IMG/VR virus record: IMGVR_UViG_3300042448_000646
Location: 57,957-121,956 of that record
DNA from: a virus
DNA length: 64,000 bases
Reading direction: 5' to 3' (one strand)
Below, piece after piece: positions 1 through 64,000 of this stretch. Position numbers and translations under genes: made by a program. Under the pieces are notes generated by a model that saw only the letters and a program-made list of their open reading frames with translations, was not told the origin of the DNA and searched no databases. Numbering within the stretch: position 1 is the first letter of the stretch; the number at the start of each line of letters is the position of its first letter.

Positions 1-1
1 T

Positions 2-1198
2 AGTACTGAGAACCTATCTATAAAGGAACAAGCCCCAAGTGAAGCTACTCAATTTGCTCAAGCTAAAGAAGCAAAAGTTATAAGTGAGAACATCCCACCG
101 ACACAAGCAACTACAATTGCTGCTGTTGAGAAAATGATTGCTGATTCTAAAAAGATTCCTGATCCAAGTAAAGAAGGTTATCTTATTAATGGTAAACGTT
201 ATGAAAGACAATCTAATTTTGTTAAACGAGCCTTAGGAGATACTAGTGTTGTTACCGAAGACTCTATTGTTAATATGGAGATGGGAGCAGCTGTAGGTAA
301 CTTACTTGATATTATAGGTCGTGATGTACTTGGAGGTAATAAAATAAAGTCTTTGTCTGGGTATCTTAAAGAAGCTGAACGTATGGGCAAATCTCTTAAG
401 GGAGGTACTGGGTATAAGATTAACTTTACTCAAGAACAGTTTGACGAATTATTAGCAGAACTTACAGAAGTTAAAGAGGAATTAAATGCACAAGGATGGA
501 AGTTGTTTACTGAAGGATTGATTGTACACCGTGAGTTTACTGAAAAAGAAAAAGAAGAAACTGGCTATGAAGGTGTAGCTGGAGCAATGGATATCTTAGC
601 AGTAGATCCTGAAGGTAAAGTACACATTATTGACTTTAAGAATAAGAAGTACAGAACTCAAGATAAATTTACAAGTACTCTCTATAGTTCTAAACAGGGG
701 TATCCTTCTAACGTAAGCAAGTGGTCTATTCAACAAACTACCTATGCTATCTTAGGAGAGGACTTTGGGCTACCCGTAGATTCAATTAGTATCTTAGCAT
801 TTGCATCAGAGTATGCAGAAGCTAATGGCACAGTTACTATAGGTGGCTTAACTTTAGGTAGTAAGAAAGCAGAAGTACTTGACAAGCATAAGAGTCCTGT
901 GTCAACTAATTTGATTAAACTTGGATTTGATTCTAAGATTATCAAACACATTAAACTACGTACTGAAAAGCCTTCTAAGACACCAGCTGCTGCACCTACT
1001 ACTACTGAACCTGTAATTGCAGACCAAACAAACTTAAGTAAGCTAGAAGAGAATTTACCACAAATAGGTTCAGAAAATGCTGAAAACGTTTTTGATGTAT
1101 TAAATTTGTTAGGTATAGAAATGGATACATTAGGAGTAATTCTTCCAACTGAAGGAAGTACTGACCCTGATGCCCTTAACCCACCCCCATGTCAGTAA
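2..1198 (+). CDS. C-terminal part of a large virion cargo protein with a PD-(D/E)xK (RecB/Cas4-like) nuclease domain; 5' truncated by the window
   Basis: Frame is open from nt 2, upstream of the tracked ATG at 134; motifs GVAGAMDIL...HIIDFKNK...Q..TY; directly precedes the vRNAP gene. Confidence 0.7.
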   Translation, partial: STENLSIKEQAPSEATQFAQAKEAKVISENIPPTQATTIAAVEKMIADSKKIPDPSKEGYLINGKRYERQSNFVKRALGDTSVVTEDSIVNMEMGAAVGNLLDIIGRDVLGGNKIKSLSGYLKEAERMGKSLKGGTGYKINFTQEQFDELLAELTEVKEELNAQGWKLFTEGLIVHREFTEKEKEETGYEGVAGAMDILAVDPEGKVHIIDFKNKKYRTQDKFTSTLYSSKQGYPSNVSKWSIQQTTYAILGEDFGLPVDSISILAFASEYAEANGTVTIGGLTLGSKKAEVLDKHKSPVSTNLIKLGFDSKIIKHIKLRTEKPSKTPAAAPTTTEPVIADQTNLSKLEENLPQIGSENAENVFDVLNLLGIEMDTLGVILPTEGSTDPDALNPPPCQ

Positions 1199-1201
1199 AA
1201 G

Positions 1202-4200
1202 ATGAACGCCTGTAGTATAAAAGGAACTTCCTACGAAAAAGAGTACAGACAGATTTTGTCTGAACCTGCTATGATATTTGTTTGGAATGCAAACAATGAA
1301 CAACCTTTAGACAAAAAGAAAGTAGGAAATGAGGTAATAGAAAATCCTCTCTATACTGCTCTACTAAACCACCCAGTAACAAAAGGAGAAAGACAGAATG
1401 CACTTAAGTTAGTAGCACAAAGTTTTTTACCTGCATTTACTAGAGAGTACACTCCTAACGAAGAGGGCGACTATTCTTTAGAACAGGTGGTAAGTTATAT
1501 AGAGAAGAGACAGAAGCAAGCACAAGATCAAAGAGAGCAACTTAAGTCAAGTATTAACTTACCAACTAGTATGGCAATTAATATTCCAGATGGTGTTATT
1601 AATGAGACTGCTCGTCAAATATTCTTTTCAGAAGAACAAGGCCAAGACATCTATGACACACTTCAGTATCTACTAGGAGTAAAGAAGTCATGGGATGGTG
1701 TGTACAGTGAGTTAGTAAATCAACGTAATACTATTCTAGGTAGAGTAAAAGCAGGACAACACTTTTCTGAAGACCCTGAGAGATTAGCATACAATGAAAT
1801 CCTTGTACAAAACTTCGATAAGATTAAGTCTTGGTACGATTCTAAAGAAGGTTTAGTAGGAGAGGCAGAACTTGAAAGTCAGTTTGGAGATTCTGAAGAT
1901 TGGAAATCAAAAGACAAGTCACAAGCTCAAAGGGCATCTTCAGTTATACTAGGGTTAGTTACTTCACTACCTGCTTATCGTACTGCTATTCCAGGAGAGA
2001 TAGATTTTGAAACAGGAGAAGAGTATCAAGAAGTTACACAAGTTCAAGTTCAATCAAATGTAACGGGTCTACCTAAGTCAGGTGACTTTCAAAAGAATTG
2101 GAGTTTACTAGGAAGTACATTGTCAGGTATGACTAATTATTCTGATATGTATGAAGCTATTGAAAGTTTAGCTAGTAGATATCCTCAGTTTAGTTATTTG
2201 TTGAGCAAGATACCAAATGCTAAAATCCCTGGAAGTTTTAAGGATATTAGACAATTCTTGCTGGCTAGTGAATTTAAAAGAGTGTTTAGTGTACCTGAAG
2301 TTTCTTCTGTAGTAGTAGATGTTACATTAAAAGAAGATGGAAAGATTGCTACAACTCAGCAACTAAAAGGGTTTCAACCTGTTAGAAATGCCGTAGCTCT
2401 TTATGATTCTCAGTATTTTAGTTATAATCAAAAGTATCTAGTAAAAGGTCTAGAAGGAAATGAAGTAAATCTAGAAGGAATTCTTGAAGACTTTCAAGCT
2501 TTATTTAATGACTTAGGAAGTGCTTTGGCTAAGAAAGTTCCTATGCAAAACTTTTTATTCCCTACTCGGGTAGATAAGTTTGTGCAGTTTTTACAATCAG
2601 TTGGGTTAGGACTTAACAATCAAGAGTATCTTAAAAGTACTAACGTTAACGGGACTAAAGAATTTATACAAGCAAACTTAGATAAGTTAAAAACTCTTTA
2701 CGAGAAGTTAAAGATTGTTAGTATTGTAAATGAGTATCTAGTAGATGATGCTAAGATAAAAGTAGATAAGCCTCTTTCATTTCTTAGAGATACCATTCAA
2801 GATATTTATGTATCTAAAGGTAAAGTAAGACCTGACGTAGAAGCAGCATTAGCACAAGCTTTTGCTGATAATAAGTTACGTTACAAAGGAGGTGTTCCAC
2901 AAGCTATTGGATACTTAGGTATTAAGAAAACTGAAATTAAACCTTTTATCACTTTCTTTACTCAGTACGATGCCGAGTTTAGACCAAGTTCTTATATGAA
3001 CGCAGCGGACAAGAAAAAGTTTGTAAGAGGTCCTTGGTTTTATTTGACTCAGCAGACAAAAGTAATTAATGCAGTAGGCAGTTACGATGAGTTAATTAAC
3101 ATACCAGGTTTTGAGAGATTTGATTACCGAAAGAACCCAGATATTCTAGGGTCACTTTGGTTACAAAGAATGTTTGGATTACCTAGAACTAAGAATGCTA
3201 TAGAAGCAAGCCCTCTAGCTACTTATGTACGTAAAAAAGATACGTTAGGTAATCCTATAGAACTTAACATAGCCAACTTTGATGGTATGGAGATTAAGAA
3301 TTTTGGAGCTAAGTCAGGTAGGACAACTACTGACCAGCATCCAAATGATAAAATCTTCCAAGACTTTGCTAGTTTTTTCCAATCTCTTGAGATGGAAAAT
3401 ATACGTTTTGGAGATAAGACATCTGCGTTTACAGTACGTGCTTCTAATCCAATTCTTTCTGAGAAGATATATGTGGCTTTAAATGCTGCTGAAATGATTA
3501 CTCCTACAGAAAGAGTAGAGGCAGAGAAAGATTTAACCAATTTATTTAATGGATACTTAGCTTCAGAAGCAACAAGAATCATAAAGCTAATAGAAGAAAC
3601 AGGCAGAGGTACAACGTACGATAGATTAGGTAAGAACCTATTTATCTTCAATGATATCCTTCCTGAAGAAACATTAAATAAGTTTAAAAACGCTACATCT
3701 AAAGAAGAAGTAATTGCAGCATACACAGAAGCTACATCAATGATGTCTTCTGTTTTACAAGATTACTTTGCACAAGAGTCTCAGAAGTTAGTAGACAAGT
3801 TACTAGATACCTTTAGTACTTCTGTAAATATTAAAACAGGACAAGAGGTAACTCAAGCTCAGAGACTAAAGCAAACTGTAGAGAAGTTAAATAAACTTAA
3901 TCTTATAAGTACTCAGTTATTGCCAAGTGAGCTTAGAGACAATCCTCCAAAGATTACAGTAGAGAACCTACCGTACCTAGCAGAAATCTATTTAAAGAAC
4001 GGCTTTGTACATAACGTTGAGTTCTTGAAAATGTTTGTTGGAGATTTATCAAATTTTAATAAGACTAATATAGATGCTCGTGAAATATTTAAACGTATTC
4101 CTTTCACCTCTTCTCCTGGTAATGTATTCTTTTGGGATGAAGCAGCTCAAGAGTTCTTTGATAATGATACAAACCAAGATGCATTAAGTATTGCATATAC

Positions 4201-7200
4201 AGGAGTTGCTAATAAGTTTAGTCCAATTCTTAAAACAGTTGTCTATAATGATGTAAATACTTTTAGTACTGAATCTTACGAAGAGTATAAGAAAGTTTAT
4301 GATACTGATGACAGTTGGGATGCTTTAACTGAGAATGAGAAATCAGAATTTTCTGCGTACGTAAATAAAAGTGACGAAGAAGCCAATGCTCAAGGAGTAA
4401 TTACTCTAGACTCTTACCGTAACTATCTACTAGGAATTAATCGTTGGAGTTCAGAACAGGAACAAGCATATAACAAACAAATAAGACTAGTAAAAATTAA
4501 TCAAGAGTTAAGGAACAATCCAACAAATGCAGAAGAACTATATAAAGAGAAGAATGAGATTGTAGAAAACTTTGGCTCTGCGCTATTCCCACCTCTTAAG
4601 TTAGGTCACTACGGAGCTATTGTAGAAGACCCTAAGTTAATAGCATTACATAAATACTCATTGATTCCTTTGATTCCTAGTGCCATAGAAGGTAAAGCTT
4701 TAGAGAAACAACTTGAGTTAATGTATAGGAACAAAATAAATTACTATACATTTAAGTCTGGTTCTAAGATGGCTCAGTATGGAGAGTCTATTGATTTCTA
4801 CAAAGAAGTAACTAACGAGCAAGGAGAAAAAGTACTTGTAGTAAATGACGCACTAGGCGAAAATAACGTTACATCTATTCACCTTGAGAACTTAAGAGAA
4901 CAGCAGTACCAAGCCCCTAAGTTTAAGACTCAGGCTACACTTGCTACTCAGATGATGAAGTTGGTATTTGGAGACTTCTTTGAGAATGGGGAGATATCTT
5001 CTGACTTTAGTGAAGGAACACAAAGACAGATTCAATCTTTGTACGATTCATTTAAAAACAATATTAATGACTTAGTTACTTTTGAAACAGTTAAACTAGA
5101 AAGAAAGTTAGGAATTAAACGCAATGAAGCTAGAGAAATTGTAGGAGTAGACCAGTTACAAATGGCTAGGTTCTTTGCAGAAGAGTTAGAGAATAAAGAA
5201 GCTCCTGATGCATTACGTAGATTTATTCAAGTAAACGAAGATGGTACATTCAAGTATCCTCTAGATGCAATCAATAACAGAAATCAACTAGAGAGTCTTG
5301 TTCTAAATGTAATTAATAATAAAGTTATTTCTCAGAAAATCAATGGGGAAAGTTACATTCAAGTAGCAGGTACAGGATTTGAGGCTAAGCGATACGTTAA
5401 ACCAACAGCCGAACAGTTAAAAGAGTTTGGAGCTAACGATCTTCAATTCTATACAAGAGACCCTATTACAGGAGAAACTTTACCTATGGAAGTTAAAGTA
5501 GGATTCAATGTTAAAAAACATGGAGGCTTACTCAATCTACAGTATGGTAAAGGAAAAGTAGAAACTTTAAAGCAGTTAAATAAAATTCTAGGATCTAAAG
5601 CTCCTTTAGATGTTGCTTGGAAAAAGAAGCACATGGATAAGTTAACTATGGTAGGGGTTCGTATTCCTGTGCAAGGATTTTCTCAGATGGAGTATGCAAT
5701 TGTTAAGGAGTTTTTGCCAGAGACTGTTGGAGCAATCATGGTTCTTCCTGCACAAATCGTGGTTAAGTCAGGAGGAGACTATGACATTGATAAGTTAACT
5801 TTCTTTGAAACAGCTTACGACAACAAAGGTGAGACTTATAAGAAAGAATTCAATATAAAGGACTACGAAAGTAAGTTAGAGAAACAAAAGGAATTAAAGA
5901 AAACCAAACAAGAACTTATAGCTTTAACTGAGTTAATAGAAAAAGAGATTGCTGACAATGACATCTTTAGAGAAAGAGAGTCTCTTAAGAAAGAAATTAA
6001 TGAAATCCAAAAAGAAATTAAAGAAGCTAAAGAACTCGTAGAAGATTTCTTGGATAGTGGCTTCCTAACAAAAGAAGATGCTACTTGGGCAAGAGAAGCT
6101 GCTTCTGATAAAGAAGATTTGCAAAGAGCTTTTGCAGACTTAGATAGTTTTGATAATGCAAACGATGTTCGTGTATTACAAACTATGTCTTTAATTAAAA
6201 ATAAACTTAGAGAACTTAGCCAAGAGGTAGCAAGTATAGATGCTTACAAAAAGAGTTTAAGTAACAACTTAGTAGACACTCTTAAGGGGGTGTTGATGCA
6301 AGGAGAGTTATACAATGCATTGATTACCCCAAATACAAATAGTGTTTTAACTCAGTATACAACTCCAGGAGAAAAGATAAGCACTACCGCTGTGTTCAGT
6401 CCTTTAACTTCTTGGAGAATCTATATGGAGAACATTCTTTCTAAAGATGCACTAGGTATTGATGCTAAGATAAATACGCTTCAGAAAGAATTCCAAAGAG
6501 CAGGATTGAAGATTACAGGTAGTTTACTAAAGAAGTATTACTTTGAGTCTAATAAAGACAGCGAAGGGAATATACTTTTAGGAGGCAAGAAAGATGCACG
6601 GGGAGAAAACCGTATCTCTAAGGTATTAAGTGAGTTTATTAATGGGCACGTAGATATTGCTAAAGAAGATTGGATCATCCTATTAGGATTAGATGCAGAG
6701 ACTAGCCCATTGGCACACGCAATGATTCTTACAGGAACCCCAGTAGAACAAGTGTTAGGATTGATTAACTCTCCTATCATTAAAACAGTTTTTCAGTTGG
6801 GTAACAGACCAGAGATTCAAAAGAAACTAGATAATATTAGACCTAATAAAAAGAAAGCAATTCTTGGTTTAATTAAAAATAGACTTACTAAAGTTACAGA
6901 CCCTGAGGTTAAAGCATTAATTGATGCTGCTCAGTTAGGCATTAGTAATTTAAAAGTAAAATCTACCAACAGTATTACAGATACTTTCGTAAACAATCTA
7001 TTAGTAAATCCTAGATTTAACAAACACATAGGCAACTTTAATCCTAAAGAAAGTTTAAGTGAGGAAGAGGCTGCTATAAGAGATTTAGCATACTTGATGC
7101 AGTTCTATGTAGTAGTAAGACAACAGGATAGTTTAAGAGAGTTAACTTCTATGAGTGACTTTAACACTACTAATTATAGAACTTCTTTCCAATCTGAAGA

Positions 7201-8767
7201 ATTATTAACAGCTAGTAGCAAACTAAAGAATAACTTTAACGCAGAAGCTATTGACTTTATGTTTAAAGACTCTGCCTTAGCACAGTTTAATGTAGGTAAT
7301 CTTGTTCAACAAACTATGAGACAGATTTATCCTCTATCAGATTCTAAAGAAGTCCATTCAGATATTTATACCTTTATGGAGAGGAAAGGATTGTTCAAAG
7401 AAGAGGAAAAGATGCTAGCGATTCAAAGTTACAAGAACAATATACTAGTCCCTTATGTTCTACTAAACGCCCAAACGCCAGAGAAAGGAAACTTACTAGA
7501 CTACTATAGAGGTAAGAAAGGAATATTTGTAAGAACAACTGCTAATAATATGGCAGAAAGATTCCAGAAATTATTACAGAATCCAGAAATGAGAAACAAC
7601 TTTGTCATGACTAACATCTACATAGATGTAGAGAATCAAGGCAAAGAGATTGAGTTTAAACTAAAGAACACTGATGTAGATGAGAACAGCAAAAGTTATA
7701 GAATTGCTTTCTTAGAAGGTTTAAACAGCCCTAATGCAGAAGTTAAAAGTTTCTTTGAAGACTTAGGTATGGGTTCTTACTTGCAGTACGCAGGTTCATT
7801 TGCATCTGGTCATGTATCTACTATTGTGCCTCACGAAGTTTATGTGAGCTATACTACAAATGCTTTCAACAAGCTAACAGAACTTAAAGATACCGATAGT
7901 CCTAAGTTTGAGGCTTACTTAAGTTTAGTTAGATTCTCTACTAAAATGGCTCTTGAGACTGCGGGACCTATCAAAGGTTCAAGTACATTCTTTGTAGATA
8001 ACTATGGGGAGATGGCTAAGACCATTACTGGATTAAGCCCAGAAGTACTTAAGGTATATAAGAACAGAGAAAACCTCACCTCAGGTAAAGTAGAACCTGT
8101 GCAGCAATCTACTGCAGTTAATTCTTTAGTAGAGGCAGGAGTTAAGCCTACTGATATGGCAGGTAATGCTGCTAAAGATATACAGATGGCTTCTGAGTCT
8201 ACTCAGTTTATTGGCTTCCAATCAGGAACTGCTACAGTAAGTTCTACCAATAAATACAAAGAAGCTTGGGGAAATAAAGCAAACACAGGAAACTACACAG
8301 CAAATGATGTAGTGATGGTTTCAGGTAGTGGTTTATTTAGGGGAGTTACTGAAGCTCAGATAAAAGAAACTTTAACTAATCAATACAAACCTTTGTTAGA
8401 ACAGGCTATTGCTGCTGGTGCTTCTTTTAGAGTAGGTAATCAATATGCTAAAGGAAATCTTTCCGATCAGTTAATTGCTCAGTATCTAAAAACTAAAGGA
8501 TATCAAGAAGAGAAATTTGATGGGTATTCTAGATGGACTCCTGAAGTTACTGAAACAAGTCAACAGACTCAAGCAGAAGTTATAGAAAACTTTGAAGAAG
8601 ATTCTGATGTTACGGATACCAATGTGCCCAATACTCCGACACAGTTTCCTCCAACGAAAACAGATGCCATTCAACTTACCTTAAAGTTAGACCCTGATCA
8701 GAAAGATGATGATAAGGGTAACTTAGATGACTTAGGGTTTGAAGAAGATACCTGTGAGATAGTTTAA
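1202..8767 (+). CDS. Virion-packaged single-chain RNA polymerase (phi14:2 gp66-like, two-barrel)
   Basis: 2521 aa; catalytic DxDxD in KSGGDYDIDKL (nt 5777-5791) preceded by VGVRIPVQG; middle of three giant ORFs, as in crAss-like phages. Confidence 0.9.
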   Translation: MNACSIKGTSYEKEYRQILSEPAMIFVWNANNEQPLDKKKVGNEVIENPLYTALLNHPVTKGERQNALKLVAQSFLPAFTREYTPNEEGDYSLEQVVSYIEKRQKQAQDQREQLKSSINLPTSMAINIPDGVINETARQIFFSEEQGQDIYDTLQYLLGVKKSWDGVYSELVNQRNTILGRVKAGQHFSEDPERLAYNEILVQNFDKIKSWYDSKEGLVGEAELESQFGDSEDWKSKDKSQAQRASSVILGLVTSLPAYRTAIPGEIDFETGEEYQEVTQVQVQSNVTGLPKSGDFQKNWSLLGSTLSGMTNYSDMYEAIESLASRYPQFSYLLSKIPNAKIPGSFKDIRQFLLASEFKRVFSVPEVSSVVVDVTLKEDGKIATTQQLKGFQPVRNAVALYDSQYFSYNQKYLVKGLEGNEVNLEGILEDFQALFNDLGSALAKKVPMQNFLFPTRVDKFVQFLQSVGLGLNNQEYLKSTNVNGTKEFIQANLDKLKTLYEKLKIVSIVNEYLVDDAKIKVDKPLSFLRDTIQDIYVSKGKVRPDVEAALAQAFADNKLRYKGGVPQAIGYLGIKKTEIKPFITFFTQYDAEFRPSSYMNAADKKKFVRGPWFYLTQQTKVINAVGSYDELINIPGFERFDYRKNPDILGSLWLQRMFGLPRTKNAIEASPLATYVRKKDTLGNPIELNIANFDGMEIKNFGAKSGRTTTDQHPNDKIFQDFASFFQSLEMENIRFGDKTSAFTVRASNPILSEKIYVALNAAEMITPTERVEAEKDLTNLFNGYLASEATRIIKLIEETGRGTTYDRLGKNLFIFNDILPEETLNKFKNATSKEEVIAAYTEATSMMSSVLQDYFAQESQKLVDKLLDTFSTSVNIKTGQEVTQAQRLKQTVEKLNKLNLISTQLLPSELRDNPPKITVENLPYLAEIYLKNGFVHNVEFLKMFVGDLSNFNKTNIDAREIFKRIPFTSSPGNVFFWDEAAQEFFDNDTNQDALSIAYTGVANKFSPILKTVVYNDVNTFSTESYEEYKKVYDTDDSWDALTENEKSEFSAYVNKSDEEANAQGVITLDSYRNYLLGINRWSSEQEQAYNKQIRLVKINQELRNNPTNAEELYKEKNEIVENFGSALFPPLKLGHYGAIVEDPKLIALHKYSLIPLIPSAIEGKALEKQLELMYRNKINYYTFKSGSKMAQYGESIDFYKEVTNEQGEKVLVVNDALGENNVTSIHLENLREQQYQAPKFKTQATLATQMMKLVFGDFFENGEISSDFSEGTQRQIQSLYDSFKNNINDLVTFETVKLERKLGIKRNEAREIVGVDQLQMARFFAEELENKEAPDALRRFIQVNEDGTFKYPLDAINNRNQLESLVLNVINNKVISQKINGESYIQVAGTGFEAKRYVKPTAEQLKEFGANDLQFYTRDPITGETLPMEVKVGFNVKKHGGLLNLQYGKGKVETLKQLNKILGSKAPLDVAWKKKHMDKLTMVGVRIPVQGFSQMEYAIVKEFLPETVGAIMVLPAQIVVKSGGDYDIDKLTFFETAYDNKGETYKKEFNIKDYESKLEKQKELKKTKQELIALTELIEKEIADNDIFRERESLKKEINEIQKEIKEAKELVEDFLDSGFLTKEDATWAREAASDKEDLQRAFADLDSFDNANDVRVLQTMSLIKNKLRELSQEVASIDAYKKSLSNNLVDTLKGVLMQGELYNALITPNTNSVLTQYTTPGEKISTTAVFSPLTSWRIYMENILSKDALGIDAKINTLQKEFQRAGLKITGSLLKKYYFESNKDSEGNILLGGKKDARGENRISKVLSEFINGHVDIAKEDWIILLGLDAETSPLAHAMILTGTPVEQVLGLINSPIIKTVFQLGNRPEIQKKLDNIRPNKKKAILGLIKNRLTKVTDPEVKALIDAAQLGISNLKVKSTNSITDTFVNNLLVNPRFNKHIGNFNPKESLSEEEAAIRDLAYLMQFYVVVRQQDSLRELTSMSDFNTTNYRTSFQSEELLTASSKLKNNFNAEAIDFMFKDSALAQFNVGNLVQQTMRQIYPLSDSKEVHSDIYTFMERKGLFKEEEKMLAIQSYKNNILVPYVLLNAQTPEKGNLLDYYRGKKGIFVRTTANNMAERFQKLLQNPEMRNNFVMTNIYIDVENQGKEIEFKLKNTDVDENSKSYRIAFLEGLNSPNAEVKSFFEDLGMGSYLQYAGSFASGHVSTIVPHEVYVSYTTNAFNKLTELKDTDSPKFEAYLSLVRFSTKMALETAGPIKGSSTFFVDNYGEMAKTITGLSPEVLKVYKNRENLTSGKVEPVQQSTAVNSLVEAGVKPTDMAGNAAKDIQMASESTQFIGFQSGTATVSSTNKYKEAWGNKANTGNYTANDVVMVSGSGLFRGVTEAQIKETLTNQYKPLLEQAIAAGASFRVGNQYAKGNLSDQLIAQYLKTKGYQEEKFDGYSRWTPEVTETSQQTQAEVIENFEEDSDVTDTNVPNTPTQFPPTKTDAIQLTLKLDPDQKDDDKGNLDDLGFEEDTCEIV

Positions 8768-8797
8768 CTTACAAAGTGAAGGGGTGCAAGTCTTTAC

Positions 8798-8827
8798 TTG
8801 CATTCCTTGTTATTTCGATTAAATTTG
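8798..8827 (+). promoter_or_regulatory. Bacteroidota sigma70-type promoter
   Basis: TTG(8798)-N19-TAAATTTG(8820-8827) upstream of ATG 8854; overlaps a hairpin at 8780-8808. Confidence 0.65.
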
Positions 8828-8853
8828 TATAACTAATAATACAACATTCTACA

Positions 8854-11800
8854 ATGTCTTGTTTTGCAAAAATAAAATCTCCACTCAACGGTAAAACTAT
8901 AACTAGTCCTGCCTACTACCAATTAACATCATTTTTTCCACCTGCTGAAGGGAGAAGAATATATGAGGCTACTACCACTATTAGTTTTAAAACCGAAATT
9001 GGTTTTGATTGGACTAAACGTCAACAAGGATACAGCCCTAAGCTAAACTTTGCTGGGGAGCCTACTTTAGATCAAATCAATACACACCTTAGACTAAACT
9101 TAAACCCACGGGAGATTAGGGCAGGAGAGCAAATGGATGAGGTAGCAAGTCTAGGTTACTTAAACAAAGGTTATGCTAATCCAAATGCTTTTAACCTAAT
9201 CACCAATGAGATTAACTTAAACCCCAAGTACAGTTTAATAGAGAGTGAGGTATTAGCAAGAGACGGCAAGTATTATCTGTCAGTTAAACCAGCTATCTCT
9301 GCACAGACCGCCTTAGAGTTTAAGCAGAGCTCAGACAAACGTAGTACAGAGAGTGACAATATCAAGTTTACAAAAGATTCTGTTGTTGCAGATGCGAATG
9401 GAAATCCTATTGTAGTATACAATAATACAAACGAACCTGCAACTAGATTTACAGAAGGCAGACCTACAGGTTTATTCTTTACTCCGAATGTTGAAATGTT
9501 TTCTGAGTATGGTGCTACTAAGTATGGAGCAGTTTTAAATATCAAAAATCCGTACTACGCTGCTAGTAATGCTATAAGAAAAGAAACAGACATACAAAAG
9601 TTAAAAGATGCTGGTTACGATGGTGTTATAACTCATCCTGAATATAAATTTGATAGATATATATCTAATATACAAAATGAAGATGCTGCTATAGATGATT
9701 ATATTAAAAATCAGAATGTCAATGATAATACCAAAGGCAAGGACAATAGAGATGCATTAGATTTATCTAAAGCTCTTGAGTTTATTGCTTTTGATTCTAG
9801 TCAAGTAAAAGTAATTAATTCGGCAGATAATAAATCTCTTTCAACAGCTGCCGCTGCAAAGTCTGTAAAACCTGTAAGTAAAGATTATTTAAGAACAGTA
9901 AAGTTTCCTGATATGATTGTTAATAATGTTGCGGATTTTTCCAATGCAGGATTAATAGAGTTGATGGATAACTTACTTAAGAACAAAGAGTTACCTCCTT
10001 TCCAACATAAGATGTTAGAAAGACTGCGTAATTTAATGAAGATAAATCCAACACTCAAACTTGCAGTATTCGATGATGCTGAAGTAGACGAAGAGTTCCA
10101 AAGGTCTTTTTACGACCCGAAGAGTAACACCATATACATTGGTAAAACAGTAACATCAGAATTTAATAAAGAGTCATTTGCTCGGGAGTTAATTCACGAA
10201 GCAGTACACGCTTACACGATATCAGCTTTAACCAATCCAGTAACTGCAGAAGAAATTAAATTTAGACAGGAGATGGAGAAATACATCTCTGAATATAAAT
10301 CTAAATTTCCTAGACTACAGCACCACTACGGCTTTAAGAATGTTGAAGAGTTTGTGTCAGAGTATCTCTCTAATCCCTACTTTAGAAACGATCTACAAGA
10401 AGCAGAGAGAACAAATAAAGACAAAACATTTGTAGGACGTGTTACAGAAAACATAAAGAGATTCTTAAAGAATGTATTAGGTTTAGGAGATACCTTGTTT
10501 GATAGAGTTAATCAAACAGTAGATGATTACTTTGACTATCTGGATAATCTAGAAGATATGCCAGACTTAGCAGGTGAACATGAACTAAGATTTAACCAAC
10601 CATATGCAGCACAACCTTTAAACCCACTTAGTGTTAACTTAAGTCAGTTCCAACAGTATGTTGATAGTACTTTTAATAGTTCTAGTTGGAAACAACTAAG
10701 TCAGGGGTTGTCTGAGATTGACCCACGTTTTGCTTCTATTGAAAGAATCAGAGAAAAATTTGGTAATATATCAAGTGCATCCTTAGCAAGTACTATTAAA
10801 TCTTCTATTGATTATTTAGTAGCAATAGAGCAGTTAGTAGATAGAGTTATTAAAGATGTTGACTTACATAGAAATAACTTAGGATATTATAGTTCAGAAG
10901 ATGCTGTATCAGTGTTTAACCATGCAATACACATAGCTGACTTTGTTCAAGAACAGATGGCTGCTTACAATCAGTATCTAATGCCTCAGTTGAGGATGGA
11001 ACAAACAAAGACTGACTTAGATATAAATCCTATAGGAGCTGCAGAGTTTAGACAAGAACGCAGAAGTCAAGTAGAGAACTTTGATATTGTTTCTCAAGAG
11101 TTAATTGCCAAGCTTAAAAACATTTCTGATAGATCAAACAGTTTGAGAAATGAAGCTAAGTCTTCTATCTTAGCTCCAGTAGCTTCTCAATTAAGTGAGC
11201 CTTTTAGATTAATTGCTGCTCAGTTAAAAGAGCCAAACAGTCAGTTGAATCAAGAGATTGATGCCAAAGAAAAGTTATACAACCAAGCTTTAGCAAACAA
11301 CCAGACTAAGAAAGCAGCTGATATGTTAAAGGACTTGAGTCAGCTTAGGATGTTTAGAGATTGGGTTCCTACTCAACAAAACATTATTAAGTTACTTCAA
11401 ACTGGTATGAACCCTCAATACACGGGTGCTAACTTCTTTACTATTTACTTGGGAGTTGCTAACATGACAGGCAGTCCTTTGGTTCAGGTAGTTAAAGAAT
11501 ACTTAGACGTACACTTAACTGAGGCGGGTAACAAGAGTCTTGAGTATACTAACAGAGCTAAAAAATTATTTGATAAAGTTGAAGCCAGAAATAAAAAGCA
11601 AGGTATTCGTTGGACACAAAGTATAGACAACTTTTACAAGAATTTAACTCGTGAAGTTGATATGGTTTACTATGACGCCAATGGTGTTCGTAAAGTAGTA
11701 AAACAACTTGCTTATAATACAAAGTTTAAAGAGGCTGAGTTTAGAAATGATTTGCAGGAGTTAAAAAGAAATGTAGACTCGGCTAAAAAAGGAGGAGTAG

Positions 11801-14800
11801 AAGCAGAAATAATAGAGGCTCAAGAAAAATTACAAAAGTTCCTAGATGATTACGCAGTACGCCCTTACACAGACGAGTATTACGAAGCAGAAGACTTATT
11901 AATTTCAGAAGCTAGAGAAGCTCGTACAGACTTACTAGACCAACTAGAAGAACACCAGGCTGTCTTTGGAGATGCAGAGGCTAGTCAAGAAGAAAGAAAG
12001 CATAGAACAGAGTTAAGAAGAGCTTATGAAAGACTAGGTTCTATTTATAATGAGGATGGTACGGAGAAACCTAAAGGGACTAAGGAAAGAAACATTGCAG
12101 ATTCTATTATTGCTTACAAGAATAAACGTAAAGCATTAGAAGCCATTGAATTTGTAATCCCAGATAAAGTTAAAGTACGTTTTGAGATTGAGAAGAACTC
12201 ACGTAAACAAAAAGTAGCTGACTTAGAACGTAAAATTAGTATCTTAAATACAGACATTGCAGATGAGATTGCCCTTGGTCAGGATGTTACTACTAAACAA
12301 AATGAGTTAGTAGATATAACAGCACAATTAGAAGTAGCTAAAAACGAGTTAAACAAGTGGTTAAACGCTAACACTCGTACTGAGATTGACCCTGAGTTTT
12401 TTGAATTACAAAGAAGCATTGCAGATAAAATCAAAAACATCTTCCTTAAGTATGGAGAAGACCCTTTGTTGAGTGAGGCATATGATGAACTCTTTAATTC
12501 AGTTAAAGGGTACAGAGACCAGGATGGTATTATAGTAGGTAGCCAAATTCAAAGAGGGTTAGGACAAACTATTAGAGACTTAGAGACAAAGATTGAAAAA
12601 CTTAAAGAGGACGCAGAAGAAAATAGACAGATATCTGACCAAGATAAAGAAACTCTAAAAGTTCTATTCAAACAGATCAGCGATATTCAAACTAAAGAAA
12701 CTACCGAATACTACGTAGAGCAGTACAACAGTGTTGCTCGTGCCGCTAGGGTAGACTTATATGCAGATGCTCAACAAGTAATAGAGATTAAAGCACTTGC
12801 GGAGAAATTAGCAGATCAGTATATTGAGAATGAAGGTTTAGTTGATGAAGATTTAGAGCTAGACGATAACTTACCTGTCTTAAATCATCCTTCTGAGTTT
12901 GGTACAGATAAACATAGGAATGATCTGGTATCTTCCTATGAGAATATGATTACTGAGTTGCGTTTGCAACAAAGAATCAAAGAGAGTGATTGGTATAAAG
13001 CAAACCATATCTCCATTAAGAAGAGTTACACGGACAAGAAATCAGGAAAAAAGATAGTTAAAGTTTACGAAAGACCTATTTATATCTGGAACCGTACTAT
13101 TCCTCGTAACGCTGCTTATATAAAACAAGAGAATCCAAACTTTGATTGGGCAGTACCTAGAGTTAGAGATGAATATAAAAACAAAGATTACAACTTCTTA
13201 GGGTCCGCTAGACCTAGACAAACTACAGACAATAAATACACCAACGAAGTTTACACTAAATCACTTCAAGACGATAAAGATATTGCTGATGAGATGGTAG
13301 GTCTTTACGAGGACATACAAAGAAACCTACCAGTATCACAACGTCTTGAAGGTTATGTTGTTCCTAACAAGACTAGAGATGCTAAAGAAAATATAACTGA
13401 TATGTACACCAATCCTTTGGCTAGATTCAAAGGTTGGGTAGATGGTTGGAAACTTATCTTTAAACCAGGTTTAGCAGGGGAAGATCAGTATGAAGATGAA
13501 ATATCTAGTTTAGTTGATTCAGAAGACAAACAGAAGATAGCAAAATCAAACAGAAAAGTACAGTTAATTAAAACTAGATACAAAGAACCTTTAAATACAA
13601 ATCAAGTATCTCGTGTATTGGTTCAGTCACTTGCTGAGTATGGTGCATATGCTTCTGAATTTGCAGGGTTAAAGAAAGCAATGCCTGCAGTATTTGCGGC
13701 TAGAGAGGCTGCTTTAGGTACAAACATACCTGATGGAGATGTTCAGATGCTTGATAACGAGATTCAAAGATTTTTTTATGGAGGCGAAGTAAGCAACACT
13801 AGTTTGGGAGATAACCCATACATGAAAGCTACTATGCGTGCTATGAGAAGAGTTTTTAGATTTAGTCAGAGTCGAGTATTGTTATTTAACTTTCTACGTG
13901 TATTCAAAAACATCTTTAACAACTTTCTTAAAATTGTCTTAAGTAAAAATAAATATGGGTTAACCCGAAAAGAATTACTTAGAGCGTGGTGGAAAGGCTT
14001 AACTATGAGGCGAAGCTTAGTTTCACTCGAGATAGGATCTAAGCAACATAGTGAGTATGCATTAAAACTAGTTCACTTCAGAGCATTGCCTGCTGCAGAT
14101 CCAACTAAACTAGCTACAAACGTACACCAGACAAGTATTTATAAGTATGCTAATGCTGAGAATTTTAGTGGACAGATATTTGGATACATGGAGATGGCTT
14201 CTACTCTACCCATCTATGAGGCATTGATTGCTCGTTTAGACGTACCTATTGTAATTAACGGTCAACAAACTAGAGTTAATCTAAGTGATGCTTATGAAGT
14301 AATTGACGGTATCCTTGTTCCAAAAGAAGGAGTATTTGGATTAGAGTTAAACGCAATGCGTTCTTTAATAGAAGACAGAAAGCAAATCATATCAACGTTT
14401 TTAGCCCAAGAAGGAGTCTCTACTATAGAAAATCTAAGCAGTGCGCAAAAGACAAAATTAAAAGGACTATTAACCTCAATAGACGTAAAAATTAATAGTT
14501 TAGAAAAAGTAAACTCAGTAAAGCAAGAAAAGTTAAGACTAGTAGAACAACAGTTAAGAGATCAAATTCACGAATTATACACTAGTACTCAAGGTAACTA
14601 CTACGGAAGGTCTCGTTCTGCTTATGAGAAGAATCTCTTTGCAAGTGTGGTGATGTCTATGAGACGCTGGTTAGCTCCTAACCTCCAGACAAACTTTGGA
14701 CAACGTAGACTTTCTTTGTATACAGGTAATCTAGAGGGGGGATTTTACGCAGAAGGTGGAAAATCCTTACTTAGAAAAATGCGATACTTAGTTGCAGGAG

Positions 14801-15846
14801 AAAGAATGGACTTGGGAAGTACTGAATTTGAGAAAGAAAAACATCAAAGAATATTCAGAGATACTTTAAACGTAGTAGGACTACATGCTATCTCATTAGG
14901 ATTAACTTCACTTTTATTTATGGGATTAGGAGGGGGAGGAGATGACGACCCTTCTAAGTTGCTATCAATTTTAGCTATTATCTCCTTAGGTACATATGAT
15001 GAAGCAATTAGCTTACATCCATTACTTGCTCCTTCTAACTGGATTTATAAAACATTCTTTAGACAACCTTTAGCAAGACCAGGAGATGAAGAAGGAGGTG
15101 CTAGTAGTGCAGTAAGACATGGACTCTATGCTTTATTTGGACCTCAGATGAGAAGTTTTGACCAAATCTTTGAAGCTATTTTTGATGTAAGAAATATCAC
15201 AGACCCATTTGAACCTTACTACGAACAAAGAAGAGACATGGGAGGTAACAGTATTGTTAATACCCCTGCTCCTACTAGAGGATTACCTAGAGTACTTGCA
15301 ATGGCTATGAAATACTATGGAGTAGAGTCAGGTTTAAAACCATTCTATGCACCTAGAAAAAGAGTTATGGATATGTTAAAGCTTAATCCAATGTTAGGAA
15401 TGCAAGATCCTTTGGGAGATTATGTACAGATTCAACAAAAAATATCTGGTTTGCAAAAAGAAATTTTAGCGAGAGACCCTCAAGACAATGTCTACTTCAT
15501 GGAAGGAGAATGGGATAAAATGTCCAAGCCTAACGTAGAAGAGATGAAATCTAAAGTTGCTGAGTGGGGAGTTCTTAAAGTAGAAAAGATGATGATGGAA
15601 TCTACAAACCCAGTTATTGAGGCTGCTAAGATGGAAAAAGACATTAGTGCTTATGAAGGTTCTCAAGATGTAAAACAAATAGAATTTATGTTACAGGACT
15701 TTTACGATGTCAAGTTACCTAAAGCTCCTAAGAATGAACAGACTGAATTTTATAAATCAGTAGAGAAAGCATTTCAAAAGAATAGACGTAGCACTATTCA
15801 GAAAAGTTTTGAGCAACTACAACAAAGCCAGATGTCTCCAGACTAA
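8854..15846 (+). CDS. Giant polyvalent virion cargo/ejection protein: ADP-ribosyltransferase-like domain, zincin metallopeptidase domain, coiled coils, C-terminal hydrophobic helices
   Basis: NPIVVYNNT...GLFFTP...LNIKNPY...GYDGVI...EFIAFDSSQVK (ART-PolyVal-like); ELIHEAVH (HEAVH at 10195-10209)...EEFVSE; hydrophobic VVGLHAISLGLTSLLFMGLG and LLSILAIISLG. Confidence 0.75.
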   Translation: MSCFAKIKSPLNGKTITSPAYYQLTSFFPPAEGRRIYEATTTISFKTEIGFDWTKRQQGYSPKLNFAGEPTLDQINTHLRLNLNPREIRAGEQMDEVASLGYLNKGYANPNAFNLITNEINLNPKYSLIESEVLARDGKYYLSVKPAISAQTALEFKQSSDKRSTESDNIKFTKDSVVADANGNPIVVYNNTNEPATRFTEGRPTGLFFTPNVEMFSEYGATKYGAVLNIKNPYYAASNAIRKETDIQKLKDAGYDGVITHPEYKFDRYISNIQNEDAAIDDYIKNQNVNDNTKGKDNRDALDLSKALEFIAFDSSQVKVINSADNKSLSTAAAAKSVKPVSKDYLRTVKFPDMIVNNVADFSNAGLIELMDNLLKNKELPPFQHKMLERLRNLMKINPTLKLAVFDDAEVDEEFQRSFYDPKSNTIYIGKTVTSEFNKESFARELIHEAVHAYTISALTNPVTAEEIKFRQEMEKYISEYKSKFPRLQHHYGFKNVEEFVSEYLSNPYFRNDLQEAERTNKDKTFVGRVTENIKRFLKNVLGLGDTLFDRVNQTVDDYFDYLDNLEDMPDLAGEHELRFNQPYAAQPLNPLSVNLSQFQQYVDSTFNSSSWKQLSQGLSEIDPRFASIERIREKFGNISSASLASTIKSSIDYLVAIEQLVDRVIKDVDLHRNNLGYYSSEDAVSVFNHAIHIADFVQEQMAAYNQYLMPQLRMEQTKTDLDINPIGAAEFRQERRSQVENFDIVSQELIAKLKNISDRSNSLRNEAKSSILAPVASQLSEPFRLIAAQLKEPNSQLNQEIDAKEKLYNQALANNQTKKAADMLKDLSQLRMFRDWVPTQQNIIKLLQTGMNPQYTGANFFTIYLGVANMTGSPLVQVVKEYLDVHLTEAGNKSLEYTNRAKKLFDKVEARNKKQGIRWTQSIDNFYKNLTREVDMVYYDANGVRKVVKQLAYNTKFKEAEFRNDLQELKRNVDSAKKGGVEAEIIEAQEKLQKFLDDYAVRPYTDEYYEAEDLLISEAREARTDLLDQLEEHQAVFGDAEASQEERKHRTELRRAYERLGSIYNEDGTEKPKGTKERNIADSIIAYKNKRKALEAIEFVIPDKVKVRFEIEKNSRKQKVADLERKISILNTDIADEIALGQDVTTKQNELVDITAQLEVAKNELNKWLNANTRTEIDPEFFELQRSIADKIKNIFLKYGEDPLLSEAYDELFNSVKGYRDQDGIIVGSQIQRGLGQTIRDLETKIEKLKEDAEENRQISDQDKETLKVLFKQISDIQTKETTEYYVEQYNSVARAARVDLYADAQQVIEIKALAEKLADQYIENEGLVDEDLELDDNLPVLNHPSEFGTDKHRNDLVSSYENMITELRLQQRIKESDWYKANHISIKKSYTDKKSGKKIVKVYERPIYIWNRTIPRNAAYIKQENPNFDWAVPRVRDEYKNKDYNFLGSARPRQTTDNKYTNEVYTKSLQDDKDIADEMVGLYEDIQRNLPVSQRLEGYVVPNKTRDAKENITDMYTNPLARFKGWVDGWKLIFKPGLAGEDQYEDEISSLVDSEDKQKIAKSNRKVQLIKTRYKEPLNTNQVSRVLVQSLAEYGAYASEFAGLKKAMPAVFAAREAALGTNIPDGDVQMLDNEIQRFFYGGEVSNTSLGDNPYMKATMRAMRRVFRFSQSRVLLFNFLRVFKNIFNNFLKIVLSKNKYGLTRKELLRAWWKGLTMRRSLVSLEIGSKQHSEYALKLVHFRALPAADPTKLATNVHQTSIYKYANAENFSGQIFGYMEMASTLPIYEALIARLDVPIVINGQQTRVNLSDAYEVIDGILVPKEGVFGLELNAMRSLIEDRKQIISTFLAQEGVSTIENLSSAQKTKLKGLLTSIDVKINSLEKVNSVKQEKLRLVEQQLRDQIHELYTSTQGNYYGRSRSAYEKNLFASVVMSMRRWLAPNLQTNFGQRRLSLYTGNLEGGFYAEGGKSLLRKMRYLVAGERMDLGSTEFEKEKHQRIFRDTLNVVGLHAISLGLTSLLFMGLGGGGDDDPSKLLSILAIISLGTYDEAISLHPLLAPSNWIYKTFFRQPLARPGDEEGGASSAVRHGLYALFGPQMRSFDQIFEAIFDVRNITDPFEPYYEQRRDMGGNSIVNTPAPTRGLPRVLAMAMKYYGVESGLKPFYAPRKRVMDMLKLNPMLGMQDPLGDYVQIQQKISGLQKEILARDPQDNVYFMEGEWDKMSKPNVEEMKSKVAEWGVLKVEKMMMESTNPVIEAAKMEKDISAYEGSQDVKQIEFMLQDFYDVKLPKAPKNEQTEFYKSVEKAFQKNRRSTIQKSFEQLQQSQMSPD

Positions 15847-15854
15847 GAAATAAC

Positions 15855-15884
15855 TTGACAAAACAGCAATTAAAATTAACTTTG
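15855..15884 (+). promoter_or_regulatory. Bacteroidota sigma70-type promoter
   Basis: TTG(15855)-N19-TAACTTTG(15877-15884). Confidence 0.65.
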
Positions 15885-15922
15885 TAATGTCGGACGCAAG
15901 TCGGTTTTAATAACGAAAGAAA

Positions 15923-16225
15923 ATGGATAATAATCAACAAGTAAATGAACAAGGAAAACGCTTGAGAGCGATTTCAGCACACACAGGACTTTCTGTAGGC
16001 TCAGGAGGCTTTAAACGCCACGGCACAGGTACAGTATCAAATGTACGTTACAACGCACTAGTAGTACAAGAAGACACTATATTCACAGAATTTCTTGTCA
16101 ATGGTGCTTCTGAGTTGGCTAACAATGGTATGAGTGCTATCACCTTCAAGCAAGGAGCATTTCTTCCTGGAGGAGTGATTACTGGTTTTACTATCTCTTC
16201 AGGTAGTGTAATTGCCTATAAGTAA
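15923..16225 (+). CDS. Hypothetical beta-rich protein, possibly virion-associated
   Basis: 100-aa ORF directly after a host-type promoter. Confidence 0.6.
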   Translation: MDNNQQVNEQGKRLRAISAHTGLSVGSGGFKRHGTGTVSNVRYNALVVQEDTIFTEFLVNGASELANNGMSAITFKQGAFLPGGVITGFTISSGSVIAYK

Positions 16226-16263
16226 TGATTGGCATCGGTATAGGTATAGGTGTGCGAAAATGA
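16225..16263 (+). CDS. 12-aa mini-ORF MIGIGIGIGVRK (coupling mini-cistron or gene remnant)
   Basis: TAATG overlap with the upstream stop and ATGA overlap with the holin start. Confidence 0.4.
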   Translation: MIGIGIGIGVRK

Positions 16264-16679
16264 AAACCTCTTTCCTCTTATACACAGGTACAACTCTCTT
16301 AGCTTTCTTAGGAGCTTACTTCCTTAATCTAGGAGCAGATAATGCCGAACAGTACTTAGCTGTTGTATCTGTAGTATTCATTGACGGATTTTTTGGTGTA
16401 TGGGCTGGTACAAAAATGGAAGGCTTTAAGACCAAGAAAGCATTAAGTGTACTTAAGACCTTAATGGTTTGGGTATTTATGCTTACAGGAATCCTGATGA
16501 TTGAGAGAGGCTTTGAGGGCACTTTCTGGTTAAGCGAAACTATCTGTGCTCCTTTTATTCTCTTTCAGCTTATAAGTGCACTCAAGAACGCAGGTAGGGC
16601 AGGGTTGATAAAGAATGAGTTACTGCAGTTAATCTTAGATAAAATCGACCAACATAAAGTAAATGAAAAACAAGATTGA
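16260..16679 (+). CDS. Putative holin
   Basis: Multiple TM segments, IDGFFGVWA...QLISALKNA pattern, charged C-tail; ATG 16260 preferred over tracked 16212. Confidence 0.65.
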   Translation: MKTSFLLYTGTTLLAFLGAYFLNLGADNAEQYLAVVSVVFIDGFFGVWAGTKMEGFKTKKALSVLKTLMVWVFMLTGILMIERGFEGTFWLSETICAPFILFQLISALKNAGRAGLIKNELLQLILDKIDQHKVNEKQD

Positions 16680-16983
16680 AGTTATTGTTATAGGGCTACT
16701 ACTAATCACAGTAGCTTTTTTGTTATGGGAAAGACAAAGCTTAAGTAGCGGTAGTGAAGAGAAGTTTATGGCTTACATGGACTCAATGGAAAAACGTAAT
16801 GAGACTTTCCTTGGTAGGGTAGATTCGTTATCTACACTTAAACACGAACAATTCAGTTATTATGAAAAAATTAACCTCAAGTATGACACTATTCAGATTG
16901 CTCTTGACACTATGCCTGATATTGACGGCACAAAGTTCTTACTCACAATCTCTAGACAGCTTACCGCTAAAGGAATTGAATAA
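16663..16983 (+). CDS. Membrane-anchored helical protein, possible spanin component
   Basis: N-terminal TM, helical body; follows the holin. Confidence 0.45.
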   Translation: MKNKIEVIVIGLLLITVAFLLWERQSLSSGSEEKFMAYMDSMEKRNETFLGRVDSLSTLKHEQFSYYEKINLKYDTIQIALDTMPDIDGTKFLLTISRQLTAKGIE

Positions 16984-17233
16984 CGAATTTCTCAAAGGTA
17001 TTAAAGCTAGAGAGAGAGTCGTTGTGCTTAAAGAGGTTATCCACTTGGATAGTCAGCAAATCAATCTATACAGGGATTCAATTGTTCCTAGTTATCAACA
17101 GATGGTAGAAGTGTCTAAAGTAGAGGTCACTAGATTAAACCGTGTAATAGATCGGAAGAATCTTGAAATGAAAATGTACAAATATGGTTTCTTGGGTATG
17201 TCCTTGTTAGCAGTACTTAGTTTTATCTTCTAA
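16862..17233 (+). CDS. Signal peptide + coiled coil + C-terminal TM protein, possible spanin component
   Basis: Overlaps the previous gene by 122 nt in another frame; C-terminal YGFLGMSLLAVLSFIF. Confidence 0.45.
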   Translation: MKKLTSSMTLFRLLLTLCLILTAQSSYSQSLDSLPLKELNNEFLKGIKARERVVVLKEVIHLDSQQINLYRDSIVPSYQQMVEVSKVEVTRLNRVIDRKNLEMKMYKYGFLGMSLLAVLSFIF

Positions 17234-17235
17234 CT

Positions 17236-17814
17236 ATGAAAAAATCTATTATACTATTGTTATTTTTAGTTGCTGTAAAGATCTATGCTCAGAGAGACAG
17301 CGTATTTATTAAGACTCCAATCTATTCTTGTGTTTATTCTGAGATTTTACAACAACCTAAGCGTATATGGTACACAGTTCAATGCCCTTTAGGTTCTTAT
17401 CCTCGTAAAGGAATGGACTTCTACACTAACGATAGTGTAAAGACATCTGATGGTAAGGATTATGAAGGAAATGTATGGGACAAAGGACACGGTGCTCCTG
17501 CTGCTGACTTTAACTGCACAAGAGAAACCTTGTGGCAGACGTTTTCGTATTTAAATTGTATTCTCCAGCACGAGAAACTTAATAGAGGTGCTTGGAGATT
17601 ACTTGAGGTACGTGAGCGAGAGTTAGCCAAATTAAGTAAAGTAGAAGTAGAAATAAGAGTTATCTATGGACCTAAAGCAGTTAAGTTACCAACAGGTGCT
17701 ACTATACCAACGGCTTTCTACAAGACTATAAAGTTTGGAAATACAAAAGAAGTGTATTACTTTGCAAACGAAGCACCCGCTACTACAGATTATACTAAGT
17801 ATAAGGTGCAATAA
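17236..17814 (+). CDS. Secreted DNA/RNA non-specific endonuclease (NucA/Serratia-type, betabetaalpha-metal)
   Basis: Signal peptide; WDKGHGAPAADF...TFSYLNCILQHEKLNRGAWRLLE. Confidence 0.85.
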   Translation: MKKSIILLLFLVAVKIYAQRDSVFIKTPIYSCVYSEILQQPKRIWYTVQCPLGSYPRKGMDFYTNDSVKTSDGKDYEGNVWDKGHGAPAADFNCTRETLWQTFSYLNCILQHEKLNRGAWRLLEVRERELAKLSKVEVEIRVIYGPKAVKLPTGATIPTAFYKTIKFGNTKEVYYFANEAPATTDYTKYKVQ

Positions 17815-17825
17815 AAAGCACTGTT

Positions 17826-18116
17826 ATGATTAAGACAATCAACGAAAAAATCCACGAGTATTTTTTAGAGTCGGAAAGAGACGGACTAGAAAATAATAAG
17901 ACAAGGTCAAGAGGGGAATACCCAAATGCCCTACTTATTACCAAAGAGCAGTATAAAGAGACATTAAAGCAAATGTTTAAACTCCAAGATGACGTATCTG
18001 ATGAAGTCTTATCAGAGATTAAAGTAATGTCTATAGAAGGTCTCAAAGTAATCATTACAGACTACTTAGAAGAGCCTAAAGTTATTCGGATGACTACAAT
18101 AAAAAACCCCTCATAA
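17826..18116 (+). CDS. Hypothetical protein
   Basis: 96-aa ORF, last of the + strand block. Confidence 0.55.
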   Translation: MIKTINEKIHEYFLESERDGLENNKTRSRGEYPNALLITKEQYKETLKQMFKLQDDVSDEVLSEIKVMSIEGLKVIITDYLEEPKVIRMTTIKNPS

Positions 18117-18125
18117 AGAGGGGTT
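18101..18125. terminator. Intrinsic terminator between convergent blocks
   Basis: AAAAAACCCCTC-ATAAA-GAGGGGTT. Confidence 0.7.
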
Positions 18126-18137
18126 GAGTAATTAGTT

Positions 18138-18473
18138 CTAAGACTCACTTAAACTTTCTGGGCCTCCTGTTAACTTTAGGAAACTTTTAATTTCTGTAAT
18201 GTCTTTTAGTATAACCACTATTGGCTCACTAGTAACTTCAAATTTTGTGATTTTTACTGGTTCTTTTTGTTTAGTATTAGGGTTGATTTTATATTGGTAG
18301 TCAATTGGATTTAACTTATCCGCATTCCTTCCTAATACTACTGCCAATCCTTCCTTCTCTGGATAAGTCATAATCACTGACTCTAAGCTGAAAGAGTAAC
18401 CATTCTTACGAGTGATGTTCATTTCATCCTCGTGAGATTCCTTTTCAATTTGTGTATAGTAGAATAAATTCAT
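18138..18473 (-). CDS. Hypothetical protein
   Basis: 111-aa ORF. Confidence 0.6.
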   Translation of the reverse strand: MNLFYYTQIEKESHEDEMNITRKNGYSFSLESVIMTYPEKEGLAVVLGRNADKLNPIDYQYKINPNTKQKEPVKITKFEVTSEPIVVILKDITEIKSFLKLTGGPESLSES

Positions 18474-18496
18474 ATTTTTAGTTATAGTTAATTAAC

Positions 18497-18781
18497 TTAC
18501 CAGATTAAAACAACATCCATCTCACGGATTAAGAATTTTTGACTTGCATCCACGTCAACAAGTTCAGCATGCATAATTGTACTAGGAGAAATGTACACTT
18601 TGTCTCCTACTTCAATGTCTGTTACAGCATCACCAATAGCAAATACATCTAAAGATGTCATTTCAGTTAGCTGTTTAATTAAAAGTTCTTTTTGGGCTTC
18701 TTCAGTTAAGTGAAGTCCTAGGTCTTTACGAGGGGGGCAATTCAACAATACCCGTGAACCTCTTAGTTTGATTATACTCAT
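18497..18781 (-). CDS. GroES-like co-chaperonin
   Basis: IKLRGSRVLL...GLHL...VFAIGDAVTDIEVGDKVY...LIREMDVV. Confidence 0.7.
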   Translation of the reverse strand: MSIIKLRGSRVLLNCPPRKDLGLHLTEEAQKELLIKQLTEMTSLDVFAIGDAVTDIEVGDKVYISPSTIMHAELVDVDASQKFLIREMDVVLIW

Positions 18782-18824
18782 GTGGGTTTTATATTAGTTT
18801 TTTAATTTTAGGTTAATTACTTAA

Positions 18825-18856
18825 TTTGCAAAGTTATAAGAAATATCTTATTTTTG
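18825..18856. promoter_or_regulatory. Overlapping divergent host-type promoters
   Basis: + strand TTTG(18825)-N20-TATTTTTG(18849-18856); - strand TAACTTTG (18836-18829). Confidence 0.55.
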
Positions 18857-18875
18857 AACACATAAAATAGATTTT

Positions 18876-19178
18876 ATGACTACTGAAACAAACCAACCGC
18901 AAGCAGAAGAAGGTACCGTGTACTGGAAACCTGACGAACAAATTACTATTAAGGGAACTGAACTAGCAGCTTTGTTGCATCTAGTTGATTTACAGACAGT
19001 TGCTATTACACAAGTTCCTTTAACTACACTTATGGAGCTATTTTCCACTGCAAATGCTGCCAAAAATGATATTATGGCTAGACTTGAAAGTGAAGGTAAA
19101 CTAAGTAATAGTCCTGTAGAACCTGTTGAGCCAGTAACTTTGGAGAACTTAGATGAAAACTCAGACGAAATTTTGTAA
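18876..19178 (+). CDS. Acidic hypothetical protein
   Basis: 100-aa ORF with its own promoter, inverted relative to neighbours. Confidence 0.6.
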   Translation: MTTETNQPQAEEGTVYWKPDEQITIKGTELAALLHLVDLQTVAITQVPLTTLMELFSTANAAKNDIMARLESEGKLSNSPVEPVEPVTLENLDENSDEIL

Positions 19179-19202
19179 TTAACAATAACTTTAGGGGTTA
19201 AT

Positions 19203-19230
19203 AAAAAAGGAGGACTAAATGTCCTCCTTT
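19203..19230 (-). terminator. Intrinsic terminator ending the replication block
   Basis: AAAGGAGGAC-ATTTA-GTCCTCCTTT followed by TTT on the - strand. Confidence 0.7.
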
Positions 19231-19691
19231 GTTGTTTCTAAGTGAGGGTAAAATCTGTAGATTTCCTGAGTGATGTCTAGTTTTATAGCACTAAAGTCAA
19301 CTTCAGAATCAGAGATTTTCCTAAAATATGAGGTAAATTCATCAAATCTAGCATGCTTATAACTAAATAAATCTCTTCTATACAAGTCATGTACTTTAAA
19401 TACGTACATTCTCATTGTATTGCTTGGAGTAATTACATCGTAAAAGTCATAGAAAGATGTGAAGTCTGCAAGTTTAAACTGAAACTCATCAAAATCTTTA
19501 TCATCTTTTAGATGAAATAGAAAGAACAAACAGTCTTTATACCTTTTGGTATGTCCGTAATCGTCCAAGTAAACATTAACCAACCCATAAATTCTGAGTG
19601 TAGCTAATGCATCCTTGTTGAAAATCATACAGGTTAAGAACCTAGCAGTATTAGTAGGGGCATTCACTAATACAAAATTAACAGAAGGCAT
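19215..19691 (-). CDS. Hypothetical protein
   Basis: 158-aa ORF. Confidence 0.6.
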   Translation of the reverse strand: MPSVNFVLVNAPTNTARFLTCMIFNKDALATLRIYGLVNVYLDDYGHTKRYKDCLFFLFHLKDDKDFDEFQFKLADFTSFYDFYDVITPSNTMRMYVFKVHDLYRRDLFSYKHARFDEFTSYFRKISDSEVDFSAIKLDITQEIYRFYPHLETTKEDI

Positions 19692-19702
19692 AGATTAATC
19701 AA

Positions 19703-20674
19703 CTATTGTCCAATAATACGTACACCCTTGTTCTGATAGTCGTGCATAGGGTATTTCCACAAATCATTTTCTACGTGCCACTCATATCTTTCAATGGCTT
19801 GATGAAATCCTTCGTACTGACGCCCGTTATGCTCACCTCCATATTGACCTATCTCTAAGATGTCTTCGGACATCTCATAGATGAGTGGACTTCCAGGGTA
19901 ATCTTGATTCTCTACAATAAACCTAAAGGGGTGTAGTGTCTTTCCTCCTAGTTCTTTTACCAACCCAGAAGCAATTGCTCCATAAGTGTAGAAAGCAGCT
20001 TGTATGTCATACCTAAACTTCCAAAACATACCCATCCAATAGTGTGTTGGACTTGAGGTTGTCTTTAAGTCTATGGGGTATACAACTCCTGTTGCTTTGT
20101 CGACCACTACTAAGTCTAGTAGCCCCTTACATTTATGACCATTGTATTCAAATTCTACCACTACTTGTTTATGGACTTCGTATATCTCTGACCCATTAAT
20201 CCATTCTGAGGTAAAGTCATTATACTTAAGGCTTTCTACAATAGCGTCAATCTTTGCTTTTTGACTAGTTGTAATTACACTTTTGCCTTTTGATTCTAGT
20301 AAAGCTTCATAGTAATACTTACCTTCTTTCTCAAATCGCTCAAGTACTTTGTCTACTTTAATCTTAAACCCTGACCTTTCATAAGCAATTTGTACAGCAT
20401 CTGTACTATCTCTATTGATAAACAAAGTCCATACAAATAATCCCATCATAGCTCCAGGCTTCTCTACATCAGTTACGTAGAAGGCATCATAGAAAGCATC
20501 ATGACTTTGTGTTAGAATAAGATCTACTCCGTCTCCAATAACGGTAGTTTCTTTTGGTTCGTCTGTGTCATCCTCGTTGTTGTAGTTAATAAAGAGCTGC
20601 GGATGCGCTAATAGCTTCTTCAACTTGCTCTGACTAAGAGCCGTACTACTTAGGTATTCTTCGTTTATTATCAT
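19703..20674 (-). CDS. PD-(D/E)xK exonuclease (RecE/ExoVIII-like)
   Basis: LSQSKLK; KCKGLLDLVVVD...PIDLKTT...YDIQAAFY. Confidence 0.8.
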   Translation of the reverse strand: MIINEEYLSSTALSQSKLKKLLAHPQLFINYNNEDDTDEPKETTVIGDGVDLILTQSHDAFYDAFYVTDVEKPGAMMGLFVWTLFINRDSTDAVQIAYERSGFKIKVDKVLERFEKEGKYYYEALLESKGKSVITTSQKAKIDAIVESLKYNDFTSEWINGSEIYEVHKQVVVEFEYNGHKCKGLLDLVVVDKATGVVYPIDLKTTSSPTHYWMGMFWKFRYDIQAAFYTYGAIASGLVKELGGKTLHPFRFIVENQDYPGSPLIYEMSEDILEIGQYGGEHNGRQYEGFHQAIERYEWHVENDLWKYPMHDYQNKGVRIIGQ

Positions 20675-20861
20675 ATCGTAGGTAGGTAATGTTTACATTC
20701 CAAAACAACCACCCTAAATGAAGAGTAAAGTATTCTTGTTTGGCTGTTCTTGAAATAGTTAACATGGGAAAAAGATAGAAAAAAAGATAAGATGTACCTC
20801 TTTGCCCCCATGTTCGTTTAAAGAAACTATTAAAGTTTATTTGAATTTTGTCGATCATCAT
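20646..20861 (-). CDS. Small hydrophobic hypothetical protein
   Basis: 71-aa ORF overlapping both neighbours. Confidence 0.45.
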   Translation of the reverse strand: MMIDKIQINFNSFFKRTWGQRGTSYLFFYLFPMLTISRTAKQEYFTLHLGWLFWNVNITYLRYDNKRRIPK

Positions 20862-21219
20862 AGTTTGATTTCTCTTTTAATATGTACTCAATAAACATTG
20901 CATTGCACAATACGTGGGAGATGTGTCGACAACCTGACTCAGGATCTATGTCTTCCCCACCTAAAAATGCAAACAAATGCCTCATCAAAGACTCACTAAC
21001 TTTAGTTACAGGCATGCCTTTTTTCCAGTTGTCTCTTGCGTACTTATCTGCGCCATACTCTAAAACTTTAACCATACCTTCTAGTGAGTCAAAGTCTACT
21101 AGCGACCACTGTAACTTGTCTTGGTTGTATCTTAATGCTTGTTTGTCTCTATCTAGTAGAGCTCTCTCAAAATCGTCAACCTCGTTGGCAATTTCTTCTC
21201 TAATTGTTTTATTTTCCAT
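20830..21219 (-). CDS. dATP/dGTP diphosphohydrolase-domain protein (DUF5664-like)
   Basis: RYNQDKLQWSLV...VLEYGADKYARDNWKKG...SLMRHL...DPESGCRHISH. Confidence 0.8.
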   Translation of the reverse strand: MENKTIREEIANEVDDFERALLDRDKQALRYNQDKLQWSLVDFDSLEGMVKVLEYGADKYARDNWKKGMPVTKVSESLMRHLFAFLGGEDIDPESGCRHISHVLCNAMFIEYILKEKSNYDDRQNSNKL

Positions 21220-21223
21220 ATTT

Positions 21224-21664
21224 TTATGTGGTTTCTGGTATGTGTGTGCCTAAAACTCCATTTGCAAACTGAAGTACTTTAGTTATGAATTTAGTTACAT
21301 CTTCTTTAGTTGCTTTTGAAAAAGACATAGGGAGTTTAATAAACTGACCTGCCATTGCTACTTCTTCATAAAAGAATTTGTCTTTAAGGAACATAACAAC
21401 TTCTTCTTTAGTTAGTTCTTCTCCTTGTAGTTCCTCCAATGAGTTTTTGATAACAGGAAGTATTACTCCATAAAAATATCGTAATTGTTGCAGACTCTTT
21501 TTGCCTTCAACCTTTACAATATTTAACTCTATCTCTACTTCAGGCTCCCCATTCATAATTTCAGTTAAGTACTTTTGAAGTATAGTAGAGTCATCGGGTT
21601 TAAAATACCTACTACCATCTAATTTGATGGCTAACTTTCCTGGTATATAAATTTTATTTATCAT
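21224..21664 (-). CDS. NinB-like recombination protein
   Basis: KSLQQLRYFYGV...FLKDKF...SFSKATKEDVTKFITKV. Confidence 0.55.
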   Translation of the reverse strand: MINKIYIPGKLAIKLDGSRYFKPDDSTILQKYLTEIMNGEPEVEIELNIVKVEGKKSLQQLRYFYGVILPVIKNSLEELQGEELTKEEVVMFLKDKFFYEEVAMAGQFIKLPMSFSKATKEDVTKFITKVLQFANGVLGTHIPETT

Positions 21665-21929
21665 CTTGCTTTTTTTCTAGTTCTTCAAGTAATCTAAATG
21701 CTAATTCTTCTTCTTTTTCTAGTTGACTTCCTAAGTTATGCTTATCAAAAGCTAAGTCAATCTGTTTTATAAAGTAAGAGTTAGTACCTTTAGCGTTACT
21801 TATTGCTTTGTACAAATCTGGATTAACGTATTCTCTGATAAACTGATATTGGATATTAAGGGCCCGTGCTAACACATAGGCCCTTTTGATATCCGCTAAG
21901 ATTTGTTCTTCAGATGGTTTTTTGCTCAT
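21654..21929 (-). CDS. Hypothetical protein
   Basis: 91-aa ORF. Confidence 0.55.
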   Translation of the reverse strand: MSKKPSEEQILADIKRAYVLARALNIQYQFIREYVNPDLYKAISNAKGTNSYFIKQIDLAFDKHNLGSQLEKEEELAFRLLEELEKKQDDK

Positions 21930-22581
21930 CGATTGACGCTTGATAAGTCTTAAACTGTTGTTTTAAGTCTTCTTCTTCTTGATTTGTAAGTGCCCATAGC
22001 TTAGGATTAAATTCTTGGTATATAGAATCTAAATCACCATAACAGCCGTCTTCTATATTGCACATAATCAAGTCCCAGTAACTATCAGGATTATTCTTTT
22101 GTTCAAACTCCCTATAAGTCATGTGGTCTTCTTCTATATTACCATCCTTGTCAATCACAAACTCTCCTGCAAAATCCATTCCTGACTCTTCATAGTTACC
22201 TTCACAAGTTAACTTATACTTCTTACAAAGTTTACCAAAGAAAGGTAACACAGGACTCCAAGCACTGTCGCCTCTAATTACGAGTCCTGCTTCATCATCA
22301 GTATGATCTGTTTGTATTTCAAAGTAAGCTTCAAACCACTTAGAGCCGTACTTATCGTACACGTCAAAATTAGTAGGAAATGAACCATCTTCACTTTGTT
22401 CAGGTTTGTTCATTAAGATTTTACAAAAGTTACCTGCCCATAGAGTAAATTGAGCACTATTATCACCTTGACGGTAATTAGTCTCAGTCTCTAGGTCAAT
22501 CTTTTTAGCTTGTGCAAACAACTTCTTAATCTCCTCTGCCTTGCCTACAAAGTAGCCGTAATTGTAACAATGATTTGCCAT
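21910..22581 (-). CDS. DUF1281/YubB ferredoxin-like domain protein
   Basis: MANHCYN...KYGSKW...DSAWSP...YEESGMDFAG. Confidence 0.65.
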   Translation of the reverse strand: MANHCYNYGYFVGKAEEIKKLFAQAKKIDLETETNYRQGDNSAQFTLWAGNFCKILMNKPEQSEDGSFPTNFDVYDKYGSKWFEAYFEIQTDHTDDEAGLVIRGDSAWSPVLPFFGKLCKKYKLTCEGNYEESGMDFAGEFVIDKDGNIEEDHMTYREFEQKNNPDSYWDLIMCNIEDGCYGDLDSIYQEFNPKLWALTNQEEEDLKQQFKTYQASIDEQKTI

Positions 22582-22583
22582 AA

Positions 22584-22829
22584 CTAGAACTGATGAAATT
22601 TAGCAGAAGGTAGTTGTACAACTAATACTCCAGAGTTATTACCTTCTCCATCTTTACTAGGGTAAAACAAAGTGCCGTCTTCCAACTCTAAAACGATTAA
22701 CTCCTCGTCCCAATGTAAATCTTCAAGTTCTTCTTGAGAAGCATAACGTACTGACTTAATCTTCTTTCCAACAAAGATATCTTGAGCTAGTTCCATTCTT
22801 TCTACTTGATATTCTATCATTGCTTTCAT
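22584..22829 (-). CDS. Hypothetical protein
   Basis: Start at 22829 (TAATG coupling) preferred; PSKDGEGN motif. Confidence 0.55.
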   Translation of the reverse strand: MKAMIEYQVERMELAQDIFVGKKIKSVRYASQEELEDLHWDEELIVLELEDGTLFYPSKDGEGNNSGVLVVQLPSAKFHQF

Positions 22830-23386
22830 TATTCTGCTGCTAGTGCTATAAAGTGATAGAAACCAGGACATTCTTTGTCTGCTTTCTTATAACTAATCTC
22901 AGAGACTAGTGTTTTACTACCTACTAACTGCTTAGAAATATGCACAGACGTAGCTTCTTTGGTTCTTTCAGTGTACTCACGAGCTTTCTTAATAGCATCA
23001 ATCTGAAACTCGCTACTAGCAATAACATCTCCGTTGTATACTTTTACTTGGTAGACTGTCTTCCAGGTACGAGTTCCCTTTTGAGGTGTAGTAGCAACTT
23101 GAGTTTTAATCTTGTTAGTATTAACTACAGGCTCACCAGTACAAATACCTAATGCAGGTCCCCACTTTTCTAATTTATTATTCTCGTAGAGGTAGTATGC
23201 ATAATCATCCAGACTTTTACCTGACGCTCTAAACTCTTTAGTTCCGTCTACAACCCCGTTAGTGGTACTGATAGTACCATTATACGGATCGTTGCCATTT
23301 TCATACACAGCATCTTCTACTGCATTGTTGTATGCCTCACGCATTGAGGCTCCTCTGCTTCTTACTTCAATTAAACTTGCTCCCAT
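22829..23386 (-). CDS. Hypothetical protein
   Basis: 185-aa ORF. Confidence 0.6.
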   Translation of the reverse strand: MGASLIEVRSRGASMREAYNNAVEDAVYENGNDPYNGTISTTNGVVDGTKEFRASGKSLDDYAYYLYENNKLEKWGPALGICTGEPVVNTNKIKTQVATTPQKGTRTWKTVYQVKVYNGDVIASSEFQIDAIKKAREYTERTKEATSVHISKQLVGSKTLVSEISYKKADKECPGFYHFIALAAE

Positions 23387-23408
23387 AATTTTTTTTGTTT
23401 AGTTAGTT

Positions 23409-25430
23409 TTATTTTTTCCAATAAGGTGCGATACAAGGGTCAGCTTTTAAAGGTACAGTTTTACAAAACTTTTTACCTGCTTTCTCCATTGCATCTTGTA
23501 ATGCATTAGCACATTCCTCCGCTAATGATAGAGGACACTCTACTAGATTTTCATCGTGTATTGTGTTTACAAATTTTACTGTAAATAATAATTTGTTGGG
23601 TACTAGATAGTTATGCCAAAACAAAACACATGATAGTTTTGTTATTTCCGAAGACTCGCCTTGTATTGGGTAGTTAAGTGACATACGTTCAATCTCACCT
23701 TTCTTCATTGAAAATGCTTGCACCTCTTTCTTTATTTCTTTAAAAGTAGGTGTGTTATTTTCTTTATGTTTTCTGTACCCTTCCCAAAACTTTTGAACTT
23801 CTGGGTTTTTACCCTCCATCTTCTTTTTCTTCTCTATGTACCATTCGTAGTTATCTACGTAGGATTTTTTACCTGTTATTTCTGAAATCAATACAAAGCC
23901 GTTCTGTAACCCGAACTTTTTAGCTTTCTCAAAGTATGATTTCAATCCAGGAAAGGCTTTAAAGTAGGAATCGTAGATATGCTGACCTTGAGTTAGACTT
24001 AACCCTAGTTGATCTGCAATACCTTTCCCACTACCACCATAGTTGATAGCAAATCCTGCTACCTTAGCTGCTTGACGTTTATCTTTATGCTTTTCCTTAA
24101 TTATATCAAGGGGCACATCGTCTAGCTCAGGATACATCTTAGATGCCACAAATGAGTGCATATCTCCAAGATCCTTCCTGTAAAACAATAATAGGTTTTC
24201 GTCTAAGCATTTATTAACTAAGACTATTTGTTCTTGACCAGTATAGTCACACCCTATTAATGTATTTCCTTCTTCTGCTACAAAACAACTTCTAGTTTCT
24301 TTATCACTAGGAATGTTTTGAAAGTTTGGATAAGATTCCCCTGTAGCTTTGTTTCTTCCACCACTAGACAAGCGTCCTGTGTTCATCAACTGCGTGTAAC
24401 TAGTGTGTACTCTACCGCTTACAGGATTAATTAATCTTAACCAGTTCTCACCATACGTACCGATATTCTTTTGGCATTCTTTGTATCGGATATATGTTCT
24501 TAAGATAGGAAATTCTTCAATTTGTTTAGACAGTTGTCCTGCCTCTGTTGTCTTTTTGACTACACCTTTATCTATTATTTCGACATTGACTCCCATCATT
24601 TCAAATAGTTGAATGACTTGGGTAGCGCTGTTCCAATTAATGCAAGTGTGTAATCCAGGACTAAATAAATCACCTTGTCTATCTATAAACTTATCAAAGT
24701 CGTTTTTTATTAAGTAGGAGTCTAGCTCTATTCTTAATTCTTCTGCCTCATTCTTTATTTTTCCCAGTCGGTTGAGCCATTTTTCTACATCTAGCTTCAT
24801 ACCACAGTACTCTATATAAGAAAGCACAATTACAAAACGATTATCTAGTTCAATAGATAACTCACAGTTCTTTTCTTTAACTAATACTTCTTGTTTACTC
24901 CTAATAGCATGCAGATATTGTACATCTTTACCACTATACTTAATAAATTCAGGACTAAACCTGCCTGTAATATTAAGTCTTTGGGTTTTGTCCATGTAAA
25001 CTCCACAATATCGATCTGCACAATCCGCTAAAGAGCACCTATGCTTATCTACTCCAAGATAAATGGTCTTTTCCGTAATAAATGTATCAAATATCTTGTT
25101 AGGTATAATTCTATTGTGCATCAAGAATCTAATGTCAAACTTTAAGTTGTGACCAATTAGTTCTTTGTCCTCTAGAATTGATTTAAATGCTTGAATATCT
25201 AATGTATTTGTATCAATTACAAACTGATTTTCAGCATTACCCAATTGGATACATACAATACGATCTCTGTACGGATCAAATCCTAGAGTCTCAATGTCAA
25301 ATCCAAGTATGTCTTGACTACTTAAGTACTTAAGACAGGTGTCTACATTGCATGCTATAATCTCTCCATTAGAAGAATCTTGCATCTCCTTCTGAAGTTG
25401 TTTGTCTGCTGATACAAAATACAATCCCAT
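23409..25430 (-). CDS. polA: Family A DNA polymerase with 3'-5' exonuclease
   Basis: Exo GFDIETLG, GHNLKFD, YSGKD; motif A DYTGQEQ, motif B RQAAKVAGFAINYG, motif C TIHDENLVE; start may be 25430 or 25442. Confidence 0.93.
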   Translation of the reverse strand: MGLYFVSADKQLQKEMQDSSNGEIIACNVDTCLKYLSSQDILGFDIETLGFDPYRDRIVCIQLGNAENQFVIDTNTLDIQAFKSILEDKELIGHNLKFDIRFLMHNRIIPNKIFDTFITEKTIYLGVDKHRCSLADCADRYCGVYMDKTQRLNITGRFSPEFIKYSGKDVQYLHAIRSKQEVLVKEKNCELSIELDNRFVIVLSYIEYCGMKLDVEKWLNRLGKIKNEAEELRIELDSYLIKNDFDKFIDRQGDLFSPGLHTCINWNSATQVIQLFEMMGVNVEIIDKGVVKKTTEAGQLSKQIEEFPILRTYIRYKECQKNIGTYGENWLRLINPVSGRVHTSYTQLMNTGRLSSGGRNKATGESYPNFQNIPSDKETRSCFVAEEGNTLIGCDYTGQEQIVLVNKCLDENLLLFYRKDLGDMHSFVASKMYPELDDVPLDIIKEKHKDKRQAAKVAGFAINYGGSGKGIADQLGLSLTQGQHIYDSYFKAFPGLKSYFEKAKKFGLQNGFVLISEITGKKSYVDNYEWYIEKKKKMEGKNPEVQKFWEGYRKHKENNTPTFKEIKKEVQAFSMKKGEIERMSLNYPIQGESSEITKLSCVLFWHNYLVPNKLLFTVKFVNTIHDENLVECPLSLAEECANALQDAMEKAGKKFCKTVPLKADPCIAPYWKK

Positions 25431-25432
25431 TA

Positions 25433-26050
25433 CTAATCCCAAACGTTAAGTTTCTTCCTCAATTCGCTTACTAAATCTTCATAAACAGTAATTAAATCCA
25501 TCATCTCTGCACTAGTAAACTTCTTAACCTCACGTGACGTACGTACCATTAATTCAGCTGTACCTTCCCCATGTAGTTTATCTAAGTTTACTCCAAAAAT
25601 GTATTGATTACCACTTAAGCCGATGTTACATCCGTAGCATTGGGGCTTGCAATTTAATACATGAAATCGAGTTGAATAGAATCTTCTCGACTGAAAATGT
25701 CCACATTGTATTTCTCGCCAGTGTAAAACTTTCTCACAAGTAAAACATTTGGCACTGTGCTCATGTTTAATACCCGACAGTCTGACATATACACTAAATA
25801 TTCTGTCTAGTTTCTTGGTCAGTACCCCGATAGACTCAGCTTTCTTTTTACGTGCTTTATCCTTACGCTCCTTAACCTTAACTATTTGTGATTTTTTCAC
25901 ACAAACGGCACATAACTTCTTCGTTTTGTTACTATATAGACGTTTTTTGCCACATTCTGTGCAAATTGTCTCAATAACAGCTTTGTCTTTATTTACAGGT
26001 TCTCCCTTAACTGGAATCTTTTTAGCCTGTGTTGGTTTTCTTGATAACAT
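25433..26050 (-). CDS. NinG/Rap-like HNH junction nuclease
   Basis: LDRIFSVYVRL...CFTC...QCGHFQSR...TRFHVLNCKPQCYGCN. Confidence 0.75.
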   Translation of the reverse strand: MLSRKPTQAKKIPVKGEPVNKDKAVIETICTECGKKRLYSNKTKKLCAVCVKKSQIVKVKERKDKARKKKAESIGVLTKKLDRIFSVYVRLSGIKHEHSAKCFTCEKVLHWREIQCGHFQSRRFYSTRFHVLNCKPQCYGCNIGLSGNQYIFGVNLDKLHGEGTAELMVRTSREVKKFTSAEMMDLITVYEDLVSELRKKLNVWD

Positions 26051-26059
26051 AATACAATA

Positions 26060-26113
26060 TACAAAGGAAAAGAATAACCCAAGCTTTCCTTAGGCTATTC
26101 TGTTTTCCTTTGT
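26060..26113 (-). promoter_or_regulatory. Phage-type TTWTTC motif (predicted +1 at 26060) embedded in a long inverted repeat
   Basis: - strand TTATTC-TTTTCCTTTGT-A; arms ACAAAGGAAAA / TTTTCCTTTGT. Confidence 0.5.
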
Positions 26114-26122
26114 TATTAGACA

Positions 26123-26971
26123 TTAGATGTAAATCTCTACTGGTCTGCTGGTAACAAACTTGTTCTCAATCAAGTCAAAAGCACGTTGGTTGATACGAGC
26201 CCCTGAACCAAACATCAATGCCTTACGTTTAGCATCTATGTCTTTGTAAGTAGTCATGTGGTTAGTGAAACGTGTAACTGCATTAAACAATCCGTAGGCT
26301 GATTCACCGTGTGCTGCATACTCTGTAGACATTGCTGCTTTCAAATCATTCAAACGATTAGTACTACGAGTAGACTCCAAGTGACCTCCGATAATCTCAA
26401 ACAAGAAATCATCATCAATCTTACTAGGTACTACTGTATTGCTCATTTGAATCATACGCTGGATTGTTTGCTCTTCTGCATTCATTGATTCACGCAAAGA
26501 GTTGATAATACCGCCTAACCTTTCTTTATGGTTAGGAGTATGTTTAACTGCTTCACAATCTTTGAATGCTTGGAAGAATGTGTTCTGGCAAATAACAACT
26601 ACGTTAGTTGCACCAAAGCCAATTTTAGTCAAGCCGTCATGTGCTGTAAGACCTGTCAAGTAACGCATGTTTTTAGAGCCACCGATAGTTACTTCAGGCA
26701 ATTGGAACTGGTAGTAAATCCTTTCTCCCATACCTAAAGCTCCGCCACGTACCGCAGGGATGTTTAAAGCTCCTGCAGCATCCATTAGCATCTCAACAAC
26801 TTCATGATTCTGAGTGATAGTGTACTTGCCTCCAACTAGACCTAAACAACGGTCATTGTCTTTTCTGAAAATTCCGTAGCCATTAGTTGTTTCTCCGTTA
26901 GGACCAAACAAAGCTCTCTTTTCGACTGTCCAATCAGTCTTTGATGTGGTTAATAATTCTTGTGAATTCAT
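26123..26971 (-). CDS. DUF932/DUF945-family protein
   Basis: LGLVGGKYTITQN...AHDG...NVVVICQNT...SAYGLFNAVT. Confidence 0.8.
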   Translation of the reverse strand: MNSQELLTTSKTDWTVEKRALFGPNGETTNGYGIFRKDNDRCLGLVGGKYTITQNHEVVEMLMDAAGALNIPAVRGGALGMGERIYYQFQLPEVTIGGSKNMRYLTGLTAHDGLTKIGFGATNVVVICQNTFFQAFKDCEAVKHTPNHKERLGGIINSLRESMNAEEQTIQRMIQMSNTVVPSKIDDDFLFEIIGGHLESTRSTNRLNDLKAAMSTEYAAHGESAYGLFNAVTRFTNHMTTYKDIDAKRKALMFGSGARINQRAFDLIENKFVTSRPVEIYI

Positions 26972-26975
26972 GTTT

Positions 26976-27215
26976 TTAATGTTTTAAGTTTCTTAGTGTT
27001 TTTAGTAATTCTTTTAATTCATTTACTCTTCCTGTAATCTCGCAATAATCGTACTCTGTTTTCTGGTCAGCATCTTGCAACTCATCTATACGATGAATAA
27101 CAAAATCAATGATGTAGTTGCTTACTTCTTTAGCAACTCTATCTTCTACCATGTTTACTAGTTGATCTAGTGTTTGTTGAAAATCTTCGGATGCGGTTAA
27201 TTTCTTGTCTGTCAT
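26976..27215 (-). CDS. Hypothetical protein
   Basis: 79-aa ORF. Confidence 0.55.
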   Translation of the reverse strand: MTDKKLTASEDFQQTLDQLVNMVEDRVAKEVSNYIIDFVIHRIDELQDADQKTEYDYCEITGRVNELKELLKTLRNLKH

Positions 27216-27910
27216 GTTTTAATCCAATTAATTGTGTTTAAGTTAGCTTTTTCTAGATGTTTGTTTACTTCAATAAAGTGGTTACAATTCCAAGGTCTGC
27301 CCTGATAGTTTGCCGCTACTGGATGTTCTGACTCTAAGATAACATGATGATCAGCGATTTGTGTTTTAAAAGCTTGTGCATCTTTACCCCATAAACAGAA
27401 AATAATGTCAGTAGTGTGCTCATTAAGGGCTTTAATTACCTCTTTGGTCCACAGTTCCCATACTTTCATATGGCTTCCAGCTTTACCCTGCTCAACGGTT
27501 AACGCTGCGTTGAGCATAAGTATACCCTGTTTTGCCCAATACTCAATATCTAAATCAACAGCAAAGGTTAGTTCGCTGTCGTAAAAGTCCTCTTTAATTC
27601 TGTCATAAATCTTTCTAAGACTTGGAGGAACATATTCTCGGTCACGAGGTGCAAATGATAGCCCACATGCCACAGGTTTGTTTTTGTAGAGTGTAGGATA
27701 TGGATCCATACCTATCACTACTACACATACTTTACTTAAAGGAGTTAGTTGGAATGCCCTAAATATCTCTTTACTAGGGGGAAATACCTCTACTTCTTCT
27801 CGTTTAGTTTTAATGTGATTTGCTACTTTACTGAAATGCTCAGATTCTATGTAGCTTTTTAGCCGCCTATACCAATCATCTGGTATATTTATTCGTTTAG
27901 TTAACTGCAT
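27212..27910 (-). CDS. ung: Uracil-DNA glycosylase, family 1
   Basis: VVVIGMDPYP...GLSF...PPSL...WAKQGILMLNAALTV...LWG...SEHP. Confidence 0.92.
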   Translation of the reverse strand: MQLTKRINIPDDWYRRLKSYIESEHFSKVANHIKTKREEVEVFPPSKEIFRAFQLTPLSKVCVVVIGMDPYPTLYKNKPVACGLSFAPRDREYVPPSLRKIYDRIKEDFYDSELTFAVDLDIEYWAKQGILMLNAALTVEQGKAGSHMKVWELWTKEVIKALNEHTTDIIFCLWGKDAQAFKTQIADHHVILESEHPVAANYQGRPWNCNHFIEVNKHLEKANLNTINWIKT

Positions 27911-28484
27911 TTTTTATTCTTTTGACTTTTCGTTCTGCTTTGATTTTGGCATACTCAGCTGACTGATTCTCTAGGACAAACTTATCTATAAACAAATGAG
28001 GCATTTCTTCTTGTAGTTTTACAATTGTGTTAAAATACTTTATTACATACAAATGATCGCTGTCTAGTAAATCTTCATGAGTACCTGTGTTATGGATAAT
28101 AGTGCTATGGTCTCTGCCAAACATATTACCCAAGTCAGTATAAGTGTATGCTCTATAGTAGTAAAAGAAACAAATAAGAATCATTCTAATTTCAACTATT
28201 CCTCTTATTCTACAACTAGAGAAAATCACGTTGAACTCAGAATGGTTGAAATCACAGACTATTTGAACTATTTTTAGTTCTTCTTTAGTCATCGGTCTGT
28301 ATCCTTTAATCTTGAAAGGTTTTTTCTTTACAATACTGCCATAGGTCTTATCCTTGTATGGTTTAATTGAGTCTAAAGCTAAAATCTTTGCAACTGTCTT
28401 TTCTACGTACCAAGTATCTACATGGTCCATATCTTTTGAGCATTCTTTAACTACAATTTCTACAATATTTCGTATTGTTTGCAT
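27897..28484 (-). CDS. DnaA C-terminal (domain IV)-like HTH protein
   Basis: SSCRIRGIVEIRMILI...TDLGNMFGRDHSTIIH. Confidence 0.7.
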   Translation of the reverse strand: MQTIRNIVEIVVKECSKDMDHVDTWYVEKTVAKILALDSIKPYKDKTYGSIVKKKPFKIKGYRPMTKEELKIVQIVCDFNHSEFNVIFSSCRIRGIVEIRMILICFFYYYRAYTYTDLGNMFGRDHSTIIHNTGTHEDLLDSDHLYVIKYFNTIVKLQEEMPHLFIDKFVLENQSAEYAKIKAERKVKRIKNAVN

Positions 28485-29416
28485 AATTCTATTAGTTTTG
28501 TGATTCCGTGATTTTTGACAATGTCGCTAGTGTCTTTGCCTAGTATACTATTGTGACTAACTCTAATAAGTCTTTTATCTCTACTACATAAGTTAGTAGA
28601 CATTTGTTCCCCAGGCTCGTCAGCGTCATACCAGACAAATACTTTCTTAAATCTATCGCATAACTCATCTAAAGTTTCTTGAGTAAGCTTACTAGCTTCT
28701 GTAGTTGGGCAAACAGCATTAATTCCTAAAGTAGAGAAGACCATTACATCTTTAGTTGCTTTAGTTATAATAAGTTTGTTTCCTCTTTCTGGTAGCATAG
28801 ATGTACACTCTAACTGAAGACTGTAGTTATTTCTAAATTTAACTTTTTTGTTAAAAGGACGATATAGCTTAATCTTATCAACTTCTAAGTACCTGTAACA
28901 AGGATCTTTGTCTGAGTATAAATACCTAAGCTCTCCATTAATCCATGCTTTTCTTACTTTACGCACATTGAATTTTTGAAGAGTCGCTAAAGTAATGTTA
29001 AACTGTTGCCAATACTCTAAATCTTTGTTATCATAAGGCATCACCTCTACTTTAATTGTAGTAGTTGACTCAGTATCATCTGGATCATATTTAATAGTAG
29101 GCTTGGGAACATCTAGTACATGAAGATTAGACATTTGGTTGTAAATCTTTTGAGCTGTCAGTTTTTCTCCACATCGTAAATTAGCAATACTAAAACAGTT
29201 GTATTGTTTACCTGCACTAAAGTCATTAAAAACCAGCTGTCCACCTTTTGTATAGAAGAAGTAACACTTTGGAAAAGTGTCTTTCCTAAATGGATTCAAA
29301 TAGGGATGCTTTAACTTAATAGGTTCTCCAAAGTAAAACTCCATAATTTGTTCCTCACTAAAAACTTGTAAAAGTTTAGGAGTGTCTATAACTACTCTTA
29401 TATTATCTAGGTTCAT
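28460..29416 (-). CDS. DNA primase (crAss-type, Toprim)
   Basis: NPFRKD...FNDF; LIITKATKDVM; WYDADEPG; GKDTSD. Confidence 0.8.
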   Translation of the reverse strand: MNLDNIRVVIDTPKLLQVFSEEQIMEFYFGEPIKLKHPYLNPFRKDTFPKCYFFYTKGGQLVFNDFSAGKQYNCFSIANLRCGEKLTAQKIYNQMSNLHVLDVPKPTIKYDPDDTESTTTIKVEVMPYDNKDLEYWQQFNITLATLQKFNVRKVRKAWINGELRYLYSDKDPCYRYLEVDKIKLYRPFNKKVKFRNNYSLQLECTSMLPERGNKLIITKATKDVMVFSTLGINAVCPTTEASKLTQETLDELCDRFKKVFVWYDADEPGEQMSTNLCSRDKRLIRVSHNSILGKDTSDIVKNHGITKLIELCKQYEIL

Positions 29417-29489
29417 GTTTTTTATATAATAAACTAAAGGGGCACTATAAGCACCCCTTAGCTTACTAACTAATGGTACTTAGATTTAA

Positions 29490-30350
29490 TTATCCAAACA
29501 AATCATCCTCAAAAGGACTCTCTGATTTTGCTGGGGTTACACTAGGCACATCTCCAAATGGATCACTCTCAGTTGTCCAAGCATTGTCGCCAGTTTCTAC
29601 AGAATTTGGTTCTGCATCTGCAACATACTCTTTGAACTGAAGACTATCCGCATAGTGGTGTTTGTAGCCATAGTTAGAATCTGTGATTCTTCCTTTTGTG
29701 TAGTCGGTAATTTTTGCAGTCAAAGTTAGGAACAAACTATTCCAAACATCTTGATACTGACCATCTTTAACGCCCATAAGAACTCTGACACCCCCATCTT
29801 TCTTGTTGAAGTAATCAAAGAAGTCACGAAGTTCTTTTACGTTACCTTTAATGATATTCTTAATATCATCCAACATAAGAGCAGAATTATTGGTATCAAT
29901 ATTACCATAAGAACGTAGTAAGGTATACAAATCTTCTTCGCCACGCAAAGCTTCACGTACATTATCTAACTTTAGTTTGTTGTAGTCAGCCAATTTGCTG
30001 TTACGTTCAGATAAATCTCCAAGACTATCTGCCCACGTTACTTTGCTATGGTTGTCAATATACTGTGTTTTTCCAGACTGGCTAACACGAGTTTGAGCAC
30101 TGATAAATAACGCAAACTTACCCAATAATGGAGTAGTAAGGCTTTCATGATTCTTGTAGAAGAAGTCAATACGTGTACTATCTTCTGTAAAATAGTTTGG
30201 TTCTTTTACTTTCTCTACATCTACCTCATAAAGAGCTGCAATTTGCTCACGAGTTGGATTAACTGCTACGATTTTGATTGGTGCAATACCTGTAAACAAC
30301 TTCTTGTTGCTTGTACCGCTTGTTCTGGTTTCTAAATTTTCTAAATTCAT
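29490..30350 (-). CDS. Putative single-stranded DNA-binding protein
   Basis: KIVAVNPT motif; acidic tail PFEDDLFG; lies between AAA ATPase and primase. Confidence 0.55.
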   Translation of the reverse strand: MNLENLETRTSGTSNKKLFTGIAPIKIVAVNPTREQIAALYEVDVEKVKEPNYFTEDSTRIDFFYKNHESLTTPLLGKFALFISAQTRVSQSGKTQYIDNHSKVTWADSLGDLSERNSKLADYNKLKLDNVREALRGEEDLYTLLRSYGNIDTNNSALMLDDIKNIIKGNVKELRDFFDYFNKKDGGVRVLMGVKDGQYQDVWNSLFLTLTAKITDYTKGRITDSNYGYKHHYADSLQFKEYVADAEPNSVETGDNAWTTESDPFGDVPSVTPAKSESPFEDDLFG

Positions 30351-30379
30351 GATTTTGCTTTTAATTTTTTTAAGTTAGG

Positions 30380-31051
30380 TTAAGAATAATACTCATCAAT
30401 GTGCTCACACACTTGTTTTAAGTCATTAGGAATACGGGTTTCAGGAAACATTCCATCAGGTGATTTAGCTGGATACTTCTTCCATCTGTTAGTTACAAAT
30501 TCATAAGTTGCGTTACCCTGATTATCTTCTGACACATGGGTATACAAAGCAACTGTGAATAGACCTTCTAACACAATCTGATTATCCAACAACTTCCCAG
30601 CTGTTTTCATTTTGTAAGAAACAATTGATCCATCGTCCATAATTTCCTCGGGATGAGAAAAGTAGAAAATTTTCAAGTCGTCTCTTAGTTTGCGGGCCTC
30701 CGTTAATAACGTGACCATGTCCTTAGCCATTACGGAAAATTTGGTAAAACCTGTTTCTGTAGCTTTTCTTACCATGTTGAATCCCATGATGTAATTAGAG
30801 TCTTCTAAAATTACATTCTTGATGTGTGGGGCTTTCTCATTGATACTTTGAAGATACTTAACAACTTGCAGGGCTTCATCTATTTCTGCATAGTTCTTGT
30901 TTTCTAGATTGTACATTTTGTTAGAGCCTTTAAATGGAAGTTCTTTACGAGCTACATTGATGATGTAAGTTTCTTTTGGATCTAAATTTTTAACTGATGT
31001 TGATTTCCCACTACCTGTGGGTCCTACGACTGCGATTAATTTGCTTGACAT
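30380..31051 (-). CDS. AAA-family ATPase (Sak4/AAA_24-like)
   Basis: GPTGSGKS Walker A; VILED; KTAGK; PAKSP. Confidence 0.8.
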   Translation of the reverse strand: MSSKLIAVVGPTGSGKSTSVKNLDPKETYIINVARKELPFKGSNKMYNLENKNYAEIDEALQVVKYLQSINEKAPHIKNVILEDSNYIMGFNMVRKATETGFTKFSVMAKDMVTLLTEARKLRDDLKIFYFSHPEEIMDDGSIVSYKMKTAGKLLDNQIVLEGLFTVALYTHVSEDNQGNATYEFVTNRWKKYPAKSPDGMFPETRIPNDLKQVCEHIDEYYS

Positions 31052-31054
31052 TTT

Positions 31055-31405
31055 TTAGTTTTTAGTTTTCTTTGGTTTATGTTCTTTTATATTTTCCAAA
31101 TCAGACTCTTCTTTCAATGCCCAGCCATAAAACAAAGTGAACTCTTTTACTAATGTCATTAGTTGCGTTGTGGTAAATGGTTCATTTGTTTGATAGGTAG
31201 ATATCTCAGTTAGAGCGTCATTATTGGTCACTAAATATTTATACAGCCAGTCTTGGAATTTCTTTTCTTCCTCTACTGACCATTCAAACGCCTCATGCCA
31301 TTCGTCTTGTAATATATCTATTTTAGTAATGTCAGTTCCTACTTGCTCACACATTTCACTAAAAATGATGTTTAAATGATGTCCTAATTTAATTTTCTTT
31401 AACAT
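31055..31405 (-). CDS. Hypothetical protein
   Basis: 116-aa ORF. Confidence 0.55.
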   Translation of the reverse strand: MLKKIKLGHHLNIIFSEMCEQVGTDITKIDILQDEWHEAFEWSVEEEKKFQDWLYKYLVTNNDALTEISTYQTNEPFTTTQLMTLVKEFTLFYGWALKEESDLENIKEHKPKKTKN

Positions 31406-31407
31406 GT

Positions 31408-32526
31408 TTACTTTTTCTCTCTAAATTGTTCGTAGTAGGCTCCAGTACTCATCGTTTCAGCACGAGGAAGTTCCTGAAAAAACCCACTTGCTCCTTCAAA
31501 ATGTAACCCTAGACTAGCATTTTCTAGTCCATAGTGTCTGTCTTTGAGGAATTTAAGACAACGATAGTTTCTTCCCAAGATAGATATGTCATATCCATTG
31601 TGAGTTTCTATATCGTAACGTGATGGGTTGAACAGTCCCAACACAATCTCGTAGTCTTGGTGTACACCTTTGTTAATGTGTAACTCTTCTAAAGAAGGTT
31701 CTATCTTCTCCTCTATTAGATGCCCTTTGTTTGTGTACACAGCTTTTTCTGAAGAAGGAGTTTGTTGATGTACAACAATATTTACCATTTGGAATCTTTT
31801 TGAAAAGACATCCAACATATAGTCTTTAACCATCAAATCAAAAGTTTGATAAGGGGTGTATTTCATCTTACTATCAGGGATAGTTTCATTGTAAAGCAAA
31901 CTGATATGGTCTACTATACAAAATACCCACAGATTATCTGACTTGTATTTATACCCAGTAAGTACTTTTCTTCCGTCAGGCATTTCTTTATGCACGTATT
32001 CACCTATCTCAGGGTTGTCAAAATATGCTTTTACATACTTGAGTATACCTGTGGGGTTTCTGATGTAATCTATACACTCTACGGTATCTTGTAGGGCATT
32101 TATGTATCTTTCTGCTTCTTTGATTTTACTCATCAAGTCAGAACTAACATTAAAATTACCTATTGATTTTAGTTGTGCTATACTTATATTCAACTTGTAT
32201 TGTTGATATAGATAGCTTGAAATAAACGAAAGCCAAAAGTCTGTTTGGTTTTCTTCTAATGCAAAATAAAATATCTTGACTTTGATATTGGTCTTATGTG
32301 TTTTTCTCAACACATTGTGTACTGTCAAATACTTTACAAATTTTGTTTTACCTACACCAGATGATGCAGTAATGGCTGTTAAGGAGCCTTTAGTAAATCC
32401 CCCATAGTGTTGTGATAGTCTGTCAAATGGACCTAAGATAGAGGTAATACCTCCTTCTTCTTTGATTCTTTTGTTGTTTTCTATTACTTTTACTAAATCT
32501 TGAAAATTAACTAAGTGATGTGACAT
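31408..32526 (-). CDS. DnaB-like replicative helicase
   Basis: ASSGVGKT; YFALEE; CIVDHISLL; VHQQ; LKDRHYG. Confidence 0.8.
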   Translation of the reverse strand: MSHHLVNFQDLVKVIENNKRIKEEGGITSILGPFDRLSQHYGGFTKGSLTAITASSGVGKTKFVKYLTVHNVLRKTHKTNIKVKIFYFALEENQTDFWLSFISSYLYQQYKLNISIAQLKSIGNFNVSSDLMSKIKEAERYINALQDTVECIDYIRNPTGILKYVKAYFDNPEIGEYVHKEMPDGRKVLTGYKYKSDNLWVFCIVDHISLLYNETIPDSKMKYTPYQTFDLMVKDYMLDVFSKRFQMVNIVVHQQTPSSEKAVYTNKGHLIEEKIEPSLEELHINKGVHQDYEIVLGLFNPSRYDIETHNGYDISILGRNYRCLKFLKDRHYGLENASLGLHFEGASGFFQELPRAETMSTGAYYEQFREKK

Positions 32527-32550
32527 AATTCTTCATATGGGTTATTAGTT

Positions 32551-32569
32551 CAGTACGGAAAAGAAAAAA
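32551..32569 (-). promoter_or_regulatory. Phage-type TTWTTC motif without hairpin (predicted +1 at 32551)
   Basis: - strand TTTTTTC-TTTTCCGTACT-G in the gap before the helicase gene. Confidence 0.55.
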
Positions 32570-33118
32570 TTAAAGTATTGTGTGGCTAGTATATCGCTTA
32601 TTGTTACCATTTCTAACCTCATCACACCACTTTGCCAAATTACTTATCTGAACTCCATTATGTAGTTTGTTAATAAAGTAGTGAGCTTCTTGTACAAAAG
32701 CCATACTATTAGTTCTTTTAAGATTGTCTAGATATAAGTCTACCCCTGCTAAAATCTCTTCTTTGGTATAGTCGTACTCTGCTAGAAATAAATGCATCTT
32801 TTTAACGATTGCTTTCACATTTCCACCTTTTCCTGCTATTCCAATATTTTTAGCACTAAACTTATTAGTAAACTCTTCTACCCAATCAAGCAATCCAACT
32901 ACTACTGATGAAGTTACTTCTCTTGCTGTCTTTTTAGGCTCTTGGTCACTTAGATTAACACCTCCAATAGACGCCTCAAGCTCTAGGATTTCTAGAGCCT
33001 TTGGTGTCCAAAATGTAGTATTTTTCTTAGTAACTAAAAGACCTTCATCAAACCATTTTTGTAGGATTCCCTGTTTCTCCAACAGGCTCCACATTGTTTC
33101 GTAAAATGTCTTTTTCAT
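32570..33118 (-). CDS. Hypothetical protein (replication-associated by position)
   Basis: 182-aa ORF upstream of DnaB; AHYFINK motif. Confidence 0.55.
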   Translation of the reverse strand: MKKTFYETMWSLLEKQGILQKWFDEGLLVTKKNTTFWTPKALEILELEASIGGVNLSDQEPKKTAREVTSSVVVGLLDWVEEFTNKFSAKNIGIAGKGGNVKAIVKKMHLFLAEYDYTKEEILAGVDLYLDNLKRTNSMAFVQEAHYFINKLHNGVQISNLAKWCDEVRNGNNKRYTSHTIL

Positions 33119-33356
33119 TGTTAGTTAGTTGTTTTAAAAGTAAATTTTTCTTTAGCGGGGTATCAAAATTAGGGATGTGTTCTGAAATTTGCAAGTCATT
33201 TTTTACATTGTTATCCCCCTCATTCCAATCTACTAAAGATTCTTCATAAGCTCTTTTTGCTAAAAGAAAATCTGGACTGGTGTCCAGACTCTCTCCATAG
33301 CAATTAAACGATAAATTATTCACAGCCTTCATTAGGTATGTTCCAAGTGCTTTCAC
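33048..33356 (-). CDS. Hypothetical protein
   Basis: About 100-aa ORF overlapping neighbours; start uncertain. Confidence 0.4.
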   Translation of the reverse strand: MKALGTYLMKAVNNLSFNCYGESLDTSPDFLLAKRAYEESLVDWNEGDNNVKNDLQISEHIPNFDTPLKKNLLLKQLTNNEKDILRNNVEPVGETGNPTKMV

Positions 33357-34683
33357 AACAGTCGCAAGTAACGTATAGCAATAAACTATTATCCACCTCT
33401 ACAGGTGTCCAACAGTTAGGGCAAAGTGAGTCTACTAAAGCTTCGTCAATATCACTCTGTATGGATGGTTCGTTATCTACGTAAGATGGATAACCAATGT
33501 TATGAGTTAGTTGTTCGGCTCTGTTGAAAGGAGTGTGCAGATCAGAGTACATTTCCTTAAAATACTCATCTTGTTCTTTACAATCTAAAGGAAGTTCAAT
33601 TGATCCTGCAGGTGTGTGTGCTACATAAGACTCTACTTTAACTTTCTCATCCTCTAAGTCATCAAACAAGTCAAAGCTTCTCTGAGCACCTTGCCTCCAG
33701 CTATACCCAGTACCATAAGTACCATACCCGCTGTAACGAGTGTTCTCATATACAGGAATTTCTGCTTTGTGCTGCCACACTTTGTCTACGCCCATCTTCA
33801 GTAATTCATAACCAAAGTTAATTGCATTTTCAAAGTGAGGTATAGAAATCATCTCGTTGTCACCATGCTCATTGATGTAACCACAAGACACGTTCATTGC
33901 TACACAATTCACCGTATCGTACTTCTTTAGACCACCGATGTCTGTACAACTACCGTTGTTTTTCTTGTACATATACTTATCCATAATAGAGCCAGCAGCT
34001 GTTACAAACTCATCACTACAAACAGTAAGACCATTTGTGTAAGTAATTAAGTCATTCTTGTAAGAGTTCCTGTCTAGTTGAACAAGCATACTGCAATCTG
34101 TAAAGAAGTGTTTGTCTGCTTTGTAAGTACCTATAAGACCTACCTCCTCGTCTTTGGGGAAGAATAGTTTTATGTTGTCAAACAAATCAAACATGTGTAC
34201 TGCAAAGTAGATACCTACTTTATCGTCTGCCCCCATACCGCATTGTTCTGCCTCTTCTGTGTCAAAGCCAAACATCCAAGGATATGCAGTCATAATTTTA
34301 ACATTATGTCTTACCTCTTGGTTGATGTCTGTATGCGCTACTACACAGGGATAGAATTCAGCATTACCTTTAGTTACGTATAAGTTTCCGTAGGCATCTT
34401 TGGTAGTAGTTGCACCTAAAGTAGAGAAATGAGTTTGTAGTTTCTCAATGAACTTATCTTGAGCTGGTCCCATAGAATAGGTTCTCATGTCAAGTAGCAT
34501 TGTCAATTTCTCATAGTCAGGCTTTATCTCTAGATGCATACTAGGTATAGCCGTTAGGGACTCTACTTTAATTACATCTCTTGGGGGAGTTTCAGTTACT
34601 TGTAACTTAACTTTATTTCTGTTTTGTCTTGTTGCGTTTTTCAAATTTTGTATTTTTCTAATTGTGTTGTTAATCCAACTCAT
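33316..34683 (-). CDS. M28/M20-like zinc peptidase with C-terminal Zn finger
   Basis: VAHTD, GADDKVG, DEEVG, QLDR, NEHGDNE; CPNC...CDCC. Confidence 0.8.
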   Translation of the reverse strand: MSWINNTIRKIQNLKNATRQNRNKVKLQVTETPPRDVIKVESLTAIPSMHLEIKPDYEKLTMLLDMRTYSMGPAQDKFIEKLQTHFSTLGATTTKDAYGNLYVTKGNAEFYPCVVAHTDINQEVRHNVKIMTAYPWMFGFDTEEAEQCGMGADDKVGIYFAVHMFDLFDNIKLFFPKDEEVGLIGTYKADKHFFTDCSMLVQLDRNSYKNDLITYTNGLTVCSDEFVTAAGSIMDKYMYKKNNGSCTDIGGLKKYDTVNCVAMNVSCGYINEHGDNEMISIPHFENAINFGYELLKMGVDKVWQHKAEIPVYENTRYSGYGTYGTGYSWRQGAQRSFDLFDDLEDEKVKVESYVAHTPAGSIELPLDCKEQDEYFKEMYSDLHTPFNRAEQLTHNIGYPSYVDNEPSIQSDIDEALVDSLCPNCWTPVEVDNSLLLYVTCDCCESTWNIPNEGCE

Positions 34684-34687
34684 GGCT

Positions 34688-36262
34688 TTAGATTAAGTTT
34701 AAGTTTAAGTAAGTGTCAAGATCTGGTTTATACCATATCTCTCCATTGTGTTCTTGAGTAACCTTTATTGGATAATAATTACCGTTGGTAGCCTGTAAAC
34801 ATTCTTCGGGCTTGTAATACGAATCGTTCCACTCAATAGCCTCAAAGTTGGTATTACTCATTAGGAAATAACCTCCACTAGCGTATTCATACATGTCTTC
34901 ATCATCGTGGTGAGCATAAGAACCATCCACTAACTCTACTGCATCTTCAGCTAAGATATAGTTGTCGTCCCAGTCTCTAATTGCTTCTGAAGTTAGTACC
35001 CAATCACTGATGCTGTCTATATAAGTAGCATTATCACGAGTTATGTAAGTGCTATGATGATCTGAGTATACACTGCAACAAGAACAAAGAGTCTGATCAT
35101 GGTTGTCGTCAATACGTAAATCTACATAACAACTGTCATCTTCATCCATTTCCCTACCACAAGCATGACACTCTACTGAATCATCGCCACCTACTTCTTC
35201 GTAGCCACCTGCAGTATCGTTTAAGTGAAGATACTCAGACGAGCTATCCATGTTAGATACTTCGTTACTAAGAATGTTATAATCTGAACTCAAGAACTTT
35301 AAGCTATCCATGTAGGGATACTTACGGTGACTCAAAAGTACTCTTTTGTTGATGTCAAGATTTGTAGTGTCTTGCTCTATTACAACTTCTTCGTGAGGAA
35401 AATATCCAGGAAAACAAGTTTTAATACCTTTAACTAAGAAGAAAGCTTTCATTCTATCTTGTATAAGATCTGAAGTAGCATAAATTCTGTCATAGTAATC
35501 AGTATTTCCAACTGTCCACACTAAAGCTCTACCTTGTACTTTACCTTCTTGGTTCAGTAGTACGGCCATCTTACAGATGTTTAGGTTCTTTGTGTAGAGG
35601 TCTAGATACCCATTAGTTCTATCATAGCGCATACAAGAGTTACCTAAGTTACCTGAAATAGAGGCATAGTTCTTTTCGTGATACAGTTCTGCAATCCAAT
35701 GACCTTTTACATAGATTACTTCACCAGAATCTCCCTGTCTAAATCCTTCGATACGGAATAGATTGTTGAATTGGTCAAACTCTGCTTCAGTAAATAGTTC
35801 TGCAAGGTTGGTAATAGAAGCTTCGGAAGGAGATACTCCTTTCAACTCAAGTTCTTCTCTTACAAAACCTTGTAAGATATCAAGAATAGGAATTGAAGAA
35901 AATAACTTCTTAACTACTTTACCTGCACCGCTGTGGTAACGATAGTCTTTGTCTTCCCAAATCCTATGTCCTTGTCCACTGTCATAAGCTCTAGAAACCC
36001 TGTCATACGTCATATAAGACAGTTTAGTAGGGTCATCTATACTTATACCAAGATAGTTTAGGTTGGCAGGTATTGTAGGGATAGATGCTCCAAAACTACA
36101 AGTAAGCTTTAGGATAGCGGCAGCAATTCGATTGTCATTGATAGCCGTAAGTCGTGTACTTAGATCCTGAGATATGTTCAGGTAATGATAAGTAATAACT
36201 GGCTGAGGAACTTCTACAGCAATTCCTTCTGTTAAATTTGGTTCATTTTCAAAATCTGGCAT
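34688..36262 (-). CDS. Hypothetical phage protein (SCMRY...GRALVW...DRIY...PYMDS) with Zn-finger/acidic C-terminal region
   Basis: 524 aa; motifs as listed; CHAC...CSCC. Confidence 0.65.
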   Translation of the reverse strand: MPDFENEPNLTEGIAVEVPQPVITYHYLNISQDLSTRLTAINDNRIAAAILKLTCSFGASIPTIPANLNYLGISIDDPTKLSYMTYDRVSRAYDSGQGHRIWEDKDYRYHSGAGKVVKKLFSSIPILDILQGFVREELELKGVSPSEASITNLAELFTEAEFDQFNNLFRIEGFRQGDSGEVIYVKGHWIAELYHEKNYASISGNLGNSCMRYDRTNGYLDLYTKNLNICKMAVLLNQEGKVQGRALVWTVGNTDYYDRIYATSDLIQDRMKAFFLVKGIKTCFPGYFPHEEVVIEQDTTNLDINKRVLLSHRKYPYMDSLKFLSSDYNILSNEVSNMDSSSEYLHLNDTAGGYEEVGGDDSVECHACGREMDEDDSCYVDLRIDDNHDQTLCSCCSVYSDHHSTYITRDNATYIDSISDWVLTSEAIRDWDDNYILAEDAVELVDGSYAHHDDEDMYEYASGGYFLMSNTNFEAIEWNDSYYKPEECLQATNGNYYPIKVTQEHNGEIWYKPDLDTYLNLNLI

Positions 36263-36310
36263 AATAACTTTTTTTGTTTTAGGTTAGTTTTTCTTATTGT
36301 TTAGTTATAT

Positions 36311-36351
36311 CGAGATAAAAAAGAAAAAGAGGACCCTTTTGGAGCCCTCTT
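36311..36351 (-). promoter_or_regulatory. Fused hairpin + TTWTTC motif (predicted +1 at 36311)
   Basis: - strand GAGGGCTC-CAAAA-GGGTCCTC-TTTTTC-TTTTTTATCTC-G. Confidence 0.55.
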
Positions 36352-36377
36352 CGTAGATAATTGAGAGTAATCTGTGT

Positions 36378-36689
36378 TTATTTACTTTGTAGGTAGGCTT
36401 CAACCCCTTTCCAAAATTCTAAAACCATTCCTAGTCTTTCTAAAGCTGCTCCATTTAATCCTTCGAGCTTTTCTTTAGGTAAACTATCAAAGGGGCTCTT
36501 GAATGGCTTAATGTGAGCTAAAGCACATGCTTTTGCAATGTCTTTACTTAGGGTTGGAGATAGTTGTGTTACAGCATCTGTGATTTGTGGGCTTACTATT
36601 TCAAAAAACATATCAAAGATTTCGTTTCCTTTTTTTTCTACTGCCTGATTCATTTGTTCAGGGGTAAATTCTGGCATTACATTTTCCAT
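36378..36689 (-). CDS. Hypothetical protein
   Basis: 103-aa ORF. Confidence 0.6.
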   Translation of the reverse strand: MENVMPEFTPEQMNQAVEKKGNEIFDMFFEIVSPQITDAVTQLSPTLSKDIAKACALAHIKPFKSPFDSLPKEKLEGLNGAALERLGMVLEFWKGVEAYLQSK

Positions 36690-36699
36690 ATTATTTTAG

Positions 36700-36954
36700 T
36701 TATTTTTTTGATATTTCAAAACTTCCTGTAATGTATGTTAGTCTGTCTGTTACTACGATTTGACCATAACCTATGTTTTCGTTATTTAGGTTGTAATGGT
36801 CTTTCTTAATAAATTTACTGACTAACATATCTTCAATTATTGGATCTTTTAGTAGACCCCAATTTTCTCCATCTTTTTCTAAGATACTGATTAACTCAGT
36901 TTTGCCTTTGCCTGAAAAATATTGTATTTTGTACATTTCTGAACCTATTAACAT
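36700..36954 (-). CDS. Hypothetical protein
   Basis: 84-aa ORF. Confidence 0.55.
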   Translation of the reverse strand: MLIGSEMYKIQYFSGKGKTELISILEKDGENWGLLKDPIIEDMLVSKFIKKDHYNLNNENIGYGQIVVTDRLTYITGSFEISKK

Positions 36955-37157
36955 AGTTTGTCTCCTTTTCTTTTGTAGGTGTCATTTTTTAATTGCTTGC
37001 CGTCTTTTCTCCTCTGCCAAATCAAGTGCAATTGCCAACGATACCAATCCCGCAAATTTATGTTATTTAAGTTACAATAATCTACAAACTCAGGTGTTAT
37101 TTTACCTTGTAATGATTGTAATTTACGCATAGTTGGTGTGTCTACTTTATTAGTCAT
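36948..37157 (-). CDS. Small basic hypothetical protein
   Basis: 69-aa ORF, coupled start. Confidence 0.5.
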   Translation of the reverse strand: MTNKVDTPTMRKLQSLQGKITPEFVDYCNLNNINLRDWYRWQLHLIWQRRKDGKQLKNDTYKRKGDKLC

Positions 37158-37351
37158 TAAATCTGTTTTTTGTTACGATTCTCTTCCTTTTTTTCGTAAT
37201 ACTCTAATGGGTGTATTGGACAAGCAAAGCAAATAGGCCTTTGTTGACTTAAAGGCCTATCGCATACAGGACAAGCAAATCCAAAATACCTACGTTCTTC
37301 TTTTTCGTAAGTTGTCTCACGATACTTGTTAGTAGGTTTCTTGTCAAACAT
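37157..37351 (-). CDS. Small Zn-finger protein
   Basis: CPVC...CFACPIH. Confidence 0.55.
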   Translation of the reverse strand: MFDKKPTNKYRETTYEKEERRYFGFACPVCDRPLSQQRPICFACPIHPLEYYEKKEENRNKKQI

Positions 37352-37794
37352 TACTTCTTTCTTTTGTTCTTGTTACCACTTCTAAGTGGGGCTTGAGTAG
37401 AACTTACAGAAATAGTTGTAGGGGCACTTAAAGTAGCAGCAGGAGTGATAGTTTCTTCGGCTACCTCACTAGTGACTTCTTTAGTTGTTTTTGTTGCTTC
37501 TAATTCTGCAGTAAGAGCTGTTGCTCTGTCATTGATTACTTTAATTCCTGCTTTTAGTGCTGCAACCTCTTCTTGCAATTTGCTTTTCTCTTGTTGTAAA
37601 CTAAGTAGTTTCATACGAACTTGAGAGATTTCCTCAAAACGATTTAAACTTTCTTTAGAATAGAAACTAGCAGAAGTAGTCTTTTGTTCTAAAGAATCTT
37701 CTAGTTCTTTGACTCTTCTGATTAAAGCAATAATAGCTCCAGTTCCGATAAGGAATAAAATTGCTAGTCCGATAATGATGTTAATTTGATCCAT
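37351..37794 (-). CDS. Membrane-anchored coiled-coil protein
   Basis: N-terminal TM, heptad region, Thr/Ala linker, basic tail. Confidence 0.6.
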   Translation of the reverse strand: MDQINIIIGLAILFLIGTGAIIALIRRVKELEDSLEQKTTSASFYSKESLNRFEEISQVRMKLLSLQQEKSKLQEEVAALKAGIKVINDRATALTAELEATKTTKEVTSEVAEETITPAATLSAPTTISVSSTQAPLRSGNKNKRKK

Positions 37795-37863
37795 AGGTGT
37801 GTTTTTAGTTTTTTAGGTTTATAATGTTGCAAGTTAATATGTTCTATTATATAATGCAAATAG

Positions 37864-38034
37864 TTAATTGTTAAGTTTAAGTTTTGCTCTTCTGTATGCA
37901 TTTGAAGCAGCATTTCTACTTATTCCTAACTTATCACCTGATTTAGTAAAACTGTACTTTAGCTCATCCCGAAGAATGAGCATACAGTACTGTTTAAGTG
38001 TAAATCCCTGTAAGTCAAACGTTAGTTCATCCAT
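37864..38034 (-). CDS. 56-aa stand-alone sigma70 region-4-like HTH protein (not in ORF track)
   Basis: Manual translation MDELTFDLQGFTLKQYCMLILRDELKYSFTKSGDKLGISRNAASNAYRRAKLKLNN; TGATG-coupled to the upstream gene. Confidence 0.65.
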   Translation of the reverse strand: MDELTFDLQGFTLKQYCMLILRDELKYSFTKSGDKLGISRNAASNAYRRAKLKLNN

Positions 38035-38372
38035 CAGATAGAGTTTCTAAACTGATCCACTTTTCTTAAGTCAGACTTAACTTCAGCTTGTTTGTGGTGT
38101 CTTTCTTTCCACTTGGTTCCTCGTAGTTCAGGATTGTGTTCCTGTAATTTTCTACGAGTCCTAGTGATAAGGTCAGAAGATACTAATTTTGATTCAGCAA
38201 ATTTCTTAAGAAAGTCCATAGCAGTTAGTTTTACCAGATTCGGATAGTAAGTGTAGTAGTACGTTGCTACAAGTAACATATCATCATCCTTAGTTCTACT
38301 ATACTTAGTGAGAAGTCTTGTGACGTTTTCTGTTACGTCGTGGTCAAAAAATTCTAATTCATCGTTGCTCAT
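38034..38372 (-). CDS. Hypothetical protein
   Basis: 112-aa ORF; ITRTRRKLQE motif. Confidence 0.6.
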   Translation of the reverse strand: MSNDELEFFDHDVTENVTRLLTKYSRTKDDDMLLVATYYYTYYPNLVKLTAMDFLKKFAESKLVSSDLITRTRRKLQEHNPELRGTKWKERHHKQAEVKSDLRKVDQFRNSI

Positions 38373-38394
38373 TGCTCACCTCCTTCATATAATT

Positions 38395-38652
38395 TCATTT
38401 CTTGTTATATGATTTTGATTTTTTAATTGCCATTGTGATGTAATCCATTGCCCGTTTATAACCTTCTTTGTAACCTTCGGCATAACTCATTTCCTTTCCC
38501 ATCACTTCCATTTCTTTGGCTTGTTCTTTTAATTGCTTTAACCTTTGATTTTTTTCATCTTTTGATATATGTTCAGCCCAATAATCATAATGTAAAATTT
38601 CCATTTGTTCCGCCAACCACTCCACTGCCGTTTGTTGTTTATTGTTTGTCAT
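38395..38652 (-). CDS. QTAVEWL-type small protein
   Basis: MTNNKQQTAVEWL...QAKEME. Confidence 0.6.
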   Translation of the reverse strand: MTNNKQQTAVEWLAEQMEILHYDYWAEHISKDEKNQRLKQLKEQAKEMEVMGKEMSYAEGYKEGYKRAMDYITMAIKKSKSYNKK

Positions 38653-38935
38653 GTCCGTATGTTAATGGTACTTCAATTACTTGAACTCCGCAATGGTCTG
38701 CGTTATCCCATAAGGTTGAATCATCACAATTTAGAATCTCTAATAAATGCCTTGCTTCTTCTTCTGTTGTTTCTTTGGTGTTGTAAATAATGAGAGTTCT
38801 TTTTGTTTCTAATCCTCCCAATGCCCTAATATGGTTTTCTATAATTCCATCAATTACGCTTTCATTGTATTTTTCAATGTATGTTTTCATTGATATCATT
38901 GAGTTTAATACTTGTTGTTCTGTGTATAGTTTCAT
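38639..38935 (-). CDS. Hypothetical protein
   Basis: 98-aa ORF, MKLYTEQQV start. Confidence 0.55.
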   Translation of the reverse strand: MKLYTEQQVLNSMISMKTYIEKYNESVIDGIIENHIRALGGLETKRTLIIYNTKETTEEEARHLLEILNCDDSTLWDNADHCGVQVIEVPLTYGHDKQ

Positions 38936-39282
38936 TGTTCACCTCCTTGTATTTTATTACGCATCCATTTTGCACCGCTTTGAAATTCTTCAGCAGGTGA
39001 TAAATCATCATTATTTTCTTCTAACGATGCGTCCTCTATCTCCTCATCACTTGGTAGTTCGATGTTTTGTCTACCTATTTTAATTATGCAATCCATACAT
39101 ACATTGTGAGAAGATTTTGACTCATCACAATTTATACATAACAAATCACTTGGTAGTTTGATAGACCTTTGCTCCTTCTCCATTTCTTTGGCTTTTTCAA
39201 GTATTTCTTTCATACTTAAATTTGGTTTTAACATTTCTTGTTCCAACCACTCCACTGCCGTTTGTTGTTTAATCTTGCTCAT
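38932..39282 (-). CDS. QTAVEWL-type mosaic protein
   Basis: Start 39282 (ATGA overlap) MSKIKQQTAVEWL; internal CINC...CMDC; LPSDEEI...GAKWMR. Confidence 0.6.
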   Translation of the reverse strand: MSKIKQQTAVEWLEQEMLKPNLSMKEILEKAKEMEKEQRSIKLPSDLLCINCDESKSSHNVCMDCIIKIGRQNIELPSDEEIEDASLEENNDDLSPAEEFQSGAKWMRNKIQGGEQ

Positions 39283-39536
39283 AGTTTTTCTATTTCTTGT
39301 TTTACTTCGTTCCAATATGGGTATAGTACTTGACTATCATAATCATAAATTCCTACAACAATATTTAATATCTCATCAACTGCAATTAATGCACATTGCT
39401 TGGCGTTCCATACTCTCATTCTTTCCGAATAAATAAAACCATCTTCGGTTGTTGCTTCATTTGATGAAAATGAGAGAAATGATTCTACCAACTCTTCGGC
39501 TTTCTCCACTGCCGTTTGTTGTTTATTGTTTGTCAT
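39279..39536 (-). CDS. Small hypothetical protein (AKQCALIAVDEI type)
   Basis: Start 39536 MTNNKQQTAVEK; ends EVKQEIEKL. Confidence 0.6.
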   Translation of the reverse strand: MTNNKQQTAVEKAEELVESFLSFSSNEATTEDGFIYSERMRVWNAKQCALIAVDEILNIVVGIYDYDSQVLYPYWNEVKQEIEKL

Positions 39537-39796
39537 TTCCCTGCCTTGTGTATTGGGTTTTTGCAGTTTCCTTTGTGACATAGAATATTACCCTTGTAAT
39601 TCTTACAAATGAAGTATTCACATTCTTCAATCACACACACCTTAAGTGGGTCTGATGCTAAATTACCTTCACTGGGTATTGTGTAGTTGGTAGTTTTTGA
39701 TGATACTGTTGGTTCCGTGCAACCACTTATCATTCCGATAAGTAATGTTGCTAATAATAGTTTTTTCATTGCAGTTTGTTGTTTATTGTTTGTCAT
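39533..39796 (-). CDS. Putative lipoprotein
   Basis: MKKLLLATLLIGMISG-C lipobox (start 39796 or 39769); HKGNCKNPIH. Confidence 0.6.
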   Translation of the reverse strand: MTNNKQQTAMKKLLLATLLIGMISGCTEPTVSSKTTNYTIPSEGNLASDPLKVCVIEECEYFICKNYKGNILCHKGNCKNPIHKAGK

Positions 39797-39831
39797 TTCC
39801 GTAGGTTTTGTTGTAGTATTGTTCGGGTGAA

Positions 39832-40080
39832 TCATATTTTTTGTTTTTTAAATTGTTTAAACCATTCACTTGTTGTTGTCTTTTGATAATCACTTCCTAA
39901 AGTATAAATCATTCTTTGATGAAGTAGTTCTAAAACTTCTTCCTCACTATACATTCTTTCAGCTTGCCATTTAGCACCTTCTTTAAAAGAATGTCCACAT
40001 AAAATTCTATTATATTTATCCCTATTATTAATGTGATTTTTAGCAGCTTCTTCAAGTGTTTCTTGTTTATTGTTTGTCAT
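39832..40080 (-). CDS. Small hypothetical protein (ETLEEAA...GAKWQAERMYSEEEV type)
   Basis: 82-aa ORF. Confidence 0.6.
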   Translation of the reverse strand: MTNNKQETLEEAAKNHINNRDKYNRILCGHSFKEGAKWQAERMYSEEEVLELLHQRMIYTLGSDYQKTTTSEWFKQFKKQKI

Positions 40081-40289
40081 AGTTTTTCAATTTCTTCTTT
40101 TACTTTTAACAAAAACTCGTATATCTCCCCATCAGGAATAAACCAAGCAACTTTTAACATTTCAGCAACGCAAATTAAAGCACATTGAATCCCTTCATTC
40201 CGTTGTTGTAATCCAACCACGGTGAATTTATCAACCAGTTCTTTGGCTTTGTCTTTTGGTGTCATCGTTTGTTGTTTATTGTTTGTCAT
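40077..40289 (-). CDS. Small hypothetical protein, paralog of 39279-39536
   Basis: KAKELV...QCALICV...KVKEEIEKL. Confidence 0.6.
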   Translation of the reverse strand: MTNNKQQTMTPKDKAKELVDKFTVVGLQQRNEGIQCALICVAEMLKVAWFIPDGEIYEFLLKVKEEIEKL

Positions 40290-40747
40290 TGCTTAGACAT
40301 TGCATTAATAGCGTTGGTAGAACCAGACATTGTAAACTTGTAGACTTCTGTTGTGCAGTAGGTTTCATTTACTCTTACTATGGCAGAAGAACATCTCTTA
40401 AAGTCAGTGAGGAAGTCATCGTTAAGTATTGAGGTAATGTCATCTAGGATAAACACAGTGTTGTTGTCGGCAGATTTAGTACAGGTAAAGGTGTACCGCA
40501 TAGACTCTCCGTTTACTATCAAGGCTATGTCTGTTTGTAAAGACTCGTCACAGAAGTAACTTCCTGTTAAGTAGAAGTAAAGCTGATCTCCTACTTTTTC
40601 TAGTTTAAGTAATGCCTTCTTGTCAGAGGTCATGCAGTAAGCAATCTTGTAAGGATTGTCTAGTTTGTTGTCGACAGTTTTAACTATCCACTGTCCGTAA
40701 CTTAAGTTAGAGACAAATAATAAGGCGATGATTAGTAATTTTTTCAT
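40286..40747 (-). CDS. Secreted/periplasmic hypothetical protein
   Basis: MKKLLIIALLFVSNLSYG-QW signal peptide; start 40747 preferred. Confidence 0.6.
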   Translation of the reverse strand: MKKLLIIALLFVSNLSYGQWIVKTVDNKLDNPYKIAYCMTSDKKALLKLEKVGDQLYFYLTGSYFCDESLQTDIALIVNGESMRYTFTCTKSADNNTVFILDDITSILNDDFLTDFKRCSSAIVRVNETYCTTEVYKFTMSGSTNAINAMSKQ

Positions 40748-40766
40748 AAGTGTTTTTTGTTTGTTG

Positions 40767-40907
40767 TTAGGGGGATTCATTGATTAAAATCATACTATCG
40801 TAATAAATTATACTGTCAGTAACTACTAAGCTATGCTTTGTTTCGTTTTGGGAACACCCCATACCTAACAGTACTGATATGAGGATTAATGTTTTTAGAT
40901 TCTTCAT
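40767..40907 (-). CDS. 46-aa putative lipoprotein (not in ORF track)
   Basis: MKNLKTLILISVLLGMG-CSQNETK... Confidence 0.5.
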   Translation of the reverse strand: MKNLKTLILISVLLGMGCSQNETKHSLVVTDSIIYYDSMILINESP

Positions 40908-40989
40908 TTTTAAAGTTTTCCTTGTTTTAGTTTTAGTTCATCTATATTCCATAGGAACTGTAGTCTTTTCCAGATTCTACTTTGAAGAG

Positions 40990-42117
40990 TTACGCTCTTC
41001 TGAATTCGTTGTTTTCGTACTTCCACTTTATCCATTTGATTTTGATTAAATCAAAGTCTTCTAATGACTTTGCTACCCATGACTCATCTATAGTGTCTTT
41101 AAAACACAGTATATGCACATTAGCGACCTCATCTTTGTTTAGACGTAGTGCACGTCCAATCTTCTGAGAAGCTTTCTTCTCGTTGCTGTAAGAATGCATA
41201 ATGATAATATGTTTTAGATTGGGTACAGTTACTCCTTCACTTAACTGTTCTACGGCACTTAACCTAGTAATGGCCCCACTAGCAAATCTGTCGAGATTTT
41301 CCGCATTCTCTACTTTATGATTTTTAGAGTGATGCGAATACTTACATATAGAATCTGCTTGTTCAGTAGTATTAGCAAACAACAAACATTTGTCAGTTTC
41401 AGGAACACGGTCTAATACAAACTGTAGAAAGTAAAGCTTTGATTTAAACTGTTTTAGTGCGTTTAGTAGAAAGATGCGTTTCATAAACAAATCTTTACCA
41501 CCAGCAGATGTACTAATCTGAGATTGTAGCCAGTTATAGTTCTTTACCTCACTTGTGTAGAAAGATTTATTTCCTTTACCTACCTCAATGTTGTTAGTTG
41601 TACCTAAAGGTATCTGATGTACGTAGATTCTATAATCATTTAAAATCTCTTCGTCAACAGCCTCATCTACAGTATAACTGTACTTAATTGGGTAGTATTG
41701 CTCCATCATATGTCCTTTTTCGCCATATGTATACTTAGGAGGTGTACCTGTTAACCCTAAAACTCTTCCTTTGAACTCAGATAGAAAGACATCGTGAGAA
41801 TACTTTGTGTTATGAGCTTCATCTAAGATTACAATGTCATAGTCTTCTGGGTTATGTTTTACTAGTGAGATATAACTTGTGAAAGTTATATTTTCTAATA
41901 GATGTTGCATATTGAATTTTTCAGCATCATTCTTCCAAGACTCAAAAATTGTAATTTTAGGGGCTGCAACCAGTACTTTGCCCCCAAGCTTGTTGATGTA
42001 CTGCAAGCCGATGTAAGTTTTACCTACTCCCATACTTACATGCAGTCCTGCTCGGCCAAAAGACAGAACTGCACTAAGAGCTTCTTGTTGTATCTTTTCT
42101 CTAACTATGTTACTCAT
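40990..42117 (-). CDS. Superfamily 2 helicase (DEAH)
   Basis: GVGKT, ILDEAH, GLTGT, LSEGVTVP, QKIGRALR. Confidence 0.88.
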   Translation of the reverse strand: MSNIVREKIQQEALSAVLSFGRAGLHVSMGVGKTYIGLQYINKLGGKVLVAAPKITIFESWKNDAEKFNMQHLLENITFTSYISLVKHNPEDYDIVILDEAHNTKYSHDVFLSEFKGRVLGLTGTPPKYTYGEKGHMMEQYYPIKYSYTVDEAVDEEILNDYRIYVHQIPLGTTNNIEVGKGNKSFYTSEVKNYNWLQSQISTSAGGKDLFMKRIFLLNALKQFKSKLYFLQFVLDRVPETDKCLLFANTTEQADSICKYSHHSKNHKVENAENLDRFASGAITRLSAVEQLSEGVTVPNLKHIIIMHSYSNEKKASQKIGRALRLNKDEVANVHILCFKDTIDESWVAKSLEDFDLIKIKWIKWKYENNEFRRA

Positions 42118-42620
42118 TCTAATCCTTTTATTGTACTAAGGTAGTTACCTGCCTCAGCGTATCTTCCATCTATATTACGAAGATAACGATTTTGAATATG
42201 AATATAACATTTGATGTTATCTTTATATGATTTATAACTTGCGTGGTTATTTAACTCGCCTAAAACATATTTACATTTATGGTATTTAATACCAAAGAGA
42301 TTTTTGTTAGATACGCACACCCTAGAAACATAGTTTCCTGTCTCAATACGTGCTTGTGCTACAGCCATAGGAGGTAACACACAGTCTTGGTTTACCAGTT
42401 CTTTAAGGATAGCACTATCTGTAAGAGCAACATCACCAATAGTTATAGTATCTCGTGTGTGGATGTGTATTCTTCTGATGATAGGATCTTTAGCCAGTAA
42501 TACTATTAGAGTTCCGATAAGCAATAAATTTAATAACAGAGATGCTTTTGTTATTCTTCCTAAGTTAGGTATTTTCTTTAACTTAAGGTCTTGAGTAAGT
42601 TTATAATATGTGTTTTTCAT
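42114..42620 (-). CDS. Membrane-anchored GH73-like glucosaminidase/muramidase
   Basis: TM segment then AVAQARIETG...NKNLFGIK...YAEAGNY. Confidence 0.75.
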   Translation of the reverse strand: MKNTYYKLTQDLKLKKIPNLGRITKASLLLNLLLIGTLIVLLAKDPIIRRIHIHTRDTITIGDVALTDSAILKELVNQDCVLPPMAVAQARIETGNYVSRVCVSNKNLFGIKYHKCKYVLGELNNHASYKSYKDNIKCYIHIQNRYLRNIDGRYAEAGNYLSTIKGLE

Positions 42621-42660
42621 AACTTTTTATATTACTAATTTAGTTAATTGTTTCGATAAG

Positions 42661-42691
42661 ACAAAAAAATCCCCTACAATTAAGTAGGGGA
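42661..42691 (-). terminator. Intrinsic terminator
   Basis: TCCCCTAC-TTAATT-GTAGGGGA-TTTTTTT on the - strand. Confidence 0.75.
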
Positions 42692-42699
42692 CATCCTGG

Positions 42700-43080
42700 C
42701 TAATCAATCCATCCAATTGTTGGAACTACTTGTTTTACTAACTGGAGTTGTTCAATAAAGTTACAAGGAGTGTACTTTGGATACCCAAATCCATCGTTAC
42801 CTGTTTCTTTAAACTCAGTAGGAACTGCAGTTTTTATTTGGAAAGCGATTTCTTGTTCTACTGCTGCTCTGTAACTAAGGTTACTTCTAGCTTCTCTCAT
42901 GTCTGTTAATATGTTATCAACAGTAAGATTTCTGAACATGTCTCGCACTTCCAAAGTGTGAATGAATTGCATTTTGTCTAAAGCATTCTTAACAGAACGT
43001 GCTTTAACTCTGAAGAAGCGGCTAGTATCTACTCTTTCGTAGGACTTGCCATCAATGGTTTTGTTTTTTCTGATTCTCAT
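42700..43080 (-). CDS. Hypothetical protein
   Basis: Start at 43080 (MRIRKNK), 15 nt after the predicted +1 at 43095. Confidence 0.6.
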   Translation of the reverse strand: MRIRKNKTIDGKSYERVDTSRFFRVKARSVKNALDKMQFIHTLEVRDMFRNLTVDNILTDMREARSNLSYRAAVEQEIAFQIKTAVPTEFKETGNDGFGYPKYTPCNFIEQLQLVKQVVPTIGWID

Positions 43081-43131
43081 AGTGTTTAAATTAGTAGAAG
43101 GAGAAAGAAAAAATCCGACCAAAGGGAGGAT

Positions 43132-43172
43132 AAATAAAAAGGAAATAGCCAGTCGATTAAAACTGGCTATTC
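43132..43172 (-). terminator. Intrinsic terminator closing the RNA cluster
   Basis: ATAGCCAGT / ACTGGCTAT stem followed by TTCCTTTTTATTT. Confidence 0.7.
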
Positions 43173-43194
43173 TTTAGGATACATGGCACTAATA

Positions 43195-43495
43195 AGATAA
43201 TAAATTCGAAAATTTATTAAACCTTACCCACTAGCATCATAGAGAGGAACCGATTTGCTTTACACTATGGAACCAAATCTTAAGCCAGTACTCCCTCCAC
43301 TAATAGGCCGTTACAAAGTAACATTTGTCTGCCATTACAGTAACACAGTTGTGTCACTTTGCCGAGCTGTACCTGTAGCTCAACAGAACCAAGTTCTTTT
43401 TAATGTTTTACCCCTATGAACCAGGAAGTTTAGGACATTATCTACAAGAGGTAGATACTCAACAGATATTTCAGCACTGTAATGCTAGGTAATCT
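43195..43495 (-). ncRNA. Candidate large structured RNA
   Basis: No tracked ORF; many hairpins plus long-range pairs CTAGCAT/ATGCTAG and CATTACAGT/ACTGTAATG. Confidence 0.45.
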
Positions 43496-43507
43496 GATAA
43501 ACCTTTG

Positions 43508-43630
43508 AGAAAGAGATAGGACTTGCACCTATAAGATGTCATTTAGGAAGGTATCACTCCTGACACCAGTAATGAATATCAATAAATAGTTATACCTTTT
43601 ACTGCGGCTTCTGCTTTCGCCACTCTTTCT
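43508..43630 (-). ncRNA. tRNA-like RNA with expanded anticodon loop and long variable arm
   Basis: Acceptor AGAAAGAG/CTCTTTCT; TGGCGAAA...CGC D-arm; T-arm ATAGG-TGCAAGT-CCTAT; no assignable anticodon. Confidence 0.6.
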
Positions 43631-43633
43631 TTG

Positions 43634-43718
43634 TAGCCCATAGCGGAATCGAACCGACTATTTACAAGATGAAATCTTGGTGTCCTGTATCCGTTAGGAA
43701 CCGTTAGACGAATGGGCC
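43634..43718 (-). tRNA. Atypical tRNA-Glu(TTC) with 12-nt D-loop insertion
   Basis: GGCCCAT/ATGGGCT acceptor; CAAG-ATTTCAT-CTTG anticodon arm; GGTTCGATTCC T-loop; no encoded CCA. Confidence 0.7.
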
Positions 43719-43724
43719 ATTTTT

Positions 43725-43890
43725 ACTTCCATCTGCACTCAGTTATGATTTCACTCCTCGGTCCATCATCACAACTGCTCACCCTTTGGAAGTGAGTTAT
43801 GGTGCATTAAAGTAACACAAGCCGTTGATATCCCTTTAGGGTCACAACATACTATTCTTGTGTTGGAACTGATAGTGCAGTTTACTTTAA
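43725..43890 (-). ncRNA. Candidate structured RNA: two three-way junctions, the 3' one with a pseudoknot
   Basis: TGCAC/GTGCA, CTCAC/GTGAG, CAGTTGTGAT/ATCATAACTG; loop TTCCA pairs with downstream TGGAA. Confidence 0.55.
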
Positions 43891-44461
43891 CTCCAGCTAT
43901 GAGAACGTTACCCTAACAAGTTTTAACTTATCAGGAAAACGAAATTAAAGTCATAAGGGAAAGAAAAAAAGAAGGGCAGTATAGTAGAGACTTAGTTAGC
44001 GTTAAGTAAGTTCTTTTGAAAAAATGGAATATCCGCACACCCTTACTACTAAAAAACCCTAACACATAATAAACCTATAGAGAGTTATAATAAGAAGAGG
44101 TTACCAGTAGGCTTACCCTTAAGCTTATATCTTAAGTTACCATTATCTATATTAAGTCGGTTTAATCTAATCTTAACCTAAAGTGATTTAGTGTTAAGAG
44201 CAGAAACCATAGGGGGGAGTGTCCCCATCTCTCTAATGCATTGACTATTAATCACTTATGAGAATCAATTCTTTGATTTTTCTGTAGATATTTGTACGAA
44301 TACTGCAGTGATAGACTGTAATTATGAGTTAAAATGATGGCTATAGTGTCTACTTCACTATACACGACTGACTCTAATTAAGACTGAAGATGGTAGAGTA
44401 GTTGGTTCTTTTTCTCTTTTCTCTTTACTGCTTGTCTGGGTCTCTCTCTATAGGGGAAAAC

Positions 44462-44482
44462 AAAAGCACCCCGAAGGGTGCT
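44462..44482 (-). terminator. Intrinsic terminator (cUUCGg loop)
   Basis: AGCACCC-TTCG-GGGTGCT-TTT. Confidence 0.8.
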
Positions 44483-44494
44483 ATTGCTTAACTG

Positions 44495-45076
44495 TTAGAA
44501 GGGAACATCGTCCACATTCGCAGTTTCGTCTACGGGTACGTTCTCTGTAAGTGCAGAGAGGTCCGCTGTAGTACGCTGAGCGACAACCATTGTTTTGTCG
44601 GCATACGCATCAGTGTCAGGGCGCAAGAAGCATTTGCGGTACACGAAGTTGCCGTTTGCATCTGTCACACGAGATTTCGTTTCTCTGTCCAACTTGTAGG
44701 CAGATTCACGAATAATGTAGTTGCCGTTGGCATCTTTCTCGTTGATAATCTTGGCGTTAACGGCTTCGTTAAAGTCAGATGTTTCAATGATTTGGATACG
44801 CACAGCACGACCAAACACGCTCTCAAGGTTGATTGGCTTAAGGCCGTTCTCTTGGAACTTGAAAGGTTCGCCTGAAGAAGTGTGAGCAACGTCTTCGGCT
44901 TTAATACCGAAAGTTTTCTCAAAGACCTCCATAGCGAAAGTGTGAATGGCGGTACGCAATAAACGAGATTGCAAACCGAGTGAGAAGGCGGAGAGTGAGT
45001 CGGATTCTACTCCACATAGAACGCTAACGGAACCTTTTCCGTTAACCCAAGCCGAATAAGCGTTAACTGTGCTCAT
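44495..45076 (-). CDS. Early protein with SSB-like acidic C-terminal tail (possible ssDNA-binding protein)
   Basis: 193 aa ending ETANVDDVPF; own motif with predicted +1 at 45092. Confidence 0.6.
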   Translation of the reverse strand: MSTVNAYSAWVNGKGSVSVLCGVESDSLSAFSLGLQSRLLRTAIHTFAMEVFEKTFGIKAEDVAHTSSGEPFKFQENGLKPINLESVFGRAVRIQIIETSDFNEAVNAKIINEKDANGNYIIRESAYKLDRETKSRVTDANGNFVYRKCFLRPDTDAYADKTMVVAQRTTADLSALTENVPVDETANVDDVPF

Positions 45077-45162
45077 ACTGATGTATATTGGCAGTAAAGG
45101 AAAGAAAAAACCCCCGTAGGGGGGATAGACCGTTAAGGCATTAGACGGTTAAACGCAAATAA

Positions 45163-45285
45163 CCGAGCGAAGCGAGGGTAGTAGACGGTTTGTTTAACTT
45201 TTGTTTGTCTTAGCACGGGGAATTTTTTGACTAACCCTGTTTTGTCTAACTTCTTGTGTAACTTTTGACTGTATAAGTTAGACAA
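45163..45285. repeat. Iteron-like TTGTNTAACTT repeats plus CGAGCGAAGCGAG motif
   Basis: Direct copies 45190-45200, 45242-45252, 45254-45264; inverted copy 45275-45285. Confidence 0.55.
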
Positions 45286-45448
45286 GATAGACTAGAGGTA
45301 GAGGCAATTACCCGCATAAGATGACAGCGTAGCCCCAACCAAGGTGGGAAGTAAGGTAAGAGGAAAGAAAAACCATTGCCCAATCGAATTTACTGGGTAA
45401 GATGGTTGCGTAGCCATTTAATCCAATGGCACTAGAGTACCAAAGGAG

Positions 45449-45739
45449 TTAGTCAAACTCCCTTGGATACACTATGAGACCTTTTGGGGTTAGTTCTACG
45501 AGATCTTCTACAAAACCATCTACTAGAGTTTCCACTAATGTGTACTTCTCGTATACTAGCACTACTATAACACCATGGTGAGTTTTAGTAGCAGTATAGT
45601 GTAGGGGTTTCATATTCTTGACCACGTTACTTACAAAGGTTGAGTCATCTGAAGTCATCTGCAATGAATCAGGAAGTTGTGTTTGTCCGCAAGCCGTACA
45701 GGCCACAGACAAAAATAGGGTTACGAATAATGTTCTCAT
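45449..45739 (-). CDS. Putative lipoprotein/secreted protein, predicted leaderless
   Basis: MRTLFVTLFLSVACTA-CG; ATG coincides with the predicted +1. Confidence 0.65.
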   Translation of the reverse strand: MRTLFVTLFLSVACTACGQTQLPDSLQMTSDDSTFVSNVVKNMKPLHYTATKTHHGVIVVLVYEKYTLVETLVDGFVEDLVELTPKGLIVYPREFD

Positions 45740-45774
45740 ACGATAGAAAAGAAAAACCCCCGAAGGGGTTCTAG

Positions 45775-46119
45775 TTAGTTCTTGCGAGGTCTACCACGTT
45801 TAACTTTGTTATTGTCCGCTAGTTCCTCTTTGATGTCTACAGGCTCTGCGAAGTCCCAAGGCTTACCGAAGTACTCGAAGTACGTCCTTTCCATTTCTCG
45901 TAAAGTAGAGCCTATGGTTTCTTGGTACTTAAAGTTTTGTGTCAACGTGTATTCGTCTTCTACTTGTCCAAGCATTTTAGAGAGGGTTCTCTGTTTAGTT
46001 TGTTGGTAGAAGTCGTACTGACGTTGGATGGTACGTTGCATTTCTTTTTCAAGGTTTTCTGCACATTTGCGAAGCATGTCGTTAATCAACGATTTAGCCT
46101 CAATAGAGTTGGCTTTCAT
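45775..46119 (-). CDS. Helical protein with C-terminal AT-hook
   Basis: Ends KVKRGRPRKN. Confidence 0.65.
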   Translation of the reverse strand: MKANSIEAKSLINDMLRKCAENLEKEMQRTIQRQYDFYQQTKQRTLSKMLGQVEDEYTLTQNFKYQETIGSTLREMERTYFEYFGKPWDFAEPVDIKEELADNNKVKRGRPRKN

Positions 46120-46164
46120 AGCAGTAGAGAAAAGAAAAAACCCTACGTATGTAGGGCTTCTTCA

Positions 46165-46506
46165 TCATACGCAATCGTCGCAGTCGTCTTCGTCTACGTT
46201 CTTCCGTAGGTTAATCTTTCCTACAACTTTTGGGTACTCTTGTTCCTGTATATCAGGACCAAACAAGTCTTCTTTGCATACGTTGTAGTACTCTAGCGCA
46301 AAGCCAATGTTCTCCATGTCGCCATCAATTTCCTTAGCCGTTGCCCCGTACGCGTACGAATTCCTAGCAATTTAAGCCGTTGAACAGATTACATTAAGGA
46401 TAGCCTCAATCTCACTAGTACCATTCTCTGACACCTGCATACCTAGTACGCGACGTAGAAGGGCTGTGTACTTGCCCTTTTCGATTTGAATTAAATTGTT
46501 ATTCAT
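46165..46506 (-). pseudogene. 113-codon frame interrupted by one in-frame TAA (46374-46372); pseudogene, recoded gene or two tiny genes
   Basis: MNNNLIQIEKGKYTALLRRVLGMQVSENGTSEIEAILNVICSTA*IARNSYAYGATAKEIDGDMENIGFALEYYNVCKEDLF...DDCDDCV. Confidence 0.55.
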
Positions 46507-46526
46507 AGCAATAGGGAAAAGAAAAA

Positions 46527-46640
46527 AACTACCTCATTTCGAGGTAGTTGTAGGTTGCTAACCCTGTGGTGGTCTTACGTGAACAAGCATACGTTCACCG
46601 CACTTTGGCTTAGGTATATGCGTAAGGGATATCTCCTTAC
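46527..46640 (-). ncRNA. Candidate small RNA unit
   Basis: Own motif (+1 at 46640) and terminator; no credible ORF; hairpins GTAAGG/CCTTAC, GTGAAC/GTTCAC, GGTT/AACC. Confidence 0.5.
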
Positions 46641-46664
46641 AATAGAGAAAAGAAAAAAGGGACG

Positions 46665-46826
46665 TTAGTCCCCTTCAAACGTACGGTTCTCTAATCCGTT
46701 GAGATCACTTTCGTTCTTCTCATCTTCATAGCATTGTTGGCACATGTGTAAATCATCACACTGGCAGGTTAGTTGTGGAGAGATGCTATACATAGCAATC
46801 ATATCCGATGCTTCTTCAAAAGTCAT
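46665..46826 (-). CDS. 53-aa acidic Cys-rich protein, predicted leaderless (not in ORF track)
   Basis: MTFEEASDMIAMYSISPQLTCQCDDLHMCQQCYEDEKNESDLNGLENRTFEGD; stop lies in the next hairpin loop. Confidence 0.65.
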   Translation of the reverse strand: MTFEEASDMIAMYSISPQLTCQCDDLHMCQQCYEDEKNESDLNGLENRTFEGD

Positions 46827-46918
46827 GTAATAAGAAAGAAAAACTACTACTCATAATTAAGGGACAAGATCCATAATTATTTCCGTAAGATCATTGCGTA
46901 CTCCACTACAGAGTGAGA

Positions 46919-47065
46919 CTATAAGTCCCACTCTTGTGCAGCGTAATAAGCAGCGAAAGGTCTGCTTACACCTTGACGACGAAAGAATCTGTAAGTGTCT
47001 ACAAACTCTTGTACTAATCCATAGGACTTCGCTATGTAGTAGTGTTCAGGAAATTGATCTATCAT
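46919..47065 (-). CDS. 48-aa protein, predicted leaderless (not in ORF track)
   Basis: MIDQFPEHYYIAKSYGLVQEFVDTYRFFRRQGVSRPFAAYYAAQEWDL. Confidence 0.65.
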   Translation of the reverse strand: MIDQFPEHYYIAKSYGLVQEFVDTYRFFRRQGVSRPFAAYYAAQEWDL

Positions 47066-47097
47066 GCAAGAGAAAAGAAAAAAGACTCCGAAGAGTC

Positions 47098-47217
47098 TTA
47101 AAATTTACTAAACTCGTTGTGCCAGTATCTTTTGTTTGCTTTGCTACAACTGTGACCACGACCTGATGCGCAGGACATCAGTCCTACAATCACCAATACT
47201 ATTATTAGATATCTCAT
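47098..47217 (-). CDS. 39-aa lipoprotein, predicted leaderless (not in ORF track)
   Basis: MRYLIIVLVIVGLMS-CASGRGHSCSKANKRYWHNEFSKF. Confidence 0.7.
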   Translation of the reverse strand: MRYLIIVLVIVGLMSCASGRGHSCSKANKRYWHNEFSKF

Positions 47218-47229
47218 GAAATAGAAAAG

Positions 47230-47358
47230 AAAAAAAGAAACGCATAGGTTTTCTGTGACACACTGATGTATTCCCTTAAGGGCGAATCTGTGACACTATG
47301 CGTATTCAGGTATTGTGGATGAACCACTGCACACACTCTTTGGTGATACCTTATCTGT
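47230..47358 (-). ncRNA. Candidate small RNA unit
   Basis: Own motif (+1 at 47358), no start codon at the expected position; stems AGGTAT/ATACCT and ACGCATAG/CTATGCGT. Confidence 0.5.
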
Positions 47359-47394
47359 AAAACAGAAAAGAAAAAAAGCCCCGAAGGGCTCTCT

Positions 47395-47643
47395 TTACAA
47401 CTGATTAATCTTTCGCTCATCCTTCTGAGAAAGGTAAATGATGCTACCAATTAGAGTTACTAAGACCATTAAAGCAAACATGTTACCAAGCATAGACTGA
47501 AAGCAGGCAACAAATGTATTGTGTCCCATCAAAGCACCAATGCTAGCAAGCAAAGAAGTAACGATGATAGAAGAGACAACGGCAAAGGCGAACGGAAGCA
47601 CTACTACCAGTAATGCGTTTCCTATGTATTTGTATGTATTCAT
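47395..47643 (-). CDS. Small two-TM membrane protein
   Basis: 82 aa, two hydrophobic segments. Confidence 0.65.
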   Translation of the reverse strand: MNTYKYIGNALLVVVLPFAFAVVSSIIVTSLLASIGALMGHNTFVACFQSMLGNMFALMVLVTLIGSIIYLSQKDERKINQL

Positions 47644-47670
47644 AGCATAAGCGGCAAGAAAAAAAGGTCG

Positions 47671-47883
47671 TTAGACCTTTCTTTCACTAAACACTAATGC
47701 TACTACAAATGCTGGCATCCATCCTAAGGCAAAGCAATACTTCACTATCTCAGTAAACTGCTCACCATACTCCTTTATCATTCCTGATTGGAAGTACACA
47801 GTCATAAAGCCTCCTGCCACAATGAATGCAACCATACTGACTACCGCAGTGGTAATCAATACATTATCTAATGTCTTTCTCAT
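47671..47883 (-). CDS. Small two-TM membrane protein
   Basis: 70 aa; stop lies in the hairpin loop. Confidence 0.65.
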   Translation of the reverse strand: MRKTLDNVLITTAVVSMVAFIVAGGFMTVYFQSGMIKEYGEQFTEIVKYCFALGWMPAFVVALVFSERKV

Positions 47884-47907
47884 ACAATAAAGAAAAGAAA
47901 AAAAGGG

Positions 47908-48141
47908 CTATTGCCCTTTCTTTTCTAACTCATACAACCAAGACTCCTTCAACATATCCATTGACTTATGTATGTCTCTCTCTATTTTACAGACAAACAA
48001 TAACATAGCCAATGACAGAGTCAAAGGAAAACAAGTTATAAAGAATGTGTCATAATCATTGTTAACGACACATACAACCGAACACACAACTAGTGCAAAG
48101 GTTATCAACCCATACACTATACTCATTTTATAGTTTCTCAT
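47908..48141 (-). CDS. Small two-TM membrane protein
   Basis: 77 aa; stop lies in the hairpin. Confidence 0.65.
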   Translation of the reverse strand: MRNYKMSIVYGLITFALVVCSVVCVVNNDYDTFFITCFPLTLSLAMLLFVCKIERDIHKSMDMLKESWLYELEKKGQ

Positions 48142-48186
48142 AGCACCACAGGAAAGAAAAACCTACCCCGAAGGGTAGGTCTTCTA

Positions 48187-48501
48187 CTAGAACGGCAACT
48201 CATCCCACTCTTCCTCTCTCACCTCGAATGGACTTGCTGCTTCTACTACCATTGGCTCGTCCTTCACCCAACCATACTCACCCCAAGTGTAGTAGAAACT
48301 ACTGTAATCCATAGCATACTCAGGCATGTACTGGTTCTCGTCTGGATAGTACACAGGAAACTCTCTCATCATTCCCAGACGAACGATGCCTCCGTGTCCT
48401 TCCACTTGGACTTCGATTCCATCCACACCAACACACATCTCGTTCCACTCAGCTGCCATGGCTTCCGCCACAGCAACTAACTTATTTAATCTATCTATCA
48501 T
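48187..48501 (-). CDS. Acidic first gene of the array, with SSB-like tail
   Basis: 104 aa ending EEEWDELPF. Confidence 0.65.
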   Translation of the reverse strand: MIDRLNKLVAVAEAMAAEWNEMCVGVDGIEVQVEGHGGIVRLGMMREFPVYYPDENQYMPEYAMDYSSFYYTWGEYGWVKDEPMVVEAASPFEVREEEWDELPF

Positions 48502-48535
48502 AGCACAATAAGCAAGAATAACCTTCTGCTTATTG

Positions 48536-48660
48536 GCGGGGGTACCCCGACTCCCCTTCTTGAGGTGGGGGGTATCAATTATACATCCCCCACCCTCCTA
48601 TAGATATGGAAAATTTTGGGGGGGTTATAAAAATTGGGGGGGTTAAATTTTGGAAAGAAA
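48536..48660. other. G/C-run and A/T-tract strand-switch region; candidate genome terminus or packaging site
   Basis: GGGGGTACCCC, G6, two AAAATT(TT)G7 units between divergent gene blocks. Confidence 0.45.
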
Positions 48661-48688
48661 TTTTCTGGAAGAAATATATCTTTGTGTT

Positions 48689-49201
48689 ATGTATATAGGT
48701 AATGAAGTAGAGGAGAGAGCTACACTTAGGGTTTTGGTTAACTTAAAGGAGCTTATGAGTAGGGAGTGGGGTAATTGGAAAACTGACGATGTGTTAGTAG
48801 TATGTGTTAGTCCTGACTATAGTGGGGCTATAGGGATGCGGGTGTTACATGGGTTAACTAGAGATAGAGTTTTCCCTTATTATGATAGTGCTGATGTTTC
48901 TTTTCCTGATAGTAGTGAGGAGTTTATCGAGGAATGTAAGTTAGAGTTTAGAGTACTTCTAGGTATGTGGAGAACTCAGGTAAGTAAGATTGTTTTAGTT
49001 GAAGCAGGTATACTTACTGGGGGTAACTATACTTGGATGAGTAGGATGATAGAGGAGTTTGGGTTTGAGAAGCCTATTACTGTGGCACTAGTAGAGAGAG
49101 TACAGTCTAAGTTTAAGTGTGATGTAGTAGGAATGTATTGTAAGCAGATGCCTACTTTCTGGTGGGAAGAGGATAATAAGCATTGGGACGGAATCTTGTA
49201 G
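48689..49201 (+). CDS. Type I phosphoribosyltransferase-like protein
   Basis: KIVLVEAGILTGGNY PRPP-loop-like motif, terminal FWWE; ATG 48689 lies 4 nt after TATCTTTG (48677-48684). Confidence 0.6.
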   Translation: MYIGNEVEERATLRVLVNLKELMSREWGNWKTDDVLVVCVSPDYSGAIGMRVLHGLTRDRVFPYYDSADVSFPDSSEEFIEECKLEFRVLLGMWRTQVSKIVLVEAGILTGGNYTWMSRMIEEFGFEKPITVALVERVQSKFKCDVVGMYCKQMPTFWWEEDNKHWDGIL

Positions 49202-49499
49202 TATAGATTAAGTTTTCAACTGTCTATTATATTAGAATTTTATCATCGTAAAGTTTCGATAGAGGTAGAAAGAATCTTGTTCTATCGTAAAAAGGCGTGT
49301 CCCTTCGGGGTTCTCTCTTTAAGTAGATGTGAATAACTTCTTCTTTCCTTTCTCTTGGTTTTTCATCTATCTTTGGGGGACTACAGGGGGTTAATGTAAC
49401 AGTATAAATAAAGTTTAGTTATTCTCTTGGGCTCTACTAGATTACCAAGTTCCTTATTAAGGATAACTCCGTCCTAACGGAATTAGGCTTTTAAACTAG

Positions 49500-49529
49500 T
49501 TGATTTTAATTCTAGTTGTTATATATTTG
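49500..49529 (+). promoter_or_regulatory. Bacteroidota sigma70-type promoter
   Basis: TTG(49500)-N19-TATATTTG(49522-49529). Confidence 0.65.
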
Positions 49530-49542
49530 TGTATTATAAATT

Positions 49543-49896
49543 ATGCCAAATAATCCACTACTTCTTGCAGATATACAGACCTATTATCAATGGTCTGCGC
49601 AAAACGGTATCAATCCGCCTCAGTTACCTGCAGGGTATGTATTGGCTACCGATGCTACTGCTACTGGTATATTGGCTTTAAGATTATTTGATGCGGCTTA
49701 CATCACTACAGGTATTATAAACCCTAACAGATTAGGTACAGGATATACTGGGGCAGGTAATCTTTACCTAGCTGACGATGGAACCTGGAAAGCTATTGCA
49801 GTTGGAGGCGGAGGAACAACATCTAACGTATTAATAGACGGAGGCACATTTACTGCCCCAAATAATGCATTAATAGACGCAGGAGGGTTCATATAA
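49543..49896 (+). CDS. Putative virion/tail protein
   Basis: Gly-rich, YLADDGTW and IDGG motifs typical of fibre-associated proteins. Confidence 0.55.
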   Translation: MPNNPLLLADIQTYYQWSAQNGINPPQLPAGYVLATDATATGILALRLFDAAYITTGIINPNRLGTGYTGAGNLYLADDGTWKAIAVGGGGTTSNVLIDGGTFTAPNNALIDAGGFI

Positions 49897-50438
49897 TGGC
49901 TATAAAAATTAGAAGAGGTACGAATGCACAAAGAGTTCCAGTTGTTTTTGAACTGGCTGAAATTGCATTCACTACTGATACAAAAAAGTTTTACATTGGA
50001 GATGGAATTACTGCTGGTGGTATATTAATTGACGATCAGTCATTAACTTACAACTCAGCAACCAATACAATAACCACAGCAGATGGGCACACGGTTGTTA
50101 TTAGCAATATTCCCACAGTTGGTGATATTGCAAACTGGAACGATGCGTATGACAATACAATTATATCGGCCTCAATTACGGGCGATGTAACAAAGACATT
50201 AAATTTAAATCAAAGAGATGGGGGTGCTGTACTTGTATCGTATACCGATACTTACGTATTCACACAAGGTTCTCCTTCAGCATCTTGGGTAATCACACAT
50301 AGTATGAACAAGTACCCTTCTGTAACGGTTATTGATTCTAGTAACAGTACAGTTGAGGGGGAAATTATTTACAACTCATTGAGCAGTCTGACAATTAATT
50401 TCTCAGGCGGTTTTTCAGGAAAAGCATATCTTAACTAA
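49896..50438 (+). CDS. Tail protein with Mtd/hyaluronidase-like N-terminal domain
   Basis: MAIKIRRGT...EIAFTTDTKKFYIGDG; C-terminal WVITHSMNKYPSVTV. Confidence 0.6.
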   Translation: MAIKIRRGTNAQRVPVVFELAEIAFTTDTKKFYIGDGITAGGILIDDQSLTYNSATNTITTADGHTVVISNIPTVGDIANWNDAYDNTIISASITGDVTKTLNLNQRDGGAVLVSYTDTYVFTQGSPSASWVITHSMNKYPSVTVIDSSNSTVEGEIIYNSLSSLTINFSGGFSGKAYLN

Positions 50439-50449
50439 TAACAATAATA

Positions 50450-51883
50450 ATGGCAAAAAAATTCTTAGTCTCGATTGACCTCAATCAAAACGAGCTCCAA
50501 AATGCAAGGATACAAAACCTTGCTACTGCTCCTGGAACCCCAGGACAGGGTCAAGTTTACTTTAACTCTACAGTTGGAGATAAATCTATTTACTTCTATG
50601 ACGGAACATCATGGGTAGACGTAGGAGGTGATATAAGGTCACTTGTAGCAGGTAATGCTATCTCCGTAACAGGAACTCGTGATATTACCGTAAACGTCCT
50701 CTACGACAACGTTTCTATTGGATTAAACGGATCTAATCAGCTTATTGTTAAAGCAGGTGGTGTAACTAACGCAATGTTGGTTAACTCTTCTGTTTCAGTA
50801 GTAGCTGGAGCAGGTCTTGCTAACGGAGGTTCTGTTGCTCTAGGAGCTTCTATTACTCTTGACGTTGGAGCAGGTACAGGTATTACTGTAAATGCCAATG
50901 ACGTAGCTTTGGACACAGCTTCTACCCGTAACACAGACCACGCTGGTGTAACTCTTACAGCAGGTGCAGGTTTGACAGGTGGAGGAGACATTACAGCTTC
51001 TCGTACTTTTAATGTAGGCGCAGGAACTGGTATCACAGTTAACGCTGATGATATTGCTATTACAGGAGCTGGTTCTTTAACTACCAACTATGTAACTAAG
51101 TGGAACGGAACAGGATTCTCTAACACAACTATTACAGATGACGGAACTACAGTAACTATCGGGGGCAACTTAACAGTTAACGGTACTACTACTTATGTTA
51201 ACTCAAACACAGTTGAGATTGGTGATAACATTCTTCTTCTTAACAGAGACGAAGTAGGTGCTCCTTCTCAGAACGCAGGTCTTGAAGTAGAACGTGGTAC
51301 AAGTGCTAACGTTTCTTTCATCTGGAATGAGACTAGTGACTACTGGTCTACTGTAACTGAGCCTTTGCACGTAGGTTCTATTGCTGACGCTACTTCTGGT
51401 TACACAGGTAACAAATACTTGGTAGGTGACTCAGGAGTAATTAAGTATTTGACTGCTGCTGATTTAGCTACTGATGTTATTGCAGGTGTTACAATCACAG
51501 GCTCTAATGGAATTGCAGTTGCTGGTTCAGGAACAACTTCTATTACTGTAAGTGGTGTAAACGCTACTACAAGTGCTGCAGGTGTTGTAGAATTGGCTAC
51601 TAGTGCTGAAGTAAATGCTTTAAGTAGCTCTACAGTAGCAGTAACTCCTTCTGGTTTAGCTGCTTTGCGTTATGCTGCAACAGGTCCAGCAGCTCCAGCT
51701 ACTAGTATGATAGTAACTCACGGTTTAGCTTCTAACGATATCATAGTTCAAGTTTATGAACTAGCTACTGGTGAGAACGTAGAGTGTGATGTAGTACGTA
51801 CAACCAATAACGTAGTTACCTTGGGCTTCGCTATTCCACAAGCAATCAATACTTTGAGAGTATTGGTAGTGAAGATTGCTTAA
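50450..51883 (+). CDS. Tail fibre-like protein with AGxGL/AGTGIT repeats
   Basis: Tandem AGAGL..GG...VGAGTGITVNA repeats; AGLEVERG. Confidence 0.7.
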   Translation: MAKKFLVSIDLNQNELQNARIQNLATAPGTPGQGQVYFNSTVGDKSIYFYDGTSWVDVGGDIRSLVAGNAISVTGTRDITVNVLYDNVSIGLNGSNQLIVKAGGVTNAMLVNSSVSVVAGAGLANGGSVALGASITLDVGAGTGITVNANDVALDTASTRNTDHAGVTLTAGAGLTGGGDITASRTFNVGAGTGITVNADDIAITGAGSLTTNYVTKWNGTGFSNTTITDDGTTVTIGGNLTVNGTTTYVNSNTVEIGDNILLLNRDEVGAPSQNAGLEVERGTSANVSFIWNETSDYWSTVTEPLHVGSIADATSGYTGNKYLVGDSGVIKYLTAADLATDVIAGVTITGSNGIAVAGSGTTSITVSGVNATTSAAGVVELATSAEVNALSSSTVAVTPSGLAALRYAATGPAAPATSMIVTHGLASNDIIVQVYELATGENVECDVVRTTNNVVTLGFAIPQAINTLRVLVVKIA

Positions 51884-51934
51884 TTTTTATTAACCCCTTA
51901 TATTTGCTAGGGGCCTAAAAACCTCTAGCTTTTT
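51876..51934 (+). promoter_or_regulatory. Host-type promoter motif abutting a terminator-like hairpin
   Basis: TTG-N20-TATATTTG(51899-51906) then GCTAGGGG-CCTAAAAA-CCTCTAGC-TTTTTT. Confidence 0.45.
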
Positions 51935-51952
51935 TACATTACAAACAAGAAC

Positions 51953-54085
51953 ATGAAGTCACTCAGCAGTAAAACCTATCAAGGTGGTGTAAGTATACAA
52001 GGGTTAACCACTCTTTCAGGAACTGTTTATTTAACAGGAATAACTAACACAGCTAGCTGGGACCATGTTATTGTAGGAACAACTGCACAAGGTCAGATCT
52101 ACACTAGGACTTACGCTCAGTTCATGGGTGATGTAGCTACGGGAATAAGTTTAAGTAGTTATGTAACAGGTTCAGGAACAACTAATTATCTTCCTAAGTT
52201 TACAGGAGCTAGTGCTTTAGGTAACTCTCAGATTTTTGACAATGGAACCAATGTTGGTATAGGAACTTCTAATCCTGCAAAAAAATTACATGTAGTTGGA
52301 GATGCTTGGATTAACAGACCAACAAATAAAGTTGATAATAATGGTGCTACTGAATTTGGTTCAAGAGTAGAATTCAATAATGCTTTTACAGCAGGATCTA
52401 CTGGATATACAGTATTTAACTATCCTTCAGCTGCTGTATTTAGAATATATGCTGATTATGACGGTAATGTGGGTGGGGTTCAACCAGACCTTCAGTTGGG
52501 GTTAGGATACTTAACAGTTAAAAATAGTGGAGGTACTATAGGAAATATAGGAATTGGTACTACTACTCCTGCTTATAAACTACAAGTAGGAGGTGGGGAT
52601 ATTGCAATTGATTATAATAGATATTTAAGAGGTGGAAGCGGAGGCGATTGGAACTTAGTCAATTTATATAATGGGGGCACAGGTGATATAGAAATCACCA
52701 TGCTTAATGTTGGTTGGTATCTTCGTCACAATGCTAATGCAACATTTGCAGGGAACATAGGAATAGGTACTACAAATCCTTCAACAAAGTTACATGTAGT
52801 AGGTGCTTCTATAATTGCTAATAACAGTTCTATAAATCCAGATACTTATGGAAGTACAGTTATTGCTGGTGCTATAGGAACTGTTGGTGGATGGGGATTA
52901 AGTTCAGCAATTGGCGGAAATGCAGGTACTGGACACAGTTGGGCTATTGGAACTAATGGTGATAATCTATATATGGGTTATTCCAATGGTAGTTCTAGTA
53001 ACTCCATGTTGACATTTTTACAAGTAGATGATAGTACTCGTAATGTATTTTTAGTACCCTCAGCAGGTAATGTAGGGATAGGTACTGCTTCTCCTAGTTA
53101 TAAATTAGATGTAAATGGTTCATTTAATGCAGTAACATCTGGAGTATATCTAACATACAGCAGCGGTATTCTTTATCATGGTAACTACTATCAATTTACA
53201 AGCGGTAATAACTACCTACTTTTTGCTAGAGACAGCGGAGATTTAATTTTAGGTAGTAATGATACTGAACGTCTACGCATTACATCTGCAGGAAACGTAG
53301 GTATTGGTACTGCTAGTCCAAACACAAAACTTCATGTATCTGCAGGTAATTTTTTAATTAGTGGAACAGCGATAGGTGGTGGAGCAGATGCAAATAGTGG
53401 GTTAAGAATTGTAGCTCCTATTTCTACTACTCACTATAATTGGATGTTAGGGGCTCAACAAAACATTAATAGTGCTTTTGAAATTACCCCATCAACAACT
53501 GTTGGGGGAACTACATTTTCAACCCCAACCGCTGTATTTTTACAAAATGGTAATGTGGGTATAGGAACCACTAGCCCTGCTACTAAACTAGATGTAAGTG
53601 GAGTAATAACTGCTACAGGCGGAAACAGTACTAACTGGAATACTGCGTATGGCTGGGGTAATCATGCTTCAGCAAGTTATGTTCCTCAAGCAAGAACGCT
53701 TACTATTAATGGAACTAGTTATGACTTAAGCGCAAATAGAACTTGGACTATACCTACTAGTGCTAACATACAAGAGGCAGCTAATAACGGAAAAGTTACA
53801 ACTGCCGCTTCAGTAGGAACTACAGTAATAACCACAGTCGCTACAGCGACTTATGATGGGGCTACATTCAACTATGTATTAAAGGATGGAACAAACTATA
53901 GGGCAGGAACTATTATTGCCGTATGGAGCGCAGGAGCAGTTCAATTTAATGAAACAACTACAAATGATATAGGCAGTACTGTAGGAGTAACTTTTGCAGT
54001 TGCTTTAAATGCAGGTAATGCAGAACTAAGGGCAACTTCAGCTACTCCTGGTTGGACAGTAAAAGTAGTAACGATAGGAATTTAA
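51953..54085 (+). CDS. Tail fibre protein with GNVGIGT repeats
   Basis: Six xN(V/I)GIGTxxP modules; NWNTAYGWGNHAS motif. Confidence 0.75.
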   Translation: MKSLSSKTYQGGVSIQGLTTLSGTVYLTGITNTASWDHVIVGTTAQGQIYTRTYAQFMGDVATGISLSSYVTGSGTTNYLPKFTGASALGNSQIFDNGTNVGIGTSNPAKKLHVVGDAWINRPTNKVDNNGATEFGSRVEFNNAFTAGSTGYTVFNYPSAAVFRIYADYDGNVGGVQPDLQLGLGYLTVKNSGGTIGNIGIGTTTPAYKLQVGGGDIAIDYNRYLRGGSGGDWNLVNLYNGGTGDIEITMLNVGWYLRHNANATFAGNIGIGTTNPSTKLHVVGASIIANNSSINPDTYGSTVIAGAIGTVGGWGLSSAIGGNAGTGHSWAIGTNGDNLYMGYSNGSSSNSMLTFLQVDDSTRNVFLVPSAGNVGIGTASPSYKLDVNGSFNAVTSGVYLTYSSGILYHGNYYQFTSGNNYLLFARDSGDLILGSNDTERLRITSAGNVGIGTASPNTKLHVSAGNFLISGTAIGGGADANSGLRIVAPISTTHYNWMLGAQQNINSAFEITPSTTVGGTTFSTPTAVFLQNGNVGIGTTSPATKLDVSGVITATGGNSTNWNTAYGWGNHASASYVPQARTLTINGTSYDLSANRTWTIPTSANIQEAANNGKVTTAASVGTTVITTVATATYDGATFNYVLKDGTNYRAGTIIAVWSAGAVQFNETTTNDIGSTVGVTFAVALNAGNAELRATSATPGWTVKVVTIGI

Positions 54086-54128
54086 ATATTACAAATTAAA
54101 CATTGTTGGATAGTGAAAACAATATAAA

Positions 54129-57100
54129 ATGGCTTCAGAATTTAAAATAAAAAACGGACTTATAGTAGTAGGCGATGTCTCAACATCTGGAACTATTACT
54201 ATTAATGGAGCTCTTGCAGCTACACAATCTTGGGTTACATCTCAAGCTTATCTAACTTCTTCTAGTTTAACTAGTTATGCTACACAGTCTTATGTGACTA
54301 GTGCCATAGCTTCTCTAGTAGACTCAGCTCCTGGTACGCTAGATACGCTTAGAGAACTAGCAACAGCTTTAGGCAATGATGCTAGCTTCTCAACAACAAT
54401 AACAAACAGTATATCTTCTAAACAGTCACAGCTTAATGGAACTGGCTTAGTAAGAATGTCAGGAACAAGTGTAAGTTATGACAACACTACTTACTTAATT
54501 TCTAACTTTGGAAATATAGAAGGAGATCATACTTATGGATATCCTTCAAGTAATGGTTGGTATAAGATTGCAGAAGTAGTCTTTAATGGTGCATGTCAAT
54601 CTTACAATCTTTGGGGAGAATATAGAGACACAGGTTATTTTGATAACTCTCACTATAGGATTCATATTACTGCAAGAGCAGAATGTGACTTTCCAACTAA
54701 CAATGAAAGTCATGCTATTAATGTAAACATATATGGAAGTAGTACTAATGAAACTTACTTTAGTAATAATGTAAGAGTTGTTCTTACTTCATCTTCTTCT
54801 AATTACAGAAAATATGAACTACAATACTACAGAGAAACTTGGGATACAGGTAGTTGGAACTTACAAAATATAGGTTGGACTACATATACAACTTCTCAAA
54901 CTGCAGGAACTCCTACAGGAACTGCTAGAGTTTACTATATTTCTAAGTTTAGTACAGACAATATTTTTGTTGCTAATAAGATTTCTATAGGAACAACTTA
55001 TGCTGGATTTGCGGCTAACATTGCAGGAACAACTTATATTATTGGTGGAGATTTATTTTTATCTGATGGATATACAGTTAGAAATGCTTCAAATAATTCA
55101 AGTATAGCATTTAATACTTCTGCATTATCGTTTACAGGAGCAGCTACATTTAGTAGTACAATATCATCGGGAGGAAATATAAATGTAGGAGGTCAACTTA
55201 CGTTCACACCAAATGAAGCAAGGATAATATCTGGTAGTAGTACTTTTGCTATAAATAATAATGCCAATAACACAAACCTATTACTTATTAATAACTCCAC
55301 GGGGAATGTAGGTATTGGGACTAGTAGTCCAGGATATAAGTTAGATGTACAAGGTAGTGCGGGTAATATAACAATAAATACCAATGGATTATTGTCTGCT
55401 GGAGGACAAATAATTTCTGGAACAGGAGAATTTGCATCTAGCAGTTCAGGAACAGATTTGAATTTTAGAGCAGGTGCAACGCATCTTATGGTTCTAAAAA
55501 CTTCTGGTAATGTAGGAATTGGCACAACAACACCTCAAAAGAAACTTGATGTTTTTGGAAGTGCTGGAATTGTTGCTTCTTTTGGAGCTAGCATTAGCCC
55601 AGGAGAATTTGCAGGATTACACTTTGGATATAGTGAGTCTTACATAAATAACGATAGTTATAAAAAGTCTGCTTTAGTATTTGAAAGAACAGATAACAAT
55701 AACCAAGGAGGAAATGCTTCTGGTAAAATTCATTTTTTACTGAATAACTATGGATCTAGTTCTGCTACTTCTTTAACTCAGTCTGTAGTAACAATTGACT
55801 CAGATGCAAGCGCAACTGTAGGTTCTGTAAGAATGGGTATAGGTACTAGAAACCCAATATTTAACTTACAAGTAGGTGAAAACGCAGGTACTATTGCAAC
55901 AACAACTATAAGACTACAGAATAGTTATTTAGATAATGGAAATTATGGATTTAATATTGACGCAGTAGATAACGGAGTTAATGGACATGATTTAAGATTT
56001 TTTGGAAGAACTTCTCCTACTTCCTCATTTTCAGAACTTGTTAGAATTAAAAATAGTGGTAATGTAGGAATTGGTACAAATAGTCCAACCGAAAAAATAG
56101 ATGTTGATGGCAATATAAGGATCCGTGGAAATAGAGGAGTTTATTTTGATACAACTGGAGCTGTAGCATCAAACTACATAACGGTAACAAATGATTATTG
56201 GACTACTATACACTGCGCTAGAGGAAATACATCTACAATTAATCTTACAAATGGAAACGGTATAACTTTCTTTGAGAGTTCTATTGAGAGAATGCGTATT
56301 GCAGCAGGCGGAAATGTAGGAATAGGTACTACATCACCTGCAAATAAATTAGTAGTTACTAGTGATGCTAGCCCAACTAATGAAAATACTTATGCTATTG
56401 CTGCTGCTTCGGCCTCAGATCCTGCATACAAAACAATAATTGGTTACGATTATACTAATGATATTGGATTAATAGCGGCTGTAAGAACAGGTATTGGTTG
56501 GAGAAATTTATCTATTCCTCAAGGTAGTCTAGGTATAGGTACATATAGTCCTTCTTATAAATTAGATGTAAATGGAGAAACAAGACTAGGAAAACTAATT
56601 ACTACTTGGAGTAATAGTCCCATAAGTCCATCAGCTGTGATGTATTCAGAGTCTGGATATAATACGGTATTTGCTGGAAATGGTCAATTTAGCACATCTT
56701 ACTTGGCGCTAATGACCACTGGTAATATGTCATATATGGGGGGCAATATAGGAATAGGTACTGTTACTCCTGCTACTAGTCTAGAAGTTCAGGGTGCAGC
56801 AAGTACTCAAATACAAGCAATATTCCAATCTGCCTCTAGTGGAAATGCCGCTTATAATGGAGGTATTCAACTAGGTAATGCAGCATCAAATCAAAAGTCT
56901 ACTATTGTACATGATTCTTCTGGAGACAATACATTAACCTTTACTTCTCATTACTCATCAGGTTCAGCAAACAAATTTATATTTGCTCCTGGTGGAACAG
57001 AAAGAGTAAGATTTCAACAGAATGGAAATGTGGGTATTGGTACTACAGATCCAACATCTCAAATGTCTGGTACATTTGGTATAGGAATATATAATGCTTC

Positions 57101-58520
57101 ATATCCAGCCGTAGGATTTAAAAATAGTACTACAGCTTGGTTATGGTATGGGCAAAATTCAACATTTAAAATGTGGAATGTAACAGCTGGAGATATATTA
57201 ACTGCAAATACAAGTGGTAATATTGGAATTGGAACTACATCCCCGTCTACTAAACTTGATGTAAATGGTGTTATATCTGCAACGGGGGGCAATAGCACTA
57301 ATTGGAACACAGCCTACGGATGGGGTAACCATGCTTCTGCAGATTATATAGTAAAAGGTACGCAAATTTTAAGTTCAGCTAGTTGGCCTACGGCTACTAG
57401 ATTTGGATCAGTAGGGTCCATTAGTCAAGATGCTGGAAACCATGCTTTATCTGTTAGGTCTGAACTTGGCAATGATGCTTTCATGTCATTTCATATTGGG
57501 AGTGATTATGCTGTTCATTTTGGTTTAGATGGAGTTAGCAATAGAATGTCTGTTGGAGGATGGTCTGATGGAGCTGTTAAATACCAACTTTGGGATACTA
57601 GAGATTTTACTTCAACTAACGTAAGTAACTGGAACACCGCTTATTCATGGGGCAACCATGCTTCTGCTAGTTATGCTACTACATCTTATGTAACAACCCA
57701 AATCAACAACCTAATTAATGGAGCTCCAGGTGTATTAGATACACTTGATGAATTGGCTGCTGCTTTAGGAGATGATTCAAACTTTGCAACTACAGTAACT
57801 AATAGTATTGCAGGTAAGGTTTCTAAGGCTGGTGATACCATGACTGGCAACATCAACTGGGATACTCAAAATACAGGTTTAACCTGGAATATGAATACTG
57901 ATGGAGCCTACATTAAGTTTTTTAATACAGGAGACGGAGACACAAATTCTAGGTTAGAATATTCTACATCTGACAATGGTGATGAATTTCATCGTTGGGT
58001 TATTGCAGGTGTTGAAAAGATGAACCTTAAGTGGGGAGGTCTTACAGTAACCGATACTATTTATGCCTCAGGGGGCAACTCAGGTAACTGGAACACAGCC
58101 TATGGGTGGGGAAATCATGCTTCCGCAGGATATGCTCTTAACTCTAGTTTAGCAAATTACTTACCTTTAAGCGGTGGAGTAATAGGTGGAGGAGTTACCA
58201 TAAACGGAAACTTAACTGTTAACGGAACAATTACAGAAAACTCCTCTATTAAATTAAAAGAAAACATAGAAACAAGTGAGGGAAATTTAGAAAAGGTAGT
58301 AAATTTGAGACCAGTCACTTACAATAAGATTGGGTCTCAGACTACAGAACTAGGTCTTATTGCAGAAGAAGTTGCTGAGGTGTACCCAGAATTTGTACAA
58401 TATGATGAGAACGGAGAACCTATAGGGGTTCACTACTCTCGCTTAACTGCTGCTCTTATAGGTGCAGTAAAAGAATTAACTAATCAAGTCCAAGAATTAA
58501 ACAAAAAGATAAATGGCTAA
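54129..58520 (+). CDS. Long tail fibre with C-terminal peptidase S74 intramolecular chaperone
   Basis: APGTLDTL-ELA-ALG motifs, GNVGIGT repeats; SSIKLKENI...LRPVTY...GLIAEEV...YSRLTAALIGAVKEL. Confidence 0.85.
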   Translation: MASEFKIKNGLIVVGDVSTSGTITINGALAATQSWVTSQAYLTSSSLTSYATQSYVTSAIASLVDSAPGTLDTLRELATALGNDASFSTTITNSISSKQSQLNGTGLVRMSGTSVSYDNTTYLISNFGNIEGDHTYGYPSSNGWYKIAEVVFNGACQSYNLWGEYRDTGYFDNSHYRIHITARAECDFPTNNESHAINVNIYGSSTNETYFSNNVRVVLTSSSSNYRKYELQYYRETWDTGSWNLQNIGWTTYTTSQTAGTPTGTARVYYISKFSTDNIFVANKISIGTTYAGFAANIAGTTYIIGGDLFLSDGYTVRNASNNSSIAFNTSALSFTGAATFSSTISSGGNINVGGQLTFTPNEARIISGSSTFAINNNANNTNLLLINNSTGNVGIGTSSPGYKLDVQGSAGNITINTNGLLSAGGQIISGTGEFASSSSGTDLNFRAGATHLMVLKTSGNVGIGTTTPQKKLDVFGSAGIVASFGASISPGEFAGLHFGYSESYINNDSYKKSALVFERTDNNNQGGNASGKIHFLLNNYGSSSATSLTQSVVTIDSDASATVGSVRMGIGTRNPIFNLQVGENAGTIATTTIRLQNSYLDNGNYGFNIDAVDNGVNGHDLRFFGRTSPTSSFSELVRIKNSGNVGIGTNSPTEKIDVDGNIRIRGNRGVYFDTTGAVASNYITVTNDYWTTIHCARGNTSTINLTNGNGITFFESSIERMRIAAGGNVGIGTTSPANKLVVTSDASPTNENTYAIAAASASDPAYKTIIGYDYTNDIGLIAAVRTGIGWRNLSIPQGSLGIGTYSPSYKLDVNGETRLGKLITTWSNSPISPSAVMYSESGYNTVFAGNGQFSTSYLALMTTGNMSYMGGNIGIGTVTPATSLEVQGAASTQIQAIFQSASSGNAAYNGGIQLGNAASNQKSTIVHDSSGDNTLTFTSHYSSGSANKFIFAPGGTERVRFQQNGNVGIGTTDPTSQMSGTFGIGIYNASYPAVGFKNSTTAWLWYGQNSTFKMWNVTAGDILTANTSGNIGIGTTSPSTKLDVNGVISATGGNSTNWNTAYGWGNHASADYIVKGTQILSSASWPTATRFGSVGSISQDAGNHALSVRSELGNDAFMSFHIGSDYAVHFGLDGVSNRMSVGGWSDGAVKYQLWDTRDFTSTNVSNWNTAYSWGNHASASYATTSYVTTQINNLINGAPGVLDTLDELAAALGDDSNFATTVTNSIAGKVSKAGDTMTGNINWDTQNTGLTWNMNTDGAYIKFFNTGDGDTNSRLEYSTSDNGDEFHRWVIAGVEKMNLKWGGLTVTDTIYASGGNSGNWNTAYGWGNHASAGYALNSSLANYLPLSGGVIGGGVTINGNLTVNGTITENSSIKLKENIETSEGNLEKVVNLRPVTYNKIGSQTTELGLIAEEVAEVYPEFVQYDENGEPIGVHYSRLTAALIGAVKELTNQVQELNKKING

Positions 58521-61500
58521 TTTATTATCCAATACCACAATAGGCGGTTACCAGTCTATACACACAGGTAACATCGGGAGTTATGCATTGTCCTCTTCTG
58601 GGGGTACATTAAGCGGAACAATTACTATAGGAACAACAGGCTCTACCTCTCAAACTAGGGCTTTAAGGATAGTACCTACTGGAAGTAATCCAAATTCTTT
58701 TGGATCTTATGCTGGGTCTTGGAGATCCGCTATAGAGATATGGGATAATGGTAGTGCTACAATGTTATTCTTAGCTCCTCCCGATGCAAATACTTATAAT
58801 TATTCCATAATTAAATCAGTAGGAGCTGGATTAGTAATAGATGTAGGAAGTAGTGGAGCTACAAATGCTATAACTATTAGCACTGCAGGTGTAGTTAATG
58901 CACCTCAAGGATTACAAGTAGGAGGAAATTCTGTAGTTTCAACTGCTGGTGGACAAACAATAGCGGGTACTACCTACTTTTCAGGAGGAGAATCTTTAAA
59001 TGTTTACGGTATTCGTGGACGTTTTACAAATGAGTATATGCACCTTTATTATAAGGTGGGTATTGGGCATCCTGGTGGTTGGGGACAAGGAGAGGGTAAT
59101 ACTCCTGGTCATGGACTTTCTACTTATGGAGGTGCTAATTTTGCTTATGGTAATAATGCAGATTCTACTTTTAATGGTATTGTCTACTCTACTGCTAGTT
59201 TTAGAGCACCTATTTATTACGACTCTGCTAATACAAACTACTATGGTGATTTTGCAGGAACAAGTAATTTAAACGTCCTTTATACAAACTACCTATACAT
59301 TGATGGCACTCAATTAACTGGGACTCAGACCCAACTATTAAAAAATACTTTAGATGTAACAACTCTTCCTTACAAGGTTGACATTACAGTAAATGGAGAT
59401 GCAAATACTTTCTACGCTGTACAATTCTGGGGAGGAGATCAAGATGTTTGGAGACGTATTATTATCAAACGTGGATACGGTGAAACAGCTCCTTGGGATC
59501 CAATTGGAACAGGTGTGCACCACGGAGGTCTTCTCTTAGATTGGGAAGGTAACTTTGGTGGTTGGGGAGGAGCAGAATATGCTGACCGTATTAGGGTATT
59601 TAATGAATCTTATACCAATGTGTGTGCTGATATGTTTATATACAGTCACTCTATGGGATATGTATTTATGCTTAGAGGCGGTGGAGCAATTTATCACTTA
59701 TTCTCAGATCAAGCTATTAATGGTTTCTATCAAAGTGGTTCACCTGATATTTTATATAGTTCAAGTACATTATCTTATGATGATGCATGGTCTGGTACAA
59801 ACCAATATGATGTTTATGCACCAACACCTTTAACTCTTGGTCAAGTTAACTCATCACGTATTGATGGTCTCAGAACTAAAAAACAATCACTACTTGATGG
59901 GAGATACTTAAGACAAGGTGTAGATATTGGAAGTATTACAAATATTTCTGCTTCAAATTTTATGGCAGCCAATGCCTTTTATCTAAATGGTCAATCTTAC
60001 TATCTAAACTCATATAACGGAGGTATTTATACCAATGCTAGATTTGAATCTGCTAGTACGATTCATGCATCAGGAGGAAATTCTTCTAACTGGAATACCG
60101 CTTATGGTTGGGGTAACCACGCTAGTGTAGGTTATTTAACAGGAATAACATCAGGCCAAGTAACAAGTGCTTTGGGTTATACTCCGTATAACTCTAGTAA
60201 CCCTAGTGGCTACATAACATCATCAGGAAGTATTAGTGGTACCGCAGGATCTATATCAGGATTTAATAACCCTACTACAGCATCAACTGCTAATACAATA
60301 GTTTACAGAGATGCTAGTGGTGATGTAGCAGCAAGAGAGTTTGTTTTAACAGCAGCTACTGTTCACACGGTAACACCTTCTTCTATAGTTGGTATTTATC
60401 CAACAACAAATCAAGTAGTAAAATTTGGGGATACTGCTATAAAAACCTTCTTAGGACTTGGTTCTTTAGCTTATAGCTCAGCTACTATTCCTACAAATAA
60501 TAATCAACTTACAAATGGTGCAGGATATGTAACAAGTTCTGGTTCTGTTAACTATGCAACCACAGCAGGCTCTGCTCCTAATGGAAGTAATGTTAATAGT
60601 AATTATGATGTAGCTGTAGGTGATGGAAATGGATTAAGATTCTGGGGTGGATCTGATTCTTATAAGATTAGCATGGGAGTAGGGGCATTGTATCAATATG
60701 GACCTGTTACTGACTACTCTATAAAGGCTCAGATGAATGATTCAAGTACAGCTAGAGGATTTACTTGGGGAAGAATAAGCTATGCTCCTATTGCTGCGCT
60801 TAACTCTACTTCAGGAGATATGGAAGTAGCAGGTTATTTTAAATCTTATGGGTATCGGGGTAATGGTAACATAGGAGGTACAGGTAATGCTTCATGGCAT
60901 CCTGATGGAGCTTATATTGGAAGTACTATGTGGCAGTATGGTTCTTTGAATAAAAACAATACGGGTATCTATGGCGTAAGTGAGATGACTATGTCTAGTG
61001 GTCCTATTCTTAGTACGTATAACACTAGAAACTTAATTGTTAGGGCTTTAGATAATAATGCTGATGTTGGAATTCTAGGACAAAAATCTGGAGGAGGATT
61101 TGCTTTTCAAATTTATGGAACTGGTACAAGTTACGGTTTCTTAAATGGAACATGGGCAAGTTGGGATATTAGAAAGGCTATAAACGGTGCTATGTATATG
61201 AATGATAATGACAGTTATTATCTTCAGACAAATAGTACTTCTAACTTCTATACTCTTAACATCCAAGGTAATGCAGTAGTTCATGCAGGTAATATTGGTT
61301 CTCAGTCAGTAAGTAACTCAAATTATATAAACTCAACTAGAGATACACCAGGCAATGCATTGCAATATTGGCAAGCATCTGGTCTTGGTATTACCGAAGC
61401 TCCATCTGCAGATTGGCACAATACAATAAGAATGGGGCATGGCTCTCCTTTATCTTACTATAGTAATACATTAGCTGTTCGTATGACTGGTTCTGGTGTT

Positions 61501-64000
61501 GGAGATATCTACACTCAAACCATTGTGAATGGTACGGCACAAGGTTGGAAAAAACATTGGAATGATGGCAATGACGGAAGTGGGTCAGGACTTGATGCTG
61601 ACTTATTAGATGGTCAACAAGGTTCGTATTACCAACCTGCATCTACTGCAATAACAACTAGTAACATAGGTTCACAATCTGTAAGTTACGCTACTACATC
61701 GGGTGCGTTAACTTCAATGAACATCTCTCAATTCACTAATAACTCTGGTTATATTACAGGATATACAGAAACTGATACTCTTGCTTCTGTTACTGGACGG
61801 GGTAATACAACTTCCAATAGTGTAAGATTTGGTACTCATGTGGATTTAAGTCCTACTGCTAGTGCTTTTAGATTCTATGATGGTACTACTTTTAGAGGTG
61901 GTTTTGGTTTAGATAGTTGGGGACACTCAGGTAGTGATGCAAACTTAGTGTTATATGTTTCTGGAGATAACACGTTATTCTTTTCTACAAGTGGTACAAA
62001 AAGAGCTAGTCTTTCTAGTACTGCTTTTAATTCTTTAGTAGCACTACAACAAAGCGGAAATCAAGTACTTCATGCAGGTAACTATACGTCTTATTCACCT
62101 TCGTTAACAGGAAGTGGTGCTAGTGGAACTTGGAATATAAATGTTACTGGAAATGTAGGAAGTGCTACTACTGCTATTAATCTTAATGGACTCGGTTCAA
62201 TACAATCTACTTCAACAGGAACTTCCTATTCATATAACTACCAAGTAAGAGAAAATGCTGGGGGTGGGGGTAACACAAATGAAATTTATGCACCTCAGTT
62301 AGCATTCCATTGGTCAGGAGTTGTTGCATCTAGTATCATGATGGAATCTAGTGGTAGAATGGCTATTAGAAACAATCCAGGAGGATCTTATGAAAACTTT
62401 ATAGCAGCTGTAATTTATTCCTCTGGTTATGGAGATTCTACACAATGGAATACAGCTTATGGGTGGGGTAATCATGCAAGTGCTGGCTATCAAGCTGCTT
62501 CAACTGCAATTACCACAAGTAACATTGGGTCTCAGTCAGTAAGTTACGCAACCACTGCAGGTACAGCAAATGCAGTAGCATGGACTAACGTAAGTTCTCG
62601 TCCTACTGCTTTGTCTCAATTTACAAATGACTTAGGAAACTATGGAGGATTCTTAACTTCTATTACTGCACATACTCACGCTATATCAGATGTAACAGGA
62701 TTACAAACAGCTCTTGATAGTAAGCAGGCTTCTCTTGGATTTACCCCATACAATAGCACAAATCCTAGTGGGTATATAACTTCTAGCGGAAGTATATCAG
62801 GTAATGCTGCTACGGCAACTAGTGCAGGAACAGTAACTGGATCTTCTACCATAAACGGATATCTTACACTATCTACTAACTGGGGTGTAAGTCCTTATAC
62901 ATCAGCTCTTACTATTATTGGTACACACCCTTCAATGACCTTTAGAGGTAGTAATGGAGATACGCATTATTTAATACATATGGATAGTGCTGGAGATATA
63001 CAATATTATTTTGGACCAGGATATACAACTAATAACTGGACTCAAAGATATACTTTTACCAAGGGCGGGAACTTTAGTGTTCTTACTGGAAATATTTCAG
63101 CATCGGGTACGGTTACAGGGTCTAACTTAAGTGGAACTAACACAGGAGACCAAACAAACATTAGCGGTAACGCAGCAACAGCTACTAACGTAGCATGGAC
63201 AGGAGTAACTAGTAGACCAACAGCTTTATCTCAATTCAGTAATGATTTGGGTAACTATGGAGGATGGTTAACAACTTCAGGTAAGGCTGCGGACTCAGAA
63301 CTTATTGATGGTATTGACTCTTTTAGAATTGTATACGGAGATGGAGATAAGAGAAGTACAAACTTTTCTGACATGAATGCTTACAATCAAAGTTCTGGTT
63401 TCTTTTTCTACAACCAACCAACAGGAAATCCATTTGGTGATTGGACTAACTGGATCAATGTTATGGGTAATAGTTGGAATAATAACTATGGTTTTCAATT
63501 AGCTCATGCTTTTCACGGTGATGGTTTTGCTGTTAGAAGAGTAACCAATGGAAGTTTTGCAAGCTGGAGAACCATTATTGATTCTGGAAATATTGGTAGT
63601 CAATCAGTTAGTTATGCTTCTACATCAGGTAGCGCAGGTTCTGCAACCACTGCGGGTTCTTTGACCAGTATGAATATATCACAGTTCACAAATAACTCTG
63701 GATATATTACAGGAATTAACTCAGGTAACGTAACCACAGCATTAGGCTTTACTCCGTATAATGCTACAAACCCAAGTGGTTATATTACATCAAGTGGAAG
63801 CATATCAGGAAATGCAGCAACAGCTACCAACGTGGCTTACTCAGGATTAACTGGAACAGTTCCTACTTGGAACCAGAATACTACGGGTAGCGCTGCCACT
63901 GTAGGTGGATATGCTCCTTCTGGTAGTGTAGGTGCAAACACAGTGGTTATTAGAGATGCTAACAACTACATCTATGCTCATTACATTAACTCAAACGTAT
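58513..64000 (+). CDS. Long tail fibre protein, at least 1829 aa, 3' truncated (absent from ORF track because no stop in window)
   Basis: ATG 58513 overlaps the upstream stop (MANLLSNTTIGG...); frame open at every line sampled to the window end; repeated WNTAYGWGNHAS and LG(Y/F)TPYNxxNPSGYITSSGSISG modules. Confidence 0.8.
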   Translation, partial: MANLLSNTTIGGYQSIHTGNIGSYALSSSGGTLSGTITIGTTGSTSQTRALRIVPTGSNPNSFGSYAGSWRSAIEIWDNGSATMLFLAPPDANTYNYSIIKSVGAGLVIDVGSSGATNAITISTAGVVNAPQGLQVGGNSVVSTAGGQTIAGTTYFSGGESLNVYGIRGRFTNEYMHLYYKVGIGHPGGWGQGEGNTPGHGLSTYGGANFAYGNNADSTFNGIVYSTASFRAPIYYDSANTNYYGDFAGTSNLNVLYTNYLYIDGTQLTGTQTQLLKNTLDVTTLPYKVDITVNGDANTFYAVQFWGGDQDVWRRIIIKRGYGETAPWDPIGTGVHHGGLLLDWEGNFGGWGGAEYADRIRVFNESYTNVCADMFIYSHSMGYVFMLRGGGAIYHLFSDQAINGFYQSGSPDILYSSSTLSYDDAWSGTNQYDVYAPTPLTLGQVNSSRIDGLRTKKQSLLDGRYLRQGVDIGSITNISASNFMAANAFYLNGQSYYLNSYNGGIYTNARFESASTIHASGGNSSNWNTAYGWGNHASVGYLTGITSGQVTSALGYTPYNSSNPSGYITSSGSISGTAGSISGFNNPTTASTANTIVYRDASGDVAAREFVLTAATVHTVTPSSIVGIYPTTNQVVKFGDTAIKTFLGLGSLAYSSATIPTNNNQLTNGAGYVTSSGSVNYATTAGSAPNGSNVNSNYDVAVGDGNGLRFWGGSDSYKISMGVGALYQYGPVTDYSIKAQMNDSSTARGFTWGRISYAPIAALNSTSGDMEVAGYFKSYGYRGNGNIGGTGNASWHPDGAYIGSTMWQYGSLNKNNTGIYGVSEMTMSSGPILSTYNTRNLIVRALDNNADVGILGQKSGGGFAFQIYGTGTSYGFLNGTWASWDIRKAINGAMYMNDNDSYYLQTNSTSNFYTLNIQGNAVVHAGNIGSQSVSNSNYINSTRDTPGNALQYWQASGLGITEAPSADWHNTIRMGHGSPLSYYSNTLAVRMTGSGVGDIYTQTIVNGTAQGWKKHWNDGNDGSGSGLDADLLDGQQGSYYQPASTAITTSNIGSQSVSYATTSGALTSMNISQFTNNSGYITGYTETDTLASVTGRGNTTSNSVRFGTHVDLSPTASAFRFYDGTTFRGGFGLDSWGHSGSDANLVLYVSGDNTLFFSTSGTKRASLSSTAFNSLVALQQSGNQVLHAGNYTSYSPSLTGSGASGTWNINVTGNVGSATTAINLNGLGSIQSTSTGTSYSYNYQVRENAGGGGNTNEIYAPQLAFHWSGVVASSIMMESSGRMAIRNNPGGSYENFIAAVIYSSGYGDSTQWNTAYGWGNHASAGYQAASTAITTSNIGSQSVSYATTAGTANAVAWTNVSSRPTALSQFTNDLGNYGGFLTSITAHTHAISDVTGLQTALDSKQASLGFTPYNSTNPSGYITSSGSISGNAATATSAGTVTGSSTINGYLTLSTNWGVSPYTSALTIIGTHPSMTFRGSNGDTHYLIHMDSAGDIQYYFGPGYTTNNWTQRYTFTKGGNFSVLTGNISASGTVTGSNLSGTNTGDQTNISGNAATATNVAWTGVTSRPTALSQFSNDLGNYGGWLTTSGKAADSELIDGIDSFRIVYGDGDKRSTNFSDMNAYNQSSGFFFYNQPTGNPFGDWTNWINVMGNSWNNNYGFQLAHAFHGDGFAVRRVTNGSFASWRTIIDSGNIGSQSVSYASTSGSAGSATTAGSLTSMNISQFTNNSGYITGINSGNVTTALGFTPYNATNPSGYITSSGSISGNAATATNVAYSGLTGTVPTWNQNTTGSAATVGGYAPSGSVGANTVVIRDANNYIYAHYINSNV

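Follow-up and report, generated by a model that had tools for sequence, protein, structure and literature searches.

Crassviruses are among the most abundant human gut viruses, and each has to pack and eject RNA-polymerase cargo of about a megadalton. The closest described cargo blocks are g067-g066-g065 of phi14:2 and gp47-gp50-gp49 of crAss001. For phi14:2, MS/MS notes of the record and the preprint bioRxiv 10.1101/2020.03.07.982082 show that the cargo proteins are packaged in the virion and injected, and the parts of Bayfield et al. used here (PMC10172136) say the same of those of crAss001. The same parts describe reduced and non-reduced virion samples and propose that the order of extrusion is probably set by protein packing and interactions; the main text gives disulfides only for the tail proteins and for gp57. 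The word ‘cysteine’ has no occurrence in the main text of PMC10172136 or in the available text of bioRxiv 10.1101/2020.03.07.982082.

Other crAss-like phages (LMMB, cr60_1, FPSV-S29) encode fused RNAP polyproteins, in which the same modules occur in the same order in one or two giant chains. In contrast to the separate proteins described below, these modules are linked by peptide bonds and junction Cys are absent. The authors who described the polyprotein suggest that it is cleaved (bioRxiv 10.1101/2020.03.07.982082), whereas here separate proteins would be joined.

A bond of the latter kind has been solved in cyanophage A4. According to the parts of that paper used here, cryo-EM of the virion shows a gp26 cleft occupied by the gp27 C-terminal helix, with a Cys1715-Cys5 disulfide (PMC12002296, PNAS 2025). 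In the A-4L record (Anabaena phage A-4L is A4), C1715 is the only Cys of gp27 (1717 aa) and C5 the only Cys of gp26 (1114 aa). From the gene sequences and by analogy with A4, we propose that the facing terminal Cys of crAss-like cargo proteins probably form tail-to-head disulfides that join the P1-P2-P3 cargo into one linear thread.

Cargo genes and their cysteines in the window

The window is the whole 64,000-nt stretch that was analysed (IMG/VR virus record IMGVR_UViG_3300042448_000646, positions 57,957 to 121,956). It carries the end of P1 and the whole of P2 and P3, three consecutive genes (Table 1) whose products, known here from the genes, likely make up the RNAP-associated block of cargo that a crAss-like phage injects. 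Gene order and terminal-Cys pattern are those of phi14:2 and crAss001.

Table 1. Features of the P1-P2-P3 cargo block, in window coordinates.
Feature	Position	Strand	Detail
P1, C-terminal 398 aa	2..1198	+	whole gene = genome 52219-59154, 2311 aa
P1 tail Cys codon TGT, penultimate (…NPPPCQ*)	1190..1192	+	
P2, virion RNA polymerase (vRNAP), 2521 aa, middle link	1202..8767	+	
P2 head Cys codon (MNAC…)	1211..1213	+	residue 4
P2 catalytic DYDID motif, aa 1526-1530	5777..5791	+	aligned to DFDID of phi14:2 gp66
P2 tail Cys codon (…GFEEDTCEIV*)	8753..8755	+	residue 2518
P3, last link, 2330 aa	8854..15846	+	
P3 head Cys codon (MSC…)	8860..8862	+	residue 3
P3 conserved head domain, aa 1-148, compact alpha/beta fold	8854..9297	+	AF2 model + alignment
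P3 ART-PolyVal ADP-ribosyltransferase domain, aa 180-323	9391..9822	+	Pfam PF18760

P2 is homologous to phi14:2 gp66 (BLASTP E 5e-18 over about 985 columns), with which it shares a DxDxD motif that differs in its second residue (DYDID here, DFDID there). Core identity to phi14:2 and crAss001 is about 21-23%, and tblastn matched 72 phage records, almost all from crAss-like or Flavobacterium/Cellulophaga phages. P3 shares the zincin-like HExxH region of phi14:2 gp65 (aa 420-569, 30% identity over 150 aa, E 2e-18), and its HEAVH (aa 448-452) aligns with HEIMH of gp65. Unlike its counterparts in phi14:2 and crAss001, P3 includes an ART-PolyVal domain (32.5 bits, cut-off 31.2, E 1.8e-7), which is part of the cargo and not of the junction. 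P1 has no Pfam match above cut-off. Pairwise BLASTP of P1 against phi14:2 gp67 found no similarity (best E-value 1.0), so P1 is a putative equivalent of phi14:2 gp67 and crAss001 gp47 by position, together with size and the tail Cys.

An AF2 model of the P3 head has a mean pLDDT of 72.5, with a value of 61 over residues 1-10 and 74-92 in the blocks spanning residues 11 to 150. Cys3 belongs to the less certain N-terminal stretch of 10 residues, ahead of a short hairpin. A Foldseek search of the PDB with this domain gave no match at E<=0.001.

A preliminary description of this DNA had proposed that the giant cargo proteins are Cys-free except where their ends abut. Re-reading of codons and translations bore out each Cys position and coordinate that it gave, and found no overlooked internal Cys. 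The single Cys of whole-genome P1 (2311 aa) is residue 2310, with none at the N-terminus; P2 has Cys only at residues 4 and 2518; P3 has only Cys3, with none at the C-terminus. No internal Cys occurs in the 7162 aa of P1+P2+P3. At the Cys content of the other 97 ORFs of the genome (0.96%), ~69 Cys would be predicted in these 7162 residues and 4 are seen (Poisson P about 1e-24). The chance that all 4 would lie so close to the four junction-facing ends (no more than 4 residues away) is about 2.5e-11. Among the other ORFs, a Cys falls in the first 10 residues of 4/97 and in the last 10 of 10/97. The Cys-poor block is larger than P1-P3: seven consecutive genes (genome 44388-73802, 9684 aa) contain only these 4 Cys.

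Terminal cysteines across crAss-like phages

We surveyed 90 crAss-like loci, which fall into 72 lineage clusters, and identified 198 block proteins (431,532 aa). These contain 302 Cys, 254 at termini and 48 in the interior (0.011%), and 169 of the 198 proteins have no internal Cys; the other + strand ORFs of the surveyed loci contain 0.49% Cys. Of 69 clusters scored at the vRNAP|downstream boundary, 63 carry a Cys within 10 residues of each of the two facing ends. The upstream|vRNAP boundary has such a pair in 48 of 60 clusters and no Cys at either end in 9. The mixed cases all resolve: the tail Cys lies further in (19 and 21 residues from the end in L022 and L023), nuclease-like ORFs are inserted between the partners (L056, L088), or the partner gene lies past the 400-nt limit of the survey (L015, L055).

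In none of the 72 clusters does the first block protein carry a head Cys or the last one a tail Cys. Tips carry 127 tail and 127 head Cys, an equality that arises partly by construction because the module walk took a neighbour only if both facing ends bore Cys. Head Cys occupy position 3-6 in 125 of 127 cases (overall range 3-7), behind 2-6 residues. Tail Cys lie 1-9 residues from the C-terminus, with 0-8 residues (rarely up to 20) after them.

Two familiar roles for terminal Cys were considered and rejected on these distances. In split inteins, the N-intein takes about 100 aa and the C-intein about 35 aa before the +1 Cys/Ser/Thr, and so few residues flank the terminal Cys (0-8, rarely to 20, after the tail Cys and 2-6 before the head Cys) that there is no room for intein halves or protein trans-splicing. 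In bacterial lipoproteins the Cys follows a signal peptide of some 15-25 aa that closes with a lipobox, and a head Cys at 3-6 in 125/127 cases comes too early for this.

The terminal-Cys pattern is a rule across crAss-like phages, and its conservation in homologues, on which the preliminary description had made its proposal depend, is borne out by the boundary counts above. The pattern recurs, free of internal Cys, in 8/8 IMG/VR loci of close relatives (48-98% identity), and the P1 tail Cys is the last or penultimate residue in L001, L002 and L004-L008. All ten GenBank crAss-like phages that we examined also fit. In phi14:2, gp67 has only C1797 (of 1797), gp66 has C3 and C2179 (of 2180), and gp65 has only C3. 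In crAss001, gp47 has only C2339 (of 2341), gp50 has C5, C1334 and C2404 (of 2412), and gp49 has only C5; gp47 is encoded on the opposite strand and keeps its tail Cys nonetheless, as in cr85_1. The pattern further fits LMMB, cr60_1, cr4_1, cr53_1, cr50_1, cr108_1 and FPSV-S29. Gut phages are not fully free of internal Cys (1-7 per protein), which counts against the disulfide reading.

The Cys pair tracks gene breaks, being kept where genes are split and absent where they are fused. A head Cys is missing from the fused P1-vRNAP ORFs (L028, L040, L043, L055, L058, L064 and four Suoliviridae records), and the neighbour upstream of them is devoid of Cys. In LMMB, where P2 and P3 are fused, the tail Cys is missing, and the all-in-one ORF of L080 (5002 aa) lacks terminal Cys altogether. 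Conversely, vRNAP and P3 are separated in 10 clusters by an additional link protein of 169-583 aa, and each of these link proteins has exactly one Cys at either terminus and no internal Cys. This Cys grammar could serve annotation by marking true protein boundaries and by separating chain members from inserted mobile genes.

Proposed junction pairing and competing readings

Facing tips are conserved on both sides of the junctions. C4 of P2 is invariant in a 13-row head alignment (alignment A4), the tail Cys of P2 and the preceding Glu are invariant in an 11-row tail alignment (A2), and C3 of P3 is invariant in a 12-row head alignment (A3, mean column identity 58%). The …F-E-E-x-x-C tail adjoins the MSC-x-A-x-IKSP head, whether it sits on a 2500-aa vRNAP or on a 170-200-aa link protein, although much of this co-conservation could reflect shared ancestry. 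The loose N-terminal pattern that the preliminary description saw in both P2 and P3 was not supported by a profile-profile comparison of the two heads (probability 3%). Tails differ between lineages; with heads that are not homologous, this leaves no universal docking motif.

Of the low-complexity linker said to precede each C-terminal Cys, little is left beyond composition. In the relatives, the 20 residues before the tail Cys contain 23.2% Asp+Glu against 14.1% in vRNAPs overall, and 24.4% hydrophobic residues against 33.0%.

The further claim, that the tail of each protein pairs with the head of the next, gains strong comparative support: over the 72 lineages, the two facing Cys occur together or are missing together, and they disappear at fusions and appear at new splits. 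A complex prediction of the P3 head (residues 1-150) with the last 60 aa of P2 scored 0.50, against 0.07 for the best of 3 controls, and its runs agree in at least 71% of contacts; the partner has a pLDDT of about 49-58 and no interface is given. The mark used for such predictions was reached by 58/80 solved complexes and 2/110 mismatched pairs, and a score of <=0.60 was found for only 7 of those 80 solved complexes and for both passing mismatches. The prediction thus weakly suggests that the P2 tail docks on the P3 head.

Disulfides might instead form without fixed order, each tip pairing with the nearest thiol in the capsid (P1-P1, P3-P3, P2 rings or multimers), in which case the limit of two tip Cys would only keep the products unbranched and threadable. 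The absence of a universal tail/head motif, the unrelated heads of P2 and P3 and the weak docking signal speak for such pairing, and two Cys per protein fit it equally as well as an ordered chain. We nevertheless regard it as unlikely. Unordered pairing does not require the head Cys to be missing from the first protein and the tail Cys from the last, and it sits poorly with tail and head Cys at 127 each (partly by construction) and with each tail type keeping one head type when the carrier protein changes. The fused polyproteins are moreover ordered P1-P2-P3 (bioRxiv 10.1101/2020.03.07.982082), and the A4 bond, in the parts of its description used here, joins a tail specifically to a head, the tail helix being docked in the protein that follows. 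Another reading keeps the tips as free thiols in the particle that act only after ejection, either in a Dsb-oxidised envelope-spanning ejectosome or as a redox switch of the polymerase. The reducing cytoplasm in which packaging occurs favours it, as does the rationale given for Cys suppression in the parts of PMC11445570 used here, namely that ejected proteins cross a disulfide-catalysing periplasm. Yet free thiols are exactly what the purge of internal Cys avoids, and the literature parts used here have the A4 bond already formed inside the virion and other disulfides present in crAss001 virions (tail and gp57; PMC10172136), which makes this reading very unlikely.

The preliminary description had also allowed a metal bridge, in which the facing Cys would be ligands of a bridging ion or cluster in a zinc-hook-like clasp with no disulfide. 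Thiolates on flexible tips could share a metal with nearby Asp/Glu, and the tails are acidic. The counts fit such a clasp less well: there are 2 Cys per junction, and 2, 4 or 6 per phage depending on gene breaks, a mismatch with a four-Cys site. No conserved His or second Cys was found next to the tips, and the one solved junction, that of A4, is described as a disulfide; a metal clasp is therefore highly improbable. Finally, chance or a nucleotide constraint near start and stop codons (translational coupling or read-through) was considered with the P1 stop and P2 start of the window in mind, which are in the same frame, one codon apart. This frame relation is not kept (L005 and L006 differ), the P2-P3 gap here is 86 nt, and the P1 tail Cys is kept in crAss001 and cr85_1 with P1 on the opposite strand. 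Cys-to-end distances also vary (3-7 at the N-terminus, 1-9 at the C-terminus). Together with the boundary survey and the chance estimates of 2.5e-11 and 1e-24, these observations refute the reading, to which we assign practically no probability.

A proposed disulfide thread and known systems

Under the preferred reading of ordered tail-to-head disulfides, the acidic flexible tail of each protein would dock on the conserved head of the next, and each facing Cys pair would oxidise to a disulfide once the particle leaves the reducing cytoplasm. The resulting P1-S-S-P2-S-S-P3 would be a single linear thread of about 7160 residues, a post-translational counterpart of the fused polyprotein of other crAss-like phages. 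With Cys limited to two per protein and confined to the tips, the threads could not branch and would carry only very short stubs, and such threads could pass the tail single file. Internal Cys would have been purged from the cargo as from other phage ejection proteins, likely because the cargo exits partly unfolded through a narrow channel and has to cross the oxidising periplasm, in which cross-linking within a protein would be fatal. We infer that crAss-like phages form the S-S bond, eject the cargo in N-to-C order and release it through reduction in the cytoplasm, and the chained cargo may also be co-packaged. Further observations count against a disulfide chain. Gut crassviruses live in an anoxic habitat; packaging takes place in the reducing cytoplasm, so the bond could form only later; and no thioredoxin-fold gene was found when looked for in this genome.

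A broader version of the proposal, which we hold tentatively and with some doubt, is that Crassvirales rebuild the polyprotein after translation as an unbranched thread of 5,000-7,000 residues, joined tail to head with one disulfide per joint and with the vRNAP as its middle bead, ejected single file in gene order and freed into its parts by cytoplasmic reduction. The thread would act as a redox-gated delivery line, cut into working parts by reduction in the cytoplasm, and evolution could move each joint freely between a peptide-bond and a disulfide version. Such a clasp, if true, would explain why genes can be split or fused at will and why the cargo is otherwise Cys-free, and it could enforce a fixed stoichiometry and order. 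It would also tie the single A4 bond to a general principle of podophage ejection proteins.

Among N4-like phages, ejected proteins are already known to be depleted of Cys. In the parts of PMC11445570 used here, this depletion is explained for Schitoviridae ejection proteins (N4, DEV gp71-73) by passage through the periplasm. As in crAss-like phages, the giant virion RNA polymerases and their partners are almost Cys-free, with 0 Cys in N4 gp50 (3500 aa), gp51 and gp52. The Schitoviridae virion polymerase is of another kind, T7-like. Whereas P1-P3 have four terminal Cys, the Schitoviridae proteins have none and thus no link.

The pre-ejectosome proteins gp27-gp26 of A4 (Saffermanviridae) are the closest structural precedent: like each junction here, they are consecutive ejection proteins with a single Cys at facing tips. 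A4 differs in having one junction instead of a chain of 2-3 and no RNA polymerase. The parts of PMC12002296 used here also describe gp27/gp26 as a pentameric ring around the portal axis, and see in the bond a local stabilising contact, without drawing from it a rule about gene splits. A4 serves as an analogy, since P1-P3 have no sequence similarity to the A4 proteins: phmmer comparison of P1, P2 and P3 with all PDB chains matched no phage ejection protein at E<=1, and BLASTP of P1 against A4 gp27 gave a best E of 0.038 in a low-complexity stretch. P1-P3 would work like the gp27-gp26 family while not being members of it.

In A-B toxins, an interchain disulfide holds the chains together through membrane translocation, and reduction in the cytosol frees the active part. 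The reductive release step proposed here would be alike; the proteins and translocation machinery are unrelated, and the analogy is one of principle.

Cysteine placement in the cargo block

We identified three consecutive giant cargo genes in the window, encoding P1, P2 (the virion RNA polymerase, vRNAP) and P3. A tblastn search with P2 returned 72 phage records, led by gp66 of Cellulophaga phage phi14:2 (about 23% identity). Pairwise BLASTP of these two proteins (E 5e-18, about 985 columns) placed the P2 sequence DYDID against the DFDID catalytic motif of gp66. These matches make P2 a distant homologue of the virion RNA polymerase found in crAss-like phages. The motif reads DYDID in the window and in two compared loci (L005, L006), and DFD(I/V)D in phi14:2, crAss001 and CrAssphage LMMB. 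P3 shares a zincin-like HExxH region with phi14:2 gp65 (30% identity, E 2e-18) and contains an ART-PolyVal domain marginally above the Pfam cut-off. No similarity between P1 and phi14:2 gp67 was detected by pairwise BLASTP, so the equivalence of these two is positional; P1 also matched no Pfam family above cut-off. PHROGs and Pfam searches of P1 and P2 gave nothing usable, and phmmer searches of all three proteins against the PDB gave no relevant match. The homologies of P2 and P3 and the position of P1 thus identify the RNAP-associated cargo block of a crAss-like phage, and a divergent one.

Coordinates of features in the cargo block and in compared loci (window numbering unless a genome or locus is named)
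Feature	Coordinates	Strand	Description
P1	cut by the 5' edge of the window, ending at 1198	+	2311 aa when read from the complete genome (121,956 bp, of which the window is 57957-121956)
P1 Cys2310 codon	1190
P2	1202-8767	+	2521 aa
P2 Cys4 codon	1211
P2 catalytic motif	5777-5791		DYDID
P2 Cys2518 codon	8753
P3	8854-15846	+	2330 aa
P3 Cys3 codon	8860
P3 ART-PolyVal domain	9391-9822		P3 residues 180-323
Four cargo-like genes before P1	genome 44388-52219 (L100 389-8217)		411, 528, 1014 and 569 aa
LMMB protein ending …SCR	L011 1639-4224		861 aa
Inserted small ORF	L047 14935-15528		197 aa
Inserted small ORFs	L056 11711-13050
Inserted small ORFs	L088 607-1392
Polymerase break, cr108_1	L098 17344-17635		290-nt gap
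Polymerase break, L037	L037 9878-10025		147-nt gap

The preliminary description had placed four cysteine codons at the facing tips of these proteins. Both a reading of the sequence and a script count bear out their positions, and the count finds no other Cys in P1, P2 or P3. The four cargo-like proteins encoded upstream of P1 contain no Cys, so that a 29-kb block of 9684 codons (these four genes and P1–P3) holds only these four. The upstream genes match no Pfam family and resemble crAss001 gp45 and gp46 by position.

Protein lengths vary among relatives. P2 has 2521 residues in the window, 2773 in L001 (98% best-segment identity to window P2) and 2686 in L002; because these are near-identical relatives, the polymerase evidently tolerates large indels. 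The ART-PolyVal segment of P3 resembles a cassette of about 185–190 aa: P3 has 2330–2338 aa with the domain (window, L001, L014) and 2145–2148 aa without it (L002, L003, L005, L013). The P3 alignment diverges immediately past residue 148.

Conservation of terminal cysteines across Crassvirales

An IMG/VR scan with P2 identified eight loci at 48–98% identity, all of which keep the Cys pattern with no internal Cys. In these loci the P1 C-terminus reads …C or …CQ, P2 begins with MNAC and bears its tail Cys one to four residues from the end, and P3 starts MSC.

Ten of ten crAss-like GenBank records examined are consistent with the same rule. In phi14:2, Cys occurs only as the last residue of gp67 (1797 aa), at positions 3 and 2179 of gp66 (2180 aa) and at position 3 of gp65. 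In crAss001, gp47 contains only C2339 (of 2341), gp50 contains C5, C1334 and C2404 (of 2412), and gp49 has a single Cys, C5. Genes 50 and 49 share one strand and gene 47 is on the other; cr85_1 has an identical layout and Cys pattern. This rules out explanations requiring adjacent genes. LMMB encodes a 1957-aa protein ending …SCM and a 4070-aa fusion of catalytic and partner proteins that begins with MSC and lacks a Cys close to its C-terminus. The 861-aa LMMB protein encoded two genes upstream of the RNAP block has a single, penultimate Cys (…SCR); the protein after it has none, leaving this tail no obvious partner.

We then surveyed terminal Cys (within 10 residues of an end) more widely. 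A second scan with an alignment of the polymerase core contributed the best 80 of 507 confirmed relatives (23–60% identity); the eight close loci, the genome itself, phi14:2 and LMMB completed the set. The 90 loci with a catalytic motif formed 72 clusters, L090 being left out because the motif is absent. The first ATG was taken as ORF start, and fusions were called from ORF length and synteny. crAss001 (L010) and L092–L099 were read manually from annotation and stand outside the 72-cluster count.

Across these 72 clusters, which include the best 80 of 507 relatives, the terminal Cys are conserved, as the preliminary description had required of homologous cargo proteins. At the boundary between the upstream protein and vRNAP, 48 of 60 clusters with a complete end have both facing Cys, nine have neither (two of them without an upstream ORF), three have the head Cys only and none has the tail Cys only. 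At the boundary between vRNAP and the downstream protein, 63 of 69 have both, one has neither and one has the tail Cys only; two more have a tail Cys and no gene within 400 nt, and in another two both the tail Cys and the downstream gene are missing. Inspection accounts for the odd cases, including L056 and L088, which carry inserted ORFs. The partner genes of L015 and L055 begin about 520–550 nt downstream and start MSC. L004 is a fragmented assembly, L011 (LMMB) and L080 are fusions, and in L022 and L023 the P1 Cys lies 19 and 21 residues before the end.

The 198 block proteins of this survey (72 clusters, including the best 80 of 507) comprise 431,532 residues and contain 302 Cys; 254 of these sit at termini, and the 48 internal ones amount to 0.011%. 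Internal Cys is absent from 169 of the 198; other plus-strand ORFs of the same loci contain 0.49% Cys.

Heads, tails and the split and fusion rule

In the survey, again with the best 80 of 507 relatives, the head Cys (n=127) occupies position 3 (62), 4 (33), 5 (22), 6 (8), 7 (1) or 10 (1), and the tail Cys lies 1 (38), 2 (32), 3 (21), 4 (17), 5 (9), 6–9 (8), 19 (1) or 21 (1) residues from the end. Past each joint, the stubs would accordingly measure no more than a few residues. Positions 3–5 hold 117 of the 127 head Cys and position 2 holds none. Removal of the initiator Met with Cys at position 2 would expose a free N-terminal Cys, and Cys may be avoided there.

The 20 residues preceding the tail Cys are enriched in Asp and Glu and depleted in hydrophobic residues. 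About 148 residues at the start of P3 form a strongly conserved head domain, in which C3 is invariant, and the P2 head is a separate conserved domain with invariant C4 and W28. An N-terminal motif common to P2 and P3, also put forward in the preliminary description, does not hold up because no relationship between these heads was detected (hhalign probability 3%). A …F-E-E-x-x-C tail adjoins an MSC-x-A-x-IKSP head whether that tail belongs to a 2500-aa polymerase or to a 170–200-aa link protein; the tail alignment excludes L015. This suggests, at the sequence level, that tail and head move together, with shared ancestry accounting for part of the association.

An AF2 model of the P3 head has an overall pLDDT of 72.5 (74–92 for residues 11–150, 61 for the first ten), and Foldseek found no match to it in the PDB at E≤0.001. 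The docking of each tail on the next head, proposed from inspection, is weakly favoured by complex prediction for the P3 head (residues 1–150) and the last 60 residues of P2. The complex score was 0.50 (best of three controls, 0.07), against a mark that 58 of 80 solved complexes and 2 of 110 mismatches attained; only seven of the 80 solved complexes passed at ≤0.60, as did both passing mismatches. Contact agreement between runs was at least 71% and partner pLDDT at least 49.

Where genes are fused, the Cys are absent from the lost junction. In cr60_1, cr4_1, cr53_1, cr50_1 and Flavobacterium phage FPSV-S29, a single ORF of 4419–4774 aa replaces P1 and P2; it lacks a head Cys and has a tail Cys two to four residues from its end, and the following protein has Cys 3. 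In FPSV-S29 the penultimate Cys is the sole Cys among 4419 residues. Very long ORFs (3870–4798 aa) directly after a small Cys-free cargo gene likewise have no head Cys and a Cys-free upstream neighbour (L028, L040, L043, L055, L058, L064); their few internal Cys occupy conserved core positions, not the former junction. In L080 everything lies in a single 5002-aa ORF without terminal Cys.

Conversely, ten clusters of the survey (best 80 of 507 included) encode an extra 169–583-aa protein between polymerase and P3 (L005, L013, L014, L016/17, L018, L019, L025, L044, L047, L060). These extra proteins contain precisely two Cys apiece, the first at position 3–5 and the second two to four residues from the end. 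In L013, L014 and L005, P2 ends …NINPCG before a link head MAQAC…, resembling the same phage's P1 tail …INPKPCT and P2 head MNAC…; by this resemblance, the junction type may have been reused.

Insertions of small ORFs with Cys occur among chain genes in L047, L056 and L088, where the flanking partners retain their terminal Cys; in L088 and L056 one or two such nuclease-like ORFs lie between partners that both keep Cys. We rejected L047 as a five-link chain: its 197-aa ORF starts like the nuclease-like ORF of L056 (…KGSCIY…), and in our view it is a mobile gene that has been inserted rather than a link, although our script included it among the 198 block proteins. The start of these two ORFs looks like that of a GIY-YIG homing nuclease. 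cr108_1 follows the rule, with its polymerase broken inside the catalytic motif (…AGSD / LYDIDK…); this break and that in L037 carry no Cys at their edges and therefore resemble introns or breaks in the assembly rather than joints.

Read-through or fusion of P1 and P2, which are in the same frame in the window, is not the explanation, since the frame of P1 stop and P2 start is not conserved in L005 or L006. Recoding of TAG as Q in L078 and L079 was also rejected: by context a real stop separates the …C tail from the M-x-C head, and the standard code therefore holds.

A probable disulfide-linked thread and known systems

Comparison across loci shows, at the level of sequence, that the terminal Cys are paired by junction. 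Probably each facing pair forms a disulfide outside the reducing cell, joining P1, P2 and P3 into one unbranched thread. The pairs would oxidise after the particle exits the cell, and the thread would be the equivalent of the polyproteins encoded by sister lineages. We infer the disulfide chemistry from the cyanophage A4 precedent and from other disulfides in crAss001 particles; the available text of the crAss001 atlas reports these only in the tail and gp57 and describes channel constrictions under 50 Å (PMC10172136). At most two Cys per protein, at tips only and with short stubs, look like design rules for a thread passing a constricted channel. The proteins might also be present in fixed stoichiometry, leave N-to-C in gene order and be released by reduction. 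Searches of the genome for phage-encoded redox proteins found no thioredoxin (PF00085; control matched in 13 of 14 genomes) and no thiol oxidase (PF04777), but the control for the latter matched nowhere, so the second search carries no weight.

That the same thiols pair without fixed order is rather unlikely; in every chain the first protein has a tail Cys only, middle proteins have both and the last has a head Cys only. Thiols that act only after ejection are a quite unlikely explanation. A metal clasp at the facing Cys is very unlikely, and one four-Cys site for all three proteins is ruled out because phages with two or four chain proteins carry two or six Cys. Chance or nucleotide constraint is extremely improbable. 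The remaining 97 ORFs of the genome contain 0.96% Cys, predicting about 69 in the 7162 residues of P1–P3 (Poisson P about 1e-24 for four or fewer), and the probability of finding every one of four Cys at most four residues from the four junction-facing ends is about 2.5e-11.

Cysteine suppression and one tail-to-head disulfide are already in print; we found no prior report of a Crassvirales-wide rule, of its tie to gene splits and fusions, or of chains of up to four links that include the polymerase. The word 'cysteine' does not occur in the crAss001 atlas (PMC10172136), nor do 'cysteine', 'disulfide' or 'Cys' in the phi14:2 preprint (bioRxiv 10.1101/2020.03.07.982082). We found no earlier description in crAss-like phages, though supplements or the Nature version (Drobysheva et al.) might hold one. 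The N4 2026 paper contains none of 'cysteine', 'disulfide', 'covalent' or 'head-to-tail'.

Cysteine suppression is known for ejection proteins: the available text of the DEV paper gives 0.00075% Cys in vRNAP homologues versus 0.865% in proteomes of 191 Schitoviridae, and cites the proposal that Cys is selected against because these proteins cross the periplasm (PMC11445570). By our count N4 gp50, gp51 and gp52 contain no Cys, and unlike P1–P3 these ejection proteins lack terminal Cys. The cyanophage A4 proteins have no detectable similarity to P1, P2 or P3 (phmmer against the PDB; BLASTP of P1 against gp27). In the A4 virion structure, as far as the available text describes it, gp27 Cys1715 is disulfide-bonded to gp26 Cys5 and the C-terminal helix of gp27 is inserted into gp26 (PMC12002296). 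In the A-4L record these are the sole Cys of 1717-aa and 1114-aa proteins encoded by consecutive genes. The Cys grammar of this experimentally solved junction matches that of the crAss junctions.

Follow-up and report, generated by a model that had tools for sequence, protein, structure and literature searches.

What separates the many small early genes of a crAss-like phage from one another, and could the separating sequence also be the start signal for the RNA polymerase that these phages inject? We addressed this in the 121,956-bp genome of an uncultured freshwater crAss-like phage. Coordinates are those of the window, the 64,000-nt stretch of this genome that was analysed, and the genome was compared with the related records L009, L010, L011 and L015, which makes five lineages. 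A preliminary description of the window had proposed that TTWTTC, followed by a purine 12 nt after the C, forms an array of fused terminator-promoters. Read from the sequence, the small early genes each appear to be boxed by a hairpin terminator and a 19-base strand-specific pyrimidine signal that ends at a fixed purine, and this signal is a candidate promoter for the injected enzyme.

Results

Each of the 19 copies listed in the preliminary description was recovered on the minus strand, its C where that description places it, and every one of them lies within the minus-strand block that comprises the array and the replication genes. Aligned on the C, they yield a fuller motif than the one described before, TTTTTCTTTYCYNTNNYRY. 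T is found in 19/19 copies at −5, −4, −2, −1, +1 and +2, and pyrimidines occupy +4 and +5 in 19/19 and +6 in 18/19. An invariant T lies 8 nt past the C (+8, 19/19), a feature absent from the earlier description. The purine at +12 is present in 18/19 copies, the sole exception being 45367, as had been reported; +11 is a pyrimidine in 18/19 and +13 in 17/19, and the pair Y(+11)-R(+12) occurs in 17/19, in agreement with the earlier count. As controls we used the remaining 223 TTWTTC sites on both strands of the 121,956-bp genome. Among these, the purine at +12 is seen in 99/223 (vs. 18/19; Fisher p = 1e-5). T at +8 occurs in 80/223 (vs. 19/19; Fisher p = 1e-8), Y at +11 in 117/223 (vs. 18/19), and the combination of T8, Y11 and R12 in 13/223 (Fisher p = 3e-16). 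The genome scan also bore out a strand bias: TTTTTCTTTYC occurs 0 times on the plus and 14 times on the minus strand, and an 18-nt pattern 0 and 16 times, with 0/0 for the reversed-pattern control in each case. The bias extends to the relatives, with all 56 matches in the five records falling on the array strand (reversed-pattern control, 2). A weight matrix trained on the 19 copies found no further intergenic copies in the genome; its extra hits are antisense within genes only, 4 on the minus and 1 on the plus strand.

All copies below are on the minus strand. The copy at the head of the array (48503..48521; C 48516, predicted +1 48504) has a broken T-run (TTATTC) and no adjoining hairpin, and is followed at +15, behind a GCT leader, by the ATG of a 104-aa gene. 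ATG also lies at +15 in 48143..48161 (C 48156, predicted +1 48144), which adjoins hairpin 48184-48157 with a cUUCGg loop (z −2.61), in 47645..47663 (C 47658, predicted +1 47646; hairpin ~47682-47661), in 46508..46526 (C 46521, predicted +1 46509; hairpin 46549-46527, z −4.0) and in 46121..46139 (C 46134, predicted +1 46122; hairpin 46163-46134), the last preceding a 114-aa gene found in all relatives. In 47884..47902 (C 47897, predicted +1 47885; hairpin 47923-47898) the ATG is at +14. The predicted +1 is itself the A of ATG in 47216..47234 (C 47229, predicted +1 47217), which has no strong hairpin and opens a 39-aa ORF conserved in L010, L011 and L015, in 47064..47082 (C 47077, predicted +1 47065; hairpin 47099-47082), in 46825..46843 (C 46838, predicted +1 46826; no adjoining hairpin) and in 45738..45756 (C 45751, predicted +1 45739; hairpin 45772-45753). 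Other copies head units without an ORF: 47357..47375 (C 47370, predicted +1 47358; hairpin 47396-47371) a unit of ~140 nt, 46639..46657 (C 46652, predicted +1 46640; hairpin 46676-46655) a non-coding unit of ~130 nt common to L011 only, and 45354..45372 (C 45367), the only copy without the purine (+12 is C) and with a weak long-loop hairpin, a non-coding unit of ~260 nt. The non-coding unit of 43950..43968 (C 43963, predicted +1 43951; no hairpin) contains a conserved structured element, a tRNA-Glu-like gene and abundant RNA. Longer leaders follow 45091..45109 (C 45104, predicted +1 45092; hairpin 45124-45111), with ATG of a 193-aa gene at +28, and the unfused copy 43094..43112 (C 43107, predicted +1 43095), whose hairpin (43172-43143) is 36 nt upstream and whose ATG at +27 belongs to the first gene of a long replication operon. 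Three copies lie in the replication module: 36310..36328 (C 36323), adjoining hairpin 36352-36326 (z −4.14); 32550..32568 (C 32563), without a hairpin and before a 372-aa primase/helicase-like gene; and 26059..26077 (C 26072), adjoining hairpin 26101-26071. The small array ORFs had no Pfam matches (0/10).

The layout of an intrinsic terminator, a GC-rich stem-loop running into a T-run, is found at 13/19 copies, 11 of these 13 with z <= −1.5 relative to shuffles, and four of the motif-linked hairpins have a cUUCGg loop. The statement that nearly every unit is delimited by a hairpin holds for these 13 and is too generous overall, because six of the 19 copies (48516, 47229, 46838, 43963, 43107 and 32563) have no stem leading into the T-run. 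The lack of a hairpin at 32563 had been noted correctly, and the ortholog at L009:10182 likewise has none. Terminator-like sites number 27 in 38000-50000, compared with 6.7 ± 2.6 in shuffles. Seven terminator-like hairpins in the window are free of the motif (44482, 42692, 43172, 29459, 19230, 18125 and 51906). Two of them serve as internal controls on the minus strand: 44465..44482, with a cUUCGg loop and a plain T-run after the 193-aa gene, and 42669..42692, where T7 is followed by GTCT. Hairpin and motif are thus separable, and since six of 19 copies are hairpin-free, one is 36 nt from its hairpin and seven terminators lack the motif, a U-tract alone does not account for the motif. This was the earlier contention, and the fixed T at +8 and Y-R at +11/+12, which lie beyond any U-tract, strengthen it. 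Moreover, the first unit carries the motif with nothing upstream to terminate.

Among the relatives, homology between units runs from one motif to the next, yet units are relocated or absent, and several are unique. The 46838 unit has its counterpart at another position in L010 (L010:9146; 84% over 186 nt), and the only partner of the 46652 unit is L011:8082. These alignments show that the motif is where units are gained, lost and moved among related phages. The first-unit orthologues in L010, L011 and L015 all keep T at +8, Y-R and ATG at +15, and across four lineages the motif of the first unit has a weakened T-run and lacks an adjoining hairpin. Some of this conservation reflects descent, since these are close relatives, with 74-90% identity in one protein. 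The head region that precedes the first unit (48535..48650, minus strand), a TAnnATTG box set among C-run repeats and a G5/C5 hairpin, is kept in four lineages despite a differing upstream gene. Integron-like attC gene cassettes, which need IntI beside the array, were also considered and rejected: the 121,956-bp genome yields 0 matches to the tyrosine recombinase family PF00589, while 14/14 control genomes were positive.

We then compared the motif with promoters of the presumed host phylum, Bacteroidota, using the box consensus TAnnTTTG given in PMC9723704. This box (−12 to −5) is not in register with the motif, whose positions 0 to +7 read CTTTYCYN, and in the genome it is about as frequent as in shuffles (148 vs. 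141 ± 11). Sigma-70-like sites in 38000-50000 are not enriched either (37 vs. 33.8 ± 6.5 in shuffles), and the motif contains no −35/−10 boxes. The TAnnATTG box of the head region is a near-match to the −7 box of this presumed host phylum; by its sequence it could let host RNA polymerase into the array, which counts against our main reading.

In metatranscriptomes from two studies, 11/11 contig pieces lie inside single units and none spans a motif, although contigs cannot show transcript ends. The RNA depth across terminator 43172-43143 and motif 43107 is 276 vs. 12.3 (X1) and 14.6 vs. 2 (X2). The unit of the 193-aa gene contains the contigs 44540-45072 and 44874-45072. In the units with long leaders, contigs end at 45072 and at 43070/43071, 20-25 nt short of the predicted +1, which counts against initiation there.

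The protein encoded at 1202..8767 (plus strand, 2521 aa) is a homologue of the virion RNA polymerase gp66 of phage phi14:2, as had been supposed (BLASTP E = 5e-18 over ~985 residues; tblastn E = 2e-11). Its DYDID at residue 1527 aligns opposite the catalytic DFDID of gp66; phmmer against PDB sequences gave no match for this protein. In phi14:2 the early class is described as comprising the whole replicative module, which occupies one strand and is transcribed by gp66 (10.1101/2020.03.07.982082), and by analogy the motif-bearing strand and block correspond to this class. The same study reports that its authors found no common motif upstream of the early transcripts, which speaks against our reading of the motif, and that gp66 was active in vitro only on single-stranded or denatured DNA.

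Discussion

We consider it fairly probable that the motif is part of a compact composite signal, terminator and promoter in one, whose transcripts would be leaderless or have a 3-nt leader and whose probable reader is the presumably injected RNA polymerase. The array would then be a run of self-contained transcription cassettes, with one such composite signal at each junction and a monocistronic output. The variable GC-rich hairpin of the upstream unit would form, together with the T-run, the intrinsic terminator that ends its transcript, and the T-run would double as the upstream part of a promoter/initiator specific to the phage, TTTTTCTTTYCYNTNNY followed by RY, with initiation at the purine 12 nt past the C. 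The predicted products are leaderless messages in which this purine is the A of AUG, messages with a fixed GCU leader, short non-coding RNAs and a tRNA. Because the signal is limited to the phi14:2-like early strand and block and is unlike a host promoter, the two-barrel RNA polymerase (1202-8767), which is presumably injected, is its most likely reader. The shared signal may also act as the crossover point at which cassettes are gained, lost and moved among related phages. Leaderless messages are reported to be rare in flavobacteria, with 5.5% in one species and leaders of more than 10 nt on 87% of transcripts in another (PMC6847099, PMC9723704), which argues against the leaderless products.

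Could the motif instead be a translation start context, a bS1-bound pyrimidine tract at a fixed distance from the ATG within a polycistronic RNA? The ATG is indeed at +12 in 22/65 copies of the five lineages and at +15 in 15/65 (37/65 together), and GCT precedes it in 14/15 of the +15 copies. However, the purine at +12 is kept in 63/65 copies, and among the 26/65 without ATG at +12 to +15 it is kept in 24/26 and Y-R in 21/26. Fourteen copies head ORF-less units, one with a tRNA gene; a tRNA-Glu lies inside one such unit in L010 and L011. Because copies that head non-coding units, the tRNA gene included, retain the purine, it is not a translation signal. Initiation in Flavobacterium is described as favoured by adenines (PMC6847099), the opposite of upstream pyrimidines, and we regard a translational role as very improbable. 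It is also quite unlikely that the motif only terminates, as a preferred U-tract with its downstream context and no start function, with read-through from the head region and with uniformity maintained by gene conversion and cassette recombination. The hairpins adjoining 13/19 copies fit this explanation, and recombination of units at the motif could homogenise it, but it leaves aside the 6/19 copies without such a hairpin, the other T-runs used by seven terminator-like hairpins, and the T at +8 and Y-R, with R in 63/65 copies. In the first unit, moreover, the downstream half is intact although the T-run is broken.

Alternatively, one or more long early transcripts from the head region might be cut at the pyrimidine motif by an endonuclease of host or phage origin, which would produce 3′ ends protected by hairpins and fresh 5′ ends near +12. 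The conserved head region with its near host-type −7 box agrees with such processing, the strand specificity is that expected of an RNA signal, and the contigs do not separate primary from processed ends. On the other hand, the strong GC-rich hairpins and T-runs after nearly every unit should halt most polymerases, cuts at the first-unit copy and at the hairpin-free replication-module copies would separate little, and the RNA depth changes 7- to 23-fold over one junction, though stability could account for that; we hold this explanation to be unlikely. The motif might also be a promoter for host RNA polymerase with an alternative or phage-encoded sigma factor or activator. The inactivity of gp66 on double-stranded DNA and the lack of a reported shared motif in phi14:2 would suit a host enzyme, but no −7 or −33 host boxes are in register, and the whole early strand would be rifampicin-resistant by analogy with phi14:2 (10.1101/2020.03.07.982082). 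We think that a role of the host polymerase at the motif is improbable.

The composite terminator/promoter that we favour resembles several known systems. Non-segmented negative-strand RNA viruses have gene-end/gene-start junctions and poxviruses a T5NT early terminator; both resemble the proposed working of our array in a stop at a U-run, then a conserved start signal, and a virion-carried polymerase, but they use RNA templates or eukaryotic-virus factors, so that the analogy is one of logic only. Phage phi14:2 has the homologous polymerase and abundant early non-coding RNAs, and one of its strands likewise combines small genes and long non-coding stretches with the replication module (10.1101/2020.03.07.982082), whereas its early genes are tightly packed and form no motif array, with a single TTTTTCTTT in 47 kb of the early strand.

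In coliphage N4, the early promoters P1-P3 are read by the injected vRNAP (reviewed in PMC4496689). As proposed here, a polymerase brought in by the virion depends there on dedicated signals at the first genes, with a hairpin close upstream of the start, and gp66, like N4 vRNAP, favours single-stranded templates in vitro. The N4 hairpin is described as obligatory, with its centre at −11 in a conserved block from −17 to +1, whereas the hairpins of our array stop ~15-20 nt before the predicted start. An N4-type hairpin promoter was therefore rejected, as the hairpins lie upstream of the T-run, vary in sequence and are missing in 6/19 copies. Furthermore, N4 vRNAP is T7-like and the enzyme considered here is of the two-barrel gp66 type.

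The closest counterparts are the promoter-early stem-loop (PeSL) cassettes of T4-type phages (Arbiol et al. 2010, PMC2839356; Comeau et al. 2014, PMC4122927). The composite interpretation of the preliminary description gains from a motif that exceeds a terminator tail, with its fixed T at +8, Y-R and hairpin-free copies; its claim to novelty falls, since PeSLs are already described as composite terminator/promoter motifs that delimit arrayed small early genes. Like the array, they consist of small repeats that separate small early genes, mostly orphans, in a plastic region, in which the stem-loop serves the upstream unit and the promoter, here a predicted one, the downstream unit. They are also sites of gene insertion, deletion and swapping between related phages, and shuffling is seen here as well. 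PeSLs are ~100 bp long, carry sigma-70 consensus −35/−10 boxes for host RNA polymerase and end with a Shine-Dalgarno sequence and start codon. In our array, by contrast, 19 nt only are conserved, with neither host-type boxes nor a ribosome-binding site, the terminator T-run is part of the signal, ATG coincides with the predicted start or follows it by 3 nt, and a two-barrel RNA polymerase, presumably injected, would be the likely reader.

Geometry of the motif

The 19 motif copies of the preliminary description, each named here by the window position of its C on the minus strand, were all found in place. TTWTTC-TT followed by a purine at +12 from the C, the predicted start, was confirmed in 18 of the 19, and alignment on the C gave a motif longer than had been described, TTTTTCTTTYCYNTNNYRY, with T at +8 in all 19 copies, a pyrimidine at +11 in 18 and a pyrimidine at +13 in 17. 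At the 223 other TTWTTC sites of the genome, T+8 occurs in 80, Y+11 in 117 and R+12 in 99. The three together are found in 17 of 19 copies vs. 13 of 223 other sites (Fisher p = 3e-16). A scan of the genome bore out the strand bias, the 18-nt pattern giving no plus-strand and 16 minus-strand matches (reversed-pattern control, 0), and a weight-matrix scan of the genome returned no extra intergenic copies. One copy at genome 57401-57411 (minus), 550 nt before the window start, scored 21.9 with the matrix; it lies antisense inside a 2311-aa plus-strand gene, has no hairpin and carries C at +12. It is probably due to chance, and could be an antisense start.

In 13 of the 19 copies, the 42 nt upstream fold into a stem that extends into the T-run; the six lacking one are 48516, 47229, 46838, 43963, 43107 and 32563. 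Terminator-like sites number 27 in 38000-50000 (6.7 ± 2.6 expected) and 18 in 18001-38000 (8.7 ± 3.1), vs. 12 in 1-18000 (8.5) and 8 in 48600-64000 (7.1), and this enrichment is limited to the array part of the window. Judged by its sequence, the motif is more than a U-tract, because other terminator-like hairpins carry other T-runs (minus strand: 44482-44465, 42692-42669, 43172-43143, 29459-29437, 19230-19206 and 18125-18105; plus strand: 51906-51929), because 36 nt separate terminator and motif at copy 43107, and because the first unit has a motif with nothing upstream to terminate. In all four lineages examined below, the T-run of this first-unit copy is interrupted, yet T+8, the Y-R pair and an ATG at +15 are kept. 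The conservation of T+8 and of the +11/+12 pair, beyond the reach in which a U-tract matters, points the same way.

A second small motif, ACGC-N4-5-ATCTT(A/G), was seen at 46899, 45411 and 45330 (minus) and, in the related IMG/VR record L010, at 7798, 9657 and 9746. In four of the six copies a T-motif follows 36-56 nt downstream, the junctions in question having no strong GC-rich hairpin; the remaining two belong to the non-coding unit that follows 45367 and to the ortholog of this unit in L010. On these small numbers, the second motif might act as a stop or processing signal that needs no hairpin.

The array in related phages

Two protein queries found eight related IMG/VR loci, one of them with the helicase, and a profile-based search with the 193-aa array protein gave the other seven again. 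The eight fall into four lineages: L009, L010, L011 (with the near-identical twins L012, L013, L014 and L016) and L015, whose helicases are 79%, 90%, 85% and 74% identical to that of this phage. All four lineages carry the array, with 16, 8, 12 and 4 pattern matches, respectively, on the array strand, none on the opposite strand and 0-1 in controls. A looser pattern with T+8 imposed gave 65 copies in this phage and the four relatives; T+8 in 65/65 is therefore uninformative, copies with another base there (e.g. L010:9699) lie outside the tally, and 19524, a loose-pattern match inside an ORF, was excluded. A purine occupies +12 in 63 copies, and 44 have a strong abutting hairpin. ATG-led ORFs of at least 25 aa start at +12 in 22 of the 65, at +15 in 15 (14 with a GCT leader), at +13 or +14 in two and at +22 to +37 in 12; 14 have none within 45 nt. 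Among the 26 copies without an ATG at +12 to +15, R+12 is present in 24 and Y-R in 21. The signal thus goes with transcription units and not with translation, since it is kept without a nearby ATG and heads, at copy 43963, a unit whose L010 and L011 orthologs contain a tRNA-Glu(UUC) gene (ARAGORN).

For Flavobacterium, the available text of two studies describes adenines at -3, -6, -12 and -13 as favouring initiation (PMC6847099) and most messages as having leaders (PMC6847099, PMC9723704). The array has pyrimidines at these positions, consistent with transcripts that start at the AUG or immediately upstream of it.

An IMG/VR-wide scan for the motif with an ATG at +12 matched at least 118 stretches. 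Among the matches listed, three loci have seven or more full-motif hits on one strand (L029, L105 and L135), all from the above relatives, and no further lineage with an array was found. A locus with three hits and five with two, also among the matches listed, were rejected by eye as T/C-rich coding antisense without hairpins.

Cassette shuffling

Unit-by-unit BLAST showed homology that spans motif to motif and then stops. The unit of 46838 corresponds to L010:9146 (186 nt, 84%), but lies on the other side of two shared units; that of 46652 is common only to L011:8082, at a different position; and 48156, 47370, L010:7385, L010:8050 and L011:8640 head unique units. The hairpin moves with the upstream gene: the one after a shuffled 53-aa gene, for example, is kept in L010 despite a different next unit, and at orthologous junctions the hairpin sequence changes while pairing is kept. 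Because no tyrosine recombinase is encoded, an integron-like reading was rejected, and cassettes would most simply move by homologous exchange at the repeats. The unit at 46165-46506 (minus) may represent a disrupted gene: it holds two short ORFs (44 and 50 aa) with a stop and some 50 nt between them, where its L010 ortholog has a single 114-aa ORF.

Non-coding elements and the head region

The non-coding 43185-43507 segment (minus) far exceeds the rest of the region in abundance in both metatranscriptomes described below, with neighbouring genes at depths of 2-12, and nothing corresponding to it is present in L010, L011 or L015. It is reminiscent of the early non-coding RNAs of Cellulophaga phage phi14:2, which, according to the available text of its transcription study, arise in very high abundance from two long early intergenic regions (10.1101/2020.03.07.982082). 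T-arm-like GGTTCGAATCC segments occur in the long non-coding early regions of phi14:2, at about 1790-1830 and 4480-4520, and parallel a tRNA-like element that a non-coding early unit carries here. ARAGORN called tRNA-Glu(UUC) genes at L010:11506-11580 and L011:11836-11910, and no tRNA in the window. At the corresponding position here, 43634-43718 (minus), and in L015, the uncalled copies have some 14 nt inserted in the D-loop region, and ours also has no CCA encoded. This is either a tRNA in decay or an RNA that merely resembles a tRNA. A further non-coding element of about 115 nt with a predicted three-helix fold (43767-43882, minus; L010:11190-11370; L015:8198-8314) is 92-94% identical between lineages, vs. 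72-82% for neighbouring genes. L010 has a 65-nt insertion exactly in one of its hairpin loops, L011 is without the element, and it has no Rfam match; Rfam on 42900-48700 gave a chance miRNA hit only (E = 0.57).

Upstream of the first unit, a head region of about 130-150 nt (48535-48650 in the minus reading; L010:6090-6275; L011:6880-7035; L015:4560-4795) is conserved in the four lineages despite a different upstream gene, a divergent 170-aa gene here and in L015 and a same-strand 204-aa gene in L010 and L011. It contains two or three C-run/A-T-run repeats, a G5...C5 hairpin and a TAnnATTG box near the Bacteroidota -7 consensus, and could be a polymerase entry site, an origin or a genome end.

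RNA contigs

Contigs assembled from two freshwater metatranscriptome runs of two studies (X1 and X2), which are blind to starts, ends and strand and may include DNA carry-over, give a weak hint of separate units. Each of the 11 contig pieces is confined to one unit, and no motif is spanned by any of them; they map to 42702-43070/43071, 43185-43507, several segments of 44518-45072, 45814-46039 and 46216-46447. Cover is absent over 43602-44402 and 46539-48700, so that the contigs have no bearing on those stretches. Contigs end at 43185 in both runs without a loose end, depth falling from 276 (X1) and 14.6 (X2) over 43185-43507 to 12.3 and 2 in the next unit downstream. Others stop 20-25 nt short of the predicted starts 45092 and 43095.

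Which polymerase reads the signal

The window covers bases 57957-121956 of a virus record of 121,956 bp, rated complete by CheckV. Most of the record is taken up by plus-strand genes; one minus-strand block, at about 18138-48501 of the window, carries replication genes (for a DNA polymerase, helicases and a primase/helicase-like protein) with the array at its head. The 2521-aa protein at 1202-8767 had been assigned as the virion RNA polymerase, and this was borne out by its matches to gp66, that of phi14:2: by tblastn over residues 917-1555 (E = 2e-11) and by pairwise BLASTP over about 985 residues (E = 5e-18), with DYDID opposite the catalytic DFDID. PHROGs and a PDB sequence search did not recognise it. 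By this homology the phage is a distant crAss-like phage; tblastn with the polymerase matched 126 crAss-like records, all below 60% identity, and a megablast search of GenBank phages with the array gave neither a match nor a close relative.

A composite terminator/promoter, as previously proposed, is the best fit to these data, and we consider it probable. Its reading by the injected polymerase is proposed by analogy with phi14:2. In the available portions of that report, the early class is the entire replicative module, lies on one strand, is rifampicin-resistant and is assigned to gp66; the middle and late classes, on the opposite strand, use host-like promoters (10.1101/2020.03.07.982082). 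Because the motif-marked block has the same content and strand logic, and the motif contains no host-type boxes, we tentatively regard the injected polymerase as the most likely reader. A scan for Bacteroidota-type promoters likewise showed no enrichment. One point against this reader is that a box in the conserved head region (48535-48650) nearly matches the host -7 box, so that the host polymerase might enter the array there. Also against the injected polymerase, the same portions describe no common motif upstream of gp66 transcripts and gp66 as inactive on double-stranded DNA (10.1101/2020.03.07.982082), and the early region of phi14:2 lacks a comparable array.

The injected polymerase might also work as a stop-start relay along the early strand without leaving the DNA, which we regard as improbable. 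A few molecules would load once at 48535-48650, release RNA at each hairpin/U-run and re-start about 10 nt further at the purine, the purine-rich template strand of the motif being recognised in single-stranded form. If true, this would explain the lack of classical double-stranded promoter activity in gp66-type enzymes, and a DNA phage would have its own equivalent of the gene-end/gene-start junctions found in negative-strand RNA viruses.

Comparison with known systems

Our literature search found no paper defining a crAss-type virion RNA polymerase promoter. The array lineage offers a short, sharply defined and repeated promoter candidate with a predicted start base for this giant two-barrel enzyme, and would suit in vitro transcription and structural studies as a clean substrate. 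An N4-like DNA-hairpin promoter was set aside, as the hairpins here are variable, misplaced and dispensable; compared with the N4 promoters as described in the available text (PMC4496689), hairpin position, conservation and necessity all differ.

The observation is confirmed and extended and its interpretation supported in part, but the fused architecture, which the preliminary description did not know as described, belongs to a published class. The promoter-early stem-loops (PeSLs) of T4-type phages are, in the text available, composite terminator/promoter motifs on either side of orphan early genes, through which modules are shuffled (PMC2839356, PMC4122927). The array is a variant of this already known architecture and follows the same logic, its regulatory repeats doubling as recombination sites that shuffle orphan early genes. 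Unlike PeSLs, it lacks their defining sigma-70 promoter feature, its signal is about five times shorter, the T-run is fused into the start signal, and the messages are apparently leaderless. The PeSL logic is thus found again, much more compactly built, in an unrelated order of phages.
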